From contig DFRJ01000002.1 of NCBI GenBank assembly GCA_002378195.1, positions 22,911-86,910 of the forward strand: DNA of 64,000 nucleotides, read 5' to 3'. This document shows, piece after piece, positions 1 through 64,000 of this stretch (the first letter of the stretch is position 1; each line of letters begins with the position of its first letter). The notes under the pieces were generated by a model. The model was not told the origin of the DNA and made no database searches. It saw only the letters and a list, made by a program, of their open reading frames with translations. Source of the DNA: Patescibacteria group bacterium UBA3466. Lineage in GTDB: Bacteria > Patescibacteriota > Minisyncoccia > Phycocordibacterales > UBA918. The position numbers and the translations under genes were made by a program.

Positions 1-443
1 TGCTTAGCACTGCGTTGACTGTATTTACTTCTAGCACCATTTTATTCATTGCTCTATTTGGAGTAGTGGCAGGAGAACGTCGTTTTCAGCGACGTTTTTT
101 TGCTGCTGGTATTAGAGGGTGGTTTGATAGGGTAGTGGAAGCGGTGAGTGGTTGGTTGTTCAGAAGTTGGGAGCATTTCAGTAAGTACATCATTCAGTTG
201 AATTGGTATTACAGTATTCATGGAATTCTGAAGGCGATGCTTAAAATGTTGGTTAAGTTTTATACCTACTTTGAAGATCTGTTTGAACGCAATCGTGCTC
301 GAACGAAACAGCTGCGGGCCGAGAAACGGCAACTTAGTGAGTATAGTCACCTACAGCAAATGGCTGAACACAAGAAGGAGACTACTCTGACAGACGCTCA
401 AAAAGAACGATTGAAGAAGAAGCATTTGGAGGGGAAGATGTAA
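1..443 (+). CDS. Partial CDS (3' end), hypothetical membrane protein with basic coiled-coil C-terminus; reading frame is open to the window edge
   Basis: ORF track 15..443 starts on an alternative start codon (TTG) and the frame has no stop back to position 3. Hydrophobic N-terminal segment, Lys/Arg/Glu-rich C-terminus. An intrinsic terminator follows. Confidence 0.4.
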   Translation, partial: LSTALTVFTSSTILFIALFGVVAGERRFQRRFFAAGIRGWFDRVVEAVSGWLFRSWEHFSKYIIQLNWYYSIHGILKAMLKMLVKFYTYFEDLFERNRARTKQLRAEKRQLSEYSHLQQMAEHKKETTLTDAQKERLKKKHLEGKM

Positions 444-450
444 AAGAAAA

Positions 451-477
451 GGCCGGCGCGAAGCGCCGGCCTTTTCT
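451..477 (+). terminator. Rho-independent terminator (GGCCGGCGC-gaa-GCGCCGGCC + TTTTCTC)
   Basis: Perfect 9-bp GC stem with 3-nt loop followed by a T-run, directly after the stop at 443. Confidence 0.75.
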
Positions 478-478
478 C

Positions 479-506
479 GGAGCCATCTGTATCAAGATAC
501 AAATGG
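479..506 (-). repeat. Copy A of a ~28-nt hairpin element beginning with the tRNA-Thr 3'-terminal 12-mer (ggagccatctgt)
   Basis: ggagccatctgtatcaagatacaaatgg. The first 12 nt are identical to the + strand of the tRNA-Thr acceptor/3' end at 716-727. The internal inverted repeat is TGTATC..GATACA. Confidence 0.55.
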
Positions 507-556
507 TCTGCGTTCGGTCATAAAAATGAATAAACTCATTTTTGCGACGCTCACTT

Positions 557-584
557 GAGCCATCTGTATCTTGATACAGATTGG
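557..584 (-). repeat. Copy B of the same hairpin element (gagccatctgtatcttgatacagattgg), with a perfect 9-bp stem
   Basis: Shares gagccatctgtatc..gataca..at.gg with copy A. ATCTGTATC/GATACAGAT is a perfect inverted repeat. Confidence 0.55.
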
Positions 585-598
585 CCTCATTCGGAAAT

Positions 599-621
599 AA
601 GTCTGACTTAAAGTCAGACTT
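599..621 (-). terminator. Perfect palindrome AAGTCTGACTT/AAGTCAGACTT; probable hairpin or terminator downstream of the tRNA
   Basis: 23-nt perfect inverted repeat seen directly in the sequence; an A-rich run precedes it on + (T-rich after it on -). Confidence 0.4.
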
Positions 622-632
622 CGAAGAAATCA

Positions 633-670
633 AAAGTCGCAAAAGAAAGTTAACTTTCTTTTGCGACTTT
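633..670 (-). terminator. Very long perfect hairpin (18-19 bp stem AAAGTCGCAAAAGAAAGTT/AACTTTCTTTTGCGACTTT); probable intrinsic terminator for the minus-strand tRNA-Thr
   Basis: Perfect inverted repeat. On the minus strand it is followed by TTTTGATTTCT (+ strand agaaatcaaaa at 625-635). Confidence 0.5.
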
Positions 671-715
671 CGCTCCTTCTTATGTTCTCTCGAACATAAT
701 TATTTCTCTCATCTC

Positions 716-790
716 GGAGCCATCTGTCGGGCTCGAACCGACGACCTACGGTTTACAAAACCGTTGCTCTACCAACTGAGCTAAGATGGC
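716..790 (-). tRNA. tRNA-Thr (anticodon UGU), 73 nt plus encoded CC
   Basis: The reverse complement folds by hand into a cloverleaf. Acceptor stem GCCATCT/AGATGGC, D-arm GCTC-AGTTGGTA-GAGC, anticodon stem ACGGT/ACCGT with loop TTTGTAA (U33, anticodon TGT, A37). Variable loop AGGTC, T-arm GTCGG-TTCGAGC-CCGAC, discriminator U. Confidence 0.85.
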
Positions 791-799
791 TTTAATGAC

Positions 800-1221
800 G
801 AACATCCTATCAGAAATGAAACAATAATACCAGTGCGTAAAGTTGTGTTCACAAAACAGTGTGATAGTGTACTTGGTGAATAGTTCTTTCGAACGACTGC
901 CCGTAAAAAGGGGTCAAGAGGGTAACACCCAGATGTGTAGCTAAGGTTAGGCACTGCCAACCTCGAGAGGTTGGGGTTAGTATCGAACGTACAGCTTTGC
1001 TGACATTGCTCAAGATAGAATCCGGAGCGCAACCAATGGTGCTACTGGTCCGGATACCGAAGCTCTAAGTTCATGATTTATGCGTATGTGACGATGTACG
1101 TAATGTGGTTCACCGATCGAGACACATGTGTGATCGAGTGCGACACCAGCTGTTGCCAAGCGATAAGCTGTCGCGAGGTAGACGTTGAAATCAATGTAGC
1201 GGTAGAGAGAACTATTCACTT
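800..1221 (+). other. Unassigned non-coding region with no credible ORF and no recognisable RNA-family motif; candidate structured ncRNA or long cis-regulatory leader
   Basis: About 420 bp with only short low-complexity ORFs on the minus strand and several local hairpins (e.g. AACCTC/GAGGTT, ATCCGGA..TCCGGAT). It ends in a strong intrinsic terminator at 1222-1262. RNase P P4, tmRNA tRNA-like end and SRP domain IV motifs were looked for and not found. Confidence 0.2.
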
Positions 1222-1262
1222 GCCCAGCAGGTCTGTATGACTGCTGGGCATTTCATTTTTAT
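1222..1262 (+). terminator. Rho-independent terminator (GCCCAGCAG-gtctgtatga-CTGCTGGGC + ATTTCATTTTTAT)
   Basis: Perfect 9-bp stem followed by a T-rich tract, about 90 nt upstream of the GT2 gene start. Confidence 0.65.
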
Positions 1263-1347
1263 ATATTTAGACACACTTAAAATGTGTGTCGAACTGCTTA
1301 AAATCGCTTTATTTTAGACCTAAATAGGTATATACTCGCTGATACTT

Positions 1348-2904
1348 ATGGAGGTAGATAAGTCGCATTTGCTACCGTATGCTCAAAGAGCTGATTTCAA
1401 GGTCGCTCGGGCAAATGAACTTTCGGGGAAAGACCGGAGGTTTTTTCGCTTTCTAGAAATTGTGCCGGGTGTAGCGGCTTGGGGCACTATCGTTGGAATC
1501 ATCTTGGCTTCAATGTATGCACCATTTTATGCCGCATACTTCATTATTGCTTTCTCTATTTATTGGGTGCTCAAAACCTTCTTTTTGTCGGTGCATGTTC
1601 GCTACAACTGGAAGCGTCTGAAGCATCACATGGAGCTAGACTGGTCTCAGCTGGTCAAACGTTTTAAATATGAAGACAAGTATCACCTAGTTATTTTTCC
1701 TTTTTATAAAGAACCACGAGAGGTTTTAGAGGGTACTTTGAAGGGTCTCAAGGAAGCAAAGTATAATAAACAAAAACTAATTGTCGTATTGGCGGCTGAA
1801 GAGCGGGCAGGGGAAGAAGCTACTCAGTTGGCTAAAGAAATGGAGGAAAAATTTGGTGCTGATTTTGGACATTTTATCGTCACTGTTCATCCAGATGATA
1901 TTGCTGGTGAGATTGCTGGTAAGGGTTCAAATACCCACTACGCTTTGCATCAGGTAAAGCAGAGAGTGATTGATATTGAAAATATTCCGCATAAGGATAT
2001 TTTGGTGTCTATTTTTGATATTGATACGGTCATCTATCCCGACTACTTCAACTGTCTTGTTTGGCACTTCATGACTGCAGAAAATCCCTACAAAAGTGCG
2101 TTTCAGCCGGTGCCTCTCTTTACCAATAATCTCTGGGAAGCTACCGCCGTGTCGCGTGTGATGGCTATGTCCAGCACGTTTTGGCAAATGATTATGCAGG
2201 AACGCCCAGATAAGGCGGCTACGTTCTCTTCACACTCAGTGAGCTTTCAGGCTTTATATGAGATTGGATACGGCCAGCCAAATGTGGTTAGTGAAGATTC
2301 GCGGATCTATTGGAATTTGCTGGTGGCCAACAATGGTCAGTTTGATGTGGTGTCGCTATCCTACCCAATCGCTATGGATGCCACCACTGCTCCGACTTTT
2401 TGGGGGACGTTACAAAATATTTATCGCCAACACCGACGTTGGACATATGGTGTAGAAAACTGGTGTTACTTGATTTATCACTTCACTAAGAATAAAGCGA
2501 TTCCTCTCAGACGAAGATGGTCGATTGCTTTGTTGCAGGGTGAGGGTTACTGGTCTTTGGTAACCAACCCAATCATGTTGTTTATCCTAGGCTGGGCACC
2601 AATTTTTCTCGGTACTAGAGAGTTTCACGATACTGTTTTGTCTTACGAATTACCGATCATGGTGCGTAATCTCCTAATTGTTGCCATGGGTGGATTGGTG
2701 GTTTCGTCGGTTATTTCACTATCACTGACACCGCCTCGACCGGATGGGCATAGTCGGTTTCGCTATGTAGTAATGACTTTGCAGTGGATTATGGTACCAA
2801 TAACCATGATTGTATTTAGTGCTATTCCTGGCTTAGATGCTCAAACTAGGTTAATGTTTGGTAAATACATGGGATTTTGGGTGACACCAAAACGTGAACG
2901 ATAA
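1348..2904 (+). CDS. Processive family-2 glycosyltransferase (cellulose/chitin/hyaluronan-synthase-like), integral membrane
   Basis: N-terminal TM helices, a DxD-like FDIDTV, a TED-like region, and the Q(Q/R)xRW motif QHRRWTYG followed by further TM helices. This is the architecture of processive beta-glycan synthases. Confidence 0.8.
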   Translation: MEVDKSHLLPYAQRADFKVARANELSGKDRRFFRFLEIVPGVAAWGTIVGIILASMYAPFYAAYFIIAFSIYWVLKTFFLSVHVRYNWKRLKHHMELDWSQLVKRFKYEDKYHLVIFPFYKEPREVLEGTLKGLKEAKYNKQKLIVVLAAEERAGEEATQLAKEMEEKFGADFGHFIVTVHPDDIAGEIAGKGSNTHYALHQVKQRVIDIENIPHKDILVSIFDIDTVIYPDYFNCLVWHFMTAENPYKSAFQPVPLFTNNLWEATAVSRVMAMSSTFWQMIMQERPDKAATFSSHSVSFQALYEIGYGQPNVVSEDSRIYWNLLVANNGQFDVVSLSYPIAMDATTAPTFWGTLQNIYRQHRRWTYGVENWCYLIYHFTKNKAIPLRRRWSIALLQGEGYWSLVTNPIMLFILGWAPIFLGTREFHDTVLSYELPIMVRNLLIVAMGGLVVSSVISLSLTPPRPDGHSRFRYVVMTLQWIMVPITMIVFSAIPGLDAQTRLMFGKYMGFWVTPKRER

Positions 2905-4054
2905 TATGGGAGAAGAACCGCAAATTGAACTGCTGTCTCAGCGTCGAAGAAAATTATTATTCCTGTCACTGGTGGCGGTATTTTTGGTGGCGCTGCCCTC
3001 AATGATTTTTTACACCACTGGATATCGCCTTAGTTTTGAGAACGACGCCACTTCTATTGTGACCACTGGTGGAATGTACGTGACGACCGATAATCTAGAA
3101 GTAGATGTTTATTTGGATGAGGAGTTGGTAGAGAGTCCGCGTTTGTTTCAGTCGGCTTATTACCTACAAAGAGTGGAGGAGGGGAAACATCGGGTGGTGG
3201 TACAGAGGTCAGATTTGCAGACTTGGGTAAAAGATTTGCCGGTCGATCCTCGTATCGTGACTGAAGCTGCGGCTTTTAATATGCCACTTCTGCCGCACGT
3301 GCGACCGATTACGGAGTTTGTAACGGAAGAAGATGTTCCAGTCTTTGTTGGAGTAGCTAGTGGAACTGATATGTTTCCGCTGGCTACCTCCACCATACCG
3401 TTTGTGGCGACTTCGACTACGGCCACCTCGACATTTGCTCTAAACGAAGAGTTTATTTTTGTGGAGAGTTTGTTTAGCACCACTTCTTCATCGACTCAAT
3501 CAGTGTTTGAAAGAATGCTGGAAGAGGTAGAAAGATTCCGCTTTGCTACCACCACAGTGGCCACTGCCACTGAAGTAGTTGAAGAGAAGGTAGAATCTGG
3601 TGATCTACAATTGGTTGAACACGATCTAGATATTTACGCAGTTTGGAATGGGGAAGATAAAAACATTCCGTATTATTTCTGTATATCAAGTCAGGCGGGA
3701 AGTACCACCGCTGAGCGCTATGGAGAACACGTGGCCGTAGCTTTTGAAGAGCAGGCGCTATCTACTACTACAACAATCATCATTGATTCAGATCGATTCT
3801 GCCGGAGAGAAATTAAGTTGGACAGGTTACGACAGGACGTATTTTTCTACGATTTCTTTCCGATCAATTCAGACTTGGTCTTACTGCAACTGGAGGACGG
3901 ACTTTACGTGACCGAGATAGATGACCGTGCGTGGCAAAATACACAGCTGCTATACCCGGGCGATAGTATTAGAGTGGTGACGGAAAATAATTCTATCTTT
4001 ATTAAGGAGGATGATAGATACTTTGAGCTGATCACCCAAATTGAACCAGAATAA
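2894..4054 (+). CDS. Hypothetical single-pass membrane protein with Ser/Thr-rich segments, translationally coupled to the GT2 synthase
   Basis: Start overlaps the GT2 stop by 11 nt. One N-terminal TM (LLFLSLVAVFLVALPSMIFY), then a soluble domain and ATSTT low-complexity stretches. No recognised catalytic motif. Confidence 0.55.
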   Translation: MNDNMGEEPQIELLSQRRRKLLFLSLVAVFLVALPSMIFYTTGYRLSFENDATSIVTTGGMYVTTDNLEVDVYLDEELVESPRLFQSAYYLQRVEEGKHRVVVQRSDLQTWVKDLPVDPRIVTEAAAFNMPLLPHVRPITEFVTEEDVPVFVGVASGTDMFPLATSTIPFVATSTTATSTFALNEEFIFVESLFSTTSSSTQSVFERMLEEVERFRFATTTVATATEVVEEKVESGDLQLVEHDLDIYAVWNGEDKNIPYYFCISSQAGSTTAERYGEHVAVAFEEQALSTTTTIIIDSDRFCRREIKLDRLRQDVFFYDFFPINSDLVLLQLEDGLYVTEIDDRAWQNTQLLYPGDSIRVVTENNSIFIKEDDRYFELITQIEPE

Positions 4055-4076
4055 ACCCGTGCTACACTTATAATTC

Positions 4077-4805
4077 ATGAATAAATCAGACGGACACCAA
4101 CACCCATTAACAAAAATGATTGCTGAGATTAACAGTATTTTTGCTGAGATCGGTTTTGTGTTCGCTGATGGTCCTGAGGTCGAGACTGAACACTATAACT
4201 TCGATCGACTCAATGTGCCCAAAGACCATCCGTCGCGCGACATGCAGGATACTTTTTGGTTTAAAGAAAAGGACGTTTCGGAGCCAACCGTACTGCGCAC
4301 ACACACCAGTCCAGTGCAAGCCAGGTATATGGAAACTCATAAAGATAACTTACCAATTAAGATGATTTGTCCGGGTAAGGTGTTTCGCAATGAAGCAACA
4401 GACGCTACTCACGAAGCGCAGTTTCACCAATTGGAGGGATTGCAGATCGGAGAAGGTGTGAGTCTCGGCCACCTCAAGGGAGTAATTGAATATTTCTTCG
4501 AACGCTTTTTAGGTGGCGATGTTGAGGTGCGTTTTCGACCGGGCTTCTTCCCGTTTGTTGAACCAGGGGTGGAGGTGGACATGAAGCTTTTGTCTGGCGA
4601 TTCGCATCTGAAGGGGAAGTGGATTGAGATTATGGGAGCCGGGATGGTTCATCCAAATGTGCTTCGTGACTCAGGTATCGATGCGGAAAAGTATTCTGGT
4701 TTTGCGTTTGGAATGGGGATCGATCGCTTGGCAGTAATGAAATACGGTATTAATGATGTGCGCGATTTATATACCGGAGACTTAAGGTTCGTAAATCAGT
4801 TTTAG
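4077..4805 (+). CDS. pheS: Phenylalanine--tRNA ligase alpha subunit, minimal catalytic core (242 aa)
   Basis: The class II motifs FDRLNVPKDHPSRDMQDTFW and FRNEATDATHEAQFHQLEG and the GMGIDRLAVM C-terminus are typical of PheS. It lacks the usual N-terminal helical extension. Confidence 0.85.
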   Translation: MNKSDGHQHPLTKMIAEINSIFAEIGFVFADGPEVETEHYNFDRLNVPKDHPSRDMQDTFWFKEKDVSEPTVLRTHTSPVQARYMETHKDNLPIKMICPGKVFRNEATDATHEAQFHQLEGLQIGEGVSLGHLKGVIEYFFERFLGGDVEVRFRPGFFPFVEPGVEVDMKLLSGDSHLKGKWIEIMGAGMVHPNVLRDSGIDAEKYSGFAFGMGIDRLAVMKYGINDVRDLYTGDLRFVNQF

Positions 4806-4808
4806 ATT

Positions 4809-6743
4809 ATGAAAGTAAGTTGGGATTGGTTACAAGATTATATTGGTGAAACAGAGCTGACTGCAGAAAAGGCAGCGGAGCTTTTGGGTATGCATTCATT
4901 TGAACTCGAAGGCATCGAGAAGGTGGGTGATGATACTGTGATAGAAGTAGATATTTTACCCAACCGTGCGAGTGATTGTTTGTGCCACCGCGGAATTGCC
5001 AGAGACCTGGCTTCAGTTACTGCTTCGCCACTTGAGAATGATCCTTTGGTAACCGACCCGACACTTACCAGTACTGATCTTATCGACATAAGTATTGCCG
5101 ACCAAGAAGCCTGTCCACGATTTGCTGCTTCGCTTATTACTGAGGTAAAAGTGGGAGAATCGCCAGATTGGCTGAAAGACCGTTTGGAAGCCATTGGTCA
5201 GCGGCCAATTAATAATATTGTTGATGCTACCAACTACGTGATGTTTGCAATCGGGCAACCAATCCACGCTTATGACGCTGACTTGTTCCCACAAGTAGAT
5301 GGGAAGTGGAAGTTTGATATTCGTTTTGCCGAGGCAGGAGAACAAGTGAGCCTGATCCCAGAAGGAGGTAAGGATGAAGAGCGAGTAGTGGAGTGCCAAG
5401 GCACTGAGCTTTTGATTGTTGATGGTTCTAGTAACACCCCGATTGGTCTAGCTGGAGTGAAAGGGGGTAGTTTTGCGGGTGTCCACGCGGGTACCAATAA
5501 AGTGATTATTGAAACCGCTCACTTCCACCCGACAATTACTCGAAAGACAGCTCGTCGATTGGGTATTGTGATCGACGCCAGCAAGCGCTTTGAAAATGAA
5601 CCATCTCGAAAACTGGTCCCATACACACAGCAGGCAGTGTGCGATCTTATTGTTGATATTGCCTCAGCCAAGTACGAAGGAACTGTCGATGTTCTGCTTG
5701 AAGACGTCGCAAACCCTGAGGTGTTTGTATCGCTAGACAAAACAAATGCAGTCCTTGGTCTGGATCTGACAGCTGCAGAGGTGGCAGATATCTTAAATAG
5801 AATTGGTGCAGAGGTGACAGAGATGGAAGGCGGCTTTAAGGTGATTGGTCCTTGGGAGCGCACGGACCTCAATATTCAAGCTGACTTCATTGAGGAAATT
5901 GGCAGGATTCATGGCTATGATCACGTTGCTACCGTCCCTCCAGAAAAGGCAGGTGTGCCAGAGTTAAATAAGCGTCACTACTATAGCGAGCAAATCCGCA
6001 AGACGCTTATAGACCTTGGGTATTCAGAAGTAATTACTTCAAGCTTTAGAAACAAAGACATGGTACAGCTAAAGAGCGCCCTAGCGAGCGATAAGTCATG
6101 CTTGCGATCTGGCCTTACTAAAAACCTCACTGAAGCACTTGATAAAAATGCCGGATTTGCTGATTTACTTGGGAAGCAAGATACAAGAATATTTGAAATC
6201 GGAACGGTGTTTTACCCAGAAGACGGGGGAGTAGGTGAGCACGTTGCACTCGCACTTGGTGCTCGTATCAAGCAGTCTGGCTATTCAGGAAAAGAAGATA
6301 AGTTGATCCAAGCGGCAGCTAGCGCATTGTCAGAAAGTCTTGGAGTGTCGGTTGAATTGAAATCAGATAAGGGTGTCGCGGAGATTAATTTCTCAGAGCT
6401 GTTAAACAAATTGCCTGAACCGACCGCTTACGAAGCAATTGAAGTGGGGAAAGAGATTGCCTATAAGCCATTTTCGGTGTATCAGCATATGTCACGTGAT
6501 ATTGCGATGTGGGTTGACGAAGGGACAGATTCCGAAGAAGTGAAAAGTCTCCTCGCAAAACACGCTGGTGATCTGCTGGTGCGTATCGATCAATTCGATG
6601 AGTTTACTAAAGACGGTCGCACCTCTCTTGGTTTTCGCCTTATTTTCCAAGCTGTTGATCGGACTCTCACCGATGAAGAGATAAATGAGGTCATGGAGAT
6701 TATCTACAAGCAGGTGGCAGAAAAAGGGTGGGAAGTTCGGTAA
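4809..6743 (+). CDS. pheT: Phenylalanine--tRNA ligase beta subunit, short form (644 aa) lacking the N-terminal tRNA-binding OB domain
   Basis: Begins MKVSWDWLQDYI like the bacterial PheT B1 domain. B3/B4 and B5 domains and a C-terminal anticodon-binding-like domain are present. It sits 4 nt after pheS. Confidence 0.85.
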   Translation: MKVSWDWLQDYIGETELTAEKAAELLGMHSFELEGIEKVGDDTVIEVDILPNRASDCLCHRGIARDLASVTASPLENDPLVTDPTLTSTDLIDISIADQEACPRFAASLITEVKVGESPDWLKDRLEAIGQRPINNIVDATNYVMFAIGQPIHAYDADLFPQVDGKWKFDIRFAEAGEQVSLIPEGGKDEERVVECQGTELLIVDGSSNTPIGLAGVKGGSFAGVHAGTNKVIIETAHFHPTITRKTARRLGIVIDASKRFENEPSRKLVPYTQQAVCDLIVDIASAKYEGTVDVLLEDVANPEVFVSLDKTNAVLGLDLTAAEVADILNRIGAEVTEMEGGFKVIGPWERTDLNIQADFIEEIGRIHGYDHVATVPPEKAGVPELNKRHYYSEQIRKTLIDLGYSEVITSSFRNKDMVQLKSALASDKSCLRSGLTKNLTEALDKNAGFADLLGKQDTRIFEIGTVFYPEDGGVGEHVALALGARIKQSGYSGKEDKLIQAAASALSESLGVSVELKSDKGVAEINFSELLNKLPEPTAYEAIEVGKEIAYKPFSVYQHMSRDIAMWVDEGTDSEEVKSLLAKHAGDLLVRIDQFDEFTKDGRTSLGFRLIFQAVDRTLTDEEINEVMEIIYKQVAEKGWEVR

Positions 6744-6844
6744 TATTACACCCCAGATTCGGTCATTTTCCACAAGGAAATGACCGATTTTTTTGGTATA
6801 ATAATTGGCAAATATTATTGATTTTATTACTTATTTTCTGAAAC

Positions 6845-8935
6845 ATGCCAGCCAAAAAACCTGCTAAAAAAGCCGCCAAGAAGAAGGGTGATTACGACGC
6901 TTCATCTATCTCCGTCCTCGAAGGTCTCGAGCCAGTACGAAAGCGACCGGGAATGTATATTGGTACCACTGGTCCCGATGGTCTCCATCACATGATCTGG
7001 GAGATTTTCGATAACTCTCGTGACGAAGCGATGGGTGGTTTTGCTAATCGGGTAGAAGTGACTTTGCTGCCAGATAACTACATCAGGGTGGTAGATAACG
7101 GGCGAGGAATTCCGGTTGATGTTCACAAGCAGACCAAAGTTTCAGCTCTTGAGACTATTATGACCACCCTGCACGCTGGAGGTAAGTTTGGTGGTGATGA
7201 GTCAGGCTACAAGGTGTCGGGCGGTCTCCATGGAGTAGGTGTATCGGTGGTGAACGCACTGTCTACCCACACTCGAGTAGACGTCCACAAAGATGGTTTT
7301 CAGTACATGCAGGAGTACAACATCGGAAAAGCTAAGGCTAAGGTAAAAAAGCTTGGCAAAACTAAACACAACGGTTCGATTGTAGTATTTCAGGCTGATC
7401 CAGATATTTTCCCCGAAATTAAATTCGACTGGAAGCGCATTGTGTCACATCTAAGACAACAAGCTTACTTGGTAAAAGGTATGCGCATGACGGTAATTGA
7501 TGCTAGAGAAAGTGAAGAAAAGCTCGACCCTAAATCAATCGAATCAAAAATCTATTTAGCTGACGAGCACTTGTCGGTGCCGCATGAGACTTTCTATTTT
7601 GAAGGTGGTCTAAAATCACTAGTATCTTTCAATAACCACTATCAAAAACCGATCAATAAAAATATTTTCTACGTGGAAAAACAGGACGTCAGCCCTGAAG
7701 TTTTGACAGTGGAGGTGGCACTACAGTATGTAGATGATATTTCTCCAAGAATTACTGCTTTTGCCAACAACATCTATAATCCAGAGCACGGTACTCACGT
7801 GACCGGCTTTAAAACGGCTCTCACGCGAACTCTCAATAACTACGCTAAGAAAGGAAACTTTTTCTCAGCTAAAGATAAAGATACTGCCTTTACGGGCGAT
7901 GATGTACTCGAGGGAATTACTGCTGTGATCTCGGTAAAAATGCCAGAAATTCAGTTTGAAGGACAGACTAAGGCTAAGCTCGGATCGGTAGAGGCACGAA
8001 GTGCCACCGAAGCCGTGTTTGGTGATGCGTTTAATACTTTCTTGGAGGAGAATCCAGATGATGCTAAAGCGATCATCAATAAGGTTATTATTGCAGTTAA
8101 GGCCCGTAAGGCAGCTAAGGCAGCAAAAGACAGTGTGCTTAGAAAGGGTGCCCTTGAGGGTATGTCTTTACCTGGTAAGTTGGCCGACTGCCAGAGCCGC
8201 AAGGCAGAAGATTCAGAGATTTTTATCGTAGAGGGGGACTCAGCTGGAGGCTCTGCTAAGATGGGACGAGACCGAAAGACTCAGGCGGTGCTGCCATTAC
8301 GTGGAAAAATCCTAAACGTGGAGCGAGCGCGAATCGATAAGATGCTCGCGTCTGAACAAATCAAGAACTTGGTGATTGCGCTCGGGACCGCCATTGGCGA
8401 TGTGTTTGACGTGTCTAAGTTGCGCTACCACAAAATTATCATTGCGACTGACGCCGACGTCGACGGGGCACACATTCGGACCTTGCTGCTCACACTGTTT
8501 TTCCGTTACTTTCGAGCGTTGATTGATGAGGGTTACGTATACATTGCACAACCGCCACTATATAAAATCCAAAAAGGAAAAGATGTTCGCTACGCCTTTA
8601 CCGACGAGGAAAAGTTCGACATCTTAAAAGATATGGGTGAAGAGGTTAAAGAGGAGGTTGAAGAAAACGAAGACGGTGAGGAGACAGAAGAAGTAGAAGA
8701 TGAAGTTAAGAAGACTAGTCGAGTACGTATTCAACGATACAAGGGTCTAGGTGAAATGAATGCCGAAGAGTTGGCCGAAACTACCATGAATAAGGAGAAT
8801 CGTATCTTGAAACAAGTAACTGTCGAAGATGCGCAGAATGCCGATAAGGTATTTGATATCTTGATGGGAACTGATGTGACTAGTCGAAAGTCGTTCATCC
8901 AATCAAACGCAAAGATGGCCAATCTAGACATCTAA
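6845..8935 (+). CDS. gyrB: DNA gyrase subunit B (type IIA topoisomerase ATPase/Toprim subunit), 696 aa with Lys-rich N-terminus
   Basis: GHKL ATPase motifs (LHHMIWEIFDNSRDEAMGG, GLHGVGVSVVNALS), QTKAKLGS, Toprim EGDSAGGSAK, and PLRGKILNVERA. GyrB vs ParE cannot be resolved from sequence alone. Confidence 0.85.
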   Translation: MPAKKPAKKAAKKKGDYDASSISVLEGLEPVRKRPGMYIGTTGPDGLHHMIWEIFDNSRDEAMGGFANRVEVTLLPDNYIRVVDNGRGIPVDVHKQTKVSALETIMTTLHAGGKFGGDESGYKVSGGLHGVGVSVVNALSTHTRVDVHKDGFQYMQEYNIGKAKAKVKKLGKTKHNGSIVVFQADPDIFPEIKFDWKRIVSHLRQQAYLVKGMRMTVIDARESEEKLDPKSIESKIYLADEHLSVPHETFYFEGGLKSLVSFNNHYQKPINKNIFYVEKQDVSPEVLTVEVALQYVDDISPRITAFANNIYNPEHGTHVTGFKTALTRTLNNYAKKGNFFSAKDKDTAFTGDDVLEGITAVISVKMPEIQFEGQTKAKLGSVEARSATEAVFGDAFNTFLEENPDDAKAIINKVIIAVKARKAAKAAKDSVLRKGALEGMSLPGKLADCQSRKAEDSEIFIVEGDSAGGSAKMGRDRKTQAVLPLRGKILNVERARIDKMLASEQIKNLVIALGTAIGDVFDVSKLRYHKIIIATDADVDGAHIRTLLLTLFFRYFRALIDEGYVYIAQPPLYKIQKGKDVRYAFTDEEKFDILKDMGEEVKEEVEENEDGEETEEVEDEVKKTSRVRIQRYKGLGEMNAEELAETTMNKENRILKQVTVEDAQNADKVFDILMGTDVTSRKSFIQSNAKMANLDI

Positions 8936-8943
8936 GATAAATG

Positions 8944-8980
8944 AAAAGCCGGCTGCCTTTGGCAGCCGGCTTTTCATTTA
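8944..8980. terminator. Bidirectional intrinsic terminator (AAAAGCCGGCTGCC-ttt-GGCAGCCGGCTTTT)
   Basis: Perfect GC-rich hairpin flanked by A-runs and T-runs, lying between the convergent gyrB (+) and 8994..10016 (-). Confidence 0.8.
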
Positions 8981-8993
8981 TTTGAATCAAACG

Positions 8994-10016
8994 TTAGTTG
9001 GAAAACAGAACTGTTTCAACAAAGCCATCATTTAGGCTATTTTCATCGGTGTTTTCGTAGGTCATTACTTGGAAGGCGTGTGATCCGGTGTTGGGGGTAG
9101 GGAATCCAACTGTAATCACGGCGCGCTCGCTTGGGCCTAGTGGGTCTTGTCCTCCTGATCGGTAGGTTTCTCCAGAAGGGAGCGTTACAGCGTAAGTCCA
9201 GACATTAGAAGTTTTGAGTCCCAAGTTCTTAACTGCAAACTGAATTGCGCCACTATCTCGTCTTTCAATTTGTCCGGGTACAAACACGTTTGAAATGATG
9301 TTTCCGCTAGCTATAAATTGAGTTGCAAGATCGGTTCGCTTTACCGCATCAATGATTGGAGTCTGGTATTCCGGTTCCTCAACCGATACTGCTGGAGTAG
9401 ATGGCTCTGGGTCAACTGCCACTTCTGGTTCTGGTGTGTCTTCAGTTTGTTCAGATTCTGGCTCAGTCTCCTCATCGTCGTGACTAATAGTACTGTTTAC
9501 TACAGTGTAAGATGAACCGCCTCGTCCATAAGTATGATTATTTTCAGTACCGATCAGTTCGATGTCGTAGTAGATGTTTTCGTAACGATTCTTTTCTGAA
9601 GAGGTTTCCAGGGTTAGATTGGTAGTATTTCCAATATCATAACTAGTGTCGCATGATACTCCGCGGGCGTTACCATTGTTATCAATGATGTTTAGAGAAA
9701 CACCATCAGCACAGTCGTAAGAGAACATGTAGCTACCATCCACGTTGCTAGCATCCCAAGATAGGGAAGTGAATTCTCCAGCTGTAATGATGCTCTTGCT
9801 GCTAGCAATAATAATCTCCTCAGCCTCCATTTCTTCAGTTGGGACAGCTCGCTGGTTGATGCTCTCTGCTAGAGAAGCTAATGAGGAAAAAGCTCCGGGA
9901 ACGAAGCTTACTAGCTGTACAGATAGCCAAGCGATAGCGAAAATCATACTAATAAAAGCTATCACCGCGACTGGCTTAGAGAAGGTGTTGTCCTTCTTGT
10001 TTGATTCGTTACTCAT
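8994..10016 (-). CDS. Membrane-anchored surface protein carrying one Cys-bounded Ig-like repeat of the same family as the six repeats in 11071..13683, plus an acidic Pro/Glu linker
   Basis: N-terminal TM anchor (VAVIAFISMIFAIAWLSV). FTSLSWDASNVDGS...CDTSYD matches the TLSW/TLTW/TLNW repeat signature of the downstream giant protein. Acidic ETEPESEQTEDTPEPE linker. Confidence 0.6.
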   Translation of the reverse strand: MSNESNKKDNTFSKPVAVIAFISMIFAIAWLSVQLVSFVPGAFSSLASLAESINQRAVPTEEMEAEEIIIASSKSIITAGEFTSLSWDASNVDGSYMFSYDCADGVSLNIIDNNGNARGVSCDTSYDIGNTTNLTLETSSEKNRYENIYYDIELIGTENNHTYGRGGSSYTVVNSTISHDDEETEPESEQTEDTPEPEVAVDPEPSTPAVSVEEPEYQTPIIDAVKRTDLATQFIASGNIISNVFVPGQIERRDSGAIQFAVKNLGLKTSNVWTYAVTLPSGETYRSGGQDPLGPSERAVITVGFPTPNTGSHAFQVMTYENTDENSLNDGFVETVLFSN

Positions 10017-10156
10017 AGTTCTTAGAAACTACCACGATTGATGTCTTTTGTCAATATACAATCGGCGGTATTTTGCGTAGTCTTCCTGCATAGAAAAGTC
10101 ATAACATTGACATTATTATTAATCATGTTATTGTATGTGGCGTTTAATTAGTAAAC

Positions 10157-10897
10157 ATGAATAGCTTCGAAAAAATTTGGCAGCAGAAGTATACGTTTCT
10201 CGGAACGTTTTTTATCGTGTTTACTATCTCTTATTTGTTTTTGGTGGCGATTGATTTTCTTCCAGAGGAACCTCAGGCTATTACTGAGGTAGAAGAGGAG
10301 GTGGTCGAGATGGCTGAACCAGAGGAAGTGCCAGAAATGGTAGAGGATGAGGTGATTGAGCCTGATCCAGAGCCTGAAGTGGTTGAGGCAGTGGCTCCAG
10401 TAGCTGTTTCAGCACCTGTTTATACTGCACCAGAGCCAGTGGCGACTATTGATCAATCTGCTTTACCGCTAAAAATTACAATTGAGCGATTAGGTAAGAC
10501 GGTTCAGGTACTTAACCCGAATTCGCGATTAGTGAATGATTTAGATGCTGCTCTCCTTGATGGAGTGGTACGTCACCCAGATTCAGCCAATATGTTACAA
10601 GATGGAAATGTCTTTATTCTTGGCCACTCCAGCCACTTGCCGCGTGTTTTCAATAAAAATTTCCAAGCTTTTAATGGTATCGAGAGCTTGCAGTGGGGAG
10701 ATATTATTAGGGTTTATACCTCAAACGCTGTTTACGATTATCGCGTAGAAAAGGTTTATGAAGCTAAGGCCACCGAGCTGGTGGTGCCAATTGCTGGTAC
10801 TGGAAAGATGCTGACTTTGGCTACTTGCAACAACTTTGGCAGTATCGAAGATCGATTTATCGTGGAGTCAAAGCAGGTGAATGTGACACCTTTTTAA
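10157..10897 (+). CDS. Sortase-family transpeptidase (N-terminal TM anchor, acidic linker, catalytic His...TLxTC Cys)
   Basis: NVFILGHSS (His motif, cf. SrtA IAGHT) and LTLATCN (TLxTC catalytic Cys, cf. LTLITCD), plus a downstream R in the beta7-beta8 region. N-terminal TM segment FFIVFTISYLFLVAIDFL. Confidence 0.75.
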   Translation: MNSFEKIWQQKYTFLGTFFIVFTISYLFLVAIDFLPEEPQAITEVEEEVVEMAEPEEVPEMVEDEVIEPDPEPEVVEAVAPVAVSAPVYTAPEPVATIDQSALPLKITIERLGKTVQVLNPNSRLVNDLDAALLDGVVRHPDSANMLQDGNVFILGHSSHLPRVFNKNFQAFNGIESLQWGDIIRVYTSNAVYDYRVEKVYEAKATELVVPIAGTGKMLTLATCNNFGSIEDRFIVESKQVNVTPF

Positions 10898-11070
10898 GGG
10901 GTGGCTATTGACAAATTAGTATTTATACGATACAATATAAAAATAAGTAGGACTTTGTAGCAGGTCCACGTTCTCTATTAAAATATCGTTATTTCGTAGG
11001 CTTGATTACTCTTGCGTATAAAGGTGTAGGTGAGAGTATAAATCTTATGAATAATACTAAGTTAACAATT

Positions 11071-13683
11071 ATGAAAAAGACATTTAACACAATCGCTCAC
11101 ACGATGGTGATGTTGTCATTGATGCTTTCTGGTTTTGCTACCCCGATTACGGCAACAGCTCAAACTAGTTCAGAAGGAGGATCTCTTTCTACCGGAGGTT
11201 TGACTACCGGAGGATCAGTTTCTATTTCTTGTAGCATTTCAGCCAGTAGCGAAAATATCACTAGTGGCGGCGATGTTGAAATTACCTGGAATACTAGCGG
11301 TGCAGATAACGTCACTATTAATGGTGAGGTCGTTGGTGAGTCTGGTTCTAAGATGTATCTAAACATCACAGAAAATACCTCGTTTAATCTGGTGGCCACA
11401 GTTGATGGTGTGACTTGTGATAAGACGGTTACTGTTTACTGTGAAGCGCCCGAGTCTCCGGTAGGCGACTGTACCCTTACACCAGCTACCCAAACTATCA
11501 CTCGAGGTGAGAGCGCAACTCTAACCTGGACTTCAAACGGTGGTAGCGGAGTGGTATTCGACAATGGTCTTGGAAACCGAACTTCTGATGGTTCGCTTGA
11601 CGTTAACCCAACTGTCACCACCACCTACACCCTAACCGTTGATGAAGGTCTGGTAGTGTCTCCACACGTACCGAAAACTTGTTCAGCTGAGGTTGTAGTG
11701 GTTGATACTGTTGCACCGACTTGTGATTCATTCGTAGCTAGTCCAGATGTGATTAATACTGGAGCAACCACAACTCTAAGTTGGGAGACTACAAATGCCT
11801 CTCAAGTAACTATTAGTGGCGTAGGAACTTTTACTGATGTAGACAGTTCAACCGAGGTGGCACCTTTAGCGTCAACTGTATATACCATGACAGTGTTTGC
11901 AGCTGATGGCCAAACAGACAGCTGTACTACTCCGGTGGTTGTGTCAGAAACTCCGGTTCCAACTTGTGTATTTAATGCTTCACCAAACTCACTGGGTATT
12001 GGTGGGGGAGATGTCACTCTAAACTGGAGTGTAGAGAATGCCTCTGTAGTTGAAATCACCCCATCTGTTGGTGTGGTGTCACAACTAACAGGTTCGCAAG
12101 TGGTTAACGTGTCAGCGTCAACAGATTTCTCTTTGACTGCTACTAATGACGAAGGTGTTCAGGTAAGTTGTCCGGCGCCAGTCACTGTAGCTACTACAGA
12201 CGTACTAACTTGTTCAGATATCACTTTCACTGCTAGTGATTACTCAGTAGATCGAGGCGATAATGTAACTCTAAACTGGGATGCTAGTGCTGCTGATTCA
12301 GTATTTATTAGTGAGATTGACGCAACTGTATTAGTTGGTTCTGAAGCGGTAGAAATTACTGAAGACACTGATTTCGTGTTGACTGCAACTAAAGACGGTA
12401 ATCCGATCAGCTGTCCTATCACTGTCGAAGTCGAAACCGGCGGAGGTGGCGGCGGAGGAGGTTCTGCTTCACCACGTTGTGAACTAGATATTTCAGACTC
12501 ACGAATTTCTCTAGGTGAAGAAATCACTCTAAGTTGGGAAACTTCACGAGCTCGTGACATTACAATTATTGATGACGAAGGTGATGTGTTGTTTACAACC
12601 GACGACATGCTATCTGACGATAAGGAAGACTACCTAGATGGTGAAATTACTATCATTCCAACTCGAGATACTGAATTTACTCTAATTGCTGAACGTGGTT
12701 CACGAGACCGAGAATGTACAGTTGATGTTGAGGTTTCTGGTTCAGTGACTGTACTACAAACCCGAGATCAGCAACCACTAGTAGCTGGTATCTCACTTAG
12801 CCAAACTCCTTACACTGGTTTCGAAGCTGGTCCGTTTATGACAATGATGTTCTACCTACTACTAGTGGCGTGGGCATTGGCTCTAACTTACTTACTGGTC
12901 ATCCGAAACAAGACCGAGGTGGTATTAGAAGGAGGTCAGGTGAATATTACTGAAACTAATACTGATGCCATGACTAAGGCTAAGGAAGTGCGACCTGACG
13001 TGTTTGTGGAGTCAGTAACGCCACAAGTGTCTGGATCAGTAATGCCAACTAATCTACCAACTGGCGCACCAGTAATCGGTACTAATCCGCACGTAGCTGA
13101 TGATGCAACGGTGACTGATATTGAAAACCGTGCCCACGAACAGAATGCGTTATTGTCTAGTGACGCAATCCGACACTTTATTGGTACCACTGAAGGAGGT
13201 CTAGAACGGGTAGCGGCATTAGATGAAGTCATTGCTGCTGCAAAGTCTGAATACGCATTAGAAGATGGTTGGATTGTAATTAATGAGTCTCGAATGAAAG
13301 ATCTTTGTATTGTCTGTCAAAACAATGCAGCAAAGGCAGAAGAAGATCAGGAAGAATTCGTGCTAGCAACAGTTCCGCAAGGTTCTGGATCACTAGCGGA
13401 AGCAATTGTGACCGGGAACGTGGTGGCTGCTTATGACATGATCGGAAACCGACCAATGTTTGCTCTAGCTGATGCTGCAGCTGACCTTGATGCGGTATAC
13501 CGTAGCCGAAAGGGCGATCAGGTAGAGGTCTCAAGTCTTCTTCAAGAAGAAACTAAGAATCTATCAGGTGATCAGATCAAGAATATGATCGCAGCTCTGA
13601 CTGGAGCTATCGATGGTACTTACACCGACGAAGCTTCAGCGGTTAAGATGGCTATCATGAAGGCCGTAAAGGAATTAGGATAA
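11071..13683 (+). CDS. Large cell-surface protein: signal peptide, 6 Cys-bounded Ig-like repeats (~85-90 aa each), Gly8 linker, sorting-signal-like motif + TM + basic stop-transfer, then a ~270-aa cytoplasmic C-terminal domain
   Basis: Start chosen at the internal ATG (MKKTFNT...) giving a classic signal peptide; the ORF-track start at 11002 is upstream. Each repeat starts and ends with Cys and carries a T(L/V)(T/S/N)W.(T/S/V)..(N/S)A signature. GGGGGGGG lies at nt ~12436-12460. LSQTPYTG-FEAGPFMTMMFYLLLVAWALALTYLLV-IRNK sits at aa ~590-630 and the ORF continues for another 270 aa. Confidence 0.7.
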   Translation: MKKTFNTIAHTMVMLSLMLSGFATPITATAQTSSEGGSLSTGGLTTGGSVSISCSISASSENITSGGDVEITWNTSGADNVTINGEVVGESGSKMYLNITENTSFNLVATVDGVTCDKTVTVYCEAPESPVGDCTLTPATQTITRGESATLTWTSNGGSGVVFDNGLGNRTSDGSLDVNPTVTTTYTLTVDEGLVVSPHVPKTCSAEVVVVDTVAPTCDSFVASPDVINTGATTTLSWETTNASQVTISGVGTFTDVDSSTEVAPLASTVYTMTVFAADGQTDSCTTPVVVSETPVPTCVFNASPNSLGIGGGDVTLNWSVENASVVEITPSVGVVSQLTGSQVVNVSASTDFSLTATNDEGVQVSCPAPVTVATTDVLTCSDITFTASDYSVDRGDNVTLNWDASAADSVFISEIDATVLVGSEAVEITEDTDFVLTATKDGNPISCPITVEVETGGGGGGGGSASPRCELDISDSRISLGEEITLSWETSRARDITIIDDEGDVLFTTDDMLSDDKEDYLDGEITIIPTRDTEFTLIAERGSRDRECTVDVEVSGSVTVLQTRDQQPLVAGISLSQTPYTGFEAGPFMTMMFYLLLVAWALALTYLLVIRNKTEVVLEGGQVNITETNTDAMTKAKEVRPDVFVESVTPQVSGSVMPTNLPTGAPVIGTNPHVADDATVTDIENRAHEQNALLSSDAIRHFIGTTEGGLERVAALDEVIAAAKSEYALEDGWIVINESRMKDLCIVCQNNAAKAEEDQEEFVLATVPQGSGSLAEAIVTGNVVAAYDMIGNRPMFALADAAADLDAVYRSRKGDQVEVSSLLQEETKNLSGDQIKNMIAALTGAIDGTYTDEASAVKMAIMKAVKELG

Positions 13684-13698
13684 TTTCTTACGTATAAG

Positions 13699-13730
13699 AA
13701 AAGGCCGACCCCTTCGGGGTCGGCCTTTTC
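13699..13730. terminator. Bidirectional intrinsic terminator (AAAAGGCCGACCCC-ttcg-GGGGTCGGCCTTTTC)
   Basis: Perfect hairpin with a TTCG loop, flanked by A-runs and T-runs, between the surface-protein gene (+) and thrS (-). Confidence 0.85.
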
Positions 13731-13751
13731 TAATGAACATCATCCAATCTA

Positions 13752-15497
13752 TTATATGTTCTGCTCTTCATTTAGTTTCACAATCAGCTCGTCAAGCGAG
13801 AGTGATTGTGATTCTTCCTGGTCTCTCGACTCAAGAGTAACCTGATTAGCTTCTATGTCTTGGTCGCCAATCACGATGAAGTAGGGAAGCTTGTCCTTTT
13901 TCGCTTGTCTGATCTTCTTACCCATTGATTCTTTGGAGTCGTCAAAGGTGATTCTAAAACCAGCCTCTTCAAGTCTGGTGACTACATTTTGTGCGTACTC
14001 ATTGTGAGCTTCTGCTACAGGAATCACTGCTAGTTGCACGGGCGCGATCAAGAGTGGGAAGTTACCAGCTAGGTGTTCGATTAGTACTGCCGTGAATCTT
14101 TCTAGTGATCCAGCAATGGCTGCATGAATCATCACGATGCGTTCTTTTTCTCCGCTTTCGTTAACACAGGTCAAATCAAACCTTTCGGGCAGGTTACGAT
14201 CGGCCTGAATGGTGGCTACTTGATGTTTGCGTCCAATTGAATCGTGGGCGATGAAGTCTAGTTTGGGAGCATAGAAGGCAGCTTCACCTTCTTCAATGTA
14301 GTATTCGCAGTCACGACTTTCGGCAATTTCTTTCAGGAGGTTTTGCGCGTCATTCCATTCTTCATCAGTACCGATATAGCCGTTAGTATTTTGAGAATCT
14401 CTAAACGAAAGTCGAACCTTTAGATCAAAACCAAAGGTGCCATAGAAAGTGTCGATAATATCCCAGATTGATTCGATCTCCTCACGTAGTTGGGATTCTC
14501 TACAAAATACATGCGCATCGTCCTGAGTGATTGATAACACTCTAGTCAGACCAGCCAGTTCTCCTGATTGCTCAGCCCGATATACCATAGTGGTTTCGGC
14601 AAATCGTTTCGGCATCTCCTTATATGAACGGGGAACTGAATCGAAGATTTGCGTGTGACACGGACAATTCATCGGCTTCAGCACGTACTCCTCGCCGTCG
14701 CTATCTTCTTTAGCGCGTACCTTGAACAAGTCTTCACTGTACTTTTGCCAGTGGCCAGAGGTCTCATACAAAGCTTTCTTGGCAATGTGAGGAATTGTCA
14801 CCATTTCGTAGCCACGTTCTTTTCGTAGTCTTTGGACAAATTTGTCGATCTCTTGTCGTAACACAGTTCCTTTGGGAGACCATAAGGGTAACCCTGGCCC
14901 GACTAAATCAGAAAAGGAGAATAGGCCGAGCTCTTTTCCAAGCTTACGGTGGTCGCGTTTTTTAGCCTCTTCCATTTGAGTTTCGTAGGCTTCCAGCTCT
15001 TCTTTGGTGTCAAAGGCGATACCGTAGATGCGGGTAAGCATAGGATTTTTCTCGTCACCGCGCCAATAAGCACCGGCGATTTTATCGAGCTTGAAAGCAT
15101 CCATGGCAATATCCTGACTCGGATTTTCAGCGTGACCACCGCGACATAGGTCGGTGAAACCACCGCAGGTATATAGTGTGATGGATTCACCTTTCTCAGC
15201 GATTTCATTTATGAGTTCCAGTTTGTATGGATTGTTTTGATACATTTCTCTCGCCTCGTCAGCTGAGACTTCTTTGTGTTCCCATTCTGTCCATTTGTTG
15301 ACCATCTTCTTCATGGCCTTTTGAATAGCTTTCAGGTCAGCATCACCTGGCGCCTCACCATCACCAAAATCAAAGTCATAGTAAAAACCGTTGTCGATCG
15401 GGGGGCCGAGGGTGACTTTGGCTTCTGGGTATTTTTCTAACACTGCTGCCGCCAAGAGGTGGGCGAGAGTGTGTCGTTTCTTTTCTGATTGTTCCAT
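13752..15497 (-). CDS. thrS: Threonine--tRNA ligase, short form lacking the N-terminal TGS domain (581 aa)
   Basis: Second-additional-domain HxxxH-like start (RHTLAHLLAAAV). Class II motifs FRDSQ..., a zinc site (CPCH...) and a C-terminal anticodon-binding domain. Confidence 0.9.
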   Translation of the reverse strand: MEQSEKKRHTLAHLLAAAVLEKYPEAKVTLGPPIDNGFYYDFDFGDGEAPGDADLKAIQKAMKKMVNKWTEWEHKEVSADEAREMYQNNPYKLELINEIAEKGESITLYTCGGFTDLCRGGHAENPSQDIAMDAFKLDKIAGAYWRGDEKNPMLTRIYGIAFDTKEELEAYETQMEEAKKRDHRKLGKELGLFSFSDLVGPGLPLWSPKGTVLRQEIDKFVQRLRKERGYEMVTIPHIAKKALYETSGHWQKYSEDLFKVRAKEDSDGEEYVLKPMNCPCHTQIFDSVPRSYKEMPKRFAETTMVYRAEQSGELAGLTRVLSITQDDAHVFCRESQLREEIESIWDIIDTFYGTFGFDLKVRLSFRDSQNTNGYIGTDEEWNDAQNLLKEIAESRDCEYYIEEGEAAFYAPKLDFIAHDSIGRKHQVATIQADRNLPERFDLTCVNESGEKERIVMIHAAIAGSLERFTAVLIEHLAGNFPLLIAPVQLAVIPVAEAHNEYAQNVVTRLEEAGFRITFDDSKESMGKKIRQAKKDKLPYFIVIGDQDIEANQVTLESRDQEESQSLSLDELIVKLNEEQNI

Positions 15498-15604
15498 ATA
15501 TTTTCTTTTGAGTGGTCATTTATTGTGTCGGGCGCACGTCATTGTAGTGAGGATCGATAATGCGAATGTTTCTCTACACAGACACCACGGCACTCGGATA
15601 CAGT

Positions 15605-15748
15605 GTTTATTAATTCTAGACTTTTGACAGACATTGCGCAGTTCAATTTGCTTGGTTCGTACTTATTTGTACGAAAATTGAACGAGCATAGCGCCGAGTC
15701 CGCAGGAGACGAGGACGCGTGTCTGGAGAATGTCTAGAATTAATAAAC
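15605..15748 (-). promoter_or_regulatory. thrS 5' leader containing a 17-bp perfect inverted repeat (GTTTATTAATTCTAGAC ... GTCTAGAATTAATAAAC) enclosing nested 9-bp and 7-bp hairpins
   Basis: Arms at 15605-15621 and 15732-15748. Inside are GTTCAATTT/AAATTGAAC and TTCGTAC/GTACGAA stems. Located 110-250 nt upstream of the thrS ATG on the transcribed strand. Confidence 0.35.
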
Positions 15749-15773
15749 TAAATGATTAACTGATAAATAAAAA

Positions 15774-15816
15774 CGTCCGAGTAAAAATACGACAAAGTCA
15801 TATTTTTACTCGGACG
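15774..15816 (-). terminator. 16-bp perfect hairpin (CGTCCGAGTAAAAATA/TATTTTTACTCGGACG) followed on the minus strand by TTTTTATTTATC; intrinsic terminator
   Basis: Seen directly in the sequence. Together with the 15981-16010 hairpin it brackets a ~170-nt segment with no ORF. Confidence 0.45.
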
Positions 15817-15980
15817 ATCCAAATACTATTGGACGCGGTTCCACCGAGTTTCTAAGTCAGTATGCCAACTTAGCACTTCATTGTTACAGATTAGGGAAGT
15901 AAACTTCCGACTTGGCCCAGCGGTTGGTAGCCACTGCAATCTCTGTACTAACAATCTTATGACCGAAGATAGTTTCTGTC

Positions 15981-16010
15981 AAACGAAAACCGGTCCACAG
16001 GGTGGACCGG
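15981..16010 (-). terminator. Intrinsic terminator for the 16034..16573 gene (CCGGTCCAC-cct-GTGGACCGG + TTTTCGTTT on minus)
   Basis: Perfect 9-bp stem. A T-run follows on the minus strand, 24 nt downstream of the stop. Confidence 0.65.
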
Positions 16011-16033
16011 CGACGATTGCTGACAAGTTCAGA

Positions 16034-16573
16034 CTAGCTGATAGTCATGCTCGCACAACCCTTCACAGTTGTCGGTAAGTCGGCAGGTGATCTATACCAT
16101 TTATTGCGCAGATAAGTCACTGACTCATACAGCTGCCAGAAAGCATTTTTTTGTTTATTAACTTCTTTGCTGATCTTCCGAGCTTTCTCAATATGCTCTT
16201 CATTTGAATCAGGACCAAGGGAGGATTGCCAGTCCGTATTGAGCTCGAATTGTTGCTCCAGTTCCTGTGCGGCAGTTTTCAGACCAGTTTCCAGGAATCT
16301 TAAGCCTGCTTGGCGACTTTTCTCACTTTCGCCAAGAACAGCGGCGACAATTTTGTAGTGAGCCGCGGCTTCTCTGATGAAAAGCATCTCGATACTAACG
16401 CCAATGAAAAATATGCAGTAAAAGCTGCCAGATATTGACAGCAATAAAGAATCCATTCGAATTCTTGCCATATAAAACACTAAGACAGCTGACGGCACTA
16501 TTACAGCGCACAACCAGTAATTAAACAGACGGTTGTAGTCAAACACGCCCACGCTCGGTACAGGTATTTTCAT
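16034..16573 (-). CDS. Hypothetical membrane protein (two N-terminal TM helices, helical C-terminal domain)
   Basis: ORF of 179 aa with hydrophobic segments and no recognised motif. Confidence 0.45.
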   Translation of the reverse strand: MKIPVPSVGVFDYNRLFNYWLCAVIVPSAVLVFYMARIRMDSLLLSISGSFYCIFFIGVSIEMLFIREAAAHYKIVAAVLGESEKSRQAGLRFLETGLKTAAQELEQQFELNTDWQSSLGPDSNEEHIEKARKISKEVNKQKNAFWQLYESVTYLRNKWYRSPADLPTTVKGCASMTIS

Positions 16574-16686
16574 TGTTAAGAACTCCGTTCATCTTGCCAA
16601 CATGCGGTCCAGTTTTTCTGGATCGGAGACGTTTTTCGACTCGCAAGATTATCGAACAATACAACTTAATGTGTCTAACGTCAATA

Positions 16687-19600
16687 CTATTCTGGTCGAT
16701 CCGGTGGTGTTTCTAAATCTAGGGTTTGGGGATCAAGAGGTTTAATTTTATCGATCAGAATACTCGGCTCGTCATTGCGGAAATTAAGCTTACCTTTAAT
16801 TGCTACGCAAGTACCAGGCTCAAGTAAGTCTTTATAGGTGGTGTATGTTTCAGGGAAGGTGACAGTTTCTATACTGTCTTTTTGGTCTGATATTTTTACA
16901 AAGGCCATGCGGTCGCCTTTTTTGGTTAGTAGTTCTTTGACTATTTCTACTAGACCCGTGGTAACGACGGTCGTGCCTTTGTAGCCCTGCTTAACTTCGG
17001 CGATTTTAGGGCGTTTATCAGTTTCGGCTTGATGAGCATCAAGCGGATGTCCAGATACATACACTCCAAGTAGCTCTTTTTCCCAGAGTAATTTTTGGGT
17101 AGTGGTTGCTGGCTGTGAGGCTTCGAGAGTGAGACCGCTGACTTCTTCCATTCCGCCAAATAAAGAATCTTGATTGGATTCCTTGCCGGCTACATGCTCT
17201 TTATTGTAAGCCAGTAGGTTGTCTAGATTTGCAAACAAAACTCCTCTTTCGTCGAAGTTATCAAAAGCGCCAGTGGTAATCAGAGCTTCCATTGATTTTT
17301 TGTTTAGCCCACGGTCGTGGATCCGGCTCAAGAAATCCTGCATTGATGCAAAAGCGCCATTTGCTTTTCTTTCCGCAATAATGACATCGGCGATACCAGC
17401 GCCAAAGTTTTTGATAGTAGTGAGTCCAAAGCGGATAGTTTCTTTTCCTGGCACAACTGAAAAGTCAGCGAATGACTCGTTGATATCAGGTGGCAAAACG
17501 GTGATATTCATGCGCTCACACTCGTGAATAATTTCGGAGATTTTTTCTGTGTCACCAGAGTCAGCGGTCAGAACCGCAGACATGTATTCGACTGGATAGT
17601 TGGCCTTCATGAAGGCTGTTTGGTAGGCAACCCGTCCGTATGAGGCGGCATGAGCTTTGTTGAATCCGTAGGCTGCAAAAGGTTCAATTAGTTTCCAGAG
17701 CTCCTCAGCCTTTTGAGCAGTCATGCCATGTTCGATCAGACCGTTGAATAACTTGTCTTTTTCGGCAGCCATGATCTCTGGCACCTTTTTACCCATCGCT
17801 TTACGAAGCTTATCAGCCTCGAGCCACGAATAACCAGCCAGCTTAATGGAGATCATCATCACGTCATCTTGGTAAGTGATCACCCCGTAGGACACGTCAA
17901 GAATTTCTTCCATTCGTTCATCCATGTACGACACTAAAGCTGGATTGTGCTTACGTTCGATATAGGTCGGGATCATTTCCATTGGTCCTGGGCGATACAA
18001 AGCCACCATCGCGTTGATATCGTGAATAGTAGTCGGCTTTAGTTGCTTTAAGAAGGCTGTCATACCCGAACCGTTTAGCTGGAAAAGACCCATGGTTTCA
18101 CCGCGAGCCAACATGTCAAAAGTTTTTTGGTCGGCGAGATCGATATTTTCAATATCAATATCAACGTTGTGAATTTTTTTTACTCGCTTTACGGCATCAG
18201 CTAAGATAGCTAAGTTTTTGATGCCAAGGAAGTCAAACTTCAAAAGGCCGACTCCGTCTTCTCCAACGCTGTGCATTTCGTATTGAGTGATGTACTTTCC
18301 AGTTTTGGGGTCGGGCTGAATTGGTACGTACTCGTTTAGTGGTGCTGGAGCAATCACTACACCGGCGGCGTGCACTCCGAGGTGTCGAACCCGACCTTCA
18401 ATTTGTTTAGCTAGATCAATCACTTCACGGGACTCTGAATCTTTTTTGTACAACTCAGCCAGCTCGGGTTCAATATCGATGGCGCGGTCGATGGTCATTG
18501 GAAAACCTTGAGCCCCAAGCGGTATCAATTTAGCGATGCGGTCACCAGTAGCGTATGAATGTCCCAGAGCGCGAGCTACGTCACGTACAGCCGCGCGGGC
18601 CATCATGGTGCCAAAAGTGCCGATTTGCGCGACGTTATTTTCTCCGTATTTTTCCTTGGAGTATTCGATGATTTCATCGCGTCGGTTATCGGCAAAATCC
18701 ATGTCGATATCAGGCGCTGACGGACGCTCAGGATTGAGGAATCGTTCGAAGGGAAGTTTGTACTCAAGTGGATTTACGTTGGTAATTCCGAGTACGTAGG
18801 TGGTCAGTGATCCGGCTACCGAACCACGAATAGTGGTAAGGATGCCGCGCTCTCGAGCTTCGCGTAAAAGATCGCCTACCACTAAGAAGTATTTGGCGTA
18901 ACCTTTGGTCTTAATGATGTCGAGTTCGTAGTCGAGTCGCTCGGTAACGCTCTTGTCGTTGGTGTCTAGTCCGCGCCATTTCACACCTTCGTACGAGGTG
19001 ACTCGGAGTTCTTCGTCCGGGTCGCGGCCACTTTCAATTTCGTAATTGGGAAATACCCAGGCATCCATACCGAGAGTGATTTCGACATTACAAGCTTCGG
19101 CAATCTTTACTGTATTTGAAATTGCTTCAGGTACGTCTTTAAACCACTCTTTCATCTCCGCTTGAGTGGTAAACGAAAAGTTGTCACTGGCATCATGGTC
19201 AGCGGTGGTGTCTACGACACCACCGCTTTGAATCTTGATCATGGTTTCGCGGGCCAAGCGATCTTCGGGCTTTAGATAATAAATATCGTGAGCGGCTACG
19301 AGGGGAGTATTGGTTTCCTTGGCTAACTCTTTAATCTTTTCTTGATTTTCTTGGTGGTCGAATATTTCTGGGTGGTGCGATATTTCGAGGTAACAATTTT
19401 CGGCAAAGACACTTTTGTACCAATCAAGACGTTCAGCGGCCTGTTCTGGGTTAACGTCTTTTAGCGCTTGAGCTACTTCACCAGCAAAAGAGGGGATAAT
19501 ACAAAATAAATCATCCTTGTACTCTTTCAAAAGCTCTTCATCAATTCGCGGTTTGTAGTAAAAACCTTCGATATTTGAGCGGGTGACGAGCGAGATAAGG

Positions 19601-19920
19601 TTTTGGTAGCCCTTGAAGGTTTTGGCCAGTAAGACTAGGCGGGAGCGGGGTTTATCAATATTAACTTCCTTGTCGTGTCGTGTGCGAGGGGCCAAAAAAG
19701 CATCGAGGCCAATGATTGGTTTGATACCTTCGGCGGTACACGCTTTGTAAAAATCTATTGCACCATAGAGAGCACCAGCATCAGTGATAGCGAGAGCGTC
19801 TTGGCCATCGGCTTTGGCTGTTGCCGCGAGTTCTTTTGGGGTAGGCACAGCATTCAGGAGTGAATACATCGAGTGGGTGTGAAGATGGACGAATTCAGTC
19901 GTAAGCTTCGAATCGGACAT
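16687..19920 (-). CDS. dnaE: DNA polymerase III alpha subunit, compact form (1077 aa)
   Basis: N-terminal PHP domain (HLHTHSMYSLLNAV), polymerase palm/fingers region and C-terminal OB-fold region. Confidence 0.9.
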   Translation of the reverse strand: MSDSKLTTEFVHLHTHSMYSLLNAVPTPKELAATAKADGQDALAITDAGALYGAIDFYKACTAEGIKPIIGLDAFLAPRTRHDKEVNIDKPRSRLVLLAKTFKGYQNLISLVTRSNIEGFYYKPRIDEELLKEYKDDLFCIIPSFAGEVAQALKDVNPEQAAERLDWYKSVFAENCYLEISHHPEIFDHQENQEKIKELAKETNTPLVAAHDIYYLKPEDRLARETMIKIQSGGVVDTTADHDASDNFSFTTQAEMKEWFKDVPEAISNTVKIAEACNVEITLGMDAWVFPNYEIESGRDPDEELRVTSYEGVKWRGLDTNDKSVTERLDYELDIIKTKGYAKYFLVVGDLLREARERGILTTIRGSVAGSLTTYVLGITNVNPLEYKLPFERFLNPERPSAPDIDMDFADNRRDEIIEYSKEKYGENNVAQIGTFGTMMARAAVRDVARALGHSYATGDRIAKLIPLGAQGFPMTIDRAIDIEPELAELYKKDSESREVIDLAKQIEGRVRHLGVHAAGVVIAPAPLNEYVPIQPDPKTGKYITQYEMHSVGEDGVGLLKFDFLGIKNLAILADAVKRVKKIHNVDIDIENIDLADQKTFDMLARGETMGLFQLNGSGMTAFLKQLKPTTIHDINAMVALYRPGPMEMIPTYIERKHNPALVSYMDERMEEILDVSYGVITYQDDVMMISIKLAGYSWLEADKLRKAMGKKVPEIMAAEKDKLFNGLIEHGMTAQKAEELWKLIEPFAAYGFNKAHAASYGRVAYQTAFMKANYPVEYMSAVLTADSGDTEKISEIIHECERMNITVLPPDINESFADFSVVPGKETIRFGLTTIKNFGAGIADVIIAERKANGAFASMQDFLSRIHDRGLNKKSMEALITTGAFDNFDERGVLFANLDNLLAYNKEHVAGKESNQDSLFGGMEEVSGLTLEASQPATTTQKLLWEKELLGVYVSGHPLDAHQAETDKRPKIAEVKQGYKGTTVVTTGLVEIVKELLTKKGDRMAFVKISDQKDSIETVTFPETYTTYKDLLEPGTCVAIKGKLNFRNDEPSILIDKIKPLDPQTLDLETPPDRPE

Positions 19921-19967
19921 AGTGCGAGCATTATAGCATTACCTCCAAACTGGTCTATATGATAAAG

Positions 19968-20002
19968 AAAAACCCCGTTCATCTATTTAGATGAACGGGG
20001 CG
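19968..20002 (-). terminator. Intrinsic terminator for 20019..20327 (CCCCGTTCATCTA-aat-AGATGAACGGGG + TTTTTCTTTATC on minus)
   Basis: Perfect 12-bp stem followed by a T-run on the minus strand. Confidence 0.75.
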
Positions 20003-20018
20003 CGGTAAGCTACCGATC

Positions 20019-20327
20019 CTAGTTGAATTTCAGGACCGGTATCTCAACTGGCCTTAGTACTACTCGTTTGCCAGTTTTGGCCCCAAAAAGCTTGCCGCGA
20101 CCTGTGACGCCTACGGAGATGTCTCCGCCAACTGTGCGCCGGTCGAGCTTGGCGCAGACGCGGCCAACGCTCCGGCTCGAGCAGTTGTCGATACGAGCGC
20201 CACCAAGCACCTGCATGGTTACAGTGCTTCCGACGTTTCGCGCGATGCGCTCTAAGGGACCTTCGTTGGCATGAGCCAGCGGGGCGATCAGGACCAGGCT
20301 GATCATAATGATAAGGAACTTGTTCAT
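20019..20327 (-). CDS. Small secreted protein (signal peptide, 2 Cys), hypothetical
   Basis: MNKFLIIMISLVLIAPLAHA is signal-peptide-like. A dedicated terminator follows. The antisense ORF 20023..20274 was judged spurious. Confidence 0.5.
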   Translation of the reverse strand: MNKFLIIMISLVLIAPLAHANEGPLERIARNVGSTVTMQVLGGARIDNCSSRSVGRVCAKLDRRTVGGDISVGVTGRGKLFGAKTGKRVVLRPVEIPVLKFN

Positions 20328-20562
20328 AATAGACCTCCTAGATCTGTATGAATATGGAAGACCGATACATTATTAATAATAGCATAATTTTAACCAAAAG
20401 TCAATTCTGCTATAATGCTGCTATGAAATGGGAAATTGGTGAGAAAGCATTGGATGCTTTCACAAGACCTCGCCTAAGATTTTGCGAGACGTCAGTCGAA
20501 GTAAAATATAGACAAGGTGTACAGCTCCTGTAAGGAGTAGATGAAGCTTTATTTAATAAGTT

Positions 20563-21153
20563 ATGATCAAGTATTTAGTTGGCGTTGATGAAGCTGGCCG
20601 CGGGCCATTGGCTGGTCCAGTAGCGGTAGGTATGGTGAAAATTCCGGTTGATTTTGATTGGGCTTTAATCCCTGGGGTTGGAGACAGTAAAAAACTGAGT
20701 GAAAAAACTCGTGAGGATTTGTACGAACGGGCAAAAGAGCTCAGATACCGTGGATTACTAGATTTTTCCGTAGCTCAAGTGGGACCTTCAGTGATAGACA
20801 AGATGGGTATTTCTTTCGCCATCAACTTAGCGATTGCACGTAACGTAAAGCGGTTGCAGTTGAATCCAAAGACTTGCCACTTGAAGCTCGACGGTTCGCT
20901 CAAGGCTCACTATCGTTTTTCTCAAGAAACGATTATCAAAGGCGACGACAAAGAAAAGGTTATTGGATTGGCTTCGGTACTGGCCAAAGTGACACGAGAC
21001 AAATATATGAATAAAATTGATCGTAAATATCCAGCCTATGGCTTTATTGAAAACAAAGGCTACGGCACACAGCTGCATCGAGAAATGATTGCTCAAAGAG
21101 GTAAGTGTCCGATCCATAGGGTTAGCTATTGCAAAAACATAAAAGTATTGTAA
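20563..21153 (+). CDS. rnhB: Ribonuclease HII
   Basis: LVGVDEAGRGPLAGPVAVG N-terminal catalytic motif, the DSK motif, and the C-terminal GYG..H region. Confidence 0.85.
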   Translation: MIKYLVGVDEAGRGPLAGPVAVGMVKIPVDFDWALIPGVGDSKKLSEKTREDLYERAKELRYRGLLDFSVAQVGPSVIDKMGISFAINLAIARNVKRLQLNPKTCHLKLDGSLKAHYRFSQETIIKGDDKEKVIGLASVLAKVTRDKYMNKIDRKYPAYGFIENKGYGTQLHREMIAQRGKCPIHRVSYCKNIKVL

Positions 21154-21652
21154 AATATTGACCTGAGCGATTCTGCTCAGAACCGATTCACATTAAATCC
21201 ACGTAGGGAGCCTGGATGAATAATACGAGAAACGCCAATTACTTTGATCGGCTTATAAGCCTCAGTAATTGTATCAAGACCAATTTGCCGGCAAAAGCGG
21301 CGAGTGAATTGCCGGGGATCAGAGTGGATGTCTCTCAAACCAGTTCTTGTATAGTGCTCGACTTCACCCGTACGGCGAATATGGAATACGATCAATTTCG
21401 ATCAAGAGTCCATGCGTTTATGGCGGGCACGGTGAAGCACCTTTCGCAGAAACATCTTTCCAAGTCTAGTCGTTGCAGCAGCGATGATGCGCCGGCGAAG
21501 ATTAAAAAGGTGAGAAATACCAAAGCGAGTGTCATATCATGGCGCATACAGATTTGAGAGTATGCACCCCTCTGGCACCTTTTACGGCCGTTCTTGCAAA
21601 AGGCGGCCTTTTCTATTGCATTTATTAGCAATTCTGATATAGTTTCGCCACT
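21154..21652 (+). other. ~500-bp region between rnhB and rpmF with no convincing ORF, ending in an intrinsic terminator (21585-21616); candidate ncRNA or decayed gene
   Basis: Only overlapping low-complexity ORFs on both strands (21216..21557 +, 21177..21395 -, 21392..21685 -) with no motifs. Hairpins at 21163-21185 and 21544-21565. Terminator GGCCGTTCTTGCAAAAGGCGGCC + TTTTCTATT. Confidence 0.2.
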
Positions 21653-21985
21653 ATGGTAATTCGAATGCGTCACACGCGGGCACACACCGCGAATCGTCGT
21701 TCACATCATGCGCTAAAAGCGCCTACTTTGGCTATTTGTAGCAACTGTGGCGCAAAGCACCGACCACACCACATGTGTTTAGAATGTGGCTTCTACAAAG
21801 GGAGAATGGTCATTGATGTAGCGGCCAAGAAAAAAGCTCGAGACGAGCGTTTGCAAGCTAAAAAAGATATGATCGATGCCCAACAAGGCTTTGGTCAAGA
21901 AGTAGCGGAGGAAGCTCCAGCAACTGAAGAAGCTTCAGTAGAAGCTCCAGCTGAAAAGGTAGAAGAAGCAAAAGAAGAAAAGTAA
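21653..21985 (+). CDS. rpmF: 50S ribosomal protein L32 with Ala/Glu-rich C-terminal extension
   Basis: [18 protein letters not shown]...C..C...HH.C..CGFYKGR matches the L32 zinc-ribbon core. The real start may be the internal ATG at 21665. Confidence 0.8.
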
Positions 21986-22088
21986 GCCACTGAAAACCCT
22001 GCCAAACCGGTAGGGTTTTGTGGATTTATCGCCCATGGCAGACCGGCAGAATGGTACACTTAGGTCAGTAAAAGTTTAGTACATTAGT

Positions 22089-22991
22089 ATGGCAAATCGA
22101 CATTTATCGCGCAGCATTGTTCTTCAGTCACTTTTTGAGTGGGATTTAAACGCGCTCGAAAAAAAAGCAGTGGGTGAAGTTTTGGGACGTAACGTAGCAG
22201 AGTTTGCTCCCAACAAGACCGATATGCCATTTATGGAAAAACTCCTCGATGGAGTCATGGCAAAACAGCCAGAACTCGATCAAGTTATCGAAAAAGCCGC
22301 GCCTGATTGGCCAATCGATCGTATTTCTCCCGTCGATCGTAATATTTTACGCTTGGGTCTTTATGAGCTCTTGTTTGCTGACCGTAAAGAAGTACCAGCT
22401 AAAGTAGCTATCAATGAGGCGATTGAACTAGCTAAGCAGTTTGGTGGCGAAAACAGTAGCCGGTTTGTAAATGGTGTGCTGGGAGCGGTTTATAAAGAGA
22501 TTGGTGAGCCTGGTAAAGATGAGCAAGGTAAGAAGCGGAAGCGAGACATTCCATTTGAGGAGATGCCAATCGAAAGGCTGTCTGGAGCAGTGGTTTACGC
22601 TGAGCACGAAGGTCAAATTTACCTGGCTCTGGTACACGATATTTTCGGACACTGGACTCTTTCTAAGAGTAAAGTGCAAGAAGAAGAAACTGTCGAAGCT
22701 GGGGCAGTGCGAGCTCTAAACGAAGAAATCGGTCTACCAATTGAGATTGAGCAAGAAATCGGCGGTAATGAGTACGTGGCGTCACATCCTGAGTCAGGGA
22801 AAGTACGCAAGCAAGTGCACTACTTCTTGGCTAAAGCTCCTTATCAAGATATTCAACTAATTAAAAAAGGTGGCCTAGATGATGCCAAATGGTTTAAAGT
22901 GGCCGATATTCTGGAATTAAACTTCTACGAGGATATCTTACCGATTGTTACCAAGGCGGTCACTGTGCTAGTTGGAAGAGGAGGGAATTAG
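22089..22991 (+). CDS. nusB: NusB (transcription antitermination factor) fused in one ORF to a C-terminal NUDIX hydrolase domain
   Basis: aa 1-140 carry NusB (KVAINEAIELAKQFGGENSSRFVNGVLG). aa ~150-300 carry the Nudix fold with box SKSKVQEEETVEAGAVRALNEEIGL (Gx5Ex7REUxEExGU pattern, G1 replaced). There is no stop or frameshift between the two domains. Confidence 0.75.
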   Translation: MANRHLSRSIVLQSLFEWDLNALEKKAVGEVLGRNVAEFAPNKTDMPFMEKLLDGVMAKQPELDQVIEKAAPDWPIDRISPVDRNILRLGLYELLFADRKEVPAKVAINEAIELAKQFGGENSSRFVNGVLGAVYKEIGEPGKDEQGKKRKRDIPFEEMPIERLSGAVVYAEHEGQIYLALVHDIFGHWTLSKSKVQEEETVEAGAVRALNEEIGLPIEIEQEIGGNEYVASHPESGKVRKQVHYFLAKAPYQDIQLIKKGGLDDAKWFKVADILELNFYEDILPIVTKAVTVLVGRGGN

Positions 22992-23015
22992 TGATACATT
23001 TCAGACTAACAGATT

Positions 23016-23732
23016 ATGGAAGATAAAAACCCGGAGGCAAATTTGGACAAGTTGCAGCAAATTCTTGGCGTGCAATTTGCTGATATCAAGATTTTACTGT
23101 CAGCGGTGACACACCGATCGTATCTTAATGAACATCGAGAGGCGACTTGGGATCACAATGAGCGCTTAGAGTTTTTAGGCGATGCGGTTTTGGAGCTAGT
23201 GGTTACCGACTATCTTTTCAAAAAATATCAAGACAAACCTGAAGGTGAACTGACTGCAGTGCGCGCTGCTTTGGTAAACACAGTATCTTTAAGTGGTGCC
23301 TCAGAGCAGCTCGGAGTCAATGATTTTCTTTTGATGTCGAAAGGTGAAGCAAAGGATGTTGGGCGGGCGCGACAGTATATTTTAGCTAATGCTTTTGAAG
23401 CTTGTATTGGTGCGATCTACTTAGATCAAGGTTATGATGCCGCGCAAGCCTTTATTGCGGAAAGACTATTTCCTAAGACCGACGAAATAGTCAAAAAGCG
23501 CCTATGGCAGGATGCTAAGAGTCGCTTTCAAGAGTTGGCGCAAGAGCATGTATCTATTACTCCGACTTACAAAACTACCTCACAAGAAGGTCCAGATCAT
23601 GATCGGGTATTTACTGTTGGAGTTTTTTTGGGCAAAGAATTGGTAGCTGAAGGAAAGGGTCGCTCCAAACAAGAGGCTGAACAACAAGCCGCCGAACACG
23701 CCGTCACCGCGAAAGGTTGGCAAACAGACTAG
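23016..23732 (+). CDS. rnc: Ribonuclease III
   Basis: RNase III signature ERLEFLGDAVLELVV plus a C-terminal dsRBD. Confidence 0.85.
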   Translation: MEDKNPEANLDKLQQILGVQFADIKILLSAVTHRSYLNEHREATWDHNERLEFLGDAVLELVVTDYLFKKYQDKPEGELTAVRAALVNTVSLSGASEQLGVNDFLLMSKGEAKDVGRARQYILANAFEACIGAIYLDQGYDAAQAFIAERLFPKTDEIVKKRLWQDAKSRFQELAQEHVSITPTYKTTSQEGPDHDRVFTVGVFLGKELVAEGKGRSKQEAEQQAAEHAVTAKGWQTD

Positions 23733-23762
23733 TCATAAAACCTGCGTGATATAATTTTTTAT

Positions 23763-24494
23763 ATGAATATCAAGACTAAAGGATTTACTTTAGCTGAGTT
23801 ATTGGTGGTGATTGCGGTGATCTCTATTCTAAGCTCGTTTATTTTTGTGAACGTTAGTGATTCACGAGCCTCGGCGCGTGATGCACAAAGAAAATCTGAT
23901 CTCAGAGAGTTGCAATCTGCGATTGAACTCTATCGACTTGATAATGGTACTTATCCTTCTGGCTGTAATGGTTATACCGATTCGCTAACGCCAGTGTTTT
24001 CGGGCGAGCCAGATGGGGCGCATCCTTGTCCACTGGGAGATCCTGAATATATTATAGGGCTGGCGCCTGAGTATATTCGCAAATTACCGAACGATCCATT
24101 TTTAAATGGCGGAGGTGGCTATGTATACTTGGTTAATCAGTCAGGCTCAGCCTATAAAGTTATGGCTCTTGATACAGTAGAATCAGAATTAGTGGCTCAG
24201 AGCAGTGATTTCTTTCGGTGCGACCCAACTTACAGAATAATTCAGGCCAATGATGGAGGGAGCTTTGGTAGTCAGTCACTTAATGATCCTGGAATATGTA
24301 CGCGGGTAAGGACAAGGGCTACTGGTAATCTCAATCAAGATCTGGGTACACCAGCTGACTTCGGGAGTCCGTATGAGGTTTGTCATCTAGCGTCTGAATA
24401 TGAAAATGACTATGCTTTGTCGGGAGGTTATAGTACAGGATTTTCCGAGCCGAAAGCTATTGAGTTTGATACAGAAATAGTTAGGTGTAAATAA
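23763..24494 (+). CDS. Type IV pilin / pseudopilin-like protein 1 (prepilin N-terminal methylation motif; Cys-rich C-terminal domain)
   Basis: KGFTLAELLVVIAVISIL (class III signal peptide G/FTLxE) and 6 Cys in the globular domain. Confidence 0.7.
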   Translation: MNIKTKGFTLAELLVVIAVISILSSFIFVNVSDSRASARDAQRKSDLRELQSAIELYRLDNGTYPSGCNGYTDSLTPVFSGEPDGAHPCPLGDPEYIIGLAPEYIRKLPNDPFLNGGGGYVYLVNQSGSAYKVMALDTVESELVAQSSDFFRCDPTYRIIQANDGGSFGSQSLNDPGICTRVRTRATGNLNQDLGTPADFGSPYEVCHLASEYENDYALSGGYSTGFSEPKAIEFDTEIVRCK

Positions 24495-24496
24495 GT

Positions 24497-25078
24497 ATGA
24501 AAAAAAATATTGACAACAATAAGGGTTTTACTCTAATCGAGGTTTTGGTGGTCGTCGGCATACTGGCTTTGCTGGTCAGTTTTTTGATGATCAATTTTAA
24601 TGATGCTCGAGCGGATGCGCGGGATAAAGCAAGAGCTGCCGCTTTGGAACAGTTGGCAGTTGCGCTAGAGTTGTATAAGGCTGAGTACGGAGTTTACCCT
24701 GATCAGGGGTGTGGTGATCCAAGTGCTGGCGAATGGGCTGGTCCGGGTCCCGCTACTTTGAGCTGGGCGGCTAGTTGTGACGACTATATTGTGGGTCATA
24801 CCGGCGGCGTAAACTTTGTGCCCGACTTTCTACCAGCTTTACCAATAGATCCGCGCGATGAGCTGGAGGACGATAAAGGTTTTTACTATCGAACTAGCGC
24901 CAGTAATGATACGTATAAAATTATGGTGCACGAATCTGTCGAGGTAAATCTGGTGGATGATTTTAGTCACGAGCTGGCCAGGTGTCCAAGAGCATTGCCA
25001 GGACCTCCATCACGCTGCAGCGCTCCTGCTCCAGAGAACATTTACTCTATTTATTCTAGTGGAGCAGAATACTGGTAA
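24497..25078 (+). CDS. Type IV pilin-like protein 2
   Basis: KGFTLIEVLVVVGILALL. Sits 2 nt after pilin 1. The C-terminal domain has multiple Cys. Confidence 0.7.
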   Translation: MKKNIDNNKGFTLIEVLVVVGILALLVSFLMINFNDARADARDKARAAALEQLAVALELYKAEYGVYPDQGCGDPSAGEWAGPGPATLSWAASCDDYIVGHTGGVNFVPDFLPALPIDPRDELEDDKGFYYRTSASNDTYKIMVHESVEVNLVDDFSHELARCPRALPGPPSRCSAPAPENIYSIYSSGAEYW

Positions 25079-25127
25079 TTTGTGCACACCCCATATTCTG
25101 GATTAAAGAGGGTGTTATTATTGAATA

Positions 25128-25772
25128 ATGCAGAGGCAAAAGTTTCTTAAGGGATTTACTTTGGTAGAAGTGCTAGTGGTGATTGGTATCATCAGTATAA
25201 TTTTGTCGATCTTATTTTATGCCTTTGAAGATTCGCGAGATAATTCGAGTAACAGTTCCATTCGGGCCGAGTTGAAAGAAATCGAGTTGGCGATTGAGAC
25301 GTATCGATTGCAAAATGGAAGCTATCCAACAGCAAGTAATTTTGGAGTAACTGATTGTCGGTCTGCGAGCACCAGGGGCGGGGATTATGTTGTTATTGCT
25401 TCAAGTTATGTTTCTGGTTCGGGGGGCTCTCTGGTTGGCTGCCCTATAATCAGTGGTACGCAGCAGCCATATATTGATGGTTTAATACCTGGCTACTTGT
25501 CTGGTTTGCCAAATAGGGATGAGTCTCGTAATTCTGACTGTATATTCAGGTACATTGTGACTGGTGATCAATCCTCATACAAATTGATTGCCGAAAACTG
25601 TTTCGCTGGAGCAGCTGCAGCAGCCGACGGGGTGCAGCAGATAGACGAGTTTGCTCGCTGTCCCGAAAGCTGCGATGATCCTGGCGGAGTCCATCCCGCT
25701 GAATGTGAACCAAGTGAAGCTGATTTCTACAATTCCTTAGCTATCTACAGTGTTGGAGGAGCTTGCTATTAA
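25128..25772 (+). CDS. Type IV pilin-like protein 3
   Basis: KGFTLVEVLVVIGIISII, with the conserved ...YRL.NG.YP... segment shared by all three paralogs, and multiple Cys. Confidence 0.7.
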   Translation: MQRQKFLKGFTLVEVLVVIGIISIILSILFYAFEDSRDNSSNSSIRAELKEIELAIETYRLQNGSYPTASNFGVTDCRSASTRGGDYVVIASSYVSGSGGSLVGCPIISGTQQPYIDGLIPGYLSGLPNRDESRNSDCIFRYIVTGDQSSYKLIAENCFAGAAAAADGVQQIDEFARCPESCDDPGGVHPAECEPSEADFYNSLAIYSVGGACY

Positions 25773-25777
25773 AGATT

Positions 25778-28012
25778 ATGTATTTGAAAGAACTGACAAT
25801 TAATGGTTTTAAGTCATTCGCCAAAAAGAGCGAGCTGAAATTTACCGCGCCCATTACCTCAATTGTTGGTCCAAATGGTTCCGGGAAGAGTAATATCGCA
25901 GAGTCTTTTCGCTTTGTGTTAGGAGAGCAGTCAGTAAAGTCGATGCGAGGGAAGAAGGGTGAAGATCTGATCTGGGGAGGTTCAGAAAAGGTGTCTCGTG
26001 GCAATCGGGCTTCAGTACAAGTAATTTTTGATAATAAAAACCGCGCGTTGGCGCTCGATTTTGACGAAGTCAAAATCGAGCGGACGGTCCACCGTGACGG
26101 CCAAAATGAATACAAGCTAAACGATTCGACCGTGCGCCTTAAAGACGTGCATGAGCTACTGGCTAACGCCAATATCGGTTCAACCGGTCATCATATTATT
26201 TCTCAGGGAGAAGCTGATCGGGTATTGGCAGCTGGACCTAAAGAGCGAAGGGAGATGATTGAAGACGCGCTTGGCCTCAAGGTCTACCAACTCAAGAAGC
26301 ACGAAAGTGAGCGTAAGTTGGAAAAAACTAAGGAGAATATTTCGCAGGTAGAGTCGCTCCGCCGCGAAGCCGCTCCGCATTTGCGGTACATGAAGAAGCA
26401 AGTGGAGAAAGCCGAACGCTCACTGGAGGTGCAAAAAGAACTCAAGCTGAAGTACGCTGAGTATCTTAAGCGTGAAGACACATATGTCGCCTTTCACTTT
26501 GATCGCCTGACACAAGAGCGCGTTGCGCCAACTGCTCAGCTGACTGAAGTAAAGAAAAAATTAGAGGAAGTAAAGACAATTTTGGCCAAGACCGAAGAGG
26601 TGGAAGAATCGGCCGACCTAAAATCCGCCGAAGCCACGTTAGCGGAAGCTACAAAAGTGAGGCAGGTGGCCGAAAAAGCCCATAGTGGTATCGAAGGTCA
26701 GATCTCTTTTTTGGAAAGACGCATCAGTGCCGCAGTCAATAAGCCGGCTGAGACCGACGGCTTTATAAAACGGTCTGCTTTAGAGAAATTAGTGTCAGGT
26801 ATTGAGTCGGAAACAACATTACTGAAAGATGATGATGTCTCTGTGCTTAAAAATACCTTGGATGAATTGGTGAAGAAGTTGCGTGCATTCTTGAACGAAG
26901 GCAAGGTTGAGCAGGTAGATACAACAGAAGCAGACAAAAAGGAATTGTCTGAACTACAGTCCGAATTAGAAAAAGCCACTGTGGCATTAGAAAAAGCACG
27001 GCACGATGAAAGTAGGGTGCAGGAAAAATTGGCAGCCCTGCAAACTGAGCAGCAAGCAGAATCCAATAAAAATCGCGAAGCTGAGCGCGATATGTTCGCT
27101 CTAATAAACGAACAACGAGAACTGGAGCTAAAGGTAAAAAATATCGATAGTGAATTGGCTGTTTTAAACAGAGATCGCGATGATTTTAAACAACAGTTGC
27201 AAGAAGCGGTTACTCTGCTGGGTCAATCGGCCACAGATTACTTTACGTATGAAGTGAGGGACGAAGCCGGACAGTCTGTAGACGAGGATCAGATCGTGTC
27301 TGAGGATCGGTCCAAGCAAAAAAACCGACAGTTTGAATTGGAGAAATTAAAAATTAGATTAGAGGAACTAGGGGTTGGAGCGACGGAAGATCTAGTTAAA
27401 GAGTACGAAGAAGCTAAGGCACGTGATGAATTTTTAGCTAAAGAACTATCTGATCTTGAAGAGTCGGTCGAAAACTTAAAAAAGCTGATTGTTGAGATGG
27501 ATGAAAAATTGCATTCGCAATTTAGCGCCGGAGTAGAAAGGATCACCAAAGAATTTCATTCTTTCTTTACGCTTATGTTTGGCGGTGGCTCAGCTGCGTT
27601 AAAGCAGGTGGAAATCAAGGTAAGAAGTGATGATGAGGAAGAAGAGAAGGCGGTGCAGACCGGAGTTGAGTTAGAAGTGAGCTTGCCAAACAAGCGGGTA
27701 AAAGGGTTGGAGATGCTGTCTGGGGGAGAAAGAGCGTTAACATCTATTGCTTTAATATTTGCTATGAGTCAGGTGAATCCACCACCTTTTATTATTCTTG
27801 ATGAAACTGACGCAGCCCTTGATGAGGCTAACAGTCGGCGTTATGGAGATATGATTGAGGCGTTGGCCAAGAAGTCGCAATTAGTGCTCATTACTCACAA
27901 TCGAGAGACAATGAGTCGAGCGGGTGTCTTGTACGGGATCACTATGGGTGGAGACGGGGTGTCAAAAACCCTCTCAGTCCAGTTTGAAGAAGCTGCCGCT
28001 GTGGCAAAATAA
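25778..28012 (+). CDS. SMC-family chromosome-segregation-like ATPase, short (~745 aa), with no recognisable hinge domain
   Basis: N-terminus YLKELTINGFKSF...GPNGSGKSN matches SMC, followed by a long coiled coil. The C-terminus has LSGGERALTSIALIFA (signature), ILDETDAALD (Walker B) and the FGGG motif. The ATG at 25778 is 6 nt after the pilin-3 stop. Confidence 0.75.
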   Translation: MYLKELTINGFKSFAKKSELKFTAPITSIVGPNGSGKSNIAESFRFVLGEQSVKSMRGKKGEDLIWGGSEKVSRGNRASVQVIFDNKNRALALDFDEVKIERTVHRDGQNEYKLNDSTVRLKDVHELLANANIGSTGHHIISQGEADRVLAAGPKERREMIEDALGLKVYQLKKHESERKLEKTKENISQVESLRREAAPHLRYMKKQVEKAERSLEVQKELKLKYAEYLKREDTYVAFHFDRLTQERVAPTAQLTEVKKKLEEVKTILAKTEEVEESADLKSAEATLAEATKVRQVAEKAHSGIEGQISFLERRISAAVNKPAETDGFIKRSALEKLVSGIESETTLLKDDDVSVLKNTLDELVKKLRAFLNEGKVEQVDTTEADKKELSELQSELEKATVALEKARHDESRVQEKLAALQTEQQAESNKNREAERDMFALINEQRELELKVKNIDSELAVLNRDRDDFKQQLQEAVTLLGQSATDYFTYEVRDEAGQSVDEDQIVSEDRSKQKNRQFELEKLKIRLEELGVGATEDLVKEYEEAKARDEFLAKELSDLEESVENLKKLIVEMDEKLHSQFSAGVERITKEFHSFFTLMFGGGSAALKQVEIKVRSDDEEEEKAVQTGVELEVSLPNKRVKGLEMLSGGERALTSIALIFAMSQVNPPPFIILDETDAALDEANSRRYGDMIEALAKKSQLVLITHNRETMSRAGVLYGITMGGDGVSKTLSVQFEEAAAVAK

Positions 28013-28015
28013 ATT

Positions 28016-28843
28016 ATGGCGAAAAGAAAGAAAGAATTAATTTTGCTAAAAATTGGTGGTAGTGTGATCACATATAAAAATTCCGCCAAAATCAAGGTGA
28101 GAAGAAAAGTGTTACAGCAAATCGCTAAAGAATTAAGTCATGTATTAAAAAATGACAGTAGTAAGCGAGTGGTTTTGGTGCACGGGGCTGGATCGGCCGG
28201 CCATGTGTTGGCCAGAAAATATGACCTCAAAAAGGGCGTGAATGGTGATAAGCAAAAACTTAAAGCCGCCCTAAAAATAAGAGAGAATAATCAAAAGCTG
28301 AATGCGATTATTATAAAAATTCTCACCAATGCTGGACTGCCGGTGGTGCCTCTGCACACCGGTTCGGTGATCGCTCAGTCGGGTGGTGAAATCGAGGATG
28401 TGAACTACGACATGGTAGACATGGCGCTCAAAGAAGGGTGTGTTCCAGTGATGTATGGAGAGATGGCTTTTGATTCCAAGCTTGGACTGTCGGTGTGTTC
28501 TGGTGATGAAATTGTATCGCAGTTAGCTGATTATTTGCGAGTAAGTAAAATCATTTATGCTTCAGACATAGATGGTATATATGACCTTGATCCGTATAAG
28601 CACAGGCACGCGAAATTGCTGCAAAAGATTTCATTACCTGACTTGGTTTCCGGTAATCTGGTTGACTTAGGCGAGTCGCACAGTATTGATGTGACTGGTG
28701 GATTGTTTAATAAAATTAGATTACTTGATGAACGTTTTTCATCAAATATTTTAAAGCAGGTGGTGGTGATGAATGGTTTGAAGAAAGGAAATTTTAAAAA
28801 GAGTCTACAGGAAGATTCGGTTGGTACCTTAATTACTTTATAA
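28016..28843 (+). CDS. Isopentenyl phosphate kinase (amino-acid-kinase fold)
   Basis: LLKIGGSVIT, LVHGAGSAGH and DVTGG align with archaeal IPK motifs (ILKIGGSVIT / VHGGGSFGH / DVTGG). It is 4 nt after the SMC-like stop. Family membership (IPK vs FomA-like) is inferred. Confidence 0.65.
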   Translation: MAKRKKELILLKIGGSVITYKNSAKIKVRRKVLQQIAKELSHVLKNDSSKRVVLVHGAGSAGHVLARKYDLKKGVNGDKQKLKAALKIRENNQKLNAIIIKILTNAGLPVVPLHTGSVIAQSGGEIEDVNYDMVDMALKEGCVPVMYGEMAFDSKLGLSVCSGDEIVSQLADYLRVSKIIYASDIDGIYDLDPYKHRHAKLLQKISLPDLVSGNLVDLGESHSIDVTGGLFNKIRLLDERFSSNILKQVVVMNGLKKGNFKKSLQEDSVGTLITL

Positions 28844-28861
28844 AAGGCCTGCTCGTATGAG

Positions 28862-29338
28862 TCAGGCCTCTTTGTGTTTGTTTGGACAAGTCTCCATAAT
28901 GGTTTTAACTTCAAGCCGAACGAATTCCTCGAGTAGTTCTGTAGGATCAAGCCATCCATGATGTGCGACGTCGGTGTCAAACGGTGTGCTTATGAATTCT
29001 TCTTCGCTCACTGCTCTATAGACGTCGATTAGGGTGATGCATCCAGGGTGAGTGAATGTAAATTCATCCAAAAAAACAATTTTGTGAATGTGACCGCAAA
29101 ACTGTAACCCAATTTCTTCAACCATCAAGCGATCTACTCCATCTCGGGAACTTTCGCCAAGATGAAGAGTTTCCATCGGGAAAGTTTTCATGCCAGCCTG
29201 CTTGCGTATCAATGGCTTGGCGACCAATTCTCTCAAGGTCAGAATTTTGCCCTTGTTGCTAAACAAGAGCAGCGCTACGCCACGTAGCATAGGTAGCTCT
29301 TGTTTCATTTTTAAACCTCCGTGTACAAACTGTGGCAC
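28862..29338 (-). CDS. NUDIX hydrolase
   Basis: Nudix box GESSRDGVDRLMVEEIGL (Gx5Ex7R.UxEExGU-like). 158 aa. Confidence 0.6.
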   Translation of the reverse strand: MPQFVHGGLKMKQELPMLRGVALLLFSNKGKILTLRELVAKPLIRKQAGMKTFPMETLHLGESSRDGVDRLMVEEIGLQFCGHIHKIVFLDEFTFTHPGCITLIDVYRAVSEEEFISTPFDTDVAHHGWLDPTELLEEFVRLEVKTIMETCPNKHKEA

Positions 29339-29429
29339 AAGTTATCTTGTCTACTAAGCGTTGTCAATTTTACTTACAAACAGATTGCAGATTATTTGGA
29401 CCAAAGAAGCAACTAATTTGTTATGATGG

Positions 29430-30515
29430 TTGAGAAATATGGAAGGCAAAGTATACAAGTTTCCGTCGGGAGAAAGAGTTGGAAAGAATAAAGAAAACTC
29501 ATTCGAACTAAAGACTGATCGTAAGGCATTGCGAGCAGTTTTGGCATCATTTGGTATTGCGCTCATGCCGATGAAGGACAGTAATGACGCTGAGGCGAGT
29601 GTCCAGTCGGATCCTGAGCCAACACCAAACTTCGTCTCTGTAGAAAACGAACATAACGATACTCTACAAGAACGTTTGGCAAATGAATCAATGGAGGACA
29701 TGTTGGACCGTACCGTTATGAGCAATTTCAGAGAGCAGGGGGTGTCCACGGAAGAGATTGTTGATGAGTTTTCGAAACGGATCCAAGCATATGCGTCAGA
29801 GCGTAATGAGTGGGATATTAGCACCACAAAGAATCGCGCTCTTGAGACTCTCGAAGAGCTGGGCGGTCTCACCAAAATGGAGTACCTGAAAGAAAATATT
29901 AAGTTTGGTGAAAGTATGCCAGCGGATATACAGTCTGCCTTAGTAGATAAGATTGATGGGGTGCCGGCAGCGGAAACCAACTATGACGAAACAAAGGTGA
30001 GTCCAGACGGAGCGTTTGGTGCCCTCCAGACTATGCCAGAGACCTACGAAGCATTTGGCGGCGAAAAAGGAAAAGAGACTTCATGGGTGTCACAAGTAAC
30101 GGTGGCAGGTCGTATTTATACAAAGAAATACGAGGATTTGGCGGCGGGACTCGGTGAAGAAAGGTTGGCTGCTATTGAAAAGCAGTATCCTTCAAGGGAA
30201 TCATATGTAAATGACTTCTGGGTGCCGCTTTTGTTTGGGGCCTATCACGCAGGCGGTAGTCGTTGGAAGGATGGTGTAGAAGGTTACACTGTCAGTTTGC
30301 CGCAGGAAGATTGGGCGGTGGGTAAAGACTTCTTCCCAGCGGTGGCTGATTATAGCTTTGAGAGCAAGGAGGGTAGACTGGCTGAGTTTGGTCCTAAGTC
30401 TCGAGAGTATCCATTTAAGGTTTTGGCCTGGTCATATCTTCTCAATCAAGAAGCCGAAGAAGAATCAACCAGCTACGCTCAGGCAGATATTTCACCGACT
30501 GATAATAAAGGGTAG
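29430..30515 (+). CDS. Hypothetical protein (361 aa), no recognised motif
   Basis: Long ORF with a terminator directly downstream; the antisense ORF 29354..29980 was judged spurious. Confidence 0.45.
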   Translation: MRNMEGKVYKFPSGERVGKNKENSFELKTDRKALRAVLASFGIALMPMKDSNDAEASVQSDPEPTPNFVSVENEHNDTLQERLANESMEDMLDRTVMSNFREQGVSTEEIVDEFSKRIQAYASERNEWDISTTKNRALETLEELGGLTKMEYLKENIKFGESMPADIQSALVDKIDGVPAAETNYDETKVSPDGAFGALQTMPETYEAFGGEKGKETSWVSQVTVAGRIYTKKYEDLAAGLGEERLAAIEKQYPSRESYVNDFWVPLLFGAYHAGGSRWKDGVEGYTVSLPQEDWAVGKDFFPAVADYSFESKEGRLAEFGPKSREYPFKVLAWSYLLNQEAEEESTSYAQADISPTDNKG

Positions 30516-30518
30516 GGG

Positions 30519-30564
30519 CTAGAAAAAGCCGGCGTCCACTGTCGTGGACGCCGGCTTTTTCTAG
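30519..30564. terminator. Bidirectional intrinsic terminator (AAAAAGCCGGCGTCCAC-tgtc-GTGGACGCCGGCTTTTT)
   Basis: Perfect 13-bp stem with A-runs and T-runs on both sides, between the convergent 29430..30515 (+) and rnr (-). Confidence 0.85.
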
Positions 30565-30565
30565 C

Positions 30566-32512
30566 TTAATCTCCCTTCTTCTCCACCAGCTCAAAGTCTA
30601 GCTGTCGTTCGTCTTTGTCGGCGCGCACCAACTTGACTCTAACGGGGTCTCCGAGGTGGTAGACCTTACCGGTTCTCTGGCCTTTGATGCGGTACTTCTT
30701 AGCCTCGTGTTCAAAGTAGTCACCTTTAATACTTGAAAGCTTCACCATGCCGTCAGCTAAGGTGTCTTGCTCTTGGACGTAGATGCCCCAGTCAGCTACG
30801 CCATTGATCACACCGTCGAACTCTTCGCCAACTTTGTTCATCATGTATTCCACCTGCTTGAACTTGATCGAATCTCGCTCAGCTGACACCGCTTCCATTT
30901 CTCGTTCGGAAGATTGGATTGAAATTCGTTCGTAGTTGCTGCTTTGTTTAGGCCCGATTTGCTCACCGTCTAGGTGCTTGCGGAGCATGCGGTGTGCCAT
31001 CAGGTCGGGGTAGCGGCGGATAGGGGAGGTGAAGTGGGTGTAGTACTTAAACGCGAGACCAAAGTGACCGATGTTTTTAGTGGAATAAACAGCCTTAGCC
31101 ATTGATCGGATACTAGCGGTCTTGATGAGGTTTTCCTCGGGCTTACCTTCTACTGCCTTCATCAGTTTATTGATAGAGGTGGCTTGGACGATGCCATTTT
31201 TGGCTTCAAACTCGTAGCCAAGGGCGTGTACAAAAGTAGCCAACTCCTCGATTTTGTCTGGGTTTGGTACGTCGTGAATACGATAAACAAACGCCATATC
31301 TTTATTTTTACTCTTTGACTCATTGTTGATGTAGGTAGCAACCTCACGGTTGGCTAGGAGCATAAAGTCTTCAATCATCATCATTGTCTCAGTGCGGTGT
31401 TTTTTGTAGGCCTTTATCGGAGCGCCACGTTCGTCAAGTTCAAATTTTACCTCCGGCTGTTCAAAAGCGATGGCGCCTTTTTGGTAGCGCTTTTTGCGTA
31501 GCTTACGACTTAGTTCCATCATGGTGGTTAACTCTTCCAGATATTCACCTTCACCTTGGTCGATTATTTCTTGGGCTTCTTGGTAGCTAAAACGCTTGTC
31601 GGAGTGAATGATGGTTTGACCATACCAGCCATTGACCACATCAGCTTCGGGACTAAGTTCAAAGATAGCCGAAAAAGCCAATCGGTCTTCATTGGGTCGC
31701 AGCGAACAGAGATCGTTTGATAATACTTCAGGAAGCATCGGGATAACTCGATCTACTAGATAGACAGAAGTGCCTCTCTCGACTGCTTCTTTATCGAGTG
31801 GTTCACCTTCACGTACATAATGAGATACGTCAGCAATATGAATCCCAACTTCGACGTTCCCGTTTTCAAGAGTTTGAATAGATAACGCGTCGTCAAAGTC
31901 TTTGGCGTCTGCCGGGTCTATGGTCATAGTGGTTACTCCTCGTACGTCCCGCCGCTTCGGATCAGCGATAGCCTTGGCAAATATTTCTTCCTTGCTTTCG
32001 TATAGTTCATGAGCCGCTTGTTGCACTGATTCGGGAAATTCTTTTGAGAAGCCACCAGAGCGGATGATCGCTTGCATTTCTGTTTCGTGGTCACCAGCAT
32101 GACCAAGTGTCTCGATAATTTTAGCTAGCGGATCAAGTTGGGGATTTTTCCAGCTGTCTATTTCCACTACCACCTTCATTTTAAGATCGTTGGCTGTAGC
32201 ATCAGGCAATAGCGGTCGCACGTGGATGCGATGATTGTCTGGTTGAAGATACTTTATGGTTTTACCATTCTCTTCACGTTCCTTAACCTCGCCGATCAGT
32301 TCACGGTGAGCCGGTTTTACCACTCGAACAACTTTGCCCTCCTGACGCTTGCCGGATTGTTTTTTCTTGAGGTCGACTTCAACAATGTCACCATCTAGGG
32401 CAAAATTGAGGTTTTCTCGTTCTATTACAATGTCTTCCTCTAAATTGGGGTGGGCGACAAATCCAGTCCCTTTACCGCGAATCATGATCGCGCCTTCGTG
32501 GGTTTTATTCAT
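30566..32512 (-). CDS. rnr: Ribonuclease R / RNase II-family 3'-5' exoribonuclease
   Basis: N-terminal cold-shock/OB domain, central RNB domain (TIDPADAKDFDDALS...) and C-terminal S1 domain. Confidence 0.85.
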   Translation of the reverse strand: MNKTHEGAIMIRGKGTGFVAHPNLEEDIVIERENLNFALDGDIVEVDLKKKQSGKRQEGKVVRVVKPAHRELIGEVKEREENGKTIKYLQPDNHRIHVRPLLPDATANDLKMKVVVEIDSWKNPQLDPLAKIIETLGHAGDHETEMQAIIRSGGFSKEFPESVQQAAHELYESKEEIFAKAIADPKRRDVRGVTTMTIDPADAKDFDDALSIQTLENGNVEVGIHIADVSHYVREGEPLDKEAVERGTSVYLVDRVIPMLPEVLSNDLCSLRPNEDRLAFSAIFELSPEADVVNGWYGQTIIHSDKRFSYQEAQEIIDQGEGEYLEELTTMMELSRKLRKKRYQKGAIAFEQPEVKFELDERGAPIKAYKKHRTETMMMIEDFMLLANREVATYINNESKSKNKDMAFVYRIHDVPNPDKIEELATFVHALGYEFEAKNGIVQATSINKLMKAVEGKPEENLIKTASIRSMAKAVYSTKNIGHFGLAFKYYTHFTSPIRRYPDLMAHRMLRKHLDGEQIGPKQSSNYERISIQSSEREMEAVSAERDSIKFKQVEYMMNKVGEEFDGVINGVADWGIYVQEQDTLADGMVKLSSIKGDYFEHEAKKYRIKGQRTGKVYHLGDPVRVKLVRADKDERQLDFELVEKKGD

Positions 32513-32564
32513 GGTCGCATGGTAGCATTGACGCCCTTATATTTCCATAGTAATTTTCGAGCAG

Positions 32565-32894
32565 GTGAGAGAAGAGGGGGCAAGTATGGTCATTATCATC
32601 AGAAATGAATCTTTTTTAGGTGACACAGAACCTTTAGAGATGGATATCTATCCTATCTATCAAGAGGATGAAGAGATGGCGGCTGAGTTTGGTTTTGCGT
32701 ACATGCAGACAGAAGGGATTGGCTTTTGTTCAGCTGATGATGTGGGGTTAAGTGCAGAAGAGATAGTGAGTAGGATTGAGCACTATCTTGCTGATGAAGG
32801 TGTTGAGTTTTTGTTTGTACCGGCAAAGTACTTCGAACCAGTATTCAAGCCAGTTCTTGATAGTCGAGGGATTTACTATTCACTGAGTGATTAA
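32565..32894 (+). CDS. Hypothetical small acidic protein
   Basis: ORF only; no motif recognised. Confidence 0.3.
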   Translation: MREEGASMVIIIRNESFLGDTEPLEMDIYPIYQEDEEMAAEFGFAYMQTEGIGFCSADDVGLSAEEIVSRIEHYLADEGVEFLFVPAKYFEPVFKPVLDSRGIYYSLSD

Positions 32895-33053
32895 ACCTTG
32901 ATACAATATGTTTCTCCCAGGTTACCGCTTGGGTAGAGGTGTGCTCTTGTCGTAGAGCAAGCCGTATCACCGACTCATTACCGTATTGAGTCACCCCGCC
33001 CCGATGTCGCATGGTCACATGAAGACAAAGGGGCTTTTTATATACATCTCCTA

Positions 33054-33081
33054 TTGACGTTCCTATTTAATCTGCTATGCT
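33054..33081 (+). promoter_or_regulatory. Candidate sigma-70-type promoter for the rpsP operon (TTGACG - 16 nt - TATGCT)
   Basis: Hexamers and spacing read directly in the sequence, ~90 nt upstream of rpsP. Confidence 0.3.
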
Positions 33082-33171
33082 AGCGCCACTTACAAATGAA
33101 GGAGCGAGAGACGTAAATGGATTGCATTTATGTCAGAGCGAGTGAAATTTGTATAAATTCTATATATTTAT

Positions 33172-33753
33172 ATGTTAATGATGAGATTACAAAGAGTTGG
33201 CCGACGAAACGATCCTTCGTATCGTATTGTTGTGACTGACAAGCGAACTGGCGTGAAAAGCGACAAGCATATTGATCGTATCGGTTCATACAATCCAAAG
33301 ATGGATCATATCCAATTGGATACAGAAAAGGCCAAAGAGTGGTTGGCAAAGGGGGTACAACCTTCAGAAACAATGCACAATCTACTGGTAAGCCAAAAGG
33401 TGATTGAAGGTAAGAAGATTAACGTTCTACCGAAGAAGTCTCCTATTATTGATGAAGAAGCCGAAAAATTAAAGCAGGAGAAGGCAGAAGAAGAAGCAGT
33501 CGCCAAGGCAGAAGCAGAAAAAGCTGAAGCAGAAGCTGCAGAATCAAACGAGGAAACTCCTGCTGAAGAAGCTGTGGCAGAGGACGCTCCAGCCGAAGAG
33601 GCACCAGCCGCAGAGGCGGAAAAGGAAGTAGAAGTAGTAGCTGACGAAGATGATCCTGCGGATCACTCAGAAACAGCAGAAGAAAATCCAGAAGATATTG
33701 AAAAAGAGAAGGCGACTGAAGCACAAGCTCAAGCCGACGCTGAGGCTGACTAA
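33172..33753 (+). CDS. rpsP: 30S ribosomal protein S16 with long Ala/Glu-rich C-terminal extension
   Basis: RLQRVGRRNDPSYRIVVTDKRTGVKSDKHIDRIGSYNP matches the S16 core. Confidence 0.85.
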   Translation: MLMMRLQRVGRRNDPSYRIVVTDKRTGVKSDKHIDRIGSYNPKMDHIQLDTEKAKEWLAKGVQPSETMHNLLVSQKVIEGKKINVLPKKSPIIDEEAEKLKQEKAEEEAVAKAEAEKAEAEAAESNEETPAEEAVAEDAPAEEAPAAEAEKEVEVVADEDDPADHSETAEENPEDIEKEKATEAQAQADAEAD

Positions 33754-33901
33754 TCTCTCATTTAACACTATCTAAAAAACAACTCGCTCATGCGGGTTGT
33801 TTTTGCACCTGAGTGCGTTGACGTGGTCATAACACTTTCGTATTCTTATAAGAGCATCGCACTATACAAGGCGATTGCTTAACAGTTAGCCTAATTGATG
33901 T

Positions 33902-34255
33902 ATGGATACCTACGAAGATAAGCAGTTTCTCGAGAATCTAGTTAAAGCACTCGTTGACAACCCAGAAGCAGTACAGATCAATCGAACCGTTGATGAAATG
34001 GGAGTACTTTTGACTCTTGATGTACACGCTGATGACATGGGTAAGATTATTGGCCGATCAGGCAATACCGCGAAAGCAATCCGCACCTTATTACGTGTAG
34101 TGGGAATGAAGAACGACGCTCGAGTAAATCTCAAGATCAATGAACCAGAAGGTGGAAAGGGAATGGATCGAGAGATGTCTGACGCGATGGCTGAGGATAA
34201 TCCTTCTGCCGAACCAAAAAGCTTGGATGAAGCGATAGATGATCTGAAGATTTAG
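33902..34255 (+). CDS. KH-domain RNA-binding protein (KhpA/YlqC-like)
   Basis: The KH fold GKIIGRSGNTAKAIRTLL, and its position between rpsP and trmD as in the conserved rpsP-khpA-rimM-trmD operon. Confidence 0.7.
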   Translation: MDTYEDKQFLENLVKALVDNPEAVQINRTVDEMGVLLTLDVHADDMGKIIGRSGNTAKAIRTLLRVVGMKNDARVNLKINEPEGGKGMDREMSDAMAEDNPSAEPKSLDEAIDDLKI

Positions 34256-34435
34256 TCGCGCATATCACTCATGAGTGACCAGAAAATTCTCAGCAGAATT
34301 TTCTTACGGCTTCGGCCACAACTTTGAAAAAATCATGACTTTTGTCATGATTTTTTCAAAGACTGGCTTGTGGCCTACAGATGTTCACTCATGGATAGTA
34401 TTCTTTCTCTAGTTTATCTGTGCTAGGCTGGTTTT
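34256..34435. repeat. Intergenic block of three consecutive perfect palindromes (12-bp CACTCATGAGTG; 10-bp-stem AGAAAATTCT/AGAATTTTCT; ~62-nt hairpin GGCCACAA-CTTTGAAAAAATCATGAC...GTCATGATTTTTTCAAAG...TTGTGGCC)
   Basis: Read directly from the sequence at 34266-34277, 34281-34304 and 34314-34375. It lies where rimM would normally sit. Confidence 0.6.
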
Positions 34436-35116
34436 ATGAATTTTCACGTCATCACAATTTTTCCCGAAATCTGCCAAGCGTACACCGACGCGAGTATATT
34501 AGGGCGTGCCCAAAAAACCGAGAAGGGGAAAGGAGCTAAGGTGAAAGGGAAGAAGATCGCGGTTGATTACTACAATCCACGTGACTTTGTAAATGACAAA
34601 CACAAGAAAGTCGATGATAAGCCTTATGGAGGTGGCCCAGGTATGGTTATGAAAGTTGAGCCAATCATTAAAGCTTGGCAAAAAGCCGTCGGTCGTAAAA
34701 AGGATCAAAAGAAAGTTAAGACGCTCATTATGTCACCGCAGGGTAAAGTGTTTAGTAATAAGCTGGCGAGAGAGTATGCTAAAAAGTACGATCATTTAGT
34801 ATTAATTAGCGGTCGCTACGAGGGTATCGATAGTCGAGTAAAAAAAGCTTTGAAAGCCGAAGAGGTGAGTGTGGGCGACTACGTGCTAACTGGAGGAGAG
34901 TTACCTGCCTTATCGATAGTTGATTCAGTAGCACGCCAAGTCCCGGGAGTGTTGGGGGAATTTGAGTCGCTTGAAGATGAGCGTGATACTAACGGTGAGA
35001 TGTATACTAGACCAGAAGTAATTGAATACAAAAAGAAGCGATATAAAGTACCGCCGGTGTTTATGTCTGGTAATCACGCTGAAATAAATAAGCGGAGGGC
35101 GCGTACCAAAAAATAA
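34436..35116 (+). CDS. trmD: tRNA (guanine37-N1)-methyltransferase
   Basis: N-terminal FHVITIFPE, PYGGGPGMVM and a C-terminal SPOUT region; contains a Lys-rich insertion. Confidence 0.8.
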   Translation: MNFHVITIFPEICQAYTDASILGRAQKTEKGKGAKVKGKKIAVDYYNPRDFVNDKHKKVDDKPYGGGPGMVMKVEPIIKAWQKAVGRKKDQKKVKTLIMSPQGKVFSNKLAREYAKKYDHLVLISGRYEGIDSRVKKALKAEEVSVGDYVLTGGELPALSIVDSVARQVPGVLGEFESLEDERDTNGEMYTRPEVIEYKKKRYKVPPVFMSGNHAEINKRRARTKK

Positions 35117-35146
35117 TTAGTTAAATTAAGTACATAAGGATAAATT

Positions 35147-35857
35147 ATGAAAATACTCATTGGAATTATAGTCGTAGTAGCCGCGATTTTTGCGTTTATG
35201 CAAATTGGTGGTTCGAACGAAAAGGCTGTGGATGATACTGCTGCTCCTGAAACTGCAGAGGCAGTAATGACAGATGATTTGGCCAAAGTCGATGATGACA
35301 ATGAGGTTAGTGAAGTAGAGACAGGTGTTTATGAAATTGACACCACGAGTAGTGTGGTGAATTGGGCGGGGCAGAAGCCTCTAATCGAGGGGTATGTAAA
35401 TACTGGGTCTATCGCTCTTAAGAGCGGTTCTGTTGAAATAACCGAAGAATCCTTAAGTGGTGAACTGGTGATCGACATGACCACTTTGTCAGTGTCAGAA
35501 ACTCCAACTAAGCCAGGTTCAGAAAATGCTCTAGAAAGCCACCTAAAGGGTGAACGCTGGTTTGATGTGGAGACTTACGGAGAAGCCACTTTCGTTATTA
35601 CTGACGCTACGCTTCAATCTGCCGGCACTTATGAAGTTACTGGTGACCTGACTATGAAAGGAGAGACCAATCCTGTTACTTTTCCAGTACAGGTAGTCGA
35701 AGGTGAGAATGGGCAAGTGGTGGCAGAAGCTGATTTTGAGATCGATCGAACTAAGTGGGGCATCACTGCTGGTTCTGGTTCGTTCTTTGATAACCTGGCC
35801 GATAATGTGGTCGATGACATGGTAGCGATGTCATTTAGTCTTGTGGCTAATAGGTAG
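35147..35857 (+). CDS. YceI-like (polyisoprenoid-binding) periplasmic/secreted protein
   Basis: Signal/anchor peptide followed by a YceI-family beta-barrel pattern (W.G.K...HL.GERWFDVE...F...T...W). Confidence 0.65.
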   Translation: MKILIGIIVVVAAIFAFMQIGGSNEKAVDDTAAPETAEAVMTDDLAKVDDDNEVSEVETGVYEIDTTSSVVNWAGQKPLIEGYVNTGSIALKSGSVEITEESLSGELVIDMTTLSVSETPTKPGSENALESHLKGERWFDVETYGEATFVITDATLQSAGTYEVTGDLTMKGETNPVTFPVQVVEGENGQVVAEADFEIDRTKWGITAGSGSFFDNLADNVVDDMVAMSFSLVANR

Positions 35858-35869
35858 TTGGTTAGACAA

Positions 35870-35905
35870 TAAAAAGCCGGACATCTTTGATGTCCGGCTT
35901 TTTTG
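35870..35905 (+). terminator. Intrinsic terminator (AAAAAGCCGGACATC-tttg-ATGTCCGGCTTTTTTGG)
   Basis: Perfect stem followed by a T-run after the YceI-like gene. Confidence 0.8.
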
Positions 35906-35918
35906 GCTAAAAAAGACC

Positions 35919-35946
35919 TTGCATATATATGACGCTGCTGTATACT
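35919..35946 (+). promoter_or_regulatory. Candidate promoter for rpoBC (TTGCAT - 16 nt - TATACT) with a ~280-nt 5' leader
   Basis: Hexamers and spacing read directly in the sequence. Confidence 0.35.
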
Positions 35947-36234
35947 ACTGGCCACTTACGCATTAGTGCGATCTCGGATGAGTTCTGGTTGGGAGATTAC
36001 TACGCGGGGGTAAATTGGTACCTTTGAGCGTTTTTTGTCGTTGTGGATGTTTCGACACAAAACTCCAAAAGTTACCGCACAATCACATTGTGATGTTTTT
36101 ATTCATCGGGTAAGTAACAACAAGATATAAATAGCGCCTTTGGCGTGATTTTCTTGTTGATTTGCCAATAACAAAGAACTTTCAAATTTGGACGAAGAAA
36201 TTCTCCAAAGGTGGAAGTGCGACAATAATATTTT

Positions 36235-39200
36235 ATGGATACTAAAGATGTATCGGTAGGACACCTGCCGCAAAAGCGCTTCGAAAAAGCGTCTGCGCCA
36301 CGGTTAGAGCTACCAGATCTGATTGAGCCACAACGAGAGTCGTACACATGGTTTGTCGAGACGGCTTTGAAGGAAATCTTCAAAGAGTTTTCACCGATTG
36401 CTGACTACTCAGAAAAGAAGTTCGAACTTCAATTTAAGAAGTACGAAATGGGAGCACCAAAGTACTCTCCAGAGTTTTGTAAAGAAAACAAGCGAACTTT
36501 CGAAGCCCCACTTCGAGCTGCAGTTGTTCTAAAGAACAAAACTTTTGATAGCGACAAGGAACAAGAGATCTTCATGACTGATATTCCAGTGATGACAGAC
36601 AACGGTACCTTCATCATCAACGGTGTAGAGCGAGTAATCGTTCCACAGCTAGCCCGAAGTTACGGTATTTTCTTCACTTCAGCTGAATCAAAGGGTAAGA
36701 CTTTGTTTGGCGCGAAGATTATTCCGGCGCGAGGAGCGTGGGTGGAGATCGAGTCTGAAGCTGATGGTGTTATCTACGTAAAGATTGATCGAAAGAAGAA
36801 GTTCCCAATCACTTCTTTGCTTCGAGTACTTGGAGTAGAAGACGAAAAGGACATGCTCAAGCTCGTAAAAGGTGTAGAGCGAGGTGAAGAGTACATCAAG
36901 GCTACCCTTGAGAAAGATCCGGCCAAGACTACTGATGATTCATATGTAGAAATCTACAAGCGTCTTCGAGATGGTGACCTAGCAACTATCGACAACGCTA
37001 AAGAATTCGTGAACTCAATCTTCTCAGAAGAACGATATGACCTGTCGGAAATCGGACGACATCACTTCAACGAACGATTCGATCTTCCAACAGACGCTAA
37101 GGCAGTAGCGAATCGAACTGTGTCTGTAGATGACATGCAACGAATCCTGTCACACATCATTGTGTCAAACCACGATTCAAGCGCCTTGCCTGATGATATT
37201 GATCACCTCGGATTCCGACGAGTGCGATATTTCGGTGAAATGTTGCAGCAACGAGTACGAGTAGGTATGACTCGAATGAAGCGAAACATTCAAGACCGAA
37301 TGTCGACTATCGAAGCCGAGACTTCGCTGCCGATGCAAATTATTAATCCGCGACCACTACAAGCGGCTATTAAAGAGTTCTTCACTACGAACCAACTTTC
37401 ACAGTTCTCACAACAGCAAAACATCCTAGCTGAAGTTGAACACCTTCGAACTCTTTCAGCGCTTGGTCCAGGCGGTTTGACTCGTGAACGAGCCGGCTTT
37501 GAAGTGCGTGACGTTCACCCGAGTCACTACGGACGACTTTGTCCAATTCATACTCCTGAAGGACCAAACATTGGTTTGATTCTGCGCCTTTCGATGTACT
37601 CACGAGTAAACCGTTTTGGTATCATCGAAACTCCGTACATGAAGGTGAATAAAGGTAAGTTGACTGACGAAGTGACTTACATGAACGCTCATGAAGAGGA
37701 GGGTTACACGATCGCTCACGCCGCTATCGAAATCGATGATAAGGGTAAGATCAAGAATGATTTGGTTGAAGCTAGAATGAAGGGTGAACCACGAATGGTG
37801 TCGCGAAACGATGTTGATTACATTGATATCGCTACTAACCAACCATTCTCAGTAGCTACATCAATGATTCCATTTTTGAATCACGATGACGCCAACCGAA
37901 CCTTGATGGGTTCAAACATGCAAAAGCAGTCGACACCGTGTGTGATCCAAGAAGCACCGATTGTGGCGACTGGAGTAGAGAGAATGGCAGCGCGAGATGT
38001 AGGGCGAGTTATCTACGCTACTGACCCAGGGGAAGTAGTAGAAGCCGATGCACAAAAGATCGTTGTAAAGGGGAAGGACGGAAAGAAGAAAGAGTACCCA
38101 CTTACCCAGCTACAAAGAACTAACGACTTCTCAGCGTTTCAGCACCGACCAGCAGTAAACGTTGGACAAAAAGTGAAGCGTGGAGATTTGTTGGCTGATA
38201 CTACATCAACCGACAATGGTCAGATCGCTGTAGGGCAAAACGCCCGTGTCGCCTTCATGAGTTGGAATGGAGCCAACTACGAAGATGCGATTATTATTTC
38301 TGAACGACTAGTTAAGCAAGCCAAGTTCTCAACCATCCACCTAGATGAACTAGACGTAGCAGTGCGAGACACTAAGCTAGGTCCTGAAGTAACTACCCCA
38401 GATATTCCAAATGTTTCTGAACTTAAGCTTCGAAACCTGGATGAAACTGGTGTAATCCGAATTGGAGCAGAAGTACGACCGGGAGACATCTTGGTTGGTA
38501 AGGTGACTCCAAAGGGAGAAACCCAACTAACGCCAGAAGAGCGATTGCTACGATCTATCTTCGGTGAAAAGGCGAAGGATGTTAAGGATACCTCTCTACG
38601 TCTAGAAGCTGGTAAGCGTGGTCGCGTGATCGGAGTGAAAATCTTCTCACGAGAGGACGGTGATCAGCTAGAGAGTGGTGTGATCAAACGAATCCATATT
38701 ACGATCGCTCAGGTCCGAAACGTGTCAGTTGGTGACAAGCTGGCTGGACGACACGGTAACAAGGGTGTGATCTCAAGAATTCTTCCAGAGGAGGATATGC
38801 CGTACGACGAAAACGGTGAGCCGGTAGATGTGCTCTTGACACCACTTGGTGTGCCGTCACGTATGAACCTTGGTCAGATTCTCGAACTTCACTTGGGTAT
38901 GGCTGCCAACTCACTTGGCTACCAAGCGATTGTGCCACCATTTGCCGGAGCTGATGAAAACGACGTTAAGGCTGAACTAAAAGCCGCTGGTTTTGAAGAA
39001 GATGGAAAGATCCAGTTGCGAGACGGTCTAACCGGCGAGCCATTCGCGCAAAGAACTGCAGTAGGATACATGTACATCTTGAAGTTGCACCACATGGTAG
39101 AAGACAAGATTCACATGCGTTCAATTGGTCCATACTCACTTATTACTCAGCAGCCACTTGGAGGTAAGGCTCAAATTGGTGGTCAGCGATTTGGAGAGAT

Positions 39201-39438
39201 GGAAGTGTGGGCGCTACTTGGATACGGAGCAGCCTACACTCTACGAGAAATGCTAACTATCAAGTCTGACGATATTGTGGGACGAAGCGCCGCTTTTGAC
39301 GCTATCGTACGGGGTGAACAAATTTCTCACCCTCACACACCAGCCGCTTTCAACGTACTGTTGAATCAGCTACGAGGTCTGGCACTCGACGTGAAGCTAG
39401 ATAAAGACGAAGTGAAGCGTAATTATGAGTCTGCTTAA
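36235..39438 (+). CDS. rpoB: DNA-directed RNA polymerase beta subunit (compact, 1067 aa)
   Basis: Conserved Rif-region and catalytic-region motifs throughout (e.g. GPGGLTRERAGFEVRDVHPSHYGRLCPIHTPEGPNIGL, NMQKQ, GDKLAGRHGNKGV). Confidence 0.95.
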   Translation: MDTKDVSVGHLPQKRFEKASAPRLELPDLIEPQRESYTWFVETALKEIFKEFSPIADYSEKKFELQFKKYEMGAPKYSPEFCKENKRTFEAPLRAAVVLKNKTFDSDKEQEIFMTDIPVMTDNGTFIINGVERVIVPQLARSYGIFFTSAESKGKTLFGAKIIPARGAWVEIESEADGVIYVKIDRKKKFPITSLLRVLGVEDEKDMLKLVKGVERGEEYIKATLEKDPAKTTDDSYVEIYKRLRDGDLATIDNAKEFVNSIFSEERYDLSEIGRHHFNERFDLPTDAKAVANRTVSVDDMQRILSHIIVSNHDSSALPDDIDHLGFRRVRYFGEMLQQRVRVGMTRMKRNIQDRMSTIEAETSLPMQIINPRPLQAAIKEFFTTNQLSQFSQQQNILAEVEHLRTLSALGPGGLTRERAGFEVRDVHPSHYGRLCPIHTPEGPNIGLILRLSMYSRVNRFGIIETPYMKVNKGKLTDEVTYMNAHEEEGYTIAHAAIEIDDKGKIKNDLVEARMKGEPRMVSRNDVDYIDIATNQPFSVATSMIPFLNHDDANRTLMGSNMQKQSTPCVIQEAPIVATGVERMAARDVGRVIYATDPGEVVEADAQKIVVKGKDGKKKEYPLTQLQRTNDFSAFQHRPAVNVGQKVKRGDLLADTTSTDNGQIAVGQNARVAFMSWNGANYEDAIIISERLVKQAKFSTIHLDELDVAVRDTKLGPEVTTPDIPNVSELKLRNLDETGVIRIGAEVRPGDILVGKVTPKGETQLTPEERLLRSIFGEKAKDVKDTSLRLEAGKRGRVIGVKIFSREDGDQLESGVIKRIHITIAQVRNVSVGDKLAGRHGNKGVISRILPEEDMPYDENGEPVDVLLTPLGVPSRMNLGQILELHLGMAANSLGYQAIVPPFAGADENDVKAELKAAGFEEDGKIQLRDGLTGEPFAQRTAVGYMYILKLHHMVEDKIHMRSIGPYSLITQQPLGGKAQIGGQRFGEMEVWALLGYGAAYTLREMLTIKSDDIVGRSAAFDAIVRGEQISHPHTPAAFNVLLNQLRGLALDVKLDKDEVKRNYESA

Positions 39439-39449
39439 TTTTTCTGCCT

Positions 39450-43139
<3,690 letters not shown>

Positions 43140-43164
43140 TATCACTTACTTTATCTAAATATGA

Positions 43165-43275
43165 AAAAAGACCCATGGCGGACCTTGGTCCCAACTGGGT
43201 CTTTTTTCTTTTGTTAAAGTAATATTAAAAAAGAAAAAAGCCGACGTGCTTTGACGCCGGCTTTTGTGTAGGAAC
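43165..43275. terminator. Two tandem intrinsic terminators after rpoC (GACCCA...TGGGTC + T7; AGCCGACGTG...ACGCCGGCT + TTTTGTG), also serving the convergent 43416..43877 gene
   Basis: Hairpins and T-runs read directly in the sequence. Confidence 0.7.
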
Positions 43276-43415
43276 ATCTTCACCTCTGTTGTCCGGTCCC
43301 GTTACAGACGTGATTTGTGCTGGGTTCACAGTGGACTTTGACGCGACGCCTAGCGTCGAGCCTGACAGTCTGTCTGCAAATAGAGCAGGTATAGACCCTA
43401 CCTTTGGTTCCTCGT

Positions 43416-43877
43416 TTACTCATTCGTTTGCACAACTCCCGGTGTCTTTGCTTGTTTGAGTGAATTTATGTAGTCAGCTATTTCCGTAGTGATATGCCAA
43501 CGGAGTTGGCGTCTTCTCTCCTTGCTTGTTCTCAAGATCATTCCTTCGTAGGTATCGATCTTGCAATCACCATCCATGTCAGACAGCCAGTACTGACTCG
43601 GGAATCGACCTGGTATCCTGTTTTTAAAACGAGTGTAATTTACAGGATCATTAAACACCTTCACTTCCCATGGCTGAGATTTGCAGGACGTAAACAATTG
43701 ACATTTGGTTGACTGTACTGTCAGAGTTACGTCTTCAGTCTCTTTAAACAAGGTGAACTCGATAACTTCGTCAGGGTTATTGGCGATAGTCTCGCATATC
43801 AGCTGTTCGTTGATACGGAAAATACCATCTGTTTCACCATAGGCCAGCGAAGACAATAAAAGAACAATAAATCTCAC
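43416..43877 (-). CDS. Hypothetical secreted protein (signal peptide, 5 Cys)
   Basis: MRFIVLLLSSLAYG is signal-peptide-like; no motif recognised. Confidence 0.45.
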   Translation of the reverse strand: MRFIVLLLSSLAYGETDGIFRINEQLICETIANNPDEVIEFTLFKETEDVTLTVQSTKCQLFTSCKSQPWEVKVFNDPVNYTRFKNRIPGRFPSQYWLSDMDGDCKIDTYEGMILRTSKERRRQLRWHITTEIADYINSLKQAKTPGVVQTNE

Positions 43878-44005
43878 GGTTCTGCCTCCTGTGGCATTGA
43901 GAATATATTAAACATAGTCTAAATCTCTAATAGATTCAACACATACTCAACAATCAACACCTGTTGAAAACTACATTTTTACTAAAATGTTAGAATCAGT
44001 TTTAT

Positions 44006-44662
44006 ATGTTTGAAGAACTTTTGACGTACCTTACACTTTATTTTGTTCCAGTACTAGTCGCAGCTCTGGCCGGAGCGTTTATTGGTTTTGAGCGAGAGTA
44101 CCGCGACATGAACGCCGGTTTCCGCACCATGATTCTAATCGCTGTTGGTTCCTGTCTGTTTACTATTTTGTCTCATTTGCTAGGCGGACCAGATAACGAA
44201 TCAGGACGCATCGCGGCCGCTGTGGTGACTGGGGTTGGTTTCTTGGGGGCTGGAGTAGTGTTGAAAGATGGCGCGTCTATCAAAGGAATTACCACCGCCG
44301 CTTGCATCTGGGCGGTAGCATCACTTGGGATGGCGGCTGGAGCCAAAGAGTACACTCTGGTAACCGCTGTCACCACTCTGATCTTGGTGGTGCTTTGGGC
44401 ACTACCACCTTTGGAGCGTTGGATCGATAAACTACATGAGTTTATTCATGTTGATATTACAGTCAAAAACTCAGACGACGCTGAAGACGATGTTTTAGAT
44501 ATCTTCGATGAGTGTGGTATCAAAGTGGTTCATATTCACCGCAGTCGATTTGAAAAAGGGGAGCGAGTGCTCCACATCAAGGCTAAGACCACGGCTGCAA
44601 AGCGAAAGGACCTCAGTGAGATACTCGTAAACGAAAAAGGAGTCATTAAGTTCACTGCCTAA
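44006..44662 (+). CDS. MgtC/SapB-family membrane protein
   Basis: N-terminal MgtC-type TM bundle (GFEREYRDMNAGFRTMILIAVGSCLFT..GVGFLGAGVVLKDG..KGITTAACIWAVASLGMAAGA) plus a C-terminal ACT-like soluble domain. Confidence 0.7.
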   Translation: MFEELLTYLTLYFVPVLVAALAGAFIGFEREYRDMNAGFRTMILIAVGSCLFTILSHLLGGPDNESGRIAAAVVTGVGFLGAGVVLKDGASIKGITTAACIWAVASLGMAAGAKEYTLVTAVTTLILVVLWALPPLERWIDKLHEFIHVDITVKNSDDAEDDVLDIFDECGIKVVHIHRSRFEKGERVLHIKAKTTAAKRKDLSEILVNEKGVIKFTA

Positions 44663-44768
44663 TTGTTTTTAAATCAACGAATTTGCACTACTTTCGAATT
44701 AATATTCAATCAACGTATATCTAAAGTTTTGCGCCTAAAGAAAAGCCACTCGGATGAGTGGCTTTTGG

Positions 44769-45023
44769 TTAGCCGGCTCTGATTTCATCAATGTAGGCAA
44801 AGAAACCAATTGAGAACATCAGGGCTATGGAGAATGAAACTACACAGCCGACTAAGAGCAGTAAGCTTATGGATAAGCTAGGAATGTACGGGAGTAGTAT
44901 CTGCAGGTTTGCGAGATGGATGATAAAACAGATTACGAATGCCAGTAACAGTAAACATCCTAAAATGGTAAAAAGAGCAGTCGTTATCATATGGAACAGG
45001 GGAGTAGCTTCTCGTTTTTTCAT
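44769..45023 (-). CDS. Small hydrophobic membrane protein, hypothetical
   Basis: ORF of 84 aa with two predicted TM helices. Confidence 0.3.
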   Translation of the reverse strand: MKKREATPLFHMITTALFTILGCLLLLAFVICFIIHLANLQILLPYIPSLSISLLLLVGCVVSFSIALMFSIGFFAYIDEIRAG

Positions 45024-45121
45024 TTAGTATCTCCTGTATACTCTATGTATTTTATATAATCTTAAATAAGATTTGTCAATATTTAGGTCAAAATTAAATA
45101 TTCAGGTAAAATAGGGTACTT

Positions 45122-46870
45122 ATGTCAGACGCGGTTCAGCAAATTAAAGACAAAATCAGCATTATCGATGTAGTATCGCCTTACGTGGAGCTCCACAAAG
45201 CGGGCAAAAACTTTAAAGGCAAGTCACCGTTTTCAGCCGAAAAAACTCCTTCGTTTTATGTTTCTCCAGACCGCGGTATGTACTACTGCTTCTCGACTTC
45301 TCAAGGAGGAGATATTTTTAATTTTGTCCAAGCCATGGAAGGAGTCGACTTCAAAGAGGCTCTCAAGCAGTTGGCTGATAAGGCAGGGGTCGAACTCGTG
45401 CCCGAAGATCCCAAGAAAAAGACTGAGCGTGAGAAAGCTTATTCCATCATGGACGAAGCGGTGAAGTTTTATGTCGATAAGCTCGAAGAGGAATCTGAGG
45501 CATTGGAGTACCTCAAAAAACGAGGAGTAAAAGATGAAACTGTTCACCGCTGGCAAATCGGCTTCGCGCCTGGGCCACCAAAGGGAGGCTGGCGAGAGCT
45601 CAAGGAGTATCTCGAAAAGAAAGATTTTACCAAAGAGCAACAACTCGCAGCTGGCCTCATCAAAACCACCGAAGGCGGGAAAGAACCTTTTGACGTCTTT
45701 CGTGACCGGATTGTTTTTCCAATGGCTGAGCCGAGCGGGAAGGTGGTGGCATTTTCGGGCAGGATTCTTCATCCCAATGATAAGGCGCCCAAGTACGTAA
45801 ATTCACCTGAAACGCTTTTGTATAAAAAGTCCGAGTTACTCTTTGGTTACGACAAAGCCAAGTCCGGTATCAGAAACCTTAATTTCTCGCTGGTAGTAGA
45901 AGGACAGTTTGATGTGGTTATGTGTCACCAGGCTGGCTACAGTAATACCGTCGCGGTGTCAGGTACCGCTCTTACTCTTCATCATGTACAACTCCTAGAG
46001 CGCATGTCAGACAAGGTGGTGCTAGCGCTTGATGCTGATCGCGCGGGTATCGCCGCTATGAAGAAAGCGGCAGACCTAATGCTGCAACGGGGGATTGATG
46101 TAAAAGTAGCAGAGTTGCCGCTAGGTAAAGATCCGGCCGACCTTATTCAAGAAGATCCGGCGCTGTTCAAAAAATACATCGGTAAGTCGGTGCATGTGAT
46201 CGAATTCTTGCTCCATGTCCTGAAGCGTGAACATGAAGACGAGCGTTCATTCAAGCTGAAGGTTAGAGACGAAGTGTTGCCATTTGTGCTCTTGCTACCA
46301 AACCGTATCGACCAAGAACACTTCGTGAACAAGATAGCTAAAGAGATCGACTCTACGACTGAAGCTGTACGTTTCGAGTTAAATCATTTGCGGGAGAAGA
46401 AAGAAGCAGAATCACACAAAGAGACTTACTATGGTGATTCTTACGATGAGAATGTTGGTGTAGACAAGGGTGAGAGAGGTCAGGATGACGGCTCGAAATC
46501 CCGATTGTTTTTGCTGGCGGCGGCATTGGTGGTCGATGATGCACAGAAGCAAGTGATAGAAGCTGAACTGGATAAGCTCGTAGCTATTAAGCAGCTTGCT
46601 GACCCCTCAGAATCGGATCTGGCAAAGACAGTCTTTACCCTGGAACAGCAGTTTTCTAATTTACCACCTCTGGCAGTGAAAGAAGAGATTATAAATAAGT
46701 TTAATCGTCTGAAAAAGATTTTGGTACGGTCTAAGTTGGCGGAACTAAGAGAAGATCTTCAGCGCTTAGAAGCAGAAGGAGGTGACGTGAACAAGGTACT
46801 CAAGCTTATTAGTGTTTATGAAAGCAAGCTCCGCGAACCCGACTACACCAGCGATATCTTTCAAAATTAA
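45122..46870 (+). CDS. dnaG: DNA primase with degenerate N-terminal zinc-binding motif
   Basis: Zinc-ribbon-like region, here KSPFSAEKTPSF...YYCFSTSQGG instead of CPFH...CFGCG. Toprim VVEGQFDVVMCHQAGY and LDADRAGIAA. Immediately upstream of rpoD as in the conserved dnaG-rpoD operon. Confidence 0.85.
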   Translation: MSDAVQQIKDKISIIDVVSPYVELHKAGKNFKGKSPFSAEKTPSFYVSPDRGMYYCFSTSQGGDIFNFVQAMEGVDFKEALKQLADKAGVELVPEDPKKKTEREKAYSIMDEAVKFYVDKLEEESEALEYLKKRGVKDETVHRWQIGFAPGPPKGGWRELKEYLEKKDFTKEQQLAAGLIKTTEGGKEPFDVFRDRIVFPMAEPSGKVVAFSGRILHPNDKAPKYVNSPETLLYKKSELLFGYDKAKSGIRNLNFSLVVEGQFDVVMCHQAGYSNTVAVSGTALTLHHVQLLERMSDKVVLALDADRAGIAAMKKAADLMLQRGIDVKVAELPLGKDPADLIQEDPALFKKYIGKSVHVIEFLLHVLKREHEDERSFKLKVRDEVLPFVLLLPNRIDQEHFVNKIAKEIDSTTEAVRFELNHLREKKEAESHKETYYGDSYDENVGVDKGERGQDDGSKSRLFLLAAALVVDDAQKQVIEAELDKLVAIKQLADPSESDLAKTVFTLEQQFSNLPPLAVKEEIINKFNRLKKILVRSKLAELREDLQRLEAEGGDVNKVLKLISVYESKLREPDYTSDIFQN

Positions 46871-46928
46871 GTCATTTAGCTAAAGTCACTCTGGACTTTT
46901 TTGTATTTTTCGGTATAGTTGTCCCCAC

Positions 46929-48278
46929 ATGGCAGCAAAAAAAGCCACAAAAAAAGTTGCGAAAAAAGCGGTCAAAAAAACCGTAAAAACCACTAAAAAA
47001 GCAGCCCCGAAAAAAGCCACAAAAAAGAAGGCTTCGGTTGCAAAAAAGAAGACAGCAGGAAAGAAGACAACTGCTAAAAAAGCAATAAAGAAGACAGTCA
47101 AAAAAGCTGTAAAAAAGACCGTTAAAAAGACGGCTGTTTCTGCGAAAAAGGCAGTAAAGAAGGCTGCTAAAAAAGCTGCTCCAAAAAAGAAAAAACTCAC
47201 CAAGAGTGAAAAACTACTCGAAGCTAAGTCAGCTGAACTGATGACGCTCGGGAAGGAGCGAGGATACGTTACATACGATGAATTACTTCGATCTTTTCCA
47301 GAGATTGAAAAGGATGTTGATTTCCTAGACGGATTGTACGAAAAGTTCTCGATTGCCGGCATCGATGTTTTACAAAGTGGCGGTATGTTAGGGGAAGATC
47401 CTAGCACCGAAGTGATTGCTAAGAAGAACGCCTTTAAGCGCAGTGATAGCGGGCATGACTCAATCCAAATGTATTTGCGTGAGATTGGCCAGTATCCTCT
47501 ATTGAATGCTCATGAAGAGAAAGTTTTAGCTAAGCGAATTGTAGAAGGTGACGATGAAGCTCGGAACCTACTAGCCCGAGCCAACCTGCGACTCGTAGTG
47601 TCGATCGCCAAGAAGTATGTTGGGCGATCACCGGACCTTACTCTACTTGATCTTATTCAAGAAGGTAACCTTGGACTCTTCAAGGCGGTAGATAAGTTTG
47701 ACTTTACAAAAGGATTTAAGTTTTCTACCTACGCTACTTGGTGGATCCGCCAAGCGATCACTCGAGCGTTGGCTGATCAATCGCGTACCATTCGTATTCC
47801 GGTTCATATGGTGGAGACCATGGCTAAATACAAGCAGGTGTCACGCCGACTAGCTCAAGACTTAGGGCGCGACCCAATGTCGGAAGAAATTGCTACCGAA
47901 ATGGGGGTGGAAGTAGAAAAGATTTACCAAATCGAAAAGATTTCCCAAGATACGATTTCACTGGAATTGCCAGTGGGAGACGATGACGATCGGTCACGAC
48001 TGTCAGACTTTATCTCTGATGACAAAATTACCTCGCCAGATCAAGAGGTTTCACATAGTATCCTGACAGATCAAATTACAGAAATTCTCGATACACTTTC
48101 AGAAAAAGAACGTAAGATTCTTGAAATGCGACATGGCCTACTAGACGGTACTTACCACACCTTAGAAGAAGTTGGAAAGGAGTTTGGGGTGACGAGAGAG
48201 CGAATCCGACAAATTGAGGCGAAGGCTCTTGAAAAGATACGACAACACGAAAAGGCCCGACGTTTGAAATCATATTAA
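46929..48278 (+). CDS. rpoD: RNA polymerase sigma-70 factor with ~95-aa Lys/Ala-rich histone-H1-like N-terminal tail
   Basis: Regions 1.2, 2 ([18 protein letters not shown]...[13 protein letters not shown]), 3 and 4 ([15 protein letters not shown]...[24 protein letters not shown]). The N-terminus has KKAVKKT repeats. Confidence 0.9.
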
Positions 48279-48294
48279 GTGATTAGATTGTAAC

Positions 48295-48325
48295 AAAACC
48301 CCTCAAATTAATGAGGGGTTTTGTT
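48295..48325. terminator. Bidirectional intrinsic terminator (AAAACCCCTCA-aatta-ATGAGGGGTTTTGTT)
   Basis: Perfect 9-bp stem with flanking A-runs and T-runs. Confidence 0.8.
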
Positions 48326-48356
48326 ACGTAGCATGTTACGTAACATGCTACGTAAC
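48325..48356. repeat. Perfect 32-nt palindrome TTACGTAGCATGTTACGTAACATGCTACGTAA (three TACGTAA-type half-sites)
   Basis: Reverse complement verified by hand to be identical to the sequence itself. Lies between rpoD (+) and the DedA-family gene (-). Confidence 0.9.
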
Positions 48357-48369
48357 AAGCCCTGCTCGT

Positions 48370-48870
48370 TTATTTGGTTATGAAATAGTATAATTGCTCA
48401 CCCTGAATTAAAATAAATAACCAAAACATAATCCAGATGAGAGCAATGATTGCTTCGTATAGAATAAATCGGTGAAATTTTATTTTAAGACTGCCTAGTA
48501 CTAGAGCATATAGTGGACGAGTCACAGCCACAAAACGAGCAACAGCGATGTAAACAAAGAGGCCTTTGTGTTGCAGGAAATGTCTAATTTTTTGCACTTT
48601 CGGATGTTCCAAGCGCTTCGTGATTACTGGTGATTGGTGAAAGATTCTGCCTGAATAGTAGTTGAGGGTGTTGCCGAGCATGGTTCCGGCGTATGAGGAG
48701 ATAGCAATCATTTCGACGGTAATCATCCCAGTGGCATGCATCATGGCCACTGAACTCATCATGGCCGCTCCGTATAAAAATAAACCAGTCGCGAAAAAGA
48801 TGTCTAAGGCGGATGCAACAAATAAGACAATAGGGTAATAAGGGGACAGTTCGTAGAGCCATTCGTACAT
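48370..48870 (-). CDS. DedA/VTT-domain family membrane protein
   Basis: Multi-TM, with a DedA-like ...ARFVAVTRPLYALVLG... motif. Confidence 0.55.
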   Translation of the reverse strand: MYEWLYELSPYYPIVLFVASALDIFFATGLFLYGAAMMSSVAMMHATGMITVEMIAISSYAGTMLGNTLNYYSGRIFHQSPVITKRLEHPKVQKIRHFLQHKGLFVYIAVARFVAVTRPLYALVLGSLKIKFHRFILYEAIIALIWIMFWLFILIQGEQLYYFITK

Positions 48871-48917
48871 ATGAGTATCTAAACATAATACTCTGATTTT
48901 AGTATTTTGGTATACTG

Positions 48918-51900
48918 TTGGTGATGAAAAAAATGACTAATGATCGAGCGGTATTTGATAGTCAATACAAACTCCTCAATGACCAACAAAAAGAAGCGGT
49001 GGACACTATTGAAGGGCCGGTGATGGTGGTGGCTGGTCCAGGTACTGGAAAAACGCAAATTTTGACTTTAAGAATTGGAAAGATTCTGCTCGAAACTGAC
49101 ACTCAGCCAGACAGTATTCTAGCTCTCACCTTCACCGAAGCTGGTGCAAAAGCAATGAGAGAGCGACTGCATCGCTACATCGGAGCTGCAGCTTATCAGG
49201 TGTCAATCAATACCTTCCATGGTTTTGCGGAGAGACTTATTAGGGATTATCCGGATGCCTACGATCGGGTGGTAGGAGGTAGGGCAGCCAGCGATTTGGA
49301 TAAAATTGATATCATCGAAACCATCTTATCTGAACCGAGCTTCAAGCTACTGAGACCAATTGGAAATCCGTCTTATTATGTTAAGCCGATTATCAGTATT
49401 CTTGGTTCTCTAAAGAAGGAGTACATAACACCAAACAAACTAGCTGAGTTGATCGATTTACAGGAGGACACTTTGCAGGGGATTGAGCAGTACCATGCTA
49501 AGGGTGCCCATAAAGGGAAACAGCGAGGTGAATACACTAAGTTAGAAAAAGACATTGCCAAGAATCGGGAGTTGTTAGTTTTGTATCGGCAGTACGAGTT
49601 ACTTTTGTCCGAAAAAAGACTGTATGACTTCGAAGACATGATCGTAGAAACGGTGCGAGCGCTGGAGAGCAATGAAGATATGCTGCGTGACTTGCAGGAA
49701 AATTACCAGTACATTTTGGCTGATGAGCATCAAGACGTAAACGGCGCTCAGAATCGCATTCTGGAACTCTTGGCTAATTTTCATGATCAGCCCAACATCT
49801 TCGTGGTGGGGGATGAAAAACAAGCGATCTATCGTTTCCAGGGTGCGTCTTTGGAAAACTTTTTGTATTTTGAGACATTATTCCAGAATGCAAAACGCAT
49901 TAGTCTGACGGAAAACTATCGTTCTGGGCAAACTATTTTAGATTCTGCACATAGCTTAGTGGCGGTAGAAGGTGGCCCTCTGGCCTCGCTCAGGGTTCCA
50001 CTGGAAGCTAAAGCGGTAGACAGTTCGATAATTGAAGATCGCCATTTTTCGCACCAGGCGGTAGAAGATGCTTGGGTAGCCAACAGAGTAAAGCAATTGG
50101 TGTCTGACGGTATAGATCCAGATGAGATTGCTATTATTGTGCGGACAAACCGTGAGGTGGAATTATACGCTTCTTTGCTGCGGAAGGAAGGTGTGCAGGT
50201 AGAAGCTTCAGCTGACGGGGATATCCTAGATCATCCGATTACTCATAGCGTGCAAGATTTTATAGCCACAGTCACAGAAGGTCACAGTGAACAGGCGCTT
50301 TTCAAGCTGCTGCATGGAGCGTATTGGGAAATTTCAAATGATGACTTGGTGCGAATCGCTTCGGCCAGGAGCTATGATACGTCTTTGGTTAGCATCATCA
50401 CTGATGCCCAAAAGCTCACGGAGCTTGGCGTCGAGGGTGTTGAGTCGGTACTGAAAGTTAGTCAGGTGCTGGAAGAAGCTCGTGCGTTATCTGTCACTAT
50501 GCCGCCTCACAGGGTTTTAGAACTGCTTCTTACTAAAAGTGGCTTTCTGGATCACGTGATGGCCAATGATCCAATTGAAGGGCCGCGTGTAGTTAGGCGA
50601 GTTTATGATGAAATTGAGAAACTGGTCATCTACAATAGTAAGGCAACTTTGAGTGAGGTGAGCGAGGTCTTGCACAGTTATCGGGAACACCGGATTGCTC
50701 TAAATGCTCCTTATATTTCTTCTAATAAGAAATCAGTACAAGTGATGACTGCGCACAAGTCTAAAGGTTTGGAGTTTTCGGCGGTATTTGTACCGCATGT
50801 AGTTGATAGTGCCTGGGGTGGTACAAAGAAGCGTAATTTATTTAATATTCAATTTGGTGAGGAGGTGGCAGCTGAAGACTTAATCGACGATGAGAAACGC
50901 TTACTTTATGTAGCTATGACCAGAGCTAAGACGCAGCTGTTCTTTTCTAGTGCTGAGCAAAGTGGTGAAGGTAGGGAACTGATTCGCTCACGTCTATTTG
51001 ATGCAATAGACGAAACCACTATAAATCAATGTGACGTAGACAGTATTGAGTCAGAATTCAATCCAATTGGCGACCTGGCTTATAGCGACCAAGAAAGCTC
51101 GATCACACCGGCGTTGTTACTAAAACATTTATCTGATCGAGGATTGTCAGCAACGGCTTTAAATAACTACCTGGCCAGTCCGTATAACTACTTATATAGA
51201 AATGTCATGCGCATCCCTGAGGTGCAGGCGACGCCTATGCTGTTTGGAACTGCTATGCATGGCGTGATGGAAAGGGTGGTGAAAGGTTATGTTGCCGACA
51301 AAAAAATACTCAGTGCGACCGAGGTAAAGGCAGTGCTTGAGGTGCAGTTATCCAGACTGCCAATTAGTCAGGATGAATTTGTAAGATTGCATGAAAAAGG
51401 ACTAGAGTCCTTGTTGGCTTATATCAGCGAGATTAAAAATCAAATTAATGCTAATCATAAAGTGGAGTTTGCTGTCAGTGTGACACTGGAGACCGGGTTA
51501 GAAGAGCTTCCCGAATTGAAGCTGACTGGTAAATTAGATCGTTTGGATTTTGATGAGTCAGGTAGATTGCTGAGGGTGGTAGATTACAAAACTGGCAAAC
51601 CAAAGACTCGTAACCACATTGAAGGCAAGACCAAAGATTCCACTGGTGACTACAAGCGTCAGTTGGTATTTTATGCGCTGATGCTGTCTCTGTACGAAGA
51701 TGATAATTATAATTGTCGTGAAGGAGTTTTGTCATTTATCGAGCCAGATACTAAGGGTGTGATCCATGAGGAGGTTTTCCAAATTACCGATGAAGAGATC
51801 CTAGATTTAAAACAAGAACTGATTAGAGTGGCGAAGGAGATAGTCAGTGGAAGTTTTTTACTGACTCCTCCGACTGAGGATTGTGCGTATTGGGATCTAG

Positions 51901-51923
51901 CTAAGCAATTGGGTGGGGAATAA
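48918..51923 (+). CDS. UvrD/PcrA-family superfamily-1 helicase fused to a C-terminal RecB-like PD-(D/E)XK nuclease domain (AddA-like), 1001 aa
   Basis: Walker A AGPGTGKTQ and helicase motifs through the middle. The C-terminus carries GKLDRLD...VVDYKTGK...QLVFYALM, a RecB-family nuclease signature, and terminal Cys residues. No partner nuclease gene is visible in the window. Confidence 0.8.
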   Translation: MVMKKMTNDRAVFDSQYKLLNDQQKEAVDTIEGPVMVVAGPGTGKTQILTLRIGKILLETDTQPDSILALTFTEAGAKAMRERLHRYIGAAAYQVSINTFHGFAERLIRDYPDAYDRVVGGRAASDLDKIDIIETILSEPSFKLLRPIGNPSYYVKPIISILGSLKKEYITPNKLAELIDLQEDTLQGIEQYHAKGAHKGKQRGEYTKLEKDIAKNRELLVLYRQYELLLSEKRLYDFEDMIVETVRALESNEDMLRDLQENYQYILADEHQDVNGAQNRILELLANFHDQPNIFVVGDEKQAIYRFQGASLENFLYFETLFQNAKRISLTENYRSGQTILDSAHSLVAVEGGPLASLRVPLEAKAVDSSIIEDRHFSHQAVEDAWVANRVKQLVSDGIDPDEIAIIVRTNREVELYASLLRKEGVQVEASADGDILDHPITHSVQDFIATVTEGHSEQALFKLLHGAYWEISNDDLVRIASARSYDTSLVSIITDAQKLTELGVEGVESVLKVSQVLEEARALSVTMPPHRVLELLLTKSGFLDHVMANDPIEGPRVVRRVYDEIEKLVIYNSKATLSEVSEVLHSYREHRIALNAPYISSNKKSVQVMTAHKSKGLEFSAVFVPHVVDSAWGGTKKRNLFNIQFGEEVAAEDLIDDEKRLLYVAMTRAKTQLFFSSAEQSGEGRELIRSRLFDAIDETTINQCDVDSIESEFNPIGDLAYSDQESSITPALLLKHLSDRGLSATALNNYLASPYNYLYRNVMRIPEVQATPMLFGTAMHGVMERVVKGYVADKKILSATEVKAVLEVQLSRLPISQDEFVRLHEKGLESLLAYISEIKNQINANHKVEFAVSVTLETGLEELPELKLTGKLDRLDFDESGRLLRVVDYKTGKPKTRNHIEGKTKDSTGDYKRQLVFYALMLSLYEDDNYNCREGVLSFIEPDTKGVIHEEVFQITDEEILDLKQELIRVAKEIVSGSFLLTPPTEDCAYWDLAKQLGGE

Positions 51924-51956
51924 TTAAAGGGCCGGAGCGAAGCTCCGGCCCTTTAA
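51924..51956. terminator. Bidirectional intrinsic terminator (TTAAAGGGCCGGAGC-gaa-GCTCCGGCCCTTTAA)
   Basis: Perfect GC-rich stem between convergent genes. Confidence 0.85.
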
Positions 51957-52730
51957 TTATTCGGTTGTGGTTGGTGTCGGGGTTTCCGTTCCTTCTAGTT
52001 GAGAGATCAAGGTATCGAGAATGTCTTTCACTACAGCGTAAGGTTGAGCTCCGTTGATGACAGCTTGCTGGTCACCAACGATCACAACAGAGTAGGGAGT
52101 GCCTCTTGCACCAATTCGAAAGGCTTCTTCTGCGCTAGCCAAAACCGCCTCCTGGTTTCGTCTTTCGTCAATACAATTGGCAAAATCGAGTTGAGAAATA
52201 CCAGCATCAAGAGCGTATTGTGGAAGGCGAGTTACGTTTGTTGGAGCGTCGAAGGCTCTTTCTTCAAAAAGAGTGTCGGTAAACGTCCAGAAAGCGTCAT
52301 TGCCTCCTAGTTCACCAACGCATAGTGCGGCCTCAGAAATCTTAGCAGCATTTGGGTGTAGTTGAGTGAGAGGGAACTGCCTAAATACCCAACCAACTTG
52401 TCCGTTAACACCGTACTCTTCCATGATGCTGTTCATGGTGCTGTGGTATTCCTTACAGTACGGACACTCATAATCTGAGTATTCTATGATCATGATGGGA
52501 GCGTTCGGATTACCTTTGATGTAGTCTGTCTCATCTATGGTGCGAGGAGTACCGCTTTCAATGATCACTTCTTCATCTGCTTCGACTACTGTTACTGTTT
52601 CTGTTGGCTCATTACTGCTAGTAAAGAATATAGCGACAGCGATCATCGCAAAACCAACAATAATAGCGATAGGAATAGCCGGAGAGGTTTTGGTGGCGTC
52701 GGTTTGTTGTGTTTCAAAAGAAGGTTCCAT
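51957..52730 (-). CDS. DsbA-like thiol:disulfide oxidoreductase, membrane-anchored
   Basis: N-terminal TM anchor followed by a thioredoxin-fold domain with CPYC active site (YECPYCKEY). Confidence 0.7.
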   Translation of the reverse strand: MEPSFETQQTDATKTSPAIPIAIIVGFAMIAVAIFFTSSNEPTETVTVVEADEEVIIESGTPRTIDETDYIKGNPNAPIMIIEYSDYECPYCKEYHSTMNSIMEEYGVNGQVGWVFRQFPLTQLHPNAAKISEAALCVGELGGNDAFWTFTDTLFEERAFDAPTNVTRLPQYALDAGISQLDFANCIDERRNQEAVLASAEEAFRIGARGTPYSVVIVGDQQAVINGAQPYAVVKDILDTLISQLEGTETPTPTTTE

Positions 52731-52805
52731 TGATGAGTAGGTTACTAAATAAGTATTAACAATGAAATTATATCACAGGCATATCAATGCTATACTCAAT
52801 CTGAT

Positions 52806-53618
52806 ATGGAATGGCTAGATGCAGTTATATTAGGTTTGGTGCAAGGAGTGACAGAGTTTTTGCCAGTGTCTTCAACTGGGCACTTAGTTTTGGTTCATGA
52901 ATGGTTGATGTTAGACCAAACCAACGCGCTGGCGTTTGACGCCATTTTACACTTTGCAACCACGGCCGCAGTCATCGTTTACTTTTGGTCAGACATTTGG
53001 AATTTGCTACAAGCAGTTTTGCGAAAGCTGGGTAGGTTGCCGGTCAATCAGAAAGACATAACTTTATTTAATGCCCTGGTGGTAGGTACGATCCCGGCGG
53101 TAGTGATTGGTTTGGCTTTACAGGGTCTGGTTCAGGAGCATTTGCGCAACTCACTCTTTGTGGCGGGCGCATTATTTTTTGCTTCGATGTTTTTCTTGTA
53201 TGTAGAATGGCGGTATTATCTGCAACCTCCGCACGGCGAAATAAACATCAAGCGTGGTTTTTGGGTCGGTGTATTTCAAGCGTTGGCTTTGATTCCGGGT
53301 ATGTCACGTTCCGGATCCACTATCGCTGGAGGTATGCTACTTGGTATGACCAGACTCGAAGCTACTCGCTTTTCTTTTTTGTTGGCTATTCCGATTACCT
53401 TAGGGGTTGGTATCAAGATGAGTATCGATCTCCTAGACGCTGACGGTGTCGTCAATTGGTCAGTTATTTGGCTAGGTGCAGCAGTGGCTTTTTTGACTGC
53501 CTTGCTCGTTATTCACTTTTTCTTACGGTTCATCCGGAAGTACACGCTGTGGCCATTTGTGTGGTATGGCATCATTTTGGCCAGCATGGTGGCTTACGTA
53601 TCCGTTTTTACTATTTAA
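52806..53618 (+). CDS. uppP: Undecaprenyl-diphosphate phosphatase
   Basis: LGLVQGVTEFLPVSSTGHL N-terminal motif and PGMSRSGSTI second motif. Confidence 0.85.
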   Translation: MEWLDAVILGLVQGVTEFLPVSSTGHLVLVHEWLMLDQTNALAFDAILHFATTAAVIVYFWSDIWNLLQAVLRKLGRLPVNQKDITLFNALVVGTIPAVVIGLALQGLVQEHLRNSLFVAGALFFASMFFLYVEWRYYLQPPHGEINIKRGFWVGVFQALALIPGMSRSGSTIAGGMLLGMTRLEATRFSFLLAIPITLGVGIKMSIDLLDADGVVNWSVIWLGAAVAFLTALLVIHFFLRFIRKYTLWPFVWYGIILASMVAYVSVFTI

Positions 53619-54190
53619 AATAGCATGGAGTGAGTCATGGCTGATTCGTCTGCCTCTTCCCATTTCGAAGTGTCCAAAGGAATCTCTTTCTTACGGTGGC
53701 CGTCCTTAAATTTTACGTGACCGTTCTGGCGTGCGTACTCGAAAACATCTTTGGTTACTTTAACGTCCTGTTCGCAATATTTTTTGATGTCTTTGATGTT
53801 ACCTTCGCGCCACCAACGTACCGCCTGCAGACCATCGGCTGATTTTTTGGCACCGACGGTAGCTTGAGCTACGCTGTCTAAACGAAGGCGTCGACCTAGA
53901 GATTCCTTAATGTCTTCCAGTAGGTCAATACTCTTAATTTGGGTGAGGTCGCCTGGGTAGTATTTATTTAAAAGTGGTACATCAAAATGGTTGCTGTTAT
54001 ATCCCACCAAAGCATCAGCTTTTTCAATAATCGGCCAGAGTTGATCAATTTCATCGATAGTGACGGTGGTGTATTTTTCGGTTTCGCTATCGTAGACAGT
54101 CGCGACAGAAATATCTAGATCAGTTGGGTCATTAGATCCGACATCCTGAAAAATGTTCTGTGTTTCTAAGTCGAAGACAATGTATCGCAT
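53615..54190 (-). CDS. DEDDh-family 3'-5' exonuclease (DnaQ/RNase T-like)
   Basis: Exo I VFDLETQ, Exo II GYNSNHFDVPLL, Exo III YCEQDVKVT. Its 3' end overlaps the convergent uppP by 4 nt. Confidence 0.65.
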   Translation of the reverse strand: MRYIVFDLETQNIFQDVGSNDPTDLDISVATVYDSETEKYTTVTIDEIDQLWPIIEKADALVGYNSNHFDVPLLNKYYPGDLTQIKSIDLLEDIKESLGRRLRLDSVAQATVGAKKSADGLQAVRWWREGNIKDIKKYCEQDVKVTKDVFEYARQNGHVKFKDGHRKKEIPLDTSKWEEADESAMTHSMLF

Positions 54191-54311
54191 GAGTGTGATT
54201 GTAACATTAACTAATAATGACGCGCAGTAATTTTAAACTTGCAAAAAATATCAATCTGTAGTCTCATAGGTAAAATTTGTACTTTTGCACTTTGACTACA
54301 AGAGGCTGCTT

Positions 54312-55067
54312 ATGAGCGACCAAAATAATCAGCCTGCTAGTGGGCTGCGGAGGAAGTTAAAGGTCTCCGATTTATGGCGACGTTTTACCGGTTCGTCGTT
54401 TCCGATTAACCCTACGGTAGAAGACATGGGCAAGGAGATTTTTCAGTTTGCGACCAACCTGTTTGGCGAAGACTTCATTAACCCGTCAGAAGTTATTTAT
54501 GACTACAATGAAGAACAGTTGTTTAAGCTGTATCAGCATTTCTTGGTGTTTTGTGACTTGGCTACTTTGCCGATGGAGAATGCGTTTTTGGTGCCAGGAC
54601 CGCCAATTAATCTGACCTTTGCCGATATGATGGAAGAACCCATTTATTGCTTTACTGACCAAACTGTTCAGTTGGCCAGAGATGGTGATCAGTCAAACAT
54701 TGATTACTTGCTGAATATGGAGGATGTACCGGGTTGCAATTGGCTGGTGTTCCTGAAATCTGGTTTTCCTGACAGTGACGGTAAAATGCTAGAGAGGCAG
54801 TTGGAAGCTGCTGGTAAGCAAGATCGCTTTCGTCCCGCCACTGCGGTAGAAGCCTATTACTGTTTATGGCAATACCTAAAAGTACGTGGGATAAATTTGC
54901 TAAAGCAGAATATCAGACTACGCACCAGTTCGGTCTCTAGCAATGATCAAAATGTAGTTGTTAAATTGCACGGTGGTGACGGCTTTATGATTACTGACTG
55001 GCGTGAAAACAAAGAGATGTGCGAAGGGTTGTTTATGTCTGGGGTGTGGGTCTATGACCCGCCTTGA
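54312..55067 (+). CDS. Hypothetical protein
   Basis: ORF track starts at 54285 on an alternative codon; the ATG at 54312 is preceded by AGAGG. No motif recognised. Confidence 0.4.
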   Translation: MSDQNNQPASGLRRKLKVSDLWRRFTGSSFPINPTVEDMGKEIFQFATNLFGEDFINPSEVIYDYNEEQLFKLYQHFLVFCDLATLPMENAFLVPGPPINLTFADMMEEPIYCFTDQTVQLARDGDQSNIDYLLNMEDVPGCNWLVFLKSGFPDSDGKMLERQLEAAGKQDRFRPATAVEAYYCLWQYLKVRGINLLKQNIRLRTSSVSSNDQNVVVKLHGGDGFMITDWRENKEMCEGLFMSGVWVYDPP

Positions 55068-55095
55068 CTACAAGGTCGTTCGCAGCTCGTGGCTC

Positions 55096-55121
55096 AAAAC
55101 CCGACTTCGGTCGGGTTTTTT
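55096..55121 (+). terminator. Intrinsic terminator (AAAACCCGAC-ttcg-GTCGGGTTTTTT)
   Basis: Perfect stem followed by a T-run. It is followed by a second hairpin (AGAAGTCCGC...GCGGACTTCG) for the convergent minus-strand gene. Confidence 0.8.
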
Positions 55122-55587
55122 AAATAGAAAAGAAGTCCGCTGGTTGGCGGACTTCGTCGGGTATGTTTTGTTTTAGGATGGTGACGGAGCGACAATTTCC
55201 AGTGTTGTCGGGGTCGTAATCTCCAACCGTCATCATCAGCATCAGCATTTTATTCTCTCGATCGTGAGCCAAGGAGACGATGGGGATATAGCCTCGTTCG
55301 AACTCCTTATCAATAAGATCGTGTAGATTGAGACCGCTCTTTTCTTCAATGGCAGACACATAAATGATATGAGTTTTAACACGATGGGGTAACATGAAGG
55401 TGACATGTATCAGCTCACCATGGTTTGACATACCCCAATTGTCCGCCTGAAAGTGCCTGATGCGCTGTTTTGTTAAGTGTTGTAGGCAGGTCTCGTCGAT
55501 CGTTAGATTGTTCGGGTTAGCGAGTGTAGACATATTTACACTCATCATGATTACTACGATAAAGAACTGACAAGTACGCATTTTCAC
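55120..55587 (-). CDS. Hypothetical secreted protein
   Basis: N-terminal hydrophobic signal/anchor; no motif recognised. Confidence 0.4.
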   Translation of the reverse strand: MKMRTCQFFIVVIMMSVNMSTLANPNNLTIDETCLQHLTKQRIRHFQADNWGMSNHGELIHVTFMLPHRVKTHIIYVSAIEEKSGLNLHDLIDKEFERGYIPIVSLAHDRENKMLMLMMTVGDYDPDNTGNCRSVTILKQNIPDEVRQPADFFSI

Positions 55588-55653
55588 CTCCTAATGGTGA
55601 TTTGTTATTCAGATTAGAGCTTAAGGGTAAATAGGTGGCTAGTCAATGGTATG

Positions 55654-56220
55654 TTAATCAGTCAAATGAGATTTGTTGTTTAGGACTGACAGTCTCTCGT
55701 CCATCGCTTTTTGGATCATGGCTTGTAGGTTGCGAGGGTCGGGTAGTCCGGTAGTTTTGAAATTACTTTCGAACGCTCCAGCGGTTTGAGCCTGAACGGT
55801 GCCAAAGTTGAGCATGGTCGGAATAAAACCTTTGACGCTAAACTCGATGTCTTGTAGTCGTTCGAGTCTAAAAATACTCACGCTCCGGTTAAAGAAGTGA
55901 ATCTGATCGACTAAGATAATCCGGCGATCGGTAATGATCCAAGAGTCTAAATAATAGTGAGTCCAAGTAGTAAAAGCCGCCATGATGGTCAGGATGGTCC
56001 AGAGAACAATACAGAAAGTGATGAGTGGGATTTGATTACTTAGATTAAAGTCTAGATTTACTAACTCACTTGGCATAAGCAAGAAGCCGGCCAATAGAAA
56101 GAAGGGGAGTAACAGCATTAGAAACGAGGCAAATAGTTCGGTAACAATAATAAACCAGTGCTTTCGAACAACAGTTAGCACCTCTTCTTCTGGTTCTAGT
56201 TGGATTCTTTCAAATAACAT
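55654..56220 (-). CDS. Membrane protein with bacterial PH-like (YdbS/YdbT-type) domain
   Basis: Cytoplasmic N-terminus, two TM helices, then a bPH-like segment (HWFIIV... pattern). Confidence 0.45.
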   Translation of the reverse strand: MLFERIQLEPEEEVLTVVRKHWFIIVTELFASFLMLLLPFFLLAGFLLMPSELVNLDFNLSNQIPLITFCIVLWTILTIMAAFTTWTHYYLDSWIITDRRIILVDQIHFFNRSVSIFRLERLQDIEFSVKGFIPTMLNFGTVQAQTAGAFESNFKTTGLPDPRNLQAMIQKAMDERLSVLNNKSHLTD

Positions 56221-56221
56221 A

Positions 56222-56443
56222 TTAAATAAGCATTAGGAGAGCACCAGCGATGATCACAAGGGGTACGCTGCTGGCAAAATACAGCATAAGTGTAAAAGAG
56301 GTAACCTTTAGGTCGGATCCGTAAGTTTTCCAGTGGTAAACCAAGATGGCACTGTAAACTATATAAATAAACAAAGCTACCAAGAATGCGATATTGGCAA
56401 CAGATTGGATGCTTAGGTTGATGGTGAGTCCTGTCTCAAGCAT
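56222..56443 (-). CDS. Small membrane protein, hypothetical
   Basis: 73 aa, two TM helices, immediately downstream of prmC. Confidence 0.3.
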   Translation of the reverse strand: MLETGLTINLSIQSVANIAFLVALFIYIVYSAILVYHWKTYGSDLKVTSFTLMLYFASSVPLVIIAGALLMLI

Positions 56444-56447
56444 GAGA

Positions 56448-57218
56448 TTATTGTAGCACTAAGATGGAGTAGCGTTCGACGTTGTATTGGTCTTTGTGGG
56501 TTGAGATTAAAAAGTTGTGTTTGTTAGCCAGTTGGGCCATGTCTTTAGTTTGTTCTGGTTCATGTTCAATCCATAGTTGGCCACCTGGAGCTAAATACTC
56601 CGGAGCCTTAGAGATGATGCTCGTGATTATTTCCATGCCTTTTTCTCCGCCAAACAGAGCGAGGTAAGGCTCGTTTGTTTTTACTGACTCATCGGTGCGG
56701 TCGAGAGATTCGTCAATGTATGGTGGGTTAGAAAAAATAAAATCGTACTTACCTGCAAGGTTGGTAAATAAGTTGGAGTGAACTACACGACATTGGTTTT
56801 GGTCGGTAATGTTCTCGGTAATATTTTTTTGAATAGTAGTTATTAGATTGGTGTCGATCTCGGCCAAATCAACCGCTGTATCTGGTAGTGCTTTGGCTAG
56901 AGCCACACCAATGCAGCCGCTACCGGCACACAGATCGAGAATTTTAGTTTTTCCCGCATCTATGCCAAGAGAAGGGGTGTTACTGTTTTTTAAGGTATCG
57001 ATGGCTTCGTTGATCCAAAACTCGGTTTCGGGGCGGGGGATAAGCGGGTGTTTGTCGAGCCAGATTTTACAGTTTAGAAAAGGAACAAAACCAATGAGGT
57101 AGGCGAGTGGTTCGCCGAGAGCCAGGCGTTTGCAGTCGGTGAAAAAAGCTGCGCTTTTTTCACCGCCGTATTTTTCTTCGAGTAGCCACTCCATGTCAGT
57201 TTTGTTTGTGTTCTTCAT
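56448..57218 (-). CDS. prmC: Release-factor glutamine N5-methyltransferase (HemK/PrmC-type, NPPY class)
   Basis: LDLCAGSGCIGVALA SAM-binding motif and FSNPPYI catalytic motif. Confidence 0.75.
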   Translation of the reverse strand: MKNTNKTDMEWLLEEKYGGEKSAAFFTDCKRLALGEPLAYLIGFVPFLNCKIWLDKHPLIPRPETEFWINEAIDTLKNSNTPSLGIDAGKTKILDLCAGSGCIGVALAKALPDTAVDLAEIDTNLITTIQKNITENITDQNQCRVVHSNLFTNLAGKYDFIFSNPPYIDESLDRTDESVKTNEPYLALFGGEKGMEIITSIISKAPEYLAPGGQLWIEHEPEQTKDMAQLANKHNFLISTHKDQYNVERYSILVLQ

Positions 57219-57294
57219 CTATATTACAATGCGATAAATTTAGTCATTAGTCAACTAGAGTAAGGTTGAGTGATTTACTGCTATACTGTCGCGT

Positions 57295-58050
57295 ATGTCA
57301 GACTACATCTTAGAGATTAAAGATCTCATCAAAGACTACGGCAGTGGCAAGAGTGCCAGTCGCGCCGTCAACGGTATTAATTTAAATATTAAAAAGGGGA
57401 GCTTTTTTGGTCTACTGGGCCCTAACGGGGCTGGTAAAAGTACAACCATTCATTGTATTACCGGTATTGCGCAGCCTACTGCAGGCCAAATCTTTATTAA
57501 TGGTGTCGACGTGGTGAAAGACTACAAGCTCGCCCGCACCAAAGTGGGCTTATCGCCGCAGGAATTTAATGTGGATATTTTTGCTACTCCTTTGCAATTG
57601 ATGGACTACATGGCTGGTTATTATGGTATCGATAGTAAAACTCGAAAAGACAGAATCGAAACTTTGATTGAACAGTTTGATTTGCAACAGCATCGTGATG
57701 TAAAGTTTCAGAAATTATCAGGCGGCTTAAAACGTCGAGCTATGTTAGGGAGGGCGTTGGTGCATACGCCGGACTTGTTGATTCTGGATGAGCCAACGGC
57801 CGGAGTAGATGTCGAACAACGTCGAGATTTATGGCAGTACCTAAAAGAACTTAACGCAGGTGGAAAAACCATCATTCTCACCTCGCACTACTTAGAAGAG
57901 ATTCAGTATTTGTGTAATGAAATTGCGATAATAAATCATGGTCAAATTGTAGCGGAGGGTACTAAGGAAGAATTTATGCGAGACGGCAAAAGTGTTGAAG
58001 ATACGTACTTAGAAATTACTAGAAGCGCTAATAGTAAAAAACATGATTAA
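57295..58050 (+). CDS. ABC transporter ATP-binding protein
   Basis: Walker A GPNGAGKST, signature LSGGLKRR, Walker B LLILDEPTAGVD. Confidence 0.85.
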   Translation: MSDYILEIKDLIKDYGSGKSASRAVNGINLNIKKGSFFGLLGPNGAGKSTTIHCITGIAQPTAGQIFINGVDVVKDYKLARTKVGLSPQEFNVDIFATPLQLMDYMAGYYGIDSKTRKDRIETLIEQFDLQQHRDVKFQKLSGGLKRRAMLGRALVHTPDLLILDEPTAGVDVEQRRDLWQYLKELNAGGKTIILTSHYLEEIQYLCNEIAIINHGQIVAEGTKEEFMRDGKSVEDTYLEITRSANSKKHD

Positions 58051-58807
58051 CTGGATTGGTTTATATACAATGTTTCGACGTGAGGTAGAGAGAACGTTGC
58101 GGGTAGTGGTACAAACTTTGGTTGCTCCAGTGGTCTCAGCCGCTTTGTACTTGTTTATATTTGGAACAGTAATTGGGACTAAGATCGAAGACTTTGCCGG
58201 TGTGCCATACATCCAGTTTGTTTTCCCTGGTGTTTTGATGTTGTCGGTGATCAATGCTTCGTTCGCCAGTTCTTCTTCAGCTCTTTATTTCATGCGCTTC
58301 ACTCGTGGTATTGAAGAGGTTTTGATCGCCCCGTTTTCATACTTGGAGATGCTGATTGGTTTTGTTGGTAGTGCGGTAGTGCGGGCGGTGATGGTGGCGT
58401 GTTTGATTTTGGTAACAGGAATTTTGTTCGGGGCTATCTCGTTAGTTAATCCATTTGGATTCTTTCTATACGTGGTCGCGATATCAGCTATTTTTGCCAT
58501 GCTGGGAATTATTGTGGCGCTGTGGGCCGAAAGTTTTGAGCAGTTACAAGTTCTTAATACCTTCGTCATTACTCCACTCACATACCTTGGCGGAATCTTT
58601 TACTCGATTACGTTTCTGCCAGAGCTAGCTGCAACTATCACTCGCTTCAATCCATTCTTTTATTTTGCCGATGGGATAAGGAGTGCGATGATTGGTTACA
58701 GTGAGGCCAATACTATAATTGGGGTAGTGGTGATATCAGCTTTAATAGCATTTTTGGGTATTATGCTGACCGTGTTGTTTAGGAGAGGTTGGAAGATTAG
58801 ATATTAA
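58043..58807 (+). CDS. ABC-2-type transporter permease
   Basis: Overlaps the ATPase gene by 8 nt; six predicted TM helices. Confidence 0.7.
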   Translation: MINWIGLYTMFRREVERTLRVVVQTLVAPVVSAALYLFIFGTVIGTKIEDFAGVPYIQFVFPGVLMLSVINASFASSSSALYFMRFTRGIEEVLIAPFSYLEMLIGFVGSAVVRAVMVACLILVTGILFGAISLVNPFGFFLYVVAISAIFAMLGIIVALWAESFEQLQVLNTFVITPLTYLGGIFYSITFLPELAATITRFNPFFYFADGIRSAMIGYSEANTIIGVVVISALIAFLGIMLTVLFRRGWKIRY

Positions 58808-58817
58808 AGTTGCCCAC

Positions 58818-58846
58818 ATGGCCGGCCCCTTCGGGGCCGGCCATTT
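58818..58846 (+). terminator. Intrinsic terminator (ATGGCCGGCCCC-ttcg-GGGGCCGGCCATTT)
   Basis: Perfect 10-bp GC stem with a TTCG loop. Confidence 0.75.
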
Positions 58847-58863
58847 GCTAAACTTAAGTCAGT

Positions 58864-59865
58864 ATGAAACAGAATACAAAGCTCTACGAGACAGCAGCTG
58901 CTCTCTTAGCCCCTGGAAAGGGTATTTTAGCTGCAGATGAAAGTGATGGAACTGCCGGGAAGCGACTACAAATGGTCAATCTTCCTAATGAGCCAGAAAA
59001 TCGACAAGATTTTCGCGAGATTTTATTTACTGCCCCAGGTATTGAGGAGTATCTGTCAGGCGTAATTATGTATGATTCGTCGATTCGTAACACTACCGAT
59101 GACGGTATTCCGTTTGCGGATGTGCTAACCGCTCGAGGTATTGTGCCGGGTATTAAGGTTGACCTGGGTACTCGAGAACTTGAAGGTTTTAAGGGGGAAG
59201 TGGTCACTCAGGGTCTTGATAACCTGGCTGAACGCTTCAAGGAATACTACGACCTAGGCGCTAGGTTCGCGAAGTGGCGCATGGTGGTGACGATTGATGA
59301 GGACGAAACACCAACCGATGAGGCTTTGGTAGTGAACTCAATTATGATGGCACGTTATTCTCAGATTGCGCAAGCGGCCGGAATCGTGCCGATCGTTGAG
59401 CCTGAAGTAATTCATACTGGGGATCATTCACTCGAGAAAGCGGAGAAGGTGACTACTCGAGCGACTCAGATTCTGTTTAAAACTCTTATCGACTACAAGG
59501 TTGATATGCAAGGCTTGATTCTAAAGTCATCAATGGTATTAGCGGGGGACAAGCATCCAGAACAAACTCCAGCTGATGCGGTAGCAAACGCAACGATTCG
59601 TACTTTTCACATGAGTGTGCCGCATGACTGTGCTGGTATCGTGTTCTTGTCTGGCGGTCAAACCCCAGAGCGGTCCACTGAAAATCTAAATGCCATTGCT
59701 AAGCTCGGCGAGCAACCGTGGCCAATCACTTTCTCATTCTCACGAGCAATTGAAGAGCCAATGCTGAAAGCTTGGGATGGAAAGAAAGAAAACGAAGATA
59801 AAGCGAAGGAGGTTTTGCTTGAAGTTTGCAAAAACAACAGTAAAGCTAGTCTCGGACAGCTTTAG
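58864..59865 (+). CDS. fba: Fructose-bisphosphate aldolase, class I
   Basis: APGKGILAADESDGTAGKRL and the GIKVDLG Schiff-base lysine region align with class I (animal/archaeal-type) aldolases. Confidence 0.8.
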   Translation: MKQNTKLYETAAALLAPGKGILAADESDGTAGKRLQMVNLPNEPENRQDFREILFTAPGIEEYLSGVIMYDSSIRNTTDDGIPFADVLTARGIVPGIKVDLGTRELEGFKGEVVTQGLDNLAERFKEYYDLGARFAKWRMVVTIDEDETPTDEALVVNSIMMARYSQIAQAAGIVPIVEPEVIHTGDHSLEKAEKVTTRATQILFKTLIDYKVDMQGLILKSSMVLAGDKHPEQTPADAVANATIRTFHMSVPHDCAGIVFLSGGQTPERSTENLNAIAKLGEQPWPITFSFSRAIEEPMLKAWDGKKENEDKAKEVLLEVCKNNSKASLGQL

Positions 59866-59870
59866 GAGAT

Positions 59871-59906
59871 AAAAAGGCCGGCCCCGAAGGGGCCGGCCTT
59901 TTTATT
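59871..59906 (+). terminator. Intrinsic terminator (AAAAAGGCCGGCCCC-gaag-GGGGCCGGCCTTTTTATT)
   Basis: The same stem as the terminator at 58818 with the loop inverted. A second hairpin (AGCCCTTGCGGGCT, 59929-59942) serves the minus-strand rpmG. Confidence 0.8.
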
Positions 59907-59947
59907 CGACTTACAAGAAAAAACAAAAAGCCCTTGCGGGCTAATGT

Positions 59948-60127
59948 TTACTTTTTCTGTTTGTAGACCGTGTGCTTTTTAGCGATTGGGTTGAACTTAG
60001 TAGTTTCGTATCGCGCTCCAGGGTCCTTTTTGTTTTTGTTGTTGTATCGAGTGTAGTAAACATGACCTTTCCCGAGGCCATTTTCGTCGCCGACTGACAC
60101 CATCTTGATTAATAAATCCTGTGACAT
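59948..60127 (-). CDS. rpmG: 50S ribosomal protein L33 (zinc-free form)
   Basis: The C-terminal GHVYYTRYNNKNKKDPGARYETTKFNPIAKKHTVYKQKK aligns with L33 (GHFYTTTKNKR...KFDPVVRQHVIYKEAK). The ORF-track N-terminal extension is unlikely to be real; start put at the internal MSQ... ATG. Confidence 0.6.
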   Translation of the reverse strand: MSQDLLIKMVSVGDENGLGKGHVYYTRYNNKNKKDPGARYETTKFNPIAKKHTVYKQKK

Positions 60128-60286
60128 ATTGGTCGAGATTCTAGCAAAACAGGCCATAAACGTCAATGTGTCAATTAGAAAATAACACTTTTTCACTATT
60201 CACTGCTAAAAATAGAGGATAGTGAAACAAGGTGTTATTATGACCTTAAGCTACCGTGTGTTACGCCTGCGGAGTGGTTAACTTAT

Positions 60287-61510
60287 ATGAGAGTACTGAC
60301 TTTTGGTTGGGAATTCCCACCGTCTAAAAACGGCGGTCTGGGTGTTGCTTGCTATGGATTAACTCAACAACTCATCAATAAAGGGATAGAGGTGATTTTT
60401 GTTTTGCCTAAAACCCAAGAAACTCGAGGAAACGCTCGGTTTGTTTTTGCAGACCAAGAAAGGCTACTTAAAATGGTTCATACCGATGTCACTCCTGGTC
60501 CTTATAATCAGGCAAAATCAACTGTTGATGTGATAGTTGGTTACGATAAGGCAGGCAACCCCATTGTTAAATCTCGCAGTATTCTAGAAGAAGCTCACCG
60601 CTTCGCGCACCACGCTTCTTTTATTGCTAAGGAAGAAGAGTTCGATGTCATTCATGCCCATGATTGGACATCCTATTTGGCTGGAGTGGCCGCTAAGCTA
60701 GCTAGTGGCAAACCTCTGATTCTGCATGTACACGCCACCTCCTTCGATCAGGCCGCTAGTGATAATGTTGATCCTTCTATCTATAAGATAGAAAAAGAAG
60801 CCTTTGATATGGCCGACAAAGTGGTAACAGTGAGTGGTTTTACTAAAGAGATATTGGTGAAAAAGCATCACGTTCCAGCCGAAAAGGTTGAGGTGGTGCA
60901 CAATGGATGCGATACAGAGGAGCCGATTTGGCACACCCCAGTGCTACAAAATCTAAAGAATCAGGGTAAGAAAATTATTCTCTATCATGGTCGCATTAGT
61001 ATTCAGAAAGGCGTTGACTACTTTGTGAAAGCTGCCCGACGCGTGGTCGATGTCGATCCTGATGTGGTGTTTGTGATTTCTGGTTGGGGTGACATGAAGA
61101 CCCAGGTGATAGACATGGTCGGGGAAATGGGTCTCTCAAAACACGTGCTGTTCGCTGGCGCATTATGGGAAGAAGACCGAGACCGTATGTATCAGACGGC
61201 CGACTTGGTCGTGATGCCATCCGTATCGGAGCCTTTTGGTCTTGTGCCGTTGGAAGCGTTGCAGCACGGGACTCCTTCTATAATCACCAAACAGTCAGGT
61301 GTGGCTGAAGTACTGACGCATGCTCTAAAGGTTGATTTTTGGGATGTGGACGAGATGGCTAATCAAATTGTCTCAAGTCTCAGGTACCCAGTTATTAGGC
61401 AACAGATGGTAAGAGAAGGAAAAGAACAGATGAAGGGTATGTCGTGGCAAAGAGCTGCCGATAAGGTCAGGCAGATTTATCAGAGTCTGTTACAATATGT
61501 AACAAGTTAG
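60287..61510 (+). CDS. GT-B fold retaining glycosyltransferase (GT4/GT5-like; putative alpha-glucan/glycogen synthase)
   Basis: N-terminal WEFPPSKNGGLGVA (cf. glycogen-synthase E..P..K.GGL) and C-terminal E..G..P.EA motif (SEPFGLVPLEALQHGTP). Confidence 0.65.
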   Translation: MRVLTFGWEFPPSKNGGLGVACYGLTQQLINKGIEVIFVLPKTQETRGNARFVFADQERLLKMVHTDVTPGPYNQAKSTVDVIVGYDKAGNPIVKSRSILEEAHRFAHHASFIAKEEEFDVIHAHDWTSYLAGVAAKLASGKPLILHVHATSFDQAASDNVDPSIYKIEKEAFDMADKVVTVSGFTKEILVKKHHVPAEKVEVVHNGCDTEEPIWHTPVLQNLKNQGKKIILYHGRISIQKGVDYFVKAARRVVDVDPDVVFVISGWGDMKTQVIDMVGEMGLSKHVLFAGALWEEDRDRMYQTADLVVMPSVSEPFGLVPLEALQHGTPSIITKQSGVAEVLTHALKVDFWDVDEMANQIVSSLRYPVIRQQMVREGKEQMKGMSWQRAADKVRQIYQSLLQYVTS

Positions 61511-61517
61511 TCGCATC

Positions 61518-62924
61518 ATGCTCACCGTTTGTCCTTATTTCCACGTTCATCAACCTTATCGAGTCAAACCTTATCGAGTGTTTGATATTGGAAGTGATGA
61601 TCAGTATTTTAATGACCAGAGCGGCACCGATTTGGACAATCGTTTCATTGTTGAAAAGGTGGCCGAAAAATCATATCGACCCACCAATAGGGTTTTGAAA
61701 GAGTTGCTTGATCGACATCCTGAGTTCCGGTTCAACTTGTCTTTCTCTGGTACGGTCTTAGATCAATTTGAAGCGTATGCTCCTGACGTACTCGAATCTT
61801 TTCAGGAGCTAGTGGCCACTGGTCGCGTAGAGATTTTGGCCGACACTTATCACCACTCTTTAGCTTTCTTCTACTCTGTCCCCGAATTCAAACGTCAGGT
61901 AGAAAAACACGAACGCAAGATTAAAAAACTCTTCGGGGTGAAGCCGCGGGTGTTTCGAAATACCGAGCTGTCGTATCGAAACGACCTAGCGAAGTGGTGT
62001 GAAGATAATGGGTATTTGGGTATCATGGCTGAGGGCTGGGATAAGTATTTGGGTTGGAGAAGTCCGAATTATCTGTACCGACCCGCCGGTTGCAAGAAGA
62101 TCAAGGTGCTTTTGAAGAATTACAAACTATCTGACGACATTGCTTTCAGGTTTGGAAACAAAGAATGGGATAGTTGGCCTCTAAACGCGGAAACCTATGC
62201 CGATTGGATACATTCTCATCACGGTGATGGTGAAACCGTAAACCTGTTCATGGACTATGAGAGTTTTGGTGAGCATCAATGGGAAGATACCGGTATTTTT
62301 GATTTTTTACGATCTTTACCAGAGATGTTGCTCCGTCACCCTGATACAGGTTTTAAAACCGCTACTGAAACTGTGCAGAGCTACGACGTGACCGGTGAGT
62401 ATGATGTACCAGATGTGCTGACTTGGGCTGACACTGACCGAGACCTGACTGCTTGGACTGGCAATGATATTCAACGCGATGCTCTGAATGCTATTTATTA
62501 TATGGAAAAAGATGTAATGGCTACCAAAAACCGCAGCATCATCGAAACCTGGCGCAAGTTGCAGACGTCAGACCACTTCTATTACATGTGTACCAAGTGG
62601 TCTAACGACGGCGATGTGCACGCTTACTTCAGTCCCTACCAATCCCCATATGATGCCTATATTGCCTTTATGAATGCGCTCAGTGATTTACAATTAAGGG
62701 TAAGCCAAGTGGTGGCTGAACGTAGAGAAAAAGAAGCTTCAACAGAGACTCCTCATGAGACCATGACCAGTGAAGAAGAGGTGGTAGAGACAGAGAACGT
62801 TGAAGAGTCTGTTCAGATTGAACAAAAAGTGAATCCCGTTAATCCTCCTTCGCCGCGTAAGTGGTGGCAAAAAATACTGGATTCAATCCCGTTCCTTAAA
62901 AGCCCTCAACAGGGAGAAGTATAG
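61518..62924 (+). CDS. Glycoside hydrolase family 57 protein (alpha-amylase / branching-enzyme type)
   Basis: N-terminal HVHQPYR GH57 hallmark, followed by a (beta/alpha)7 region. Sits 8 nt after the GT4 gene. Confidence 0.65.
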   Translation: MLTVCPYFHVHQPYRVKPYRVFDIGSDDQYFNDQSGTDLDNRFIVEKVAEKSYRPTNRVLKELLDRHPEFRFNLSFSGTVLDQFEAYAPDVLESFQELVATGRVEILADTYHHSLAFFYSVPEFKRQVEKHERKIKKLFGVKPRVFRNTELSYRNDLAKWCEDNGYLGIMAEGWDKYLGWRSPNYLYRPAGCKKIKVLLKNYKLSDDIAFRFGNKEWDSWPLNAETYADWIHSHHGDGETVNLFMDYESFGEHQWEDTGIFDFLRSLPEMLLRHPDTGFKTATETVQSYDVTGEYDVPDVLTWADTDRDLTAWTGNDIQRDALNAIYYMEKDVMATKNRSIIETWRKLQTSDHFYYMCTKWSNDGDVHAYFSPYQSPYDAYIAFMNALSDLQLRVSQVVAERREKEASTETPHETMTSEEEVVETENVEESVQIEQKVNPVNPPSPRKWWQKILDSIPFLKSPQQGEV

Positions 62925-62935
62925 TTCTTAAACAA

Positions 62936-63370
62936 ATGCCAACTAAAAAAACAACCAAAAAAACTGCCAAGAAGGCAGTAAAATCTAGTTCAAAGACTGG
63001 GCAGGCTAAAAAAACAACTGCTAAAAAGACGGTAAAGAAAACCGTCAAGAAAAGCACACCTAAGAAGACGGTGAAGAAAACTTCTAAAAATACCGCTGCA
63101 AAGCCGCTAGTTTTTGCTAGTAACAACACATCATTCTGGGTTAACGATGGTCAAATTTTAAATAGTCTAGTAGCACTCAGAGACGCGTTTGATGGTATGG
63201 ATAAGGCTGTATACGAATATCATGCTAAAGGAAACGACCAAAATGACTTTGCGAATTGGGTGGGGGTAGTTTTGTGCGACGGTGATTGTGCTGCCGCTCT
63301 AGAGAAAGCCAAGACACCGCGCTCCGCCAAGACAGTAGTAGTGAAGCACCTTAAGTACTACGCAATTTAG
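62936..63370 (+). CDS. Lys-rich (histone-H1-like KKTVKKT repeats) N-terminal tail fused to a small Cys-containing globular domain; hypothetical DNA/RNA-binding protein
   Basis: The first ~60 aa are KKT/AKK repeats resembling the RpoD N-terminal tail in this window. The C-terminal ~80 aa has no recognised motif. Confidence 0.45.
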   Translation: MPTKKTTKKTAKKAVKSSSKTGQAKKTTAKKTVKKTVKKSTPKKTVKKTSKNTAAKPLVFASNNTSFWVNDGQILNSLVALRDAFDGMDKAVYEYHAKGNDQNDFANWVGVVLCDGDCAAALEKAKTPRSAKTVVVKHLKYYAI

Positions 63371-63375
63371 TTGTA

Positions 63376-64000
63376 TGGCTCGCTCTGTCACAATCGGTAA
63401 TGGAAATATGTTAGTTGGCCTTGACCTAAAGGGTCAGGTTCGTGATTTCTATTATCCGTTTGTGGGAGAGGCAAATCACGTTAGTGGAGCTAGTGGAAAT
63501 TTTGTTCACCGGATTGGAGTTTTTGTAGACGATCAAATTTCTTGGCTGGACGACCCGAGTTGGCGGGTGTCTTGTGGTCTAAATGAAGGAACTGGAATCG
63601 GATCTTTGTTTGCAGAGAATACTGGTATTGGTATTTCTATCAGTAGTCGAGATGTCGTCCATAATGAGCAAAATATTTTTTTACGACACTTTACCGTTCA
63701 TAATCACCACGACAAAACCCGAGAGGTAAAACTTTACCTGTCACAACAATTTAGAATTCATGAATCGCGTCGTGGCGATACTGGCTTTTATGATCCGAGA
63801 GTTAATGCTGTAATTCATTACAAGGGTGATACCACAATGTTGGTGAATGCGGTGTGTGCGGGACACGCTTTTCAGTCTTACAACATCGGTCTGTTTGGTA
63901 TTGAAGGGAAGGAGGGTACTTACCTAGATGCTGAGGATGGTAGGCTGGAAAAAAATCCAGTGGAACACGGCTCGGTTGATTCTGTGTTGGAATTATCATT
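63376..64000 (+). CDS. Partial CDS (5' part): GH15-family glucoamylase/glucodextranase-like, N-terminal beta-sandwich domain
   Basis: ATG at 63376 and an open frame to the window end (absent from the ORF track because it has no stop). MARSVTIGNGNMLVGLDLKGQVRDFYYPFVG resembles the GH15 N-terminal IGNG..LA.VD..GSI.W..P.FD motif. Confidence 0.5.

Follow-up and report, generated by a model that had tools for sequence, protein, structure and literature searches.

A putative lineage-specific non-coding cassette in a variable slot between the divergent tRNA-Thr and GT2 promoters of a marine Patescibacteria species

The stretch of DNA analysed here, 64 kb long and called the window throughout, carries near its left end a junction between a tRNA gene and a glycosyltransferase gene. 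The gene order around this junction is rpsB, tsf, a gene for a protein of 146-147 aa (15-443 in the window), tRNA-Thr, the GT2 glycosyltransferase gene, a gene for a 382-aa protein, pheS and pheT, and the same order is found in relatives. The tRNA-Thr(UGU) gene occupies 716-790 on the minus strand (ARAGORN; Rfam tRNA, 72.7 bits) and is transcribed away from GT2. A consensus scan placed a promoter-like site for it at 824-851 on the minus strand (TGAACA-16-TATTAT with TG), and the segment 805-836 aligns with a related locus, L031. The GT2 gene (PF13632) lies on the plus strand at 1348-2904, with its ATG at 1348. Tara Oceans and other marine assemblies contain 19 contigs that encode a 100% identical GT2 protein, and the next relative after these is only 88% identical. 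A preliminary description had presented 800-1262, between the two genes, as an ORF-free interval and as an exceptional spacer for this genome. Its non-coding character holds, but in its left ~50 nt (about 800-851) stands the promoter-like site from which the divergent tRNA-Thr gene would be read. The interval also has a counterpart, because a second ORF-free stretch of the window, 15498-16033, is a T-box leader on its sequence motifs (see below).

The coding potential of the interval is low by every measure applied. The longest ORFs that overlap 800-1262 encode 83, 69 and 55 aa, the first of them extending into the tRNA gene, and their codon-usage scores range from -0.17 to +0.11, whereas the 5th percentile for real in-frame 60-codon fragments of the genome is 0.18. 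Searches of the six frames of the region against Pfam gave zero matches, HNH included, and the six frames joined as one query matched nothing among 5.8 billion proteins. Moreover, the gene tables of ten contigs of the same species call no gene in the ORF-free stretch. The earlier statement that no plausible ORF is present is thus borne out by the small size of these ORFs, their foreign codon usage and the lack of any protein match.

Comparison with related genomes indicates what kind of place this junction is. We compared the window with loci from 80 GTDB species representatives, with 7 loci whose proteins are the closest (87-88% identity) and with 6 marine loci, all of which carry a GT2 orthologue. 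tRNA-Thr stands almost always just upstream of GT2, and the spacer between them measures 0 to ~1500 bp in most of these loci. Among the 63 loci with the tRNA upstream of GT2, it lies on the plus strand in 51 and on the minus strand, as in the window, in 12. The most informative comparison is with L031, in which GT2 is 85% identical, the tRNA is on the minus strand and the spacer is 585 bp long. The alignment of this locus with the window extends from the tRNA to position 836 and resumes at 1264, and the sequences in between are unrelated, since L031 holds an HNH gene on the minus strand in place of the 427 bp of the window. Alignments with L031 and L006 delimit these 427 bp (837-1263, plus strand) as a species-specific segment with flanks homologous to those of relatives, which we treat as a putative non-coding cassette. 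In other relatives with a minus-strand tRNA, the slot is empty (71-120 nt in three loci) or contains tRNA fragments (L010 and L095). Because the flanks align with L031 and the content of the slot differs among the relatives with a minus-strand tRNA, 837-1263 can be regarded as one state of a cassette slot between divergent promoters.

In five of the loci, L031 among them, the tRNA-Thr/GT2 spacer contains an HNH endonuclease gene (Pfam HNH). These genes, found in five species, are free-standing, encode 127-138 aa with a Cys-rich N-terminal region and occur in either orientation, and the loci that bear them show about 65-71% mutual DNA identity. Sequence comparison points to the HNH gene being a mobile cassette. 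Elsewhere, spacers next to a plus-strand tRNA hold HNH, a PNPOx gene or other ORFs of 160-265 aa, and some related spacers carry tandem repeats and partial tRNA copies. The cassette of the window resembles the HNH homing-endonuclease cassettes in its position in the HNH slot of L031, in its size (~415-430 bp) and in its homologous flanks. It differs from them in having no ORF or HNH similarity in any frame and a higher GC content, and its terminator is on the strand opposite to the L031 gene. GC content is 46.8% in the cassette and 48.6% in its folded core (875-1220), as against 31-33% in the flanking promoter DNA, 44.6% in the window and 34-45% in the HNH-bearing spacers.

We considered a pseudogene of the relatives' HNH endonuclease and rejected it for want of residual protein or DNA similarity. 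A tblastn search with the HNH proteins of relatives against the window region gave E-values at chance level (557-nt database), local DNA alignments of the cassette with HNH cassettes scored no higher than shuffled controls, and six-frame Pfam searches were likewise empty. According to the preliminary description, an intact protein-coding gene in the homologous regions of relatives would mark this stretch as a pseudogene remnant. An intact HNH gene is present in the relatives' slot, yet the window DNA contains no trace of HNH. The cassette is not a recognisable pseudogene.

The DNA immediately downstream of the cassette behaves differently from the cassette itself. A conserved GT2 promoter block was delimited at 1264-1347 on the plus strand by blastn against relatives, comparison of upstream sequences and alignment. 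Its motif, CTTTATTTT-N13-GGTATATACTCGC, lies 3' of the terminator and is common to the 17 relatives displayed, irrespective of what stands upstream. The -10 box TATACT (1331-1336) is 11 nt before the ATG, and the distance from block to ATG is 6-11 nt in relatives. At many genes in the window, a -10 box (TATAAT, TATACT or TAAAAT) is found 7-11 nt before the start codon. Near-consensus -10 boxes without a Shine-Dalgarno sequence are seen at many genes, for example at 1331-1350, 16687-19920 (minus strand), 52806 and 57295, and the genome apparently makes frequent use of leaderless mRNAs. Because the block is conserved and this close -10 layout recurs in the window, the GT2 mRNA is very probably near-leaderless and produced from GT2's own promoter. 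The block also includes a palindrome, GACACAC-N7-GTGTGTC (1271-1291), which is partly conserved in L031 and L006 and may have an operator role. Read by eye on the minus strand, the block gives TTCGACA-N17-TAAATA, a promoter-like arrangement directed into the cassette.

This arrangement decides against one of the two readings that the preliminary description had offered, a riboswitch-type leader, which would respond for example to a second messenger and steer GT2 by switching between terminator and antiterminator. A terminator upstream of a polysaccharide-synthase-like gene invites such a reading, and a genuine T-box leader exists elsewhere in the window. Like the c-di-GMP and similar riboswitches found upstream of exopolysaccharide genes, the cassette precedes GT2 and ends in a terminator. 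Unlike them, it matches no aptamer at E <= 10, is not conserved with the gene and is separated from GT2 by the gene's own conserved promoter. Because this promoter block, with its -10 box so near the ATG, stands downstream of the terminator, 837-1263 should be no leader or riboswitch of GT2. Moreover, the cassette is absent upstream of every GT2 orthologue examined (~93 loci, blastn and nhmmer), only 1264-1347 being conserved. The proposal of a riboswitch-type GT2 leader is refuted by these results together, and we regard any such role of the segment as highly improbable.

Known RNA families were not found in the region either. A search of 780-1350 on both strands with Rfam 15 at E <= 10 returned only two chance matches, to a snoRNA and a miRNA, which overlap the terminator, and a scan of the window at Rfam gathering scores gave tRNA only. 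ARAGORN found no tmRNA, and inspection of the cassette by eye for RNase P, tmRNA and T-box motifs found none. The cassette is not a known housekeeping RNA (RNase P, tmRNA, SRP, 6S). The earlier failure to match any known RNA family by eye is therefore upheld by the Rfam scan, which gave neither an aptamer nor a housekeeping RNA on either strand.

These searches should be read with the lower sensitivity of Rfam in this lineage in mind, of which the window itself contains an example. The second ORF-free and strongly folded region, 15498-16033 on the minus strand, precedes thrS, the gene for threonyl-tRNA synthetase (13752-15497). It contains the T-box core AAACUCGGUGGAACCGCG, whose UGGA agrees with a U as the discriminator base of tRNA-Thr; a terminator hairpin (15774-15816) and a U-run come after the core. 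In Rfam the core scores 25.7 bits (E about 0.001), far short of the gathering score of 93, so that it would escape automatic annotation. Judged from these motifs, the region is a divergent T-box leader of thrS. It serves as an example of a true riboswitch-type leader in this genome and as a warning of the reduced sensitivity of Rfam in the lineage.

On the other side of the slot, the tRNA-Thr gene bears several marks of recombination. A 16-bp exact direct repeat, TCTCGGAGCCATCTGT, which comprises the tRNA 3' end and 4 nt of flank, was found by repeat search at 475-490 and 712-727 and is att-like. A third, partial copy lies at 557-568, and hairpin repeats occur between the two exact copies; two units of ~55 nt (480-534 and 557-611) each form a hairpin in which one arm copies the acceptor 3' strand of the tRNA. 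The repeats of 475-727 look like att-site scars or tRNA minihelix repeats. Similar repeat units are present in L095 and L219, and in another relative (L008) they make up an 8-copy 99-bp tandem array.

A second strain, L082 (GCA_002320355), records a replacement at the same gene. Its positions 1378-2062 correspond to 716-1400 of the window, and it is identical to the window over 764-2904. The 10 substitutions all fall in the 3' half of tRNA-Thr (727-763), and past the tRNA 3' end the strain carries unrelated DNA with a tetraspanin-like gene. In sequence terms, this is the mark that an integrative element leaves when it replaces the 3' half of the tRNA.

The orientation of the tRNA is variable as well. 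In marine relatives, the hairpin repeats, the tRNA and its promoter match the window as one inverted block. Among close relatives, tRNA-Thr flips and the flanking genes keep their orientation; partial direct and inverted tRNA fragments lie beside tRNA-Thr in L010, L095 and L219. Taken as sequence patterns, these suggest that the orientation of tRNA-Thr changes via repeated local inversion. The locus thus resembles tRNA-linked genomic islets and the att sites of integrases in its duplicated tRNA 3' ends, its replaced 3' half and its variable cargo. However, the cassette is on the 5' (promoter) side of the tRNA, whereas integrases insert at the 3' side, and no integrase is present.

The right end of the cassette is its clearest element. 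A plus-strand intrinsic terminator, with a 12-bp GC-rich hairpin and a U-tract, was identified at 1221-1262 by repeat search and folding. Its arms pair perfectly over 10 bp (1221-1230 and 1241-1250), the predicted energy of the hairpin (1221-1250) is -21.4 kcal/mol (z = -5.3), and UUUCAUUUUUAU comes after it. The signal has a functional orientation on the plus strand only, in agreement with the strong intrinsic terminator described earlier. A consensus scanner accepts loops of up to 8 nt, and the longer loop of this hairpin is the only reason why it was missed. From the end of the terminator to the GT2 ATG the distance is 85 nt.

No plus-strand promoter stands out in the region. A consensus promoter scan of the plus strand of 800-1262 found none, and only two -10-like hexamers occur in 791-1262 (AATAAT at 823 and TAGAAT at 1016), which is chance density. 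By eye, a candidate plus-strand promoter can be read at 842-870 (TTGTGT-N16-TGaTAGTGT, with the extended -10 at 861-870), but this is a weak candidate beside the near-consensus -10 boxes found at other genes.

The hairpin-rich character of the stretch was borne out in folding calculations, in which the plus strand of 800-1262 had a minimum free energy of -157.1 kcal/mol and surpassed dinucleotide shuffles (z = -4.1). Within it, a multi-branched core is predicted at 875-1220 on the plus strand, made of a closing helix and about nine local hairpins, one of them a predicted 7-bp stem with a CGAG loop cap at 957-974. The closing helix is a 16-bp inverted repeat found by repeat search and in the minimum-energy structures; its 5' arm lies at 875-890 and its 3' arm, which abuts the terminator, at 1205-1220. 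It includes two G.U pairs on the plus strand, and TTG stands immediately outside each arm. The core has a minimum free energy of -121 kcal/mol (z = -3.9) on the plus strand and -96 kcal/mol (z = -2.6) on the minus strand. After regression on GC, the plus-strand core ranks in the top 2.6% of 346-nt windows taken from the 64 kb, and the strand asymmetry of 25 kcal/mol is found in 14% of windows. The fold energy of the core is unusual, not extreme, among genomic windows, and its ensemble diversity and pair probabilities are ordinary, no better defined than those of average genomic windows.

A functional stand-alone sRNA is one reading of these features. It would be ~385 nt long, start at ~875 from the weak extended -10 promoter of 842-870, have the 16-bp helix as its closing stem, end at the terminator and act in trans or as a scaffold. 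Several details fit together here: the closing helix abuts the terminator, and the transcription start read by eye coincides with the 5' end of that helix. The fold energy of the core, the G.U pairs that favour the plus strand and a GC content above that of the flanks go in the same direction, and the identical cassette is kept in two strain backgrounds of a streamlined genome. As in intergenic sRNA genes with a Rho-independent terminator, the cassette is ORF-free, has a strong terminator and a stable predicted fold, and lies between divergent promoters. However, ~385 nt is long for an orphan sRNA, the promoter is weak and the structural ensemble is ordinary. In addition, no homologue or variant that could reveal conservation or covariation was found in the loci and collections searched. 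The fold of a single sequence does not count as evidence for functional structure (PMC8250186). We therefore hold the stand-alone sRNA as a tentative possibility that is rather doubtful, and put the chance that the cassette RNA is functional at roughly one in three.

The same terminator can also be explained as a leftover. An inert relic of a former plus-strand gene or mobile insertion, reduced to its terminator and to random self-complementarity, would account for the lack of an evident promoter and for a terminator placed as a gene's terminator would be. The slot of relatives holds genes of similar size in either orientation (HNH, 127-138 codons), and an open frame of 73 codons, which contains the ATG-started 55-aa ORF, ends within the terminator hairpin. 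This explanation is weakened by the comparisons, in which neither protein nor DNA sequence showed any likeness to HNH genes and neither Pfam nor the 5.8 billion proteins gave a match, and by a GC content that is higher, not lower, than that of HNH cassettes (34-45%) and of the adjoining intergenic DNA. Small genomes usually delete dead DNA, which also speaks against it. A relic is accordingly conceivable, although we would not expect it.

The inverted repeat suggests another kind of origin, a MITE-like non-autonomous element with terminal inverted repeats of 15-16 bp (876-890/1205-1219), a 3-bp TTG target duplication on their outer sides and 314 bp enclosed. At the DNA level the repeats match at 14 of 15 positions with TTG on both sides, and the size, the lack of ORFs and the strong folding are typical of MITEs, as is the combination of terminal inverted repeats and short flanking direct repeats in 344 bp of non-coding, self-pairing DNA. 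The element would also sit in an insertion hot spot. However, a 3-bp flanking repeat is expected by chance in 1 of 64 cases, no related transposase or insertion sequence accompanies the cassette, and the inverted repeats do not enclose 837-872 or the terminator, together ~80 bp of the species-specific DNA, so that the orphan terminator would be left unexplained.

Searches for further copies bear on the MITE-like element and on the other readings alike. No second copy of the cassette was found within the 64-kb window. Blastn and nhmmer against the 80 GTDB, 7 closest-protein and 6 marine loci gave matches only to the tRNA, its flank and the GT2 promoter; nhmmer with 800-1262 as query gave nothing at E <= 10 in the related loci, and blastn against phage and plasmid records gave no match. 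In viral contigs, the inverted-repeat 15-mer had single matches in about chance number, and two internal 18-21-mers had zero. A degenerate 20-mer that covers both arms had one chance match in a metagenome collection, which apparently does not include L088, a JGI contig with the 3' arm. The ten contigs of the same species that were compared are all 100% identical across the region (764-2904), without a sequence variant.

Three contigs from other assemblies of the species (L085, L086 and L088) begin inside the cassette, one at 1004 and two at 1055. These starts may stem from a repeat, from variation in the population or simply from one set of reads that was assembled twice; the first of these would be in keeping with a MITE. 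We give the MITE-like origin a slender chance.

In our best reading, which we hold with about even confidence, ~837-1263 is a lineage-specific non-coding cassette in a variable slot between the divergent tRNA-Thr and GT2 promoters. The tRNA-Thr/GT2 junction would be a recombination hot spot in this group of Patescibacteria, where the tRNA flips, tRNA fragments and att-like repeats accumulate and the cargo differs by genome. In the species of the window, the slot holds ~430 bp of unrelated, GC-richer, self-complementary DNA that bears its own plus-strand terminator. Transcription of the cassette on the plus strand would yield about 235-425 nt of non-coding RNA with its 3' end at this terminator, and the terminator would shield the GT2 promoter from cassette transcription. 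The cassette probably forms a short transcription unit of its own, closed by the terminator.

This reading has to be weighed against four points. No plus-strand promoter stands out from -10-like hexamers at chance density; the ensemble is no better defined than in average windows and the strand difference is not rare among them; no second copy, homologue or variant that could speak for mobility or for selection on structure was found among the sequences searched; and a lone plus-strand terminator would be expected from a decayed plus-strand gene as well.

A bolder extension of the cassette reading, for which we see only a slim chance, is a new class of structured RNA of ~385 nt. It might even represent a selfish or mobile element of the RNA-only kind, in competition with homing-endonuclease genes for the slot adjacent to the tRNA. 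So far, the cassette is known from one globally distributed marine Patescibacteria species.

The present analysis disposes of a misleading riboswitch hint at an exopolysaccharide-type gene and otherwise carries little weight as it stands. The gap that had looked so conspicuous is a variable cassette slot beside tRNA-Thr, seen in one of its states. If a discrete RNA is indeed made from it, this RNA would join a very short list of sRNA candidates from a streamlined Patescibacteria genome, and the slot, otherwise a place for homing endonuclease genes, would be an example of one with non-coding cargo. More may be learned from the entire locus than from its insert, since the flipping tRNA, the att-like repeats and the swapped cassettes speak of plasticity in very small genomes.

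What the first reader, a model, noticed from the sequence alone, without database searches (positions are those of the whole stretch)
8994..13683. Sortase-centred surface-protein locus built from a private Cys-bounded Ig-like repeat family
Three adjacent genes share one theme. The protein at 8994-10016 is membrane-anchored and carries one TLSW-type, Cys-bounded ~90-aa repeat. Next comes a sortase-family transpeptidase with His and TLxTC motifs. Then an ~870-aa protein carries six copies of the same repeat, each framed by Cys. A membrane-anchored DsbA-like CPYC oxidoreductase at 51957-52730 could make the disulfides. The repeats are diverged at the amino-acid level, so they are not a recent nucleotide duplication. 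The repeat signature (C...T(L/V)(T/S/N)W..(T/S)..(N/S)A...C) does not obviously match a named adhesin domain. An anchored/divergent single-repeat paralog plus a multi-repeat display protein plus a dedicated sortase looks like a compact adhesion or host-attachment module.
Basis: partly seen in the sequence, partly recalled or inferred. Interest (0 to 1): 0.7.

Follow-up and report, generated by a model that had tools for sequence, protein, structure and literature searches.

The report
Dedicated sortase and its tailed surface protein
This is a three-gene cell-surface module conserved across a whole lineage of ultrasmall Patescibacteria: a sortase sits next to one large protein made of disulfide-stapled Ig-like repeats, and that protein's sortase signal lies in the middle of the chain, followed by a strongly conserved cytoplasmic domain rather than by the end of the protein.

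Summary
The three genes are real. A (8994-10016, minus strand) is membrane-anchored and has two beta-sandwich domains. The sortase (10157-10897) has His157, Cys224 and Arg233 intact. C (11047-13683) has a signal peptide and six diverged Ig-like repeats, each with exactly two Cys.

The repeat family is not private. The order gyrB, A, sortase, C, thrS recurs in 69 of about 70 species-level Paceibacteria genomes and in 28 of 28 metagenome contigs long enough to show it.

After the repeats, C carries ISLSQ-TPYTG-FEAGP, a transmembrane helix and RNK. That is a tripartite sortase sorting signal. A 255-residue cytoplasmic tail follows, and it is as conserved as the sortase itself.

Relatives show the tail is an add-on. 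Some lineages lack it or have half of it. In about 15 loci the tail lies in the -1 frame behind an A9 tract (A7 in one), so the unshifted product ends shortly after the sorting signal, in one clade as a canonical C-terminal signal.

Best reading: a dedicated sortase-substrate pair. Cleavage at TPYT|G would anchor the Ig stalk to the wall and leave the tail in the membrane. Cleavage, an adhesion role and the tail's function are all untested. I class it as a new variant of a known kind.

The parts
8994..10016 (-). Gene A, 340 aa. N-terminal TM anchor (aa 15-41, nt 9894-9974). Beta-sandwich domain 1 (aa 62-165, nt 9522-9833) with conserved W87, C102 and C122. Acidic, Pro-rich linker (nt 9354-9521). 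C-terminal CARDB/DUF1573-like domain (aa 222-340, nt 8997-9353).
   Evidence: ORF. Weak CARDB/DUF1573 hits. Family conservation in 61 orthologs. A lies divergently upstream of the sortase in nearly all related loci. Only a local 24-column match to the C repeat.
10157..10897 (+). Sortase, 246 aa. TM anchor (nt 10193-10264). Acidic, Pro-rich linker. Catalytic domain (nt 10454-10894) with His157 (10625-10627), Cys224 in TLATC (10826-10828) and Arg233 (10853-10855).
   Evidence: PF04203 E 4e-18. No class-level NCBIfam model reaches its cut-off; the best is class E at 36 bits against 160. Closest solved structure is 4d70_A ('sortase family protein'), E 7e-6; from memory this is a Clostridium perfringens class D sortase. 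The catalytic triad is at least 95% conserved in 69 orthologs.
10908..10936 (+). Sigma-70-like promoter match (TTGACA-17-TACAAT, 11 of 12) between the sortase stop and the start of gene C. A second match lies at 10107-10134, upstream of the sortase.
   Evidence: This is a consensus match only. The number of promoter-like sites in the region is not above the shuffled expectation.
11047..13683 (+). Gene C, 878 aa as called in public assemblies. Alternative starts are TTG 11002 and ATG 11071. Residue numbers in this report count from 11002.
   Evidence: P0001 is 100% identical and 878 aa.
11071..11163 (+). Sec-type signal peptide, MKKTF...ATPITATAQ.
   Evidence: Read directly from the sequence. 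Homologs have equivalent hydrophobic N-termini.
11215..12738 (+). Six Ig-like repeats: R1 11215-11439, R2 11455-11703, R3 11707-11946, R4 11950-12192, R5 12196-12435, a Gly8 hinge at 12439-12462, and R6 12463-12738. Each repeat has one Cys on the first strand and one on the last.
   Evidence: In a 121-copy alignment the two Cys are the only invariant columns. The AF2 model has pLDDT 97.7. The nearest solved folds are generic Ig, SoxYZ, FN3 and PKD sandwiches, all with E above 1e-3.
12796..12915 (+). Embedded sorting signal. LSQ-TPYTG (motif at nt 12805-12819), then FEAGP, a TM helix (to about nt 12906), then the basic residues R-N-K.
   Evidence: P, T, G, F, A and G are invariant in 25 diverse homologs. 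In the window, this is the only real ORF with such a signal.
12916..13107 (+). Cytoplasmic linker predicted to be disordered, carrying a conserved P.NLPTG.P.IGY motif (NLPTG at nt 13051-13065).
   Evidence: AF2 pLDDT is about 46-60 here. Motif conservation.
13108..13680 (+). Folded cytoplasmic tail domain of about 190 aa, mostly helical with two short strands. It holds a CxxC at C769/C772 (nt 13306-13317).
51957..52730 (-). Membrane-anchored DsbA-like thiol oxidoreductase with a CPYC motif. It is a candidate oxidase for the repeat disulfides but is not part of the cluster.

Best explanation
A, the sortase and C form a lineage-wide, dedicated sortase-substrate module of the Paceibacteria cell envelope.

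**Proposed mechanism** (every step is inferred):
1. C is exported through Sec.
2. Its six Ig-like repeats fold outside the cell. Each is stapled by a first-strand to last-strand disulfide, probably made by a DsbA-like oxidase.
3. The TM helix stops transfer. This leaves TPYTG about five residues outside the membrane and the tail in the cytoplasm.
4. The neighbouring membrane-anchored sortase (Cys224, His157, Arg233) cleaves between Thr605 and Gly606.
5. The sortase transfers the Ig-repeat stalk to an envelope nucleophile, most likely the peptidoglycan precursor.
6. The fragment GFEAGP-TM-linker-tail stays behind as a membrane-tethered cytoplasmic protein.

**The tail.** It is an accessory module that most lineages, including this one, have fused to the sorting signal. 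Its role is unknown. My guess is that it couples or doses export and anchoring of the surface protein to a cytoplasmic partner.

**Gene A.** It is a co-conserved, membrane-anchored extracellular partner of unknown role.

**What is shown:** the domain anatomy, conservation, synteny, and the natural variants lacking the tail.
**What is inferred:** cleavage, wall anchoring, the disulfides, and the functions of the tail and of A.
For: **Synteny**
- The sortase lies immediately upstream of C on the same strand in 69 of about 70 species-level genome loci that reach far enough upstream.
- The same holds in 28 of 28 independent metagenome loci.
- The cluster always sits between gyrB and thrS.

**Sorting signal**
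- All listed homologs but one (119 of 120) carry I[SA]L..[VT]P[YH]TGFEAGP, a hydrophobic helix and basic residues.
- P, T and G are invariant.
- The signal plus TM (67.5%), the tail (63.8%) and the sortase catalytic domain (62.4%) are about equally conserved. The ectodomain is less so, at 40-56%.

**Active enzyme**
- The catalytic His, Cys and Arg are at least 95% conserved.

**Natural variants**
- In L074/L075 the ORF ends '...VPYTGFEAGP-TM-IKKKVS*'. That is a canonical C-terminal sorting signal.
- L100/L122/L165 lack the tail entirely and run straight into thrS, yet keep the sortase and A.
- 16 metagenome loci keep only the first tail subdomain.

**One signal, one family**
- A scan for back-translated PYTGFEAGP returned 120 loci. 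All except two truncated ones have C-type repeats upstream.
- No other sorting-signal ORF occurs in the window or in the roughly 1.3 Mb of the 80 genome loci.

**Fold and disulfides**
- The repeat is an Ig-like fold, and 488 of 489 copies have exactly two Cys.
- A DsbA-like oxidase is encoded in the window.

**Surface-protein behaviour**
- Repeat number varies from 2 to 11 between species.
- A co-occurring strain with an identical sortase has one extra near-identical repeat.
Against: - There is no biochemical evidence of cleavage.
- By definition a sorting signal ends the protein. Here 255 residues follow it, and they are strongly conserved. That would also fit an uncleaved transmembrane receptor.
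- Curated sorting-signal models do not recognise the segment, even when it is isolated.
- Conservation extends past TG into FEAGP, which is unusual for LPXTG signals.
- The sortase reaches no class-level cut-off, so its specificity cannot be read from family membership.
- No whole genome was available to count sortases and substrates, so 'dedicated' rests on adjacency only.
- The acceptor nucleophile in these organisms is unknown.
- A's role is unexplained.
Confidence: 0.6

Rival explanations
1. C is an uncleaved type I transmembrane receptor or adhesin. The Ig-repeat ectodomain and the cytoplasmic tail work as one chain for outside-in coupling. The PYTGFEAGP segment is a conserved juxtamembrane element, possibly a docking site for the sortase-like protein, and not a scissile site.
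For: The tail is fused in 80 of 106 complete metagenome loci and in most genome loci. It is as conserved as the sortase. Lineages with the A9 interruption keep the tail frame open and conserved, so the ability to make the fusion has been retained. Conservation extends beyond TG. Sorting-signal HMMs do not match.
Against: P-x-T-G is invariant at the canonical distance from a TM helix followed by basic residues. An intact sortase active site lies next door in every genome examined. Tail-less and half-tail lineages, and 0-frame products that end as canonical signals, keep the sortase and A. So the ectodomain plus signal functions without the tail.
Confidence: 0.2
2. The locus is a sortase-assembled fibre or pilus. 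The adjacent sortase joins C subunits head-to-tail, or joins C to A, through an isopeptide bond, as class C sortases do in Gram-positive pilus islands.
For: A sortase encoded next to its substrate is typical of pilus islands. C is a chain of Ig-like domains like pilins. CPR cells are reported to carry pili-like appendages (PMC8672522, read).
Against: No conserved Lys was found in the first, N-terminal repeat across the 120 homologs. There is only one signal-bearing protein per locus. The class C sortase model scores 17 bits, below classes E and D and far below its cut-off of 160. A has no sorting signal.
Confidence: 0.12
3. This is an ordinary housekeeping sortase with many substrates elsewhere in the genome, and it merely happens to lie beside a large surface protein. 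The three genes are neighbours only by conserved synteny.
For: The cluster sits in a block of housekeeping genes (pheT, gyrB, thrS, dnaE) whose order is conserved anyway. No whole-genome census was possible.
Against: The sortase-C adjacency survives insertions of other genes and loss or recoding of the tail. The signal PYTGFEAGP was found only in C-family proteins among 120 metagenome hits. The signal and the enzyme are conserved to the same degree.
Confidence: 0.08

Closest known systems
Gram-positive LPXTG surface proteins anchored by housekeeping sortases. [quoted passage not shown] LPYTG itself appears in a paper on Streptococcus agalactiae beta antigen (PMC4457541); from memory it is that protein's sorting motif.
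   Same: N-terminal signal peptide, a stalk of Ig-like repeats, an xPxTG motif a few residues before a TM helix and basic residues, and a membrane-anchored Cys/His/Arg sortase.
   Different: The signal is internal, with about 255 conserved cytoplasmic residues after it. The first motif position is V or T, not L. FEAGP after TG is invariant. Each repeat has a Cys pair. The sortase fits no curated class. The host is a Patescibacterium.
Dedicated sorting systems in Haft's sense, meaning one sorting enzyme paired with a single adjacent target. An example is the Gram-negative class GN sortase (TIGR03784) with its neighbouring LPXTG target (PMC3237569; the pds system in PMC11580497).
   Same: The enzyme and its one recognisable target are encoded side by side, and the pairing is conserved across many species.
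   Different: The sortase subfamily differs: TIGR03784 scores 16.5 bits against a cut-off of 158. The target family differs too, being Ig repeats rather than vWFA. There is no associated two-component system or OmpA-like gene. 'Single target per genome' was not verified here.
Sortase C pilus islands of Gram-positive bacteria.
   Same: The sortase gene is embedded among genes for Ig-fold surface proteins.
   Different: There is only one signal-bearing protein. No conserved pilin-type Lys was found. The class C HMM is not met.
Sensing of the membrane-retained C-peptide left by sortase A in Streptococcus gordonii (described in PMC11326707).
   Same: The fragment left in the membrane after sortase cleavage has a function of its own.
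   Different: There the remnant is only the short sorting signal, read by a separate histidine kinase. Here the remnant would carry its own folded domain of about 190 aa. No kinase is involved and no function is shown.
Two-length-variant genes made by slippage at A/T runs: dnaX tau/gamma, and Citrobacter rodentium tssM (PMC5009743; PMC4256274, abstract).
   Same: In relatives of this locus, though not in the window, an A9 run separates a short 0-frame product from a long product in the -1 frame. RNA polymerase slippage is reported to be efficient at runs of 9 A or T.
   Different: The gene differs. Here the short form would be a near-canonical sortase substrate and the long form would be the tail-fused one. 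Slippage has not been demonstrated.

Membership tests
Sortase superfamily (Pfam PF04203) | Catalytic-domain HMM score above the gathering cut-off | tested here: met
   65.8 bits against 26.6, E 4e-18, covering aa 107-240.
Sortase superfamily (Pfam PF04203) | Conserved catalytic His, the Cys of TLxTC, and Arg | tested here: met
   H157, C224 (TLATC) and R233 are each at least 95% conserved in 69 orthologs.
Sortase superfamily (Pfam PF04203) | Transpeptidase activity on its motif | not testable with these tools
   This needs biochemistry.
Sortase classes A-F and GN (NCBIfam class models) | Score above a class-specific cut-off | tested here: not met
   Class E 36 against 160, class D 28.7 against 165, class C 17.2 against 160, class GN 16.5 against 158. 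The enzyme remains unclassified and sits nearest classes D and E.
LPXTG-type cell-wall sorting signal | An xPxTG motif just outside a hydrophobic helix that is followed by basic residues | tested here: met
   TPYTG-FEAGP-TM-RNK. P, T and G are invariant in homologs.
LPXTG-type cell-wall sorting signal | Located at the extreme C-terminus of the protein | tested here: not met
   In the window, 255 residues follow the basic cluster. The feature is met in the natural variants L074, L075, L113, L133 and L167.
LPXTG-type cell-wall sorting signal | Recognition by curated models such as TIGR01167 or PF00746 | tested here: not met
   No family matched at E up to 10 for the isolated signal of the window or of L074.
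Dedicated sortase system (one enzyme, one adjacent target) | Enzyme and target genes adjacent across species | tested here: met
   69 of about 70 genome loci and 28 of 28 metagenome loci.
Dedicated sortase system (one enzyme, one adjacent target) | Only one target and one sortase per genome | not tested
   No complete genome could be read. Only the 64-kb window and flanks of about 10 kb were scanned.
DUF11 / TIGR01451 repeat proteins (the public annotation of homologs) | A PF01345 domain hit | tested here: not met
   The window protein has no DUF11 hit. Homologs carry DUF11 as an extra inserted domain, for example P0021 at aa 186-305.
Ig-like beta-sandwich fold | A seven-strand sandwich resembling solved Ig, FN3 or PKD domains | tested here: met
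   AF2 pLDDT 97.7 with 7 strands. Foldseek gives TM-scores up to 0.78 to SoxYZ, Ig, FN3 and PKD domains, but E is at least 2.4e-3, so the match is at fold level only.
Sortase-assembled pilin | A conserved nucleophile Lys (pilin motif) in the N-terminal domain | tested here: not met
   No Lys reaches 50% conservation in the first repeat across the 120 homologs.
DsbA-like thiol oxidoreductase (the gene at 51957-52730) | Thioredoxin/DSBA HMM above cut-off, a CxxC motif and extracytoplasmic anchoring | tested here: met
   PF13462 73.8 against 23.2, PF01323 46.4 against 25.6, a CPYC motif and an N-terminal TM helix. Its action on C is inferred.
Clamp-loader / AAA+ lid-type domain (the tail) | Sequence or fold homology, with or without ATPase motifs | tested here: inconclusive

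The most novel reading that the evidence does not exclude
C is a bipartite precursor, and the sortase acts as its maturation enzyme. One cut would send a wall-bound Ig-repeat stalk outward and leave a membrane-tethered folded cytoplasmic domain inside. The two are normally made 1:1 because they are one chain. In several lineages an A9 slippage site re-tunes the ratio to mostly short substrate and little tail-fused form. In others the tail is halved or lost. The tail would couple surface-protein export and anchoring to a cytoplasmic process. This would be the first sortase substrate whose post-cleavage remnant is a functional domain, and a new recoding case in Patescibacteria.
Probability: 0.3. 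Interest if true: 0.85.

Novelty: new variant of a known kind. Interest (0 to 1): 0.62.

Why it matters
Patescibacteria make up a large share of bacterial diversity, and their envelope and attachment machinery is almost unknown.

This module is conserved in every relative of this Paceibacteria lineage that could be examined, at one fixed chromosomal position. It is therefore probably a major structural surface component, not an accessory adhesin.

Sorting signals are defined as C-terminal. An internal one followed by a conserved cytoplasmic domain would extend what sortases are thought to do. It also offers a simple test system: one enzyme, one substrate, one motif.

The A9 tract variants in relatives are a natural experiment. 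They separate the substrate from the tail and are candidates for programmed slippage.

Public annotation gives no hint of any of this. Homologs are labelled 'DUF11 domain-containing protein' or 'hypothetical'.

Tried and rejected
- **Family searches on C and its parts.** Pfam and NCBIfam searches on the whole protein, on 121 single repeats, on the isolated sorting signal and on the tail gave nothing above threshold.
- **PDB sequence searches with tail profiles.** Nothing relevant was found.
- **AlphaFold-database fold search for the tail.** The library was not available.
- **A as a single-repeat paralog of C.** Rejected. Profile-profile similarity covers only 24 columns, and the Cys positions differ.
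- **Recent DNA-level repeat expansion in the window.** Tandem Repeats Finder found none.
- **Pilin-type conserved Lys in the first repeat.** Absent.
- **Co-loss of all three genes in L084 as a test of linkage.** Rejected. tblastn shows all three genes are present but fragmented.
- **A stimulatory RNA structure downstream of the A9 runs, which would favour ribosomal -1 frameshifting.** There is no consistent signal; z-scores run from +1.5 to -2.15.
- **Literature searches.** I searched for sortase in Patescibacteria, for VPYTG/PYTG, and for Parcubacteria with LPXTG. None turned up a description of this family. The library is limited to open-access papers, so prior work cannot be excluded.
- **Remote homology of the tail to clamp-loader subunits.** Both fold tools suggest it, but no sequence evidence supports it. 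It remains an open lead.

Full report
**1. What is in the window**

The stated interval holds three ORFs.
- A: 8994-10016, minus strand, 340 aa.
- A 246-aa ORF at 10157-10897, plus strand.
- A long plus-strand ORF ending at 13683. Its mechanical start is TTG 11002. Public gene calls use ATG 11047 and give 878 aa.

The flanking genes are housekeeping: pheT and gyrB upstream, thrS and dnaE downstream. Exact copies of the sortase lie on Tara Oceans and other marine contigs and in the assembly GCA_002320355.1. Homologs are labelled Candidatus Paceibacteria, Parcubacteria, Nomurabacteria or Kaiserbacteria. The window therefore comes from a marine member of the Patescibacteria.

**2. The sortase**

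- Pfam PF04203 matches at E 4e-18.
- The protein has an N-terminal TM helix, an acidic and Pro-rich linker, and a catalytic domain with His157, Cys224 (TLATC) and Arg233.
- All three residues are at least 95% conserved in 69 orthologs.
- No class-level NCBIfam model comes near its cut-off. The best is class E at 36 bits against 160.
- The closest solved structure by sequence is 4d70_A, deposited as 'sortase family protein', at E 7e-6. From memory this is a Clostridium perfringens class D sortase.

It is a genuine sortase, probably active, of an uncatalogued subfamily.

**3. The repeats of protein C**

- Six repeats of 75-92 aa are 24-47% identical to each other. Each has one Cys near its start and one near its end.
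- There is no DNA-level tandem repeat.
- An HMM built from the six copies finds 2-11 copies in every one of 120 homologs. Of 489 full-length copies, 488 have exactly two Cys.
- In an alignment of 121 diverse copies, the two Cys are the only invariant columns. One Gly and one Trp are nearly invariant.
- AlphaFold2 on that alignment gives a seven-strand beta sandwich at pLDDT 97.7. One Cys lies on the first strand and the other on the last.
- The nearest solved folds are generic SoxYZ, Ig, FN3 and PKD sandwiches, none with E below 1e-3.
- Single repeats give only sub-threshold Pfam hits to PKD/Ig families.

The description 'Ig-like, Cys-framed, no named family' is right. I could not measure the Cys-Cys distance in the model, so the disulfide remains an inference.

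**4.

After the sixth repeat comes ...AGISLSQ-TPYTG-FEAGP, then a 25-residue hydrophobic helix, then R-N-K, then 255 more residues. The motif, the helix and the basic cluster make up the tripartite architecture of a sortase sorting signal (PMC4617865 abstract; PMC3237569).

- All listed homologs but one (119 of 120) carry it as I[SA]L..[VT]P[YH]TGFEAGP-TM-basic, followed by 280-310 residues in nearly all of them.
- In 25 diverse sequences, P, T, G, F, A and G are invariant.

With an N-terminal signal peptide and basic residues after the helix, the tail must be cytoplasmic. This is inferred from the positive-inside rule.

AlphaFold2 models the tail in three parts:
- a TM helix;
- a low-confidence linker carrying a conserved P.NLPTG.P.IGY motif;
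- a confident, mostly helical domain of about 190 residues.

A profile search of 1.84 billion representative proteins finds the domain in only 495 clusters. In all 150 listed it lies at the C-terminus.

**5. Protein A**

A has four parts:
- an N-terminal TM anchor;
- a beta-rich domain with conserved W87, C102 and C122;
- an acidic linker;
- a conserved C-terminal domain with weak CARDB/DUF1573 similarity.

Its likeness to the C repeat is confined to about 24 columns around 'GEFTSLSW'. Its Cys residues are internal. It is not a single-repeat paralog of C.

**6. Conservation and synteny**

I searched one genome per species with the signal-plus-tail alignment.
- 152 relatives were found and 80 loci were kept.
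- The order gyrB(+), A(-), sortase(+), C(+), thrS(-) recurs throughout.
- The sortase was found in 68 loci by phmmer and in one more (L084) by tblastn.
- The 11 loci without a sortase all end within about 1.4 kb upstream of gene C.

A second, independent sample came from a metagenome scan for back-translated PYTGFEAGP.
- 28 of 28 loci with more than 5.5 kb upstream of the motif had the sortase.
- 26 of those 28 had A.

Median identity to the window proteins across 50 loci:

| Part | Median identity |
|---|---|
| C signal + TM | 67.5% |
| C tail | 63.8% |
| Sortase catalytic domain | 62.4% |
| C repeat 6 | 56% |
| C repeat 1 | 40% |
| A | 39% |

The module is an old core cluster, not a private or accessory one. 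The cytoplasmic and juxtamembrane parts of C are constrained as tightly as the enzyme.

The ectodomain behaves like an exposed surface protein.
- Copy number varies between species.
- A co-occurring strain with an identical sortase has a near-exact extra copy of repeat 2, giving 965 aa instead of 878.

**7. Natural variants that separate substrate from tail**

State of the gene downstream of the motif, in the 106 metagenome loci complete on that side:

| State | Loci |
|---|---|
| Full tail fused | 80 |
| First tail subdomain only | 16 |
| Tail in another frame | 6 |
| No tail (gene ends about 35 residues after the helix) | 4 |

- In three tail-less loci with downstream sequence, thrS follows directly.
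- Sortase and A persist in the three tail-less loci and four of the five half-tail loci checked; the fifth has too little upstream sequence.
- Ten genome loci are split in the same way as the six metagenome ones.

Details of the split cases:
- In 15 of the 16, the tail is in the -1 frame, never the +1 frame. The stretch where both frames are open holds an A9 run (A7 in L083). The exception is L073.
- In L078, L079 and L087, a stop codon in the -1 frame directly precedes the run. The run is therefore the only possible switch point.
- Runs of 9 or more A or T are very rare in these loci: 18 in 1.33 Mb. Ten of the 18 lie 95-295 nt downstream of the PYTG codons of gene C.
- In L074/L075 the 0-frame product ends '...VPYTGFEAGP-TM-IKKKVS*', which is a canonical C-terminal sorting signal. 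The DNA reads ATA AAA AAA AAG GTT TCT TAG, and the tail continues in the -1 frame.
- The short 0-frame peptide after the run is itself conserved across species (KKKV..L.AKY...W). It is also the C-terminus of the tail-less lineage. Both products therefore look selected.
- In L087 the conserved linker motif ANLPVG is encoded in the -1 frame upstream of the called ATG of the tail ORF.

Bacterial RNA polymerase is reported to slip efficiently at runs of 9 A or T (PMC5009743). I found no consistent downstream RNA structure. Transcriptional slippage is therefore at least as likely as ribosomal -1 frameshifting. Neither has been shown.

The window gene itself has no such run and is an uninterrupted fusion.

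**8. Interpretation**

The invariant core is A, the sortase, and a protein built as signal peptide, Ig repeats, xPYTG, TM helix and basic residues. The simplest mechanism is that of Gram-positive surface proteins.
1. The protein is exported.
2. It is retained in the membrane by the stop-transfer helix.
3. The sortase cleaves between Thr and Gly.
4. The ectodomain is transferred to the wall precursor.

Here that would leave GFEAGP-TM-linker-tail in the membrane. Two things support a one-enzyme, one-substrate system in Haft's sense (PMC3237569):
- the conserved adjacency;
- the finding that the PYTGFEAGP signal occurs only in C-family proteins among 120 metagenome hits.

A whole-genome census was not possible. 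I give this reading a confidence of 0.6.

The main rival (0.2) is that C is an uncleaved receptor. The strong conservation of the fused tail is the best argument for it. The tail-less and canonical-ended variants argue against it. Pilus-type polymerisation (0.12) lacks a conserved nucleophile Lys. Coincidental adjacency (0.08) is hard to reconcile with section 6.

The DsbA-like oxidoreductase at 51957-52730 is real. It is a sensible general oxidase for 6 extracellular Cys pairs, but it is not linked to the cluster.

**9. Novelty**

Each component belongs to a known kind: a sortase, an Ig-repeat surface protein and a tripartite signal. The unusual points are these:
- an internal sorting signal followed by a conserved folded cytoplasmic domain;
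- lineage-wide one-to-one synteny in Patescibacteria;
- an uncatalogued signal variant ([VT]PYTGFEAGP) and sortase subfamily;
- in relatives, an A9-linked -1 frame junction between substrate and tail.

My searches of open-access literature found no description of any of these. I class the finding as a new variant of a known kind.

Noticed in passing
Related loci, not the window: L074 10114-10122, L075 10114-10122, L076 10175-10183, L078 4122-4130, L079 1355-1363, L081 1454-1462, L085 10196-10204, L087 5852-5860. Also L094, L113, L123, L133, L167 and L206.: In about 15 loci an A9 run (A7 in L083) sits exactly where the tail switches to the -1 frame relative to the sorting-signal ORF. The shift is never +1. 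Such runs are otherwise very rare (18 in 1.33 Mb, 10 of them in this 200-nt stretch). The short 0-frame peptide after the run is conserved too. This is a candidate programmed transcriptional slippage or -1 frameshift that would give a short (canonical substrate) isoform and a long (tail-fused) isoform.
   Followed up: partly
L100, L122, L165 and L184 (tail-less). L090, L103, L112, L129, L134, L140, L145 and others (half tail).: Some lineages lack the cytoplasmic tail entirely, so that gene C ends about 35 aa after the TM helix; in three loci with downstream sequence thrS follows directly. Others keep only the first tail subdomain. Sortase and A are retained in the three tail-less and four half-tail loci with enough upstream sequence.
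   Followed up: partly
L005 2113-5010 and L006 2107-5004, compared with window 11455-11703.: Co-occurring marine strains with an identical sortase carry a 965-aa version of C with a near-exact extra copy of repeat 2. This is population-level variation in repeat number.
   Followed up: yes
Examples: L064 7336-7848, L072 6466-6981, L047 7078-8146, L087 3476-3853.: In roughly 20 more divergent species, one to three small genes for secreted or lipoprotein-like Cys-rich proteins are inserted between the sortase and gene C. At least two recurring families are recognisable from shared C-terminal motifs. They are absent from the window.
   Followed up: no
window 13051-13065: A second sortase-like motif, NLPTG, sits within a conserved P.NLPTG.P.IGY stretch in the disordered linker predicted to be cytoplasmic, about 50 aa after the TM helix. 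An extracellular sortase should not be able to reach it. Its meaning is unknown.
   Followed up: partly
window 11440-11442 and 13306-13317: The ectodomain has an odd 13th Cys (C147) in the linker between repeats 1 and 2, with no obvious partner. The cytoplasmic tail has a CxxC (C769/C772) that is conserved in many but not all homologs.
   Followed up: no
window 6845-8935 (gyrB), 13752-15497 (thrS, minus strand), 16687-19920 (dnaE, minus strand): In all lineages examined the module is wedged between gyrB and thrS, and dnaE lies nearby in the window and in L087, L122 and L165. The tail's best fold matches are clamp-loader subunits. This is probably coincidence, but I record it.
   Followed up: partly
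window 11215-12738 (repeat consensus): The repeat consensus TLxWxTxNA(S/T)xVxI contains a recurrent N-A-S/T sequon. Whether it marks glycosylation or is only structural was not examined. A family 2 glycosyltransferase gene lies a few genes upstream on the same contigs (L001 686-2242).
   Followed up: no
window 52806-53618: A 270-aa polytopic membrane-protein ORF lies next to the DsbA-like oxidoreductase. From its sequence I take it to be an undecaprenyl-diphosphatase (UppP), which would make this a small pairing of envelope-biogenesis genes. No family search was run on it.
   Followed up: no

What the first reader, a model, noticed from the sequence alone, without database searches (positions are those of the whole stretch)
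12760..13683. Sorting-signal-like motif + TM + basic stop-transfer is not C-terminal and is followed by a 270-aa cytoplasmic domain
In the large surface protein, LSQTPYTG-FEAGP, a 22-aa hydrophobic helix and IRNK together form a canonical cell-wall sorting signal (motif, TM, positive charges). Instead of ending there, the ORF continues for ~270 residues with a globular, Ala-rich domain that would be cytoplasmic (ends ...MAIMKAVKELG). If the adjacent sortase cleaves at TPYT|G, the six-repeat ectodomain would be transferred to the wall and a free TM + cytoplasmic domain left behind. That would be an unusual processing-coupled, signalling-like architecture. Alternatively it is an uncleaved type I membrane protein.
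Basis: inference. Interest (0 to 1): 0.6.

Follow-up and report, generated by a model that had tools for sequence, protein, structure and literature searches.

The report
Sortase signal followed by cytoplasmic domain
A surface protein of an ultra-small (Patescibacteria) bacterium carries a complete sortase anchoring signal in the middle of the chain, followed by a conserved cytoplasmic domain shaped like part of a DNA clamp loader. The same arrangement sits next to its own sortase in about 80 related species, which no described sortase substrate does.

Summary
ORF 11002-13683 (893 aa) has a signal peptide, six Cys-bracketed Ig-like repeats, TPYTG (aa 602-606), FEAGP, one 23-aa TM helix, RNK, and then 256 more residues. 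A sortase gene (10157-10897) lies directly upstream.

Across 82 related Paceibacteria loci and the window:
- A 50-aa module is nearly invariant: DQQPLVAGISLxQVPYTGFEAGP, a TM helix with invariant F, Y, L, W, Y, then R/K.
- A catalytically intact sortase lies upstream in all 73 loci with enough flank.
- 71 loci are fused like the window.
- 8 loci, from at least 4 lineages, are split. The surface protein there ends in a canonical C-terminal sorting signal and the C-domain is a separate cytosolic gene.
- 4 loci (one clade) have lost the ectodomain and the PxT residues but keep GFxxGP-TM-C-domain, overlapping the sortase gene.

Best reading: a dedicated sortase substrate with an internal sorting signal. 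Cleavage would leave a membrane stub carrying a separable cytoplasmic module. Cleavage and the module's function are inferred, not shown. I rate it a new variant of a known kind.

The parts
8994..10016 (-). Conserved divergent neighbour ('tm340'): N-terminal TM anchor plus extracellular Ig-like/CARDB-type domains
   Evidence: A homolog lies divergently upstream of the sortase in nearly all loci with enough flank (tblastn). 148 homologs were found, and some carry Pfam PF07705 CARDB. The window copy has no Pfam hit.
10157..10897 (+). Membrane-anchored sortase (unclassified class)
   Evidence: Pfam PF04203, E 4e-18. All NCBIfam class models score far below cut-off; the best is class E at 36 bits against 160. 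H157, C224 (TLATC) and R233 are invariant in 73/73 orthologs. The TM anchor has residues conserved at 90% or more.
10908..10936 (+). Promoter-like site upstream of the surface-protein gene (TTGACA-17-TACAAT)
   Evidence: 11 of 12 consensus matches. This is a consensus match only.
11002..13683 (+). Whole ORF of the surface protein / sortase substrate (893 aa from TTG; probable start ATG 11047 or 11071)
   Evidence: No Pfam or NCBIfam family.
11071..11163 (+). Signal-peptide-like N-terminus MKKTFNTIAHTMVMLSLMLSGFATPITATAQ
   Evidence: Read from the sequence. Orthologs show an N-terminal hydrophobic segment. No dedicated predictor was run.
11230..12735 (+). Six Cys-bracketed Ig-like repeats. The sixth (aa 493-578) is the conserved membrane-proximal domain.
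   Evidence: Cys pairs. The sixth domain plus stalk is found in 79 loci.
12439..12462 (+). Oligo-glycine hinge (G8)
   Evidence: A G4-G11 run is present in 75/78 orthologs at a fixed 109-117 aa upstream of the PxTG motif.
12751..12804 (+). Conserved stalk VLQTRDQQPLVAGISLSQ
   Evidence: Positions -14 to -1 are strongly conserved (I-6 in 79/79, L-4 in 78/79, G-7 in 74/79).
12805..12819 (+). TPYTG, the sortase-type pentapeptide (family consensus VPYTG); predicted cut T605|G606
   Evidence: P, T and G are invariant in 79/79, Y in 78/79 and V-1 in 77/79. The cleavage itself is inferred.
12820..12903 (+). FEAGP spacer plus TM helix (aa 612-634) with an invariant F..Y..L..W..Y face
   Evidence: Hydropathy. 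F4, G7, F14, Y15, L18, W21 and Y27 are invariant.
12904..12912 (+). Basic stop-transfer residues R-N-K
   Evidence: R/K at +32 in 75/79 and at +33 in 65/79.
12913..13101 (+). Cytoplasmic linker with short conserved motifs RPDVF (nt 12991-13005) and PTNLPTG (nt 13045-13065)
   Evidence: PxNLP is present in 63/71 fused orthologs and an RPDVF-like motif in 33/71. The linker mostly has low pLDDT, except for the helix before RPDVF.
13102..13347 (+). C-domain sub-domain A: AAA+ lid-like (helix-strand-helix-helix-strand)
13384..13680 (+). C-domain sub-domain B: clamp-loader collar (domain III)-like six-helix bundle

Best explanation
This is a Paceibacteria-wide cassette of a sortase and its dedicated substrate, in which the sorting signal is internal.

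The precursor is a type I membrane protein. It has a Sec signal peptide, a variable number of Ig-like repeats, an oligo-Gly hinge, a conserved membrane-proximal domain and stalk, [V/T]PYTG-FEAGP, a TM helix with a conserved aromatic face, and R/K. These are followed in the cytoplasm by a linker with two short motifs and a roughly 190-aa domain with an AAA+ lid plus clamp-loader-collar fold and no ATPase.

Inferred mechanism:
- The adjacent membrane sortase recognises the extended motif and probably the TM helix.
- It cuts between T605 and G606 and transfers the ectodomain to the wall (lipid II or peptidoglycan).
- A stub, GFEAGP-TM-linker-C-domain, stays in the membrane.
- The cytoplasmic module is a separable accessory of this sorting system. 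It more likely organises or oligomerises, as collar domains do, than acts as an enzyme. It need not be covalently attached to the signal.

What is shown: the architecture, its conservation, the sortase linkage, the fused/split/ectodomain-less variants, and the predicted fold.

What is inferred: cleavage, wall attachment, and the role of the stub.
For: 1. The tripartite signal is present, with P, T and G invariant in 79 loci and 5 residues between the motif and the TM helix.
2. A sortase with an invariant H/C/R triad lies upstream on the same strand in 73/73 loci that have enough flank.
3. The same module is a canonical C-terminal sorting signal in split orthologs: L053/L057 end ...VPYTGFEAGP-TM-KKKVS*, and L052, L001, L066, L076, L077 and L080 have short tails. 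It is also C-terminal in paralogs in L078 (VPHTG, TM, RK, then 22 aa) and L063 (VPETG).
4. Splits arose in at least 4 lineages and at 3 different positions. The C-domain gene always lies directly downstream. This is a fusion/fission pattern that indicates a functional link rather than a need for covalent attachment.
5. The C-domain is cytoplasmic. It follows the basic residues, and stand-alone copies lack a signal peptide.
6. The fold is confidently predicted and specific.
7. The sortase TM anchor and the substrate TM helix both carry residues conserved at 90% or more, which fits specific recognition within the membrane.
8. An undecaprenyl-diphosphatase gene in the window indicates a lipid-carrier wall pathway.
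9. From my own knowledge, not found in the library: engineered hybrids with a sorting signal followed by a C-terminal passenger (Seb-Cws-BlaZ; Navarre & Schneewind 1994, Mazmanian 1999) are cleaved by S. aureus sortase.
Against: - No biochemical or proteomic evidence of cleavage exists.
- Conservation extends well beyond PxTG: 14 stalk residues, GFEAGP and the TM face. That could equally mark a non-cleaved structural or docking element.
- One clade (L002, L042, L046, L049 and about 10 further protein clusters) keeps an intact sortase overlapping a gene for a TM hairpin plus C-domain, with no PxT and no ectodomain. The sortase therefore has some role or substrate other than cutting this protein.
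- No LPXTG-anchor model matches.
- No second substrate was found in the 64-kb window.
- The clamp-loader resemblance rests on predicted structure only. hhalign probability against E. coli gamma is 0.5%, and there is no Pfam or PDB sequence hit.
Confidence: 0.55

Rival explanations
1. The protein is an uncleaved type I transmembrane protein. The VPYTGFEAGP-TM module is a conserved juxtamembrane element that docks to the sortase and/or the tm340 protein without being cut, as a pseudo-substrate or regulatory subunit. The protein physically links the Ig-repeat ectodomain to the cytoplasmic clamp-loader-like domain, as a receptor or envelope-to-cytoplasm tether.
For: - Conservation is far broader than a normal sorting signal: stalk, GFEAGP and invariant TM aromatics.
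- The TM plus C-domain persists next to an intact sortase in the clade that lost PxT and the ectodomain.
- The LPXTG-anchor HMM does not match.
Against: - P, T and G are strictly invariant wherever an ectodomain exists and are lost exactly where it is absent.
- The split orthologs and paralogs are ordinary C-terminal sorting signals, in which an outside-inside tether is impossible.
- The sortase catalytic triad is under strict conservation.
Confidence: 0.22
2. The signal is cleaved, but the C-domain acts only before cleavage. It would serve as an enlarged cytoplasmic retention, targeting or chaperone element that holds or positions the precursor for the sortase. The stub is afterwards degraded and has no function or signalling role of its own.
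For: - In canonical signals the charged tail serves retention; here a larger domain occupies that place.
- Split forms show the domain can work in trans on the tail.
- Linker motifs (PxNLP, RPDVF) could be docking sites.
Against: - The ectodomain-less clade keeps TM plus C-domain with nothing to retain.
- In L001 and L066 the surface protein's tail and the C-domain gene share no linker motifs.
Confidence: 0.13
3. The sortase polymerises, or attaches the ectodomain to another protein, rather than to peptidoglycan. The acceptor could be tm340 or an N-terminal oligo-Gly exposed at the conserved hinge, giving a pilus- or S-layer-like assembly.
For: - Dedicated sortase/substrate gene pairs are typical of pilus and single-target systems.
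- There is a conserved oligo-Gly hinge at a fixed distance.
- There is a conserved extracellular neighbour, tm340.
Against: - No pilin-type Lys motif was identified.
- The oligo-Gly is internal, and no protease is implicated.
- Nothing was tested directly.
Confidence: 0.07

Closest known systems
Gram-positive LPXTG cell-wall sorting signal with housekeeping sortase (e.g. S. aureus SrtA / protein A)
   Same: Signal peptide; xPxTG pentapeptide; short spacer; hydrophobic helix; basic residues; membrane-anchored Cys transpeptidase with an H/C/R triad.
   Different: - The signal is internal in 71 of 83 loci, followed by a cytoplasmic extension of about 200-330 aa counted from the motif.
- The motif is V/T-P-Y-T-G, with Y fixed.
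- Another roughly 40 residues (stalk, GFEAGP, TM face) are nearly invariant.
- NCBIfam LPXTG-anchor and class A-F sortase models are not met.
Dedicated sortase / single-target cassettes (SrtB-IsdC NPQTN; class GN 'marine' sortase TIGR03784 with its one target). Recalled from knowledge of NCBIfam and the Haft descriptions.
   Same: Sortase and substrate are encoded side by side, and the signal is extended and idiosyncratic.
   Different: Those targets end at the sorting signal, and no conserved cytoplasmic domain is attached or co-encoded. The window sortase scores only 16.5 bits against a cut-off of 158 for TIGR03784.
Engineered internal sorting signals (Seb-Cws-BlaZ and related hybrids, Schneewind laboratory). 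From my own knowledge; not retrievable in the library.
   Same: A sorting signal followed by a C-terminal cytoplasmic passenger. Sortase cuts, leaving TM plus passenger behind.
   Different: Those are artificial constructs. Here the arrangement is natural and conserved, and the passenger is a specific domain.
C-peptide sensing in Streptococcus gordonii: the remnant of the LPXTG signal left in the membrane is sensed by the two-component system SGO_1180, as summarised in PMC11326707.
   Same: The membrane remnant left by sortase processing carries information or function.
   Different: There the remnant is a bare peptide of about 30 aa sensed by a separate kinase. Here the remnant would itself carry a folded cytoplasmic domain of about 190 aa. 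No kinase belongs to the conserved cassette.
Clamp-loader subunits DnaX (tau/gamma), HolB (delta'), HolA (delta), RFC: domains II (lid) and III (collar)
   Different: - There is no AAA+ domain I.
- There is no significant sequence similarity: hhalign probability 0.5%. NCBIfam holA was hit by only 2 of 70 members, with a best E of 0.0046 and no member reaching a curated cut-off.
- The domain is membrane-tethered or co-encoded with a surface protein.

Membership tests
Sortase-dependent cell-wall sorting signal (LPXTG type) | N-terminal secretion signal | tested here: inconclusive
   MKKTFNTIAHTMVMLSLMLSGFATPITATAQ reads as a signal peptide, and orthologs show an N-terminal hydrophobic segment. 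The window's own segment did not pass my hydropathy threshold of 1.6 over 19 aa, and no signal-peptide predictor was available.
Sortase-dependent cell-wall sorting signal (LPXTG type) | xPxTG pentapeptide | tested here: met
   TPYTG at aa 602-606. P, T and G are invariant in 79/79 loci.
Sortase-dependent cell-wall sorting signal (LPXTG type) | Hydrophobic helix shortly after the motif, followed by basic residues | tested here: met
   A 5-aa spacer, a 23-aa helix, then R635/K637. R/K is at +32 in 75/79 loci.
Sortase-dependent cell-wall sorting signal (LPXTG type) | Signal lies at the extreme C-terminus of the protein | tested here: not met
   256 residues follow K637 in the window, and 71 of 83 loci are fused like this. 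The feature is met only in split orthologs (L053/L057 end KKKVS*) and in the L078 paralog.
Sortase-dependent cell-wall sorting signal (LPXTG type) | Matches the curated LPXTG-anchor model (NCBIfam) | tested here: not met
   No NCBIfam family at E <= 0.1 for the 893-aa protein.
Sortase-dependent cell-wall sorting signal (LPXTG type) | Cognate sortase encoded in the genome | tested here: met
   The adjacent ORF 10157-10897 is PF04203. A sortase lies upstream in 73/73 loci with enough flank.
Sortase-dependent cell-wall sorting signal (LPXTG type) | Cleavage between T and G and amide linkage to the wall | not testable with these tools
   Needs biochemistry or proteomics.
Sortase (PF04203), classes A-F | Sortase domain with catalytic His, Cys (TLxTC) and Arg | tested here: met
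   Pfam E 4e-18. H157, C224 and R233 are invariant in 73 orthologs.
Sortase (PF04203), classes A-F | Reaches the curated score of a named class | tested here: not met
   Best scores are class E 36 bits (cut-off 160), class D 28.7 (165), class C 17.2 (160) and class GN 16.5 (158). The class is left unassigned.
Clamp-loader subunit (DnaX / HolA / HolB / RFC) | AAA+ domain I (RecA-like, active or degenerate) | tested here: not met
   The region before the lid-like sub-domain is a low-confidence linker with no alpha/beta domain.
Clamp-loader subunit (DnaX / HolA / HolB / RFC) | Lid (domain II) followed by helical collar (domain III) | tested here: met
Clamp-loader subunit (DnaX / HolA / HolB / RFC) | Sequence-level membership (Pfam / NCBIfam / profile comparison) | tested here: not met
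   No Pfam family recurs. NCBIfam holA was hit by only 2/70 members at E >= 0.0046. hhalign against E. coli gamma gives probability 0.5%. The PDB profile search gave no relevant hit.
Sortase-remnant (C-peptide) signalling as in S. gordonii | Remnant retained in the membrane and sensed by an intramembrane histidine kinase | not tested
   No kinase is part of the conserved cassette tm340 / sortase / substrate. The rest of the genome could not be examined.

The most novel reading that the evidence does not exclude
Sortase cleavage at a natural internal sorting signal is a two-product maturation step. It wall-anchors the Ig-repeat ectodomain and at the same time creates a membrane stub whose clamp-loader-collar-like cytoplasmic domain then assembles, or reports surface-protein export to the cytoplasm. 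The report could conceivably go to AAA+ or replication machinery, given the fold.

On this reading, the ectodomain-less two-TM proteins are pre-made stubs. Their first helix ends in A-L-G immediately before xFGxGP, exactly in register with the sortase T|G cut. This would be a processing-coupled transmembrane device conserved across a whole class of ultra-small bacteria.
Probability: 0.27. Interest if true: 0.85.

Novelty: new variant of a known kind. Interest (0 to 1): 0.66.

Why it matters
As currently described, sortase substrates end at their sorting signal, and what stays in the membrane is treated as a disposable peptide. Here the signal is followed by, or co-encoded with, a conserved folded cytoplasmic domain.

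The arrangement is well populated. It occurs in at least 80 species-level genomes and in about 480-680 protein clusters at 50% identity.

If the signal is cleaved, this would be the first natural case in which sortase processing yields a functional transmembrane product. That would give an entry point into how cell-envelope assembly is wired to the cytoplasm in Patescibacteria. These organisms are uncultivated, their envelopes are poorly understood, and sortase is unusually common in them (PMC6744442).

The work also defines three new things:
- a sortase recognition motif, VPYTGFEAGP
- a new domain family with a clamp-loader lid-plus-collar fold outside replication
- a three-gene cassette (tm340, sortase, substrate) usable as a marker for this lineage

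Tried and rejected
- **Family searches:** Pfam and NCBIfam on the full protein and on 70 C-domain homologs gave no family.
- **Sequence searches for the C-domain:** A profile search of PDB sequences gave only chance-level hits. hhalign of the C-domain profile against E. coli gamma gave probability 0.5%. Homology to clamp loaders is therefore not claimed, only fold resemblance.
- **AlphaFold database search:** The afdb50 library was unavailable.
- **Other substrates in the window:** I searched for any other C-terminal motif + TM + basic signal, and for any other P[YFW][TS]G followed by a helix. None was found.
- **Assembly or frameshift artefact for the fused ORF:** Rejected, because 71 independent loci are fused.
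- **Sequencing frameshifts for the split forms:** Unlikely for L053/L057 and L076/L077/L080, where the same split appears in 2-3 species. A 21-nt gap and a start codon are seen in L053. It cannot be excluded for the singletons L052, L001 and L066.
- **C-domain as extracellular:** Rejected on topology and on the signal-less stand-alone copies.
- **C-domain as the genome's missing clamp-loader delta subunit:** Not supported. There is no domain I, and the genome's complement of clamp-loader genes could not be examined. None was among the 20 further window ORFs I scanned.
- **Genes between sortase and substrate in some loci:** These are small secreted or lipoprotein-like proteins without sorting signals, and they are not conserved.
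- **Literature:** Searches for VPYTG, for internal LPXTG, and for sortase in Patescibacteria or Parcubacteria returned nothing describing this architecture. A search for holA in CPR was uninformative.
Full report
**1. The observation**

The window carries the ORF 11002-13683 on the + strand, 893 aa counted from the first TTG. ATG codons at 11047 and 11071 follow a GGTGAG stretch and are more likely starts.

A Kyte-Doolittle scan finds a single strong hydrophobic peak at aa 609-636. The sequence around it reads ...VLQTRDQQPLVAGISLSQ-TPYTG-FEAGP-FMTMMFYLLLVAWALALTYLLVI-RNK-... TPYTG lies at nt 12805-12819 and the helix at nt 12835-12903.

After K637 there are 256 more residues, ending MAIMKAVKELG.

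The ectodomain contains six repeats, each bracketed by a Cys pair: 77/139, 157/227, 241/308, 322/390, 404/471 and 493/572.

The ORF immediately upstream (10157-10897) is a sortase (Pfam PF04203, E 4e-18). The only corrections are that the helix is 23 aa rather than 22 and that the tail is only mildly Ala-rich (13.6%).

**2. It is a conserved family, not a one-off**

A search with aa 584-893 found 134 proteins, all unnamed or 'hypothetical'. Nearly all those with a source name come from Patescibacteria (Kaiserbacteria, Paceibacteria, Pacebacteria).

An exhaustive profile search found 684 cluster representatives at E <= 1e-3 and 480 at E <= 1e-10. Most are 600-1900 aa long with the domain at the extreme C-terminus.

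A scan of one genome per species returned 106 encoding stretches, of which 80 loci were kept. Two more loci came from contig look-ups.

In every locus with enough upstream sequence (73 loci), tblastn finds a sortase upstream on the same strand. In nearly all of them a homolog of the window's 340-aa membrane protein (8994-10016, minus strand) lies divergently upstream of that.

The 10 loci without a sortase hit all break off at a contig end less than about 1.3 kb upstream of the surface-protein ORF.

In the window and in L001 and L002 the neighbourhood is gyrB | tm340 | sortase | substrate | thrS | dnaE, with rarA inserted before thrS in L002.

**3. The sorting-signal module**

Aligned on the Pro of the motif, 79 loci show the following:
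- P0, T2, G3, F4, G7, F14, Y15, L18, W21 and Y27 are invariant.
- V-1 is present in 77/79; the window is one of two with T.
- Y1 is present in 78/79.
- E5 is present in 73/79, A6 in 78/79 and P8 in 74/79.
- R/K is at +32 in 75/79 and at +33 in 65/79.
- The preceding stalk D-Q-Q-P-L-V-A-G-I-S-L is also strongly conserved.

The xPxTG core, the 5-residue spacer, the helix and the basic residues are exactly the anatomy of a cell-wall sorting signal. The degree of conservation, including one face of the helix, is much higher than in generic LPXTG signals.

The sortase's own TM anchor also carries positions conserved at 90% or more (F..FF....Y..L...D..PE). Its catalytic His, Cys and Arg are invariant in 73/73 orthologs.

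The sortase fits no curated class. Its best score is class E at 36 bits against a cut-off of 160.

**4. Three architectures that act as natural experiments**

Of 83 loci including the window:

- **Fused (71 loci).** These resemble the window. The tail counted from the motif is 203-332 aa, median 297.

- **Split (8 loci).**
  - In L053 and L057 the surface protein ends ...VPYTGFEAGPVLTFIFYGLLTLWALFVAYIVVIKKKVS*. This is a textbook C-terminal sorting signal. The C-domain gene starts 21 nt later.
  - In L052, L001 and L066 a short tail of 20-48 aa follows the basic residues.
  - In L076, L077 and L080 the tail runs through the linker and stops just before the folded domain.
  - In all 8 loci the C-domain is the next gene and has no signal peptide.
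  - By C-domain similarity the splits fall into at least four lineages whose nearest relatives are fused.

- **Ectodomain-less (4 loci).** In L002, L042, L046 and L049, which form one clade at 70-81% identity to each other, there is no ectodomain and no PxT.
  - The gene overlaps the end of the sortase gene by 7-76 nt.
  - It encodes a first hydrophobic helix, then ...ALG-xFGxGP, then a second helix with the same FY..LL....Y pattern, then the linker and C-domain.
  - The conserved membrane-proximal Ig domain is present in all 79 motif-bearing loci and absent from these four.

In addition, two loci carry a second surface protein with the same type of signal at a true C-terminus. L078 has VPHTG, an FYALLGLWSLFLAYLVVARK helix and 22 further aa. 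L063 has VPETG.

These comparisons show three things:
- The module functions as an ordinary C-terminal sorting signal in some proteins.
- The C-domain is functionally tied to it but need not be covalently attached.
- The helix plus C-domain is retained next to an intact sortase even when there is nothing left to anchor.

**5. The cytoplasmic part**

*Topology.* The domain follows the basic residues of a type I protein, and stand-alone copies lack a signal peptide. It is therefore cytoplasmic.

*Linker.* The linker is mostly low-confidence but contains two short conserved motifs. PxNLP is present in 63/71 fused orthologs and an RPDVF-like motif in 33/71. The helix preceding RPDVF is predicted with pLDDT of about 86.

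*Folded part.* It has no Pfam or NCBIfam family. AlphaFold2 with a 70-sequence alignment gives mean pLDDT 83.9 and two confident sub-domains.

*Whole-domain fold search.*
- The top 45 Foldseek hits are all clamp-loader subunits and align over about 200 columns.

*Conclusion on the fold.* The domain is an AAA+ lid followed by a clamp-loader collar, with no ATPase domain in front.

*Sequence-level support is absent or marginal.*
- hhalign against E. coli gamma gives probability 0.5%, although the short aligned stretch falls at the start of gamma domain III.
- Among weak NCBIfam hits, holA was the only family hit by more than one member (2 of 70, best E 0.0046), and RFC small subunit was hit once (E 0.01).

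I therefore claim fold resemblance, not membership.

**6. How it most likely works**

*Shown:* the anatomy, the conservation, the sortase linkage, the three architectures, and the predicted fold.

*Inferred:*
- The adjacent sortase recognises the extended motif, and probably the helix within the membrane.
- It cuts between T605 and G606 and joins the ectodomain to the wall precursor. An undecaprenyl-diphosphatase gene in the window is consistent with a lipid-carrier pathway.
- The membrane keeps GFEAGP-helix-linker-C-domain.

Engineered hybrids with a sorting signal followed by a passenger domain are processed by S. aureus sortase. This is my recollection of the Seb-Cws-BlaZ work, and I could not retrieve it in the library.

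Collar domains hold clamp-loader subunits together, and the domain also works as a separate protein. My best guess is therefore that it organises or clusters the signal and sortase at the cytoplasmic face, or marks completed sorting, rather than catalysing a reaction. I put 0.55 on the cleaved-substrate model as a whole and much less on any specific role of the C-domain.

**7. Rivals**

- **Uncleaved type I protein in which the motif is a docking element (0.22).** This is favoured by the unusually broad conservation and by the ectodomain-less clade. It is disfavoured by the strict invariance of P, T and G exactly where an ectodomain exists, and by the canonical C-terminal versions.
- **Cleaved, but the C-domain serves only before cleavage as a retention or targeting device (0.13).** This is disfavoured by the ectodomain-less clade.
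- **Polymerisation, or attachment to another protein (0.07).** Candidate acceptors are tm340 or an oligo-Gly end. It is prompted by a G4-G11 hinge at a fixed 109-117 aa before the motif in 75/78 orthologs. It is untested.

**8. Comparison with what is known, and novelty**

The closest known systems are:
- LPXTG signals with SrtA
- dedicated sortase/target gene pairs
- the artificial internal-signal hybrids
- the S. gordonii system, in which the peptide left by sortase is sensed by a two-component kinase (PMC11326707)

None has a natural, conserved folded domain behind the signal.

One paper notes that a sortase family is present in more than half of CPR genomes, without describing substrates (PMC6744442). 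Searches for the motif and for internal LPXTG signals found nothing relevant.

I rate this a new variant of a known kind. The machinery is familiar, the substrate architecture is unprecedented, and the domain family is new.

It is of clear interest to people working on sortases and on Patescibacteria envelopes. The decisive step, cleavage, remains to be shown.

Noticed in passing
window 12439-12462 (aa 480-487): An oligo-glycine run (G8 here, G4-G11 in 75/78 orthologs) sits at a fixed 109-117 aa upstream of the PxTG motif, just before the conserved last Ig-like domain. This is curious next to a sortase, because oligo-Gly N-termini are classic sortase nucleophiles. Here the run is internal.
   Followed up: partly
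window 8994-10016 (-): This 340-aa protein has an N-terminal TM anchor and two extracellular Ig-like/CARDB-type domains. It is transcribed divergently from the sortase in nearly every related locus. It has 148 homologs, some carrying PF07705 CARDB, and is probably a third member of the cassette.
   Followed up: partly
window 12991-13005 and 13045-13065: Two short conserved motifs lie in the otherwise disordered cytoplasmic linker: RPDVF and PxNLP(T)G...GY. The second looks superficially like LPxTG but lacks the x residue and lies in the cytoplasm.
   Followed up: partly
window 13306-13317 (C769, C772): A CxxC pair in the lid-like sub-domain is kept in a subset of homologs (e.g. P0014, P0018, P0036, P0045) and absent in others (P0022, P0040, P0068).
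   Followed up: no
window 10908-10936: A near-consensus sigma-70-type promoter (TTGACA-17-TACAAT, 11/12) lies between the sortase and the surface-protein gene. This suggests separate, strong transcription of the substrate.
   Followed up: no
L002 5977-6972; L042, L046, L049: In the ectodomain-less proteins the first helix ends ...A-L-G directly before xFGxGP. This is a signal-peptidase-like -3/-1 pattern at exactly the position where sortase would cut T|G in the fused proteins.
   Followed up: partly
L078 8996-10510: A paralogous surface protein lies downstream of the C-domain gene. It has about seven 'GCTDxEATNY...C.YPE' repeats, the same membrane-proximal domain, and a C-terminal VPHTG signal.
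   Followed up: partly
L053 6649-7971: The ortholog's ectodomain is largely replaced by long SYYSQS low-complexity repeats. This shows how freely the distal ectodomain varies while the last domain, stalk and signal stay fixed.
   Followed up: no
window 22089-22991: A single ORF combines NusB (PF01029, E 3e-37) and a NUDIX hydrolase domain (PF00293, E 3e-12).
   Followed up: no
L001 9020-12597 (-): The dnaE of that relative carries an intein with a LAGLIDADG endonuclease (PF14890, PF14528). The window's dnaE (16687-19920) is 1077 aa, close to the 1083-aa intein-free copy in L002.
   Followed up: no
window 16034-16573 (-), 2894-4054, 29430-30515, 61518-62924: These four ORFs of 179-468 aa have no NCBIfam hit. 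The first three also have no Pfam hit; the fourth was not scanned against Pfam. The 179-aa ORF lies between thrS and dnaE, where relatives also have a small unannotated ORF.
   Followed up: no
window 25763-28012: The SMC homolog is only 749 aa, against about 1180 in the NCBIfam model. Its head regions match, so the coiled coil is shortened.
   Followed up: no
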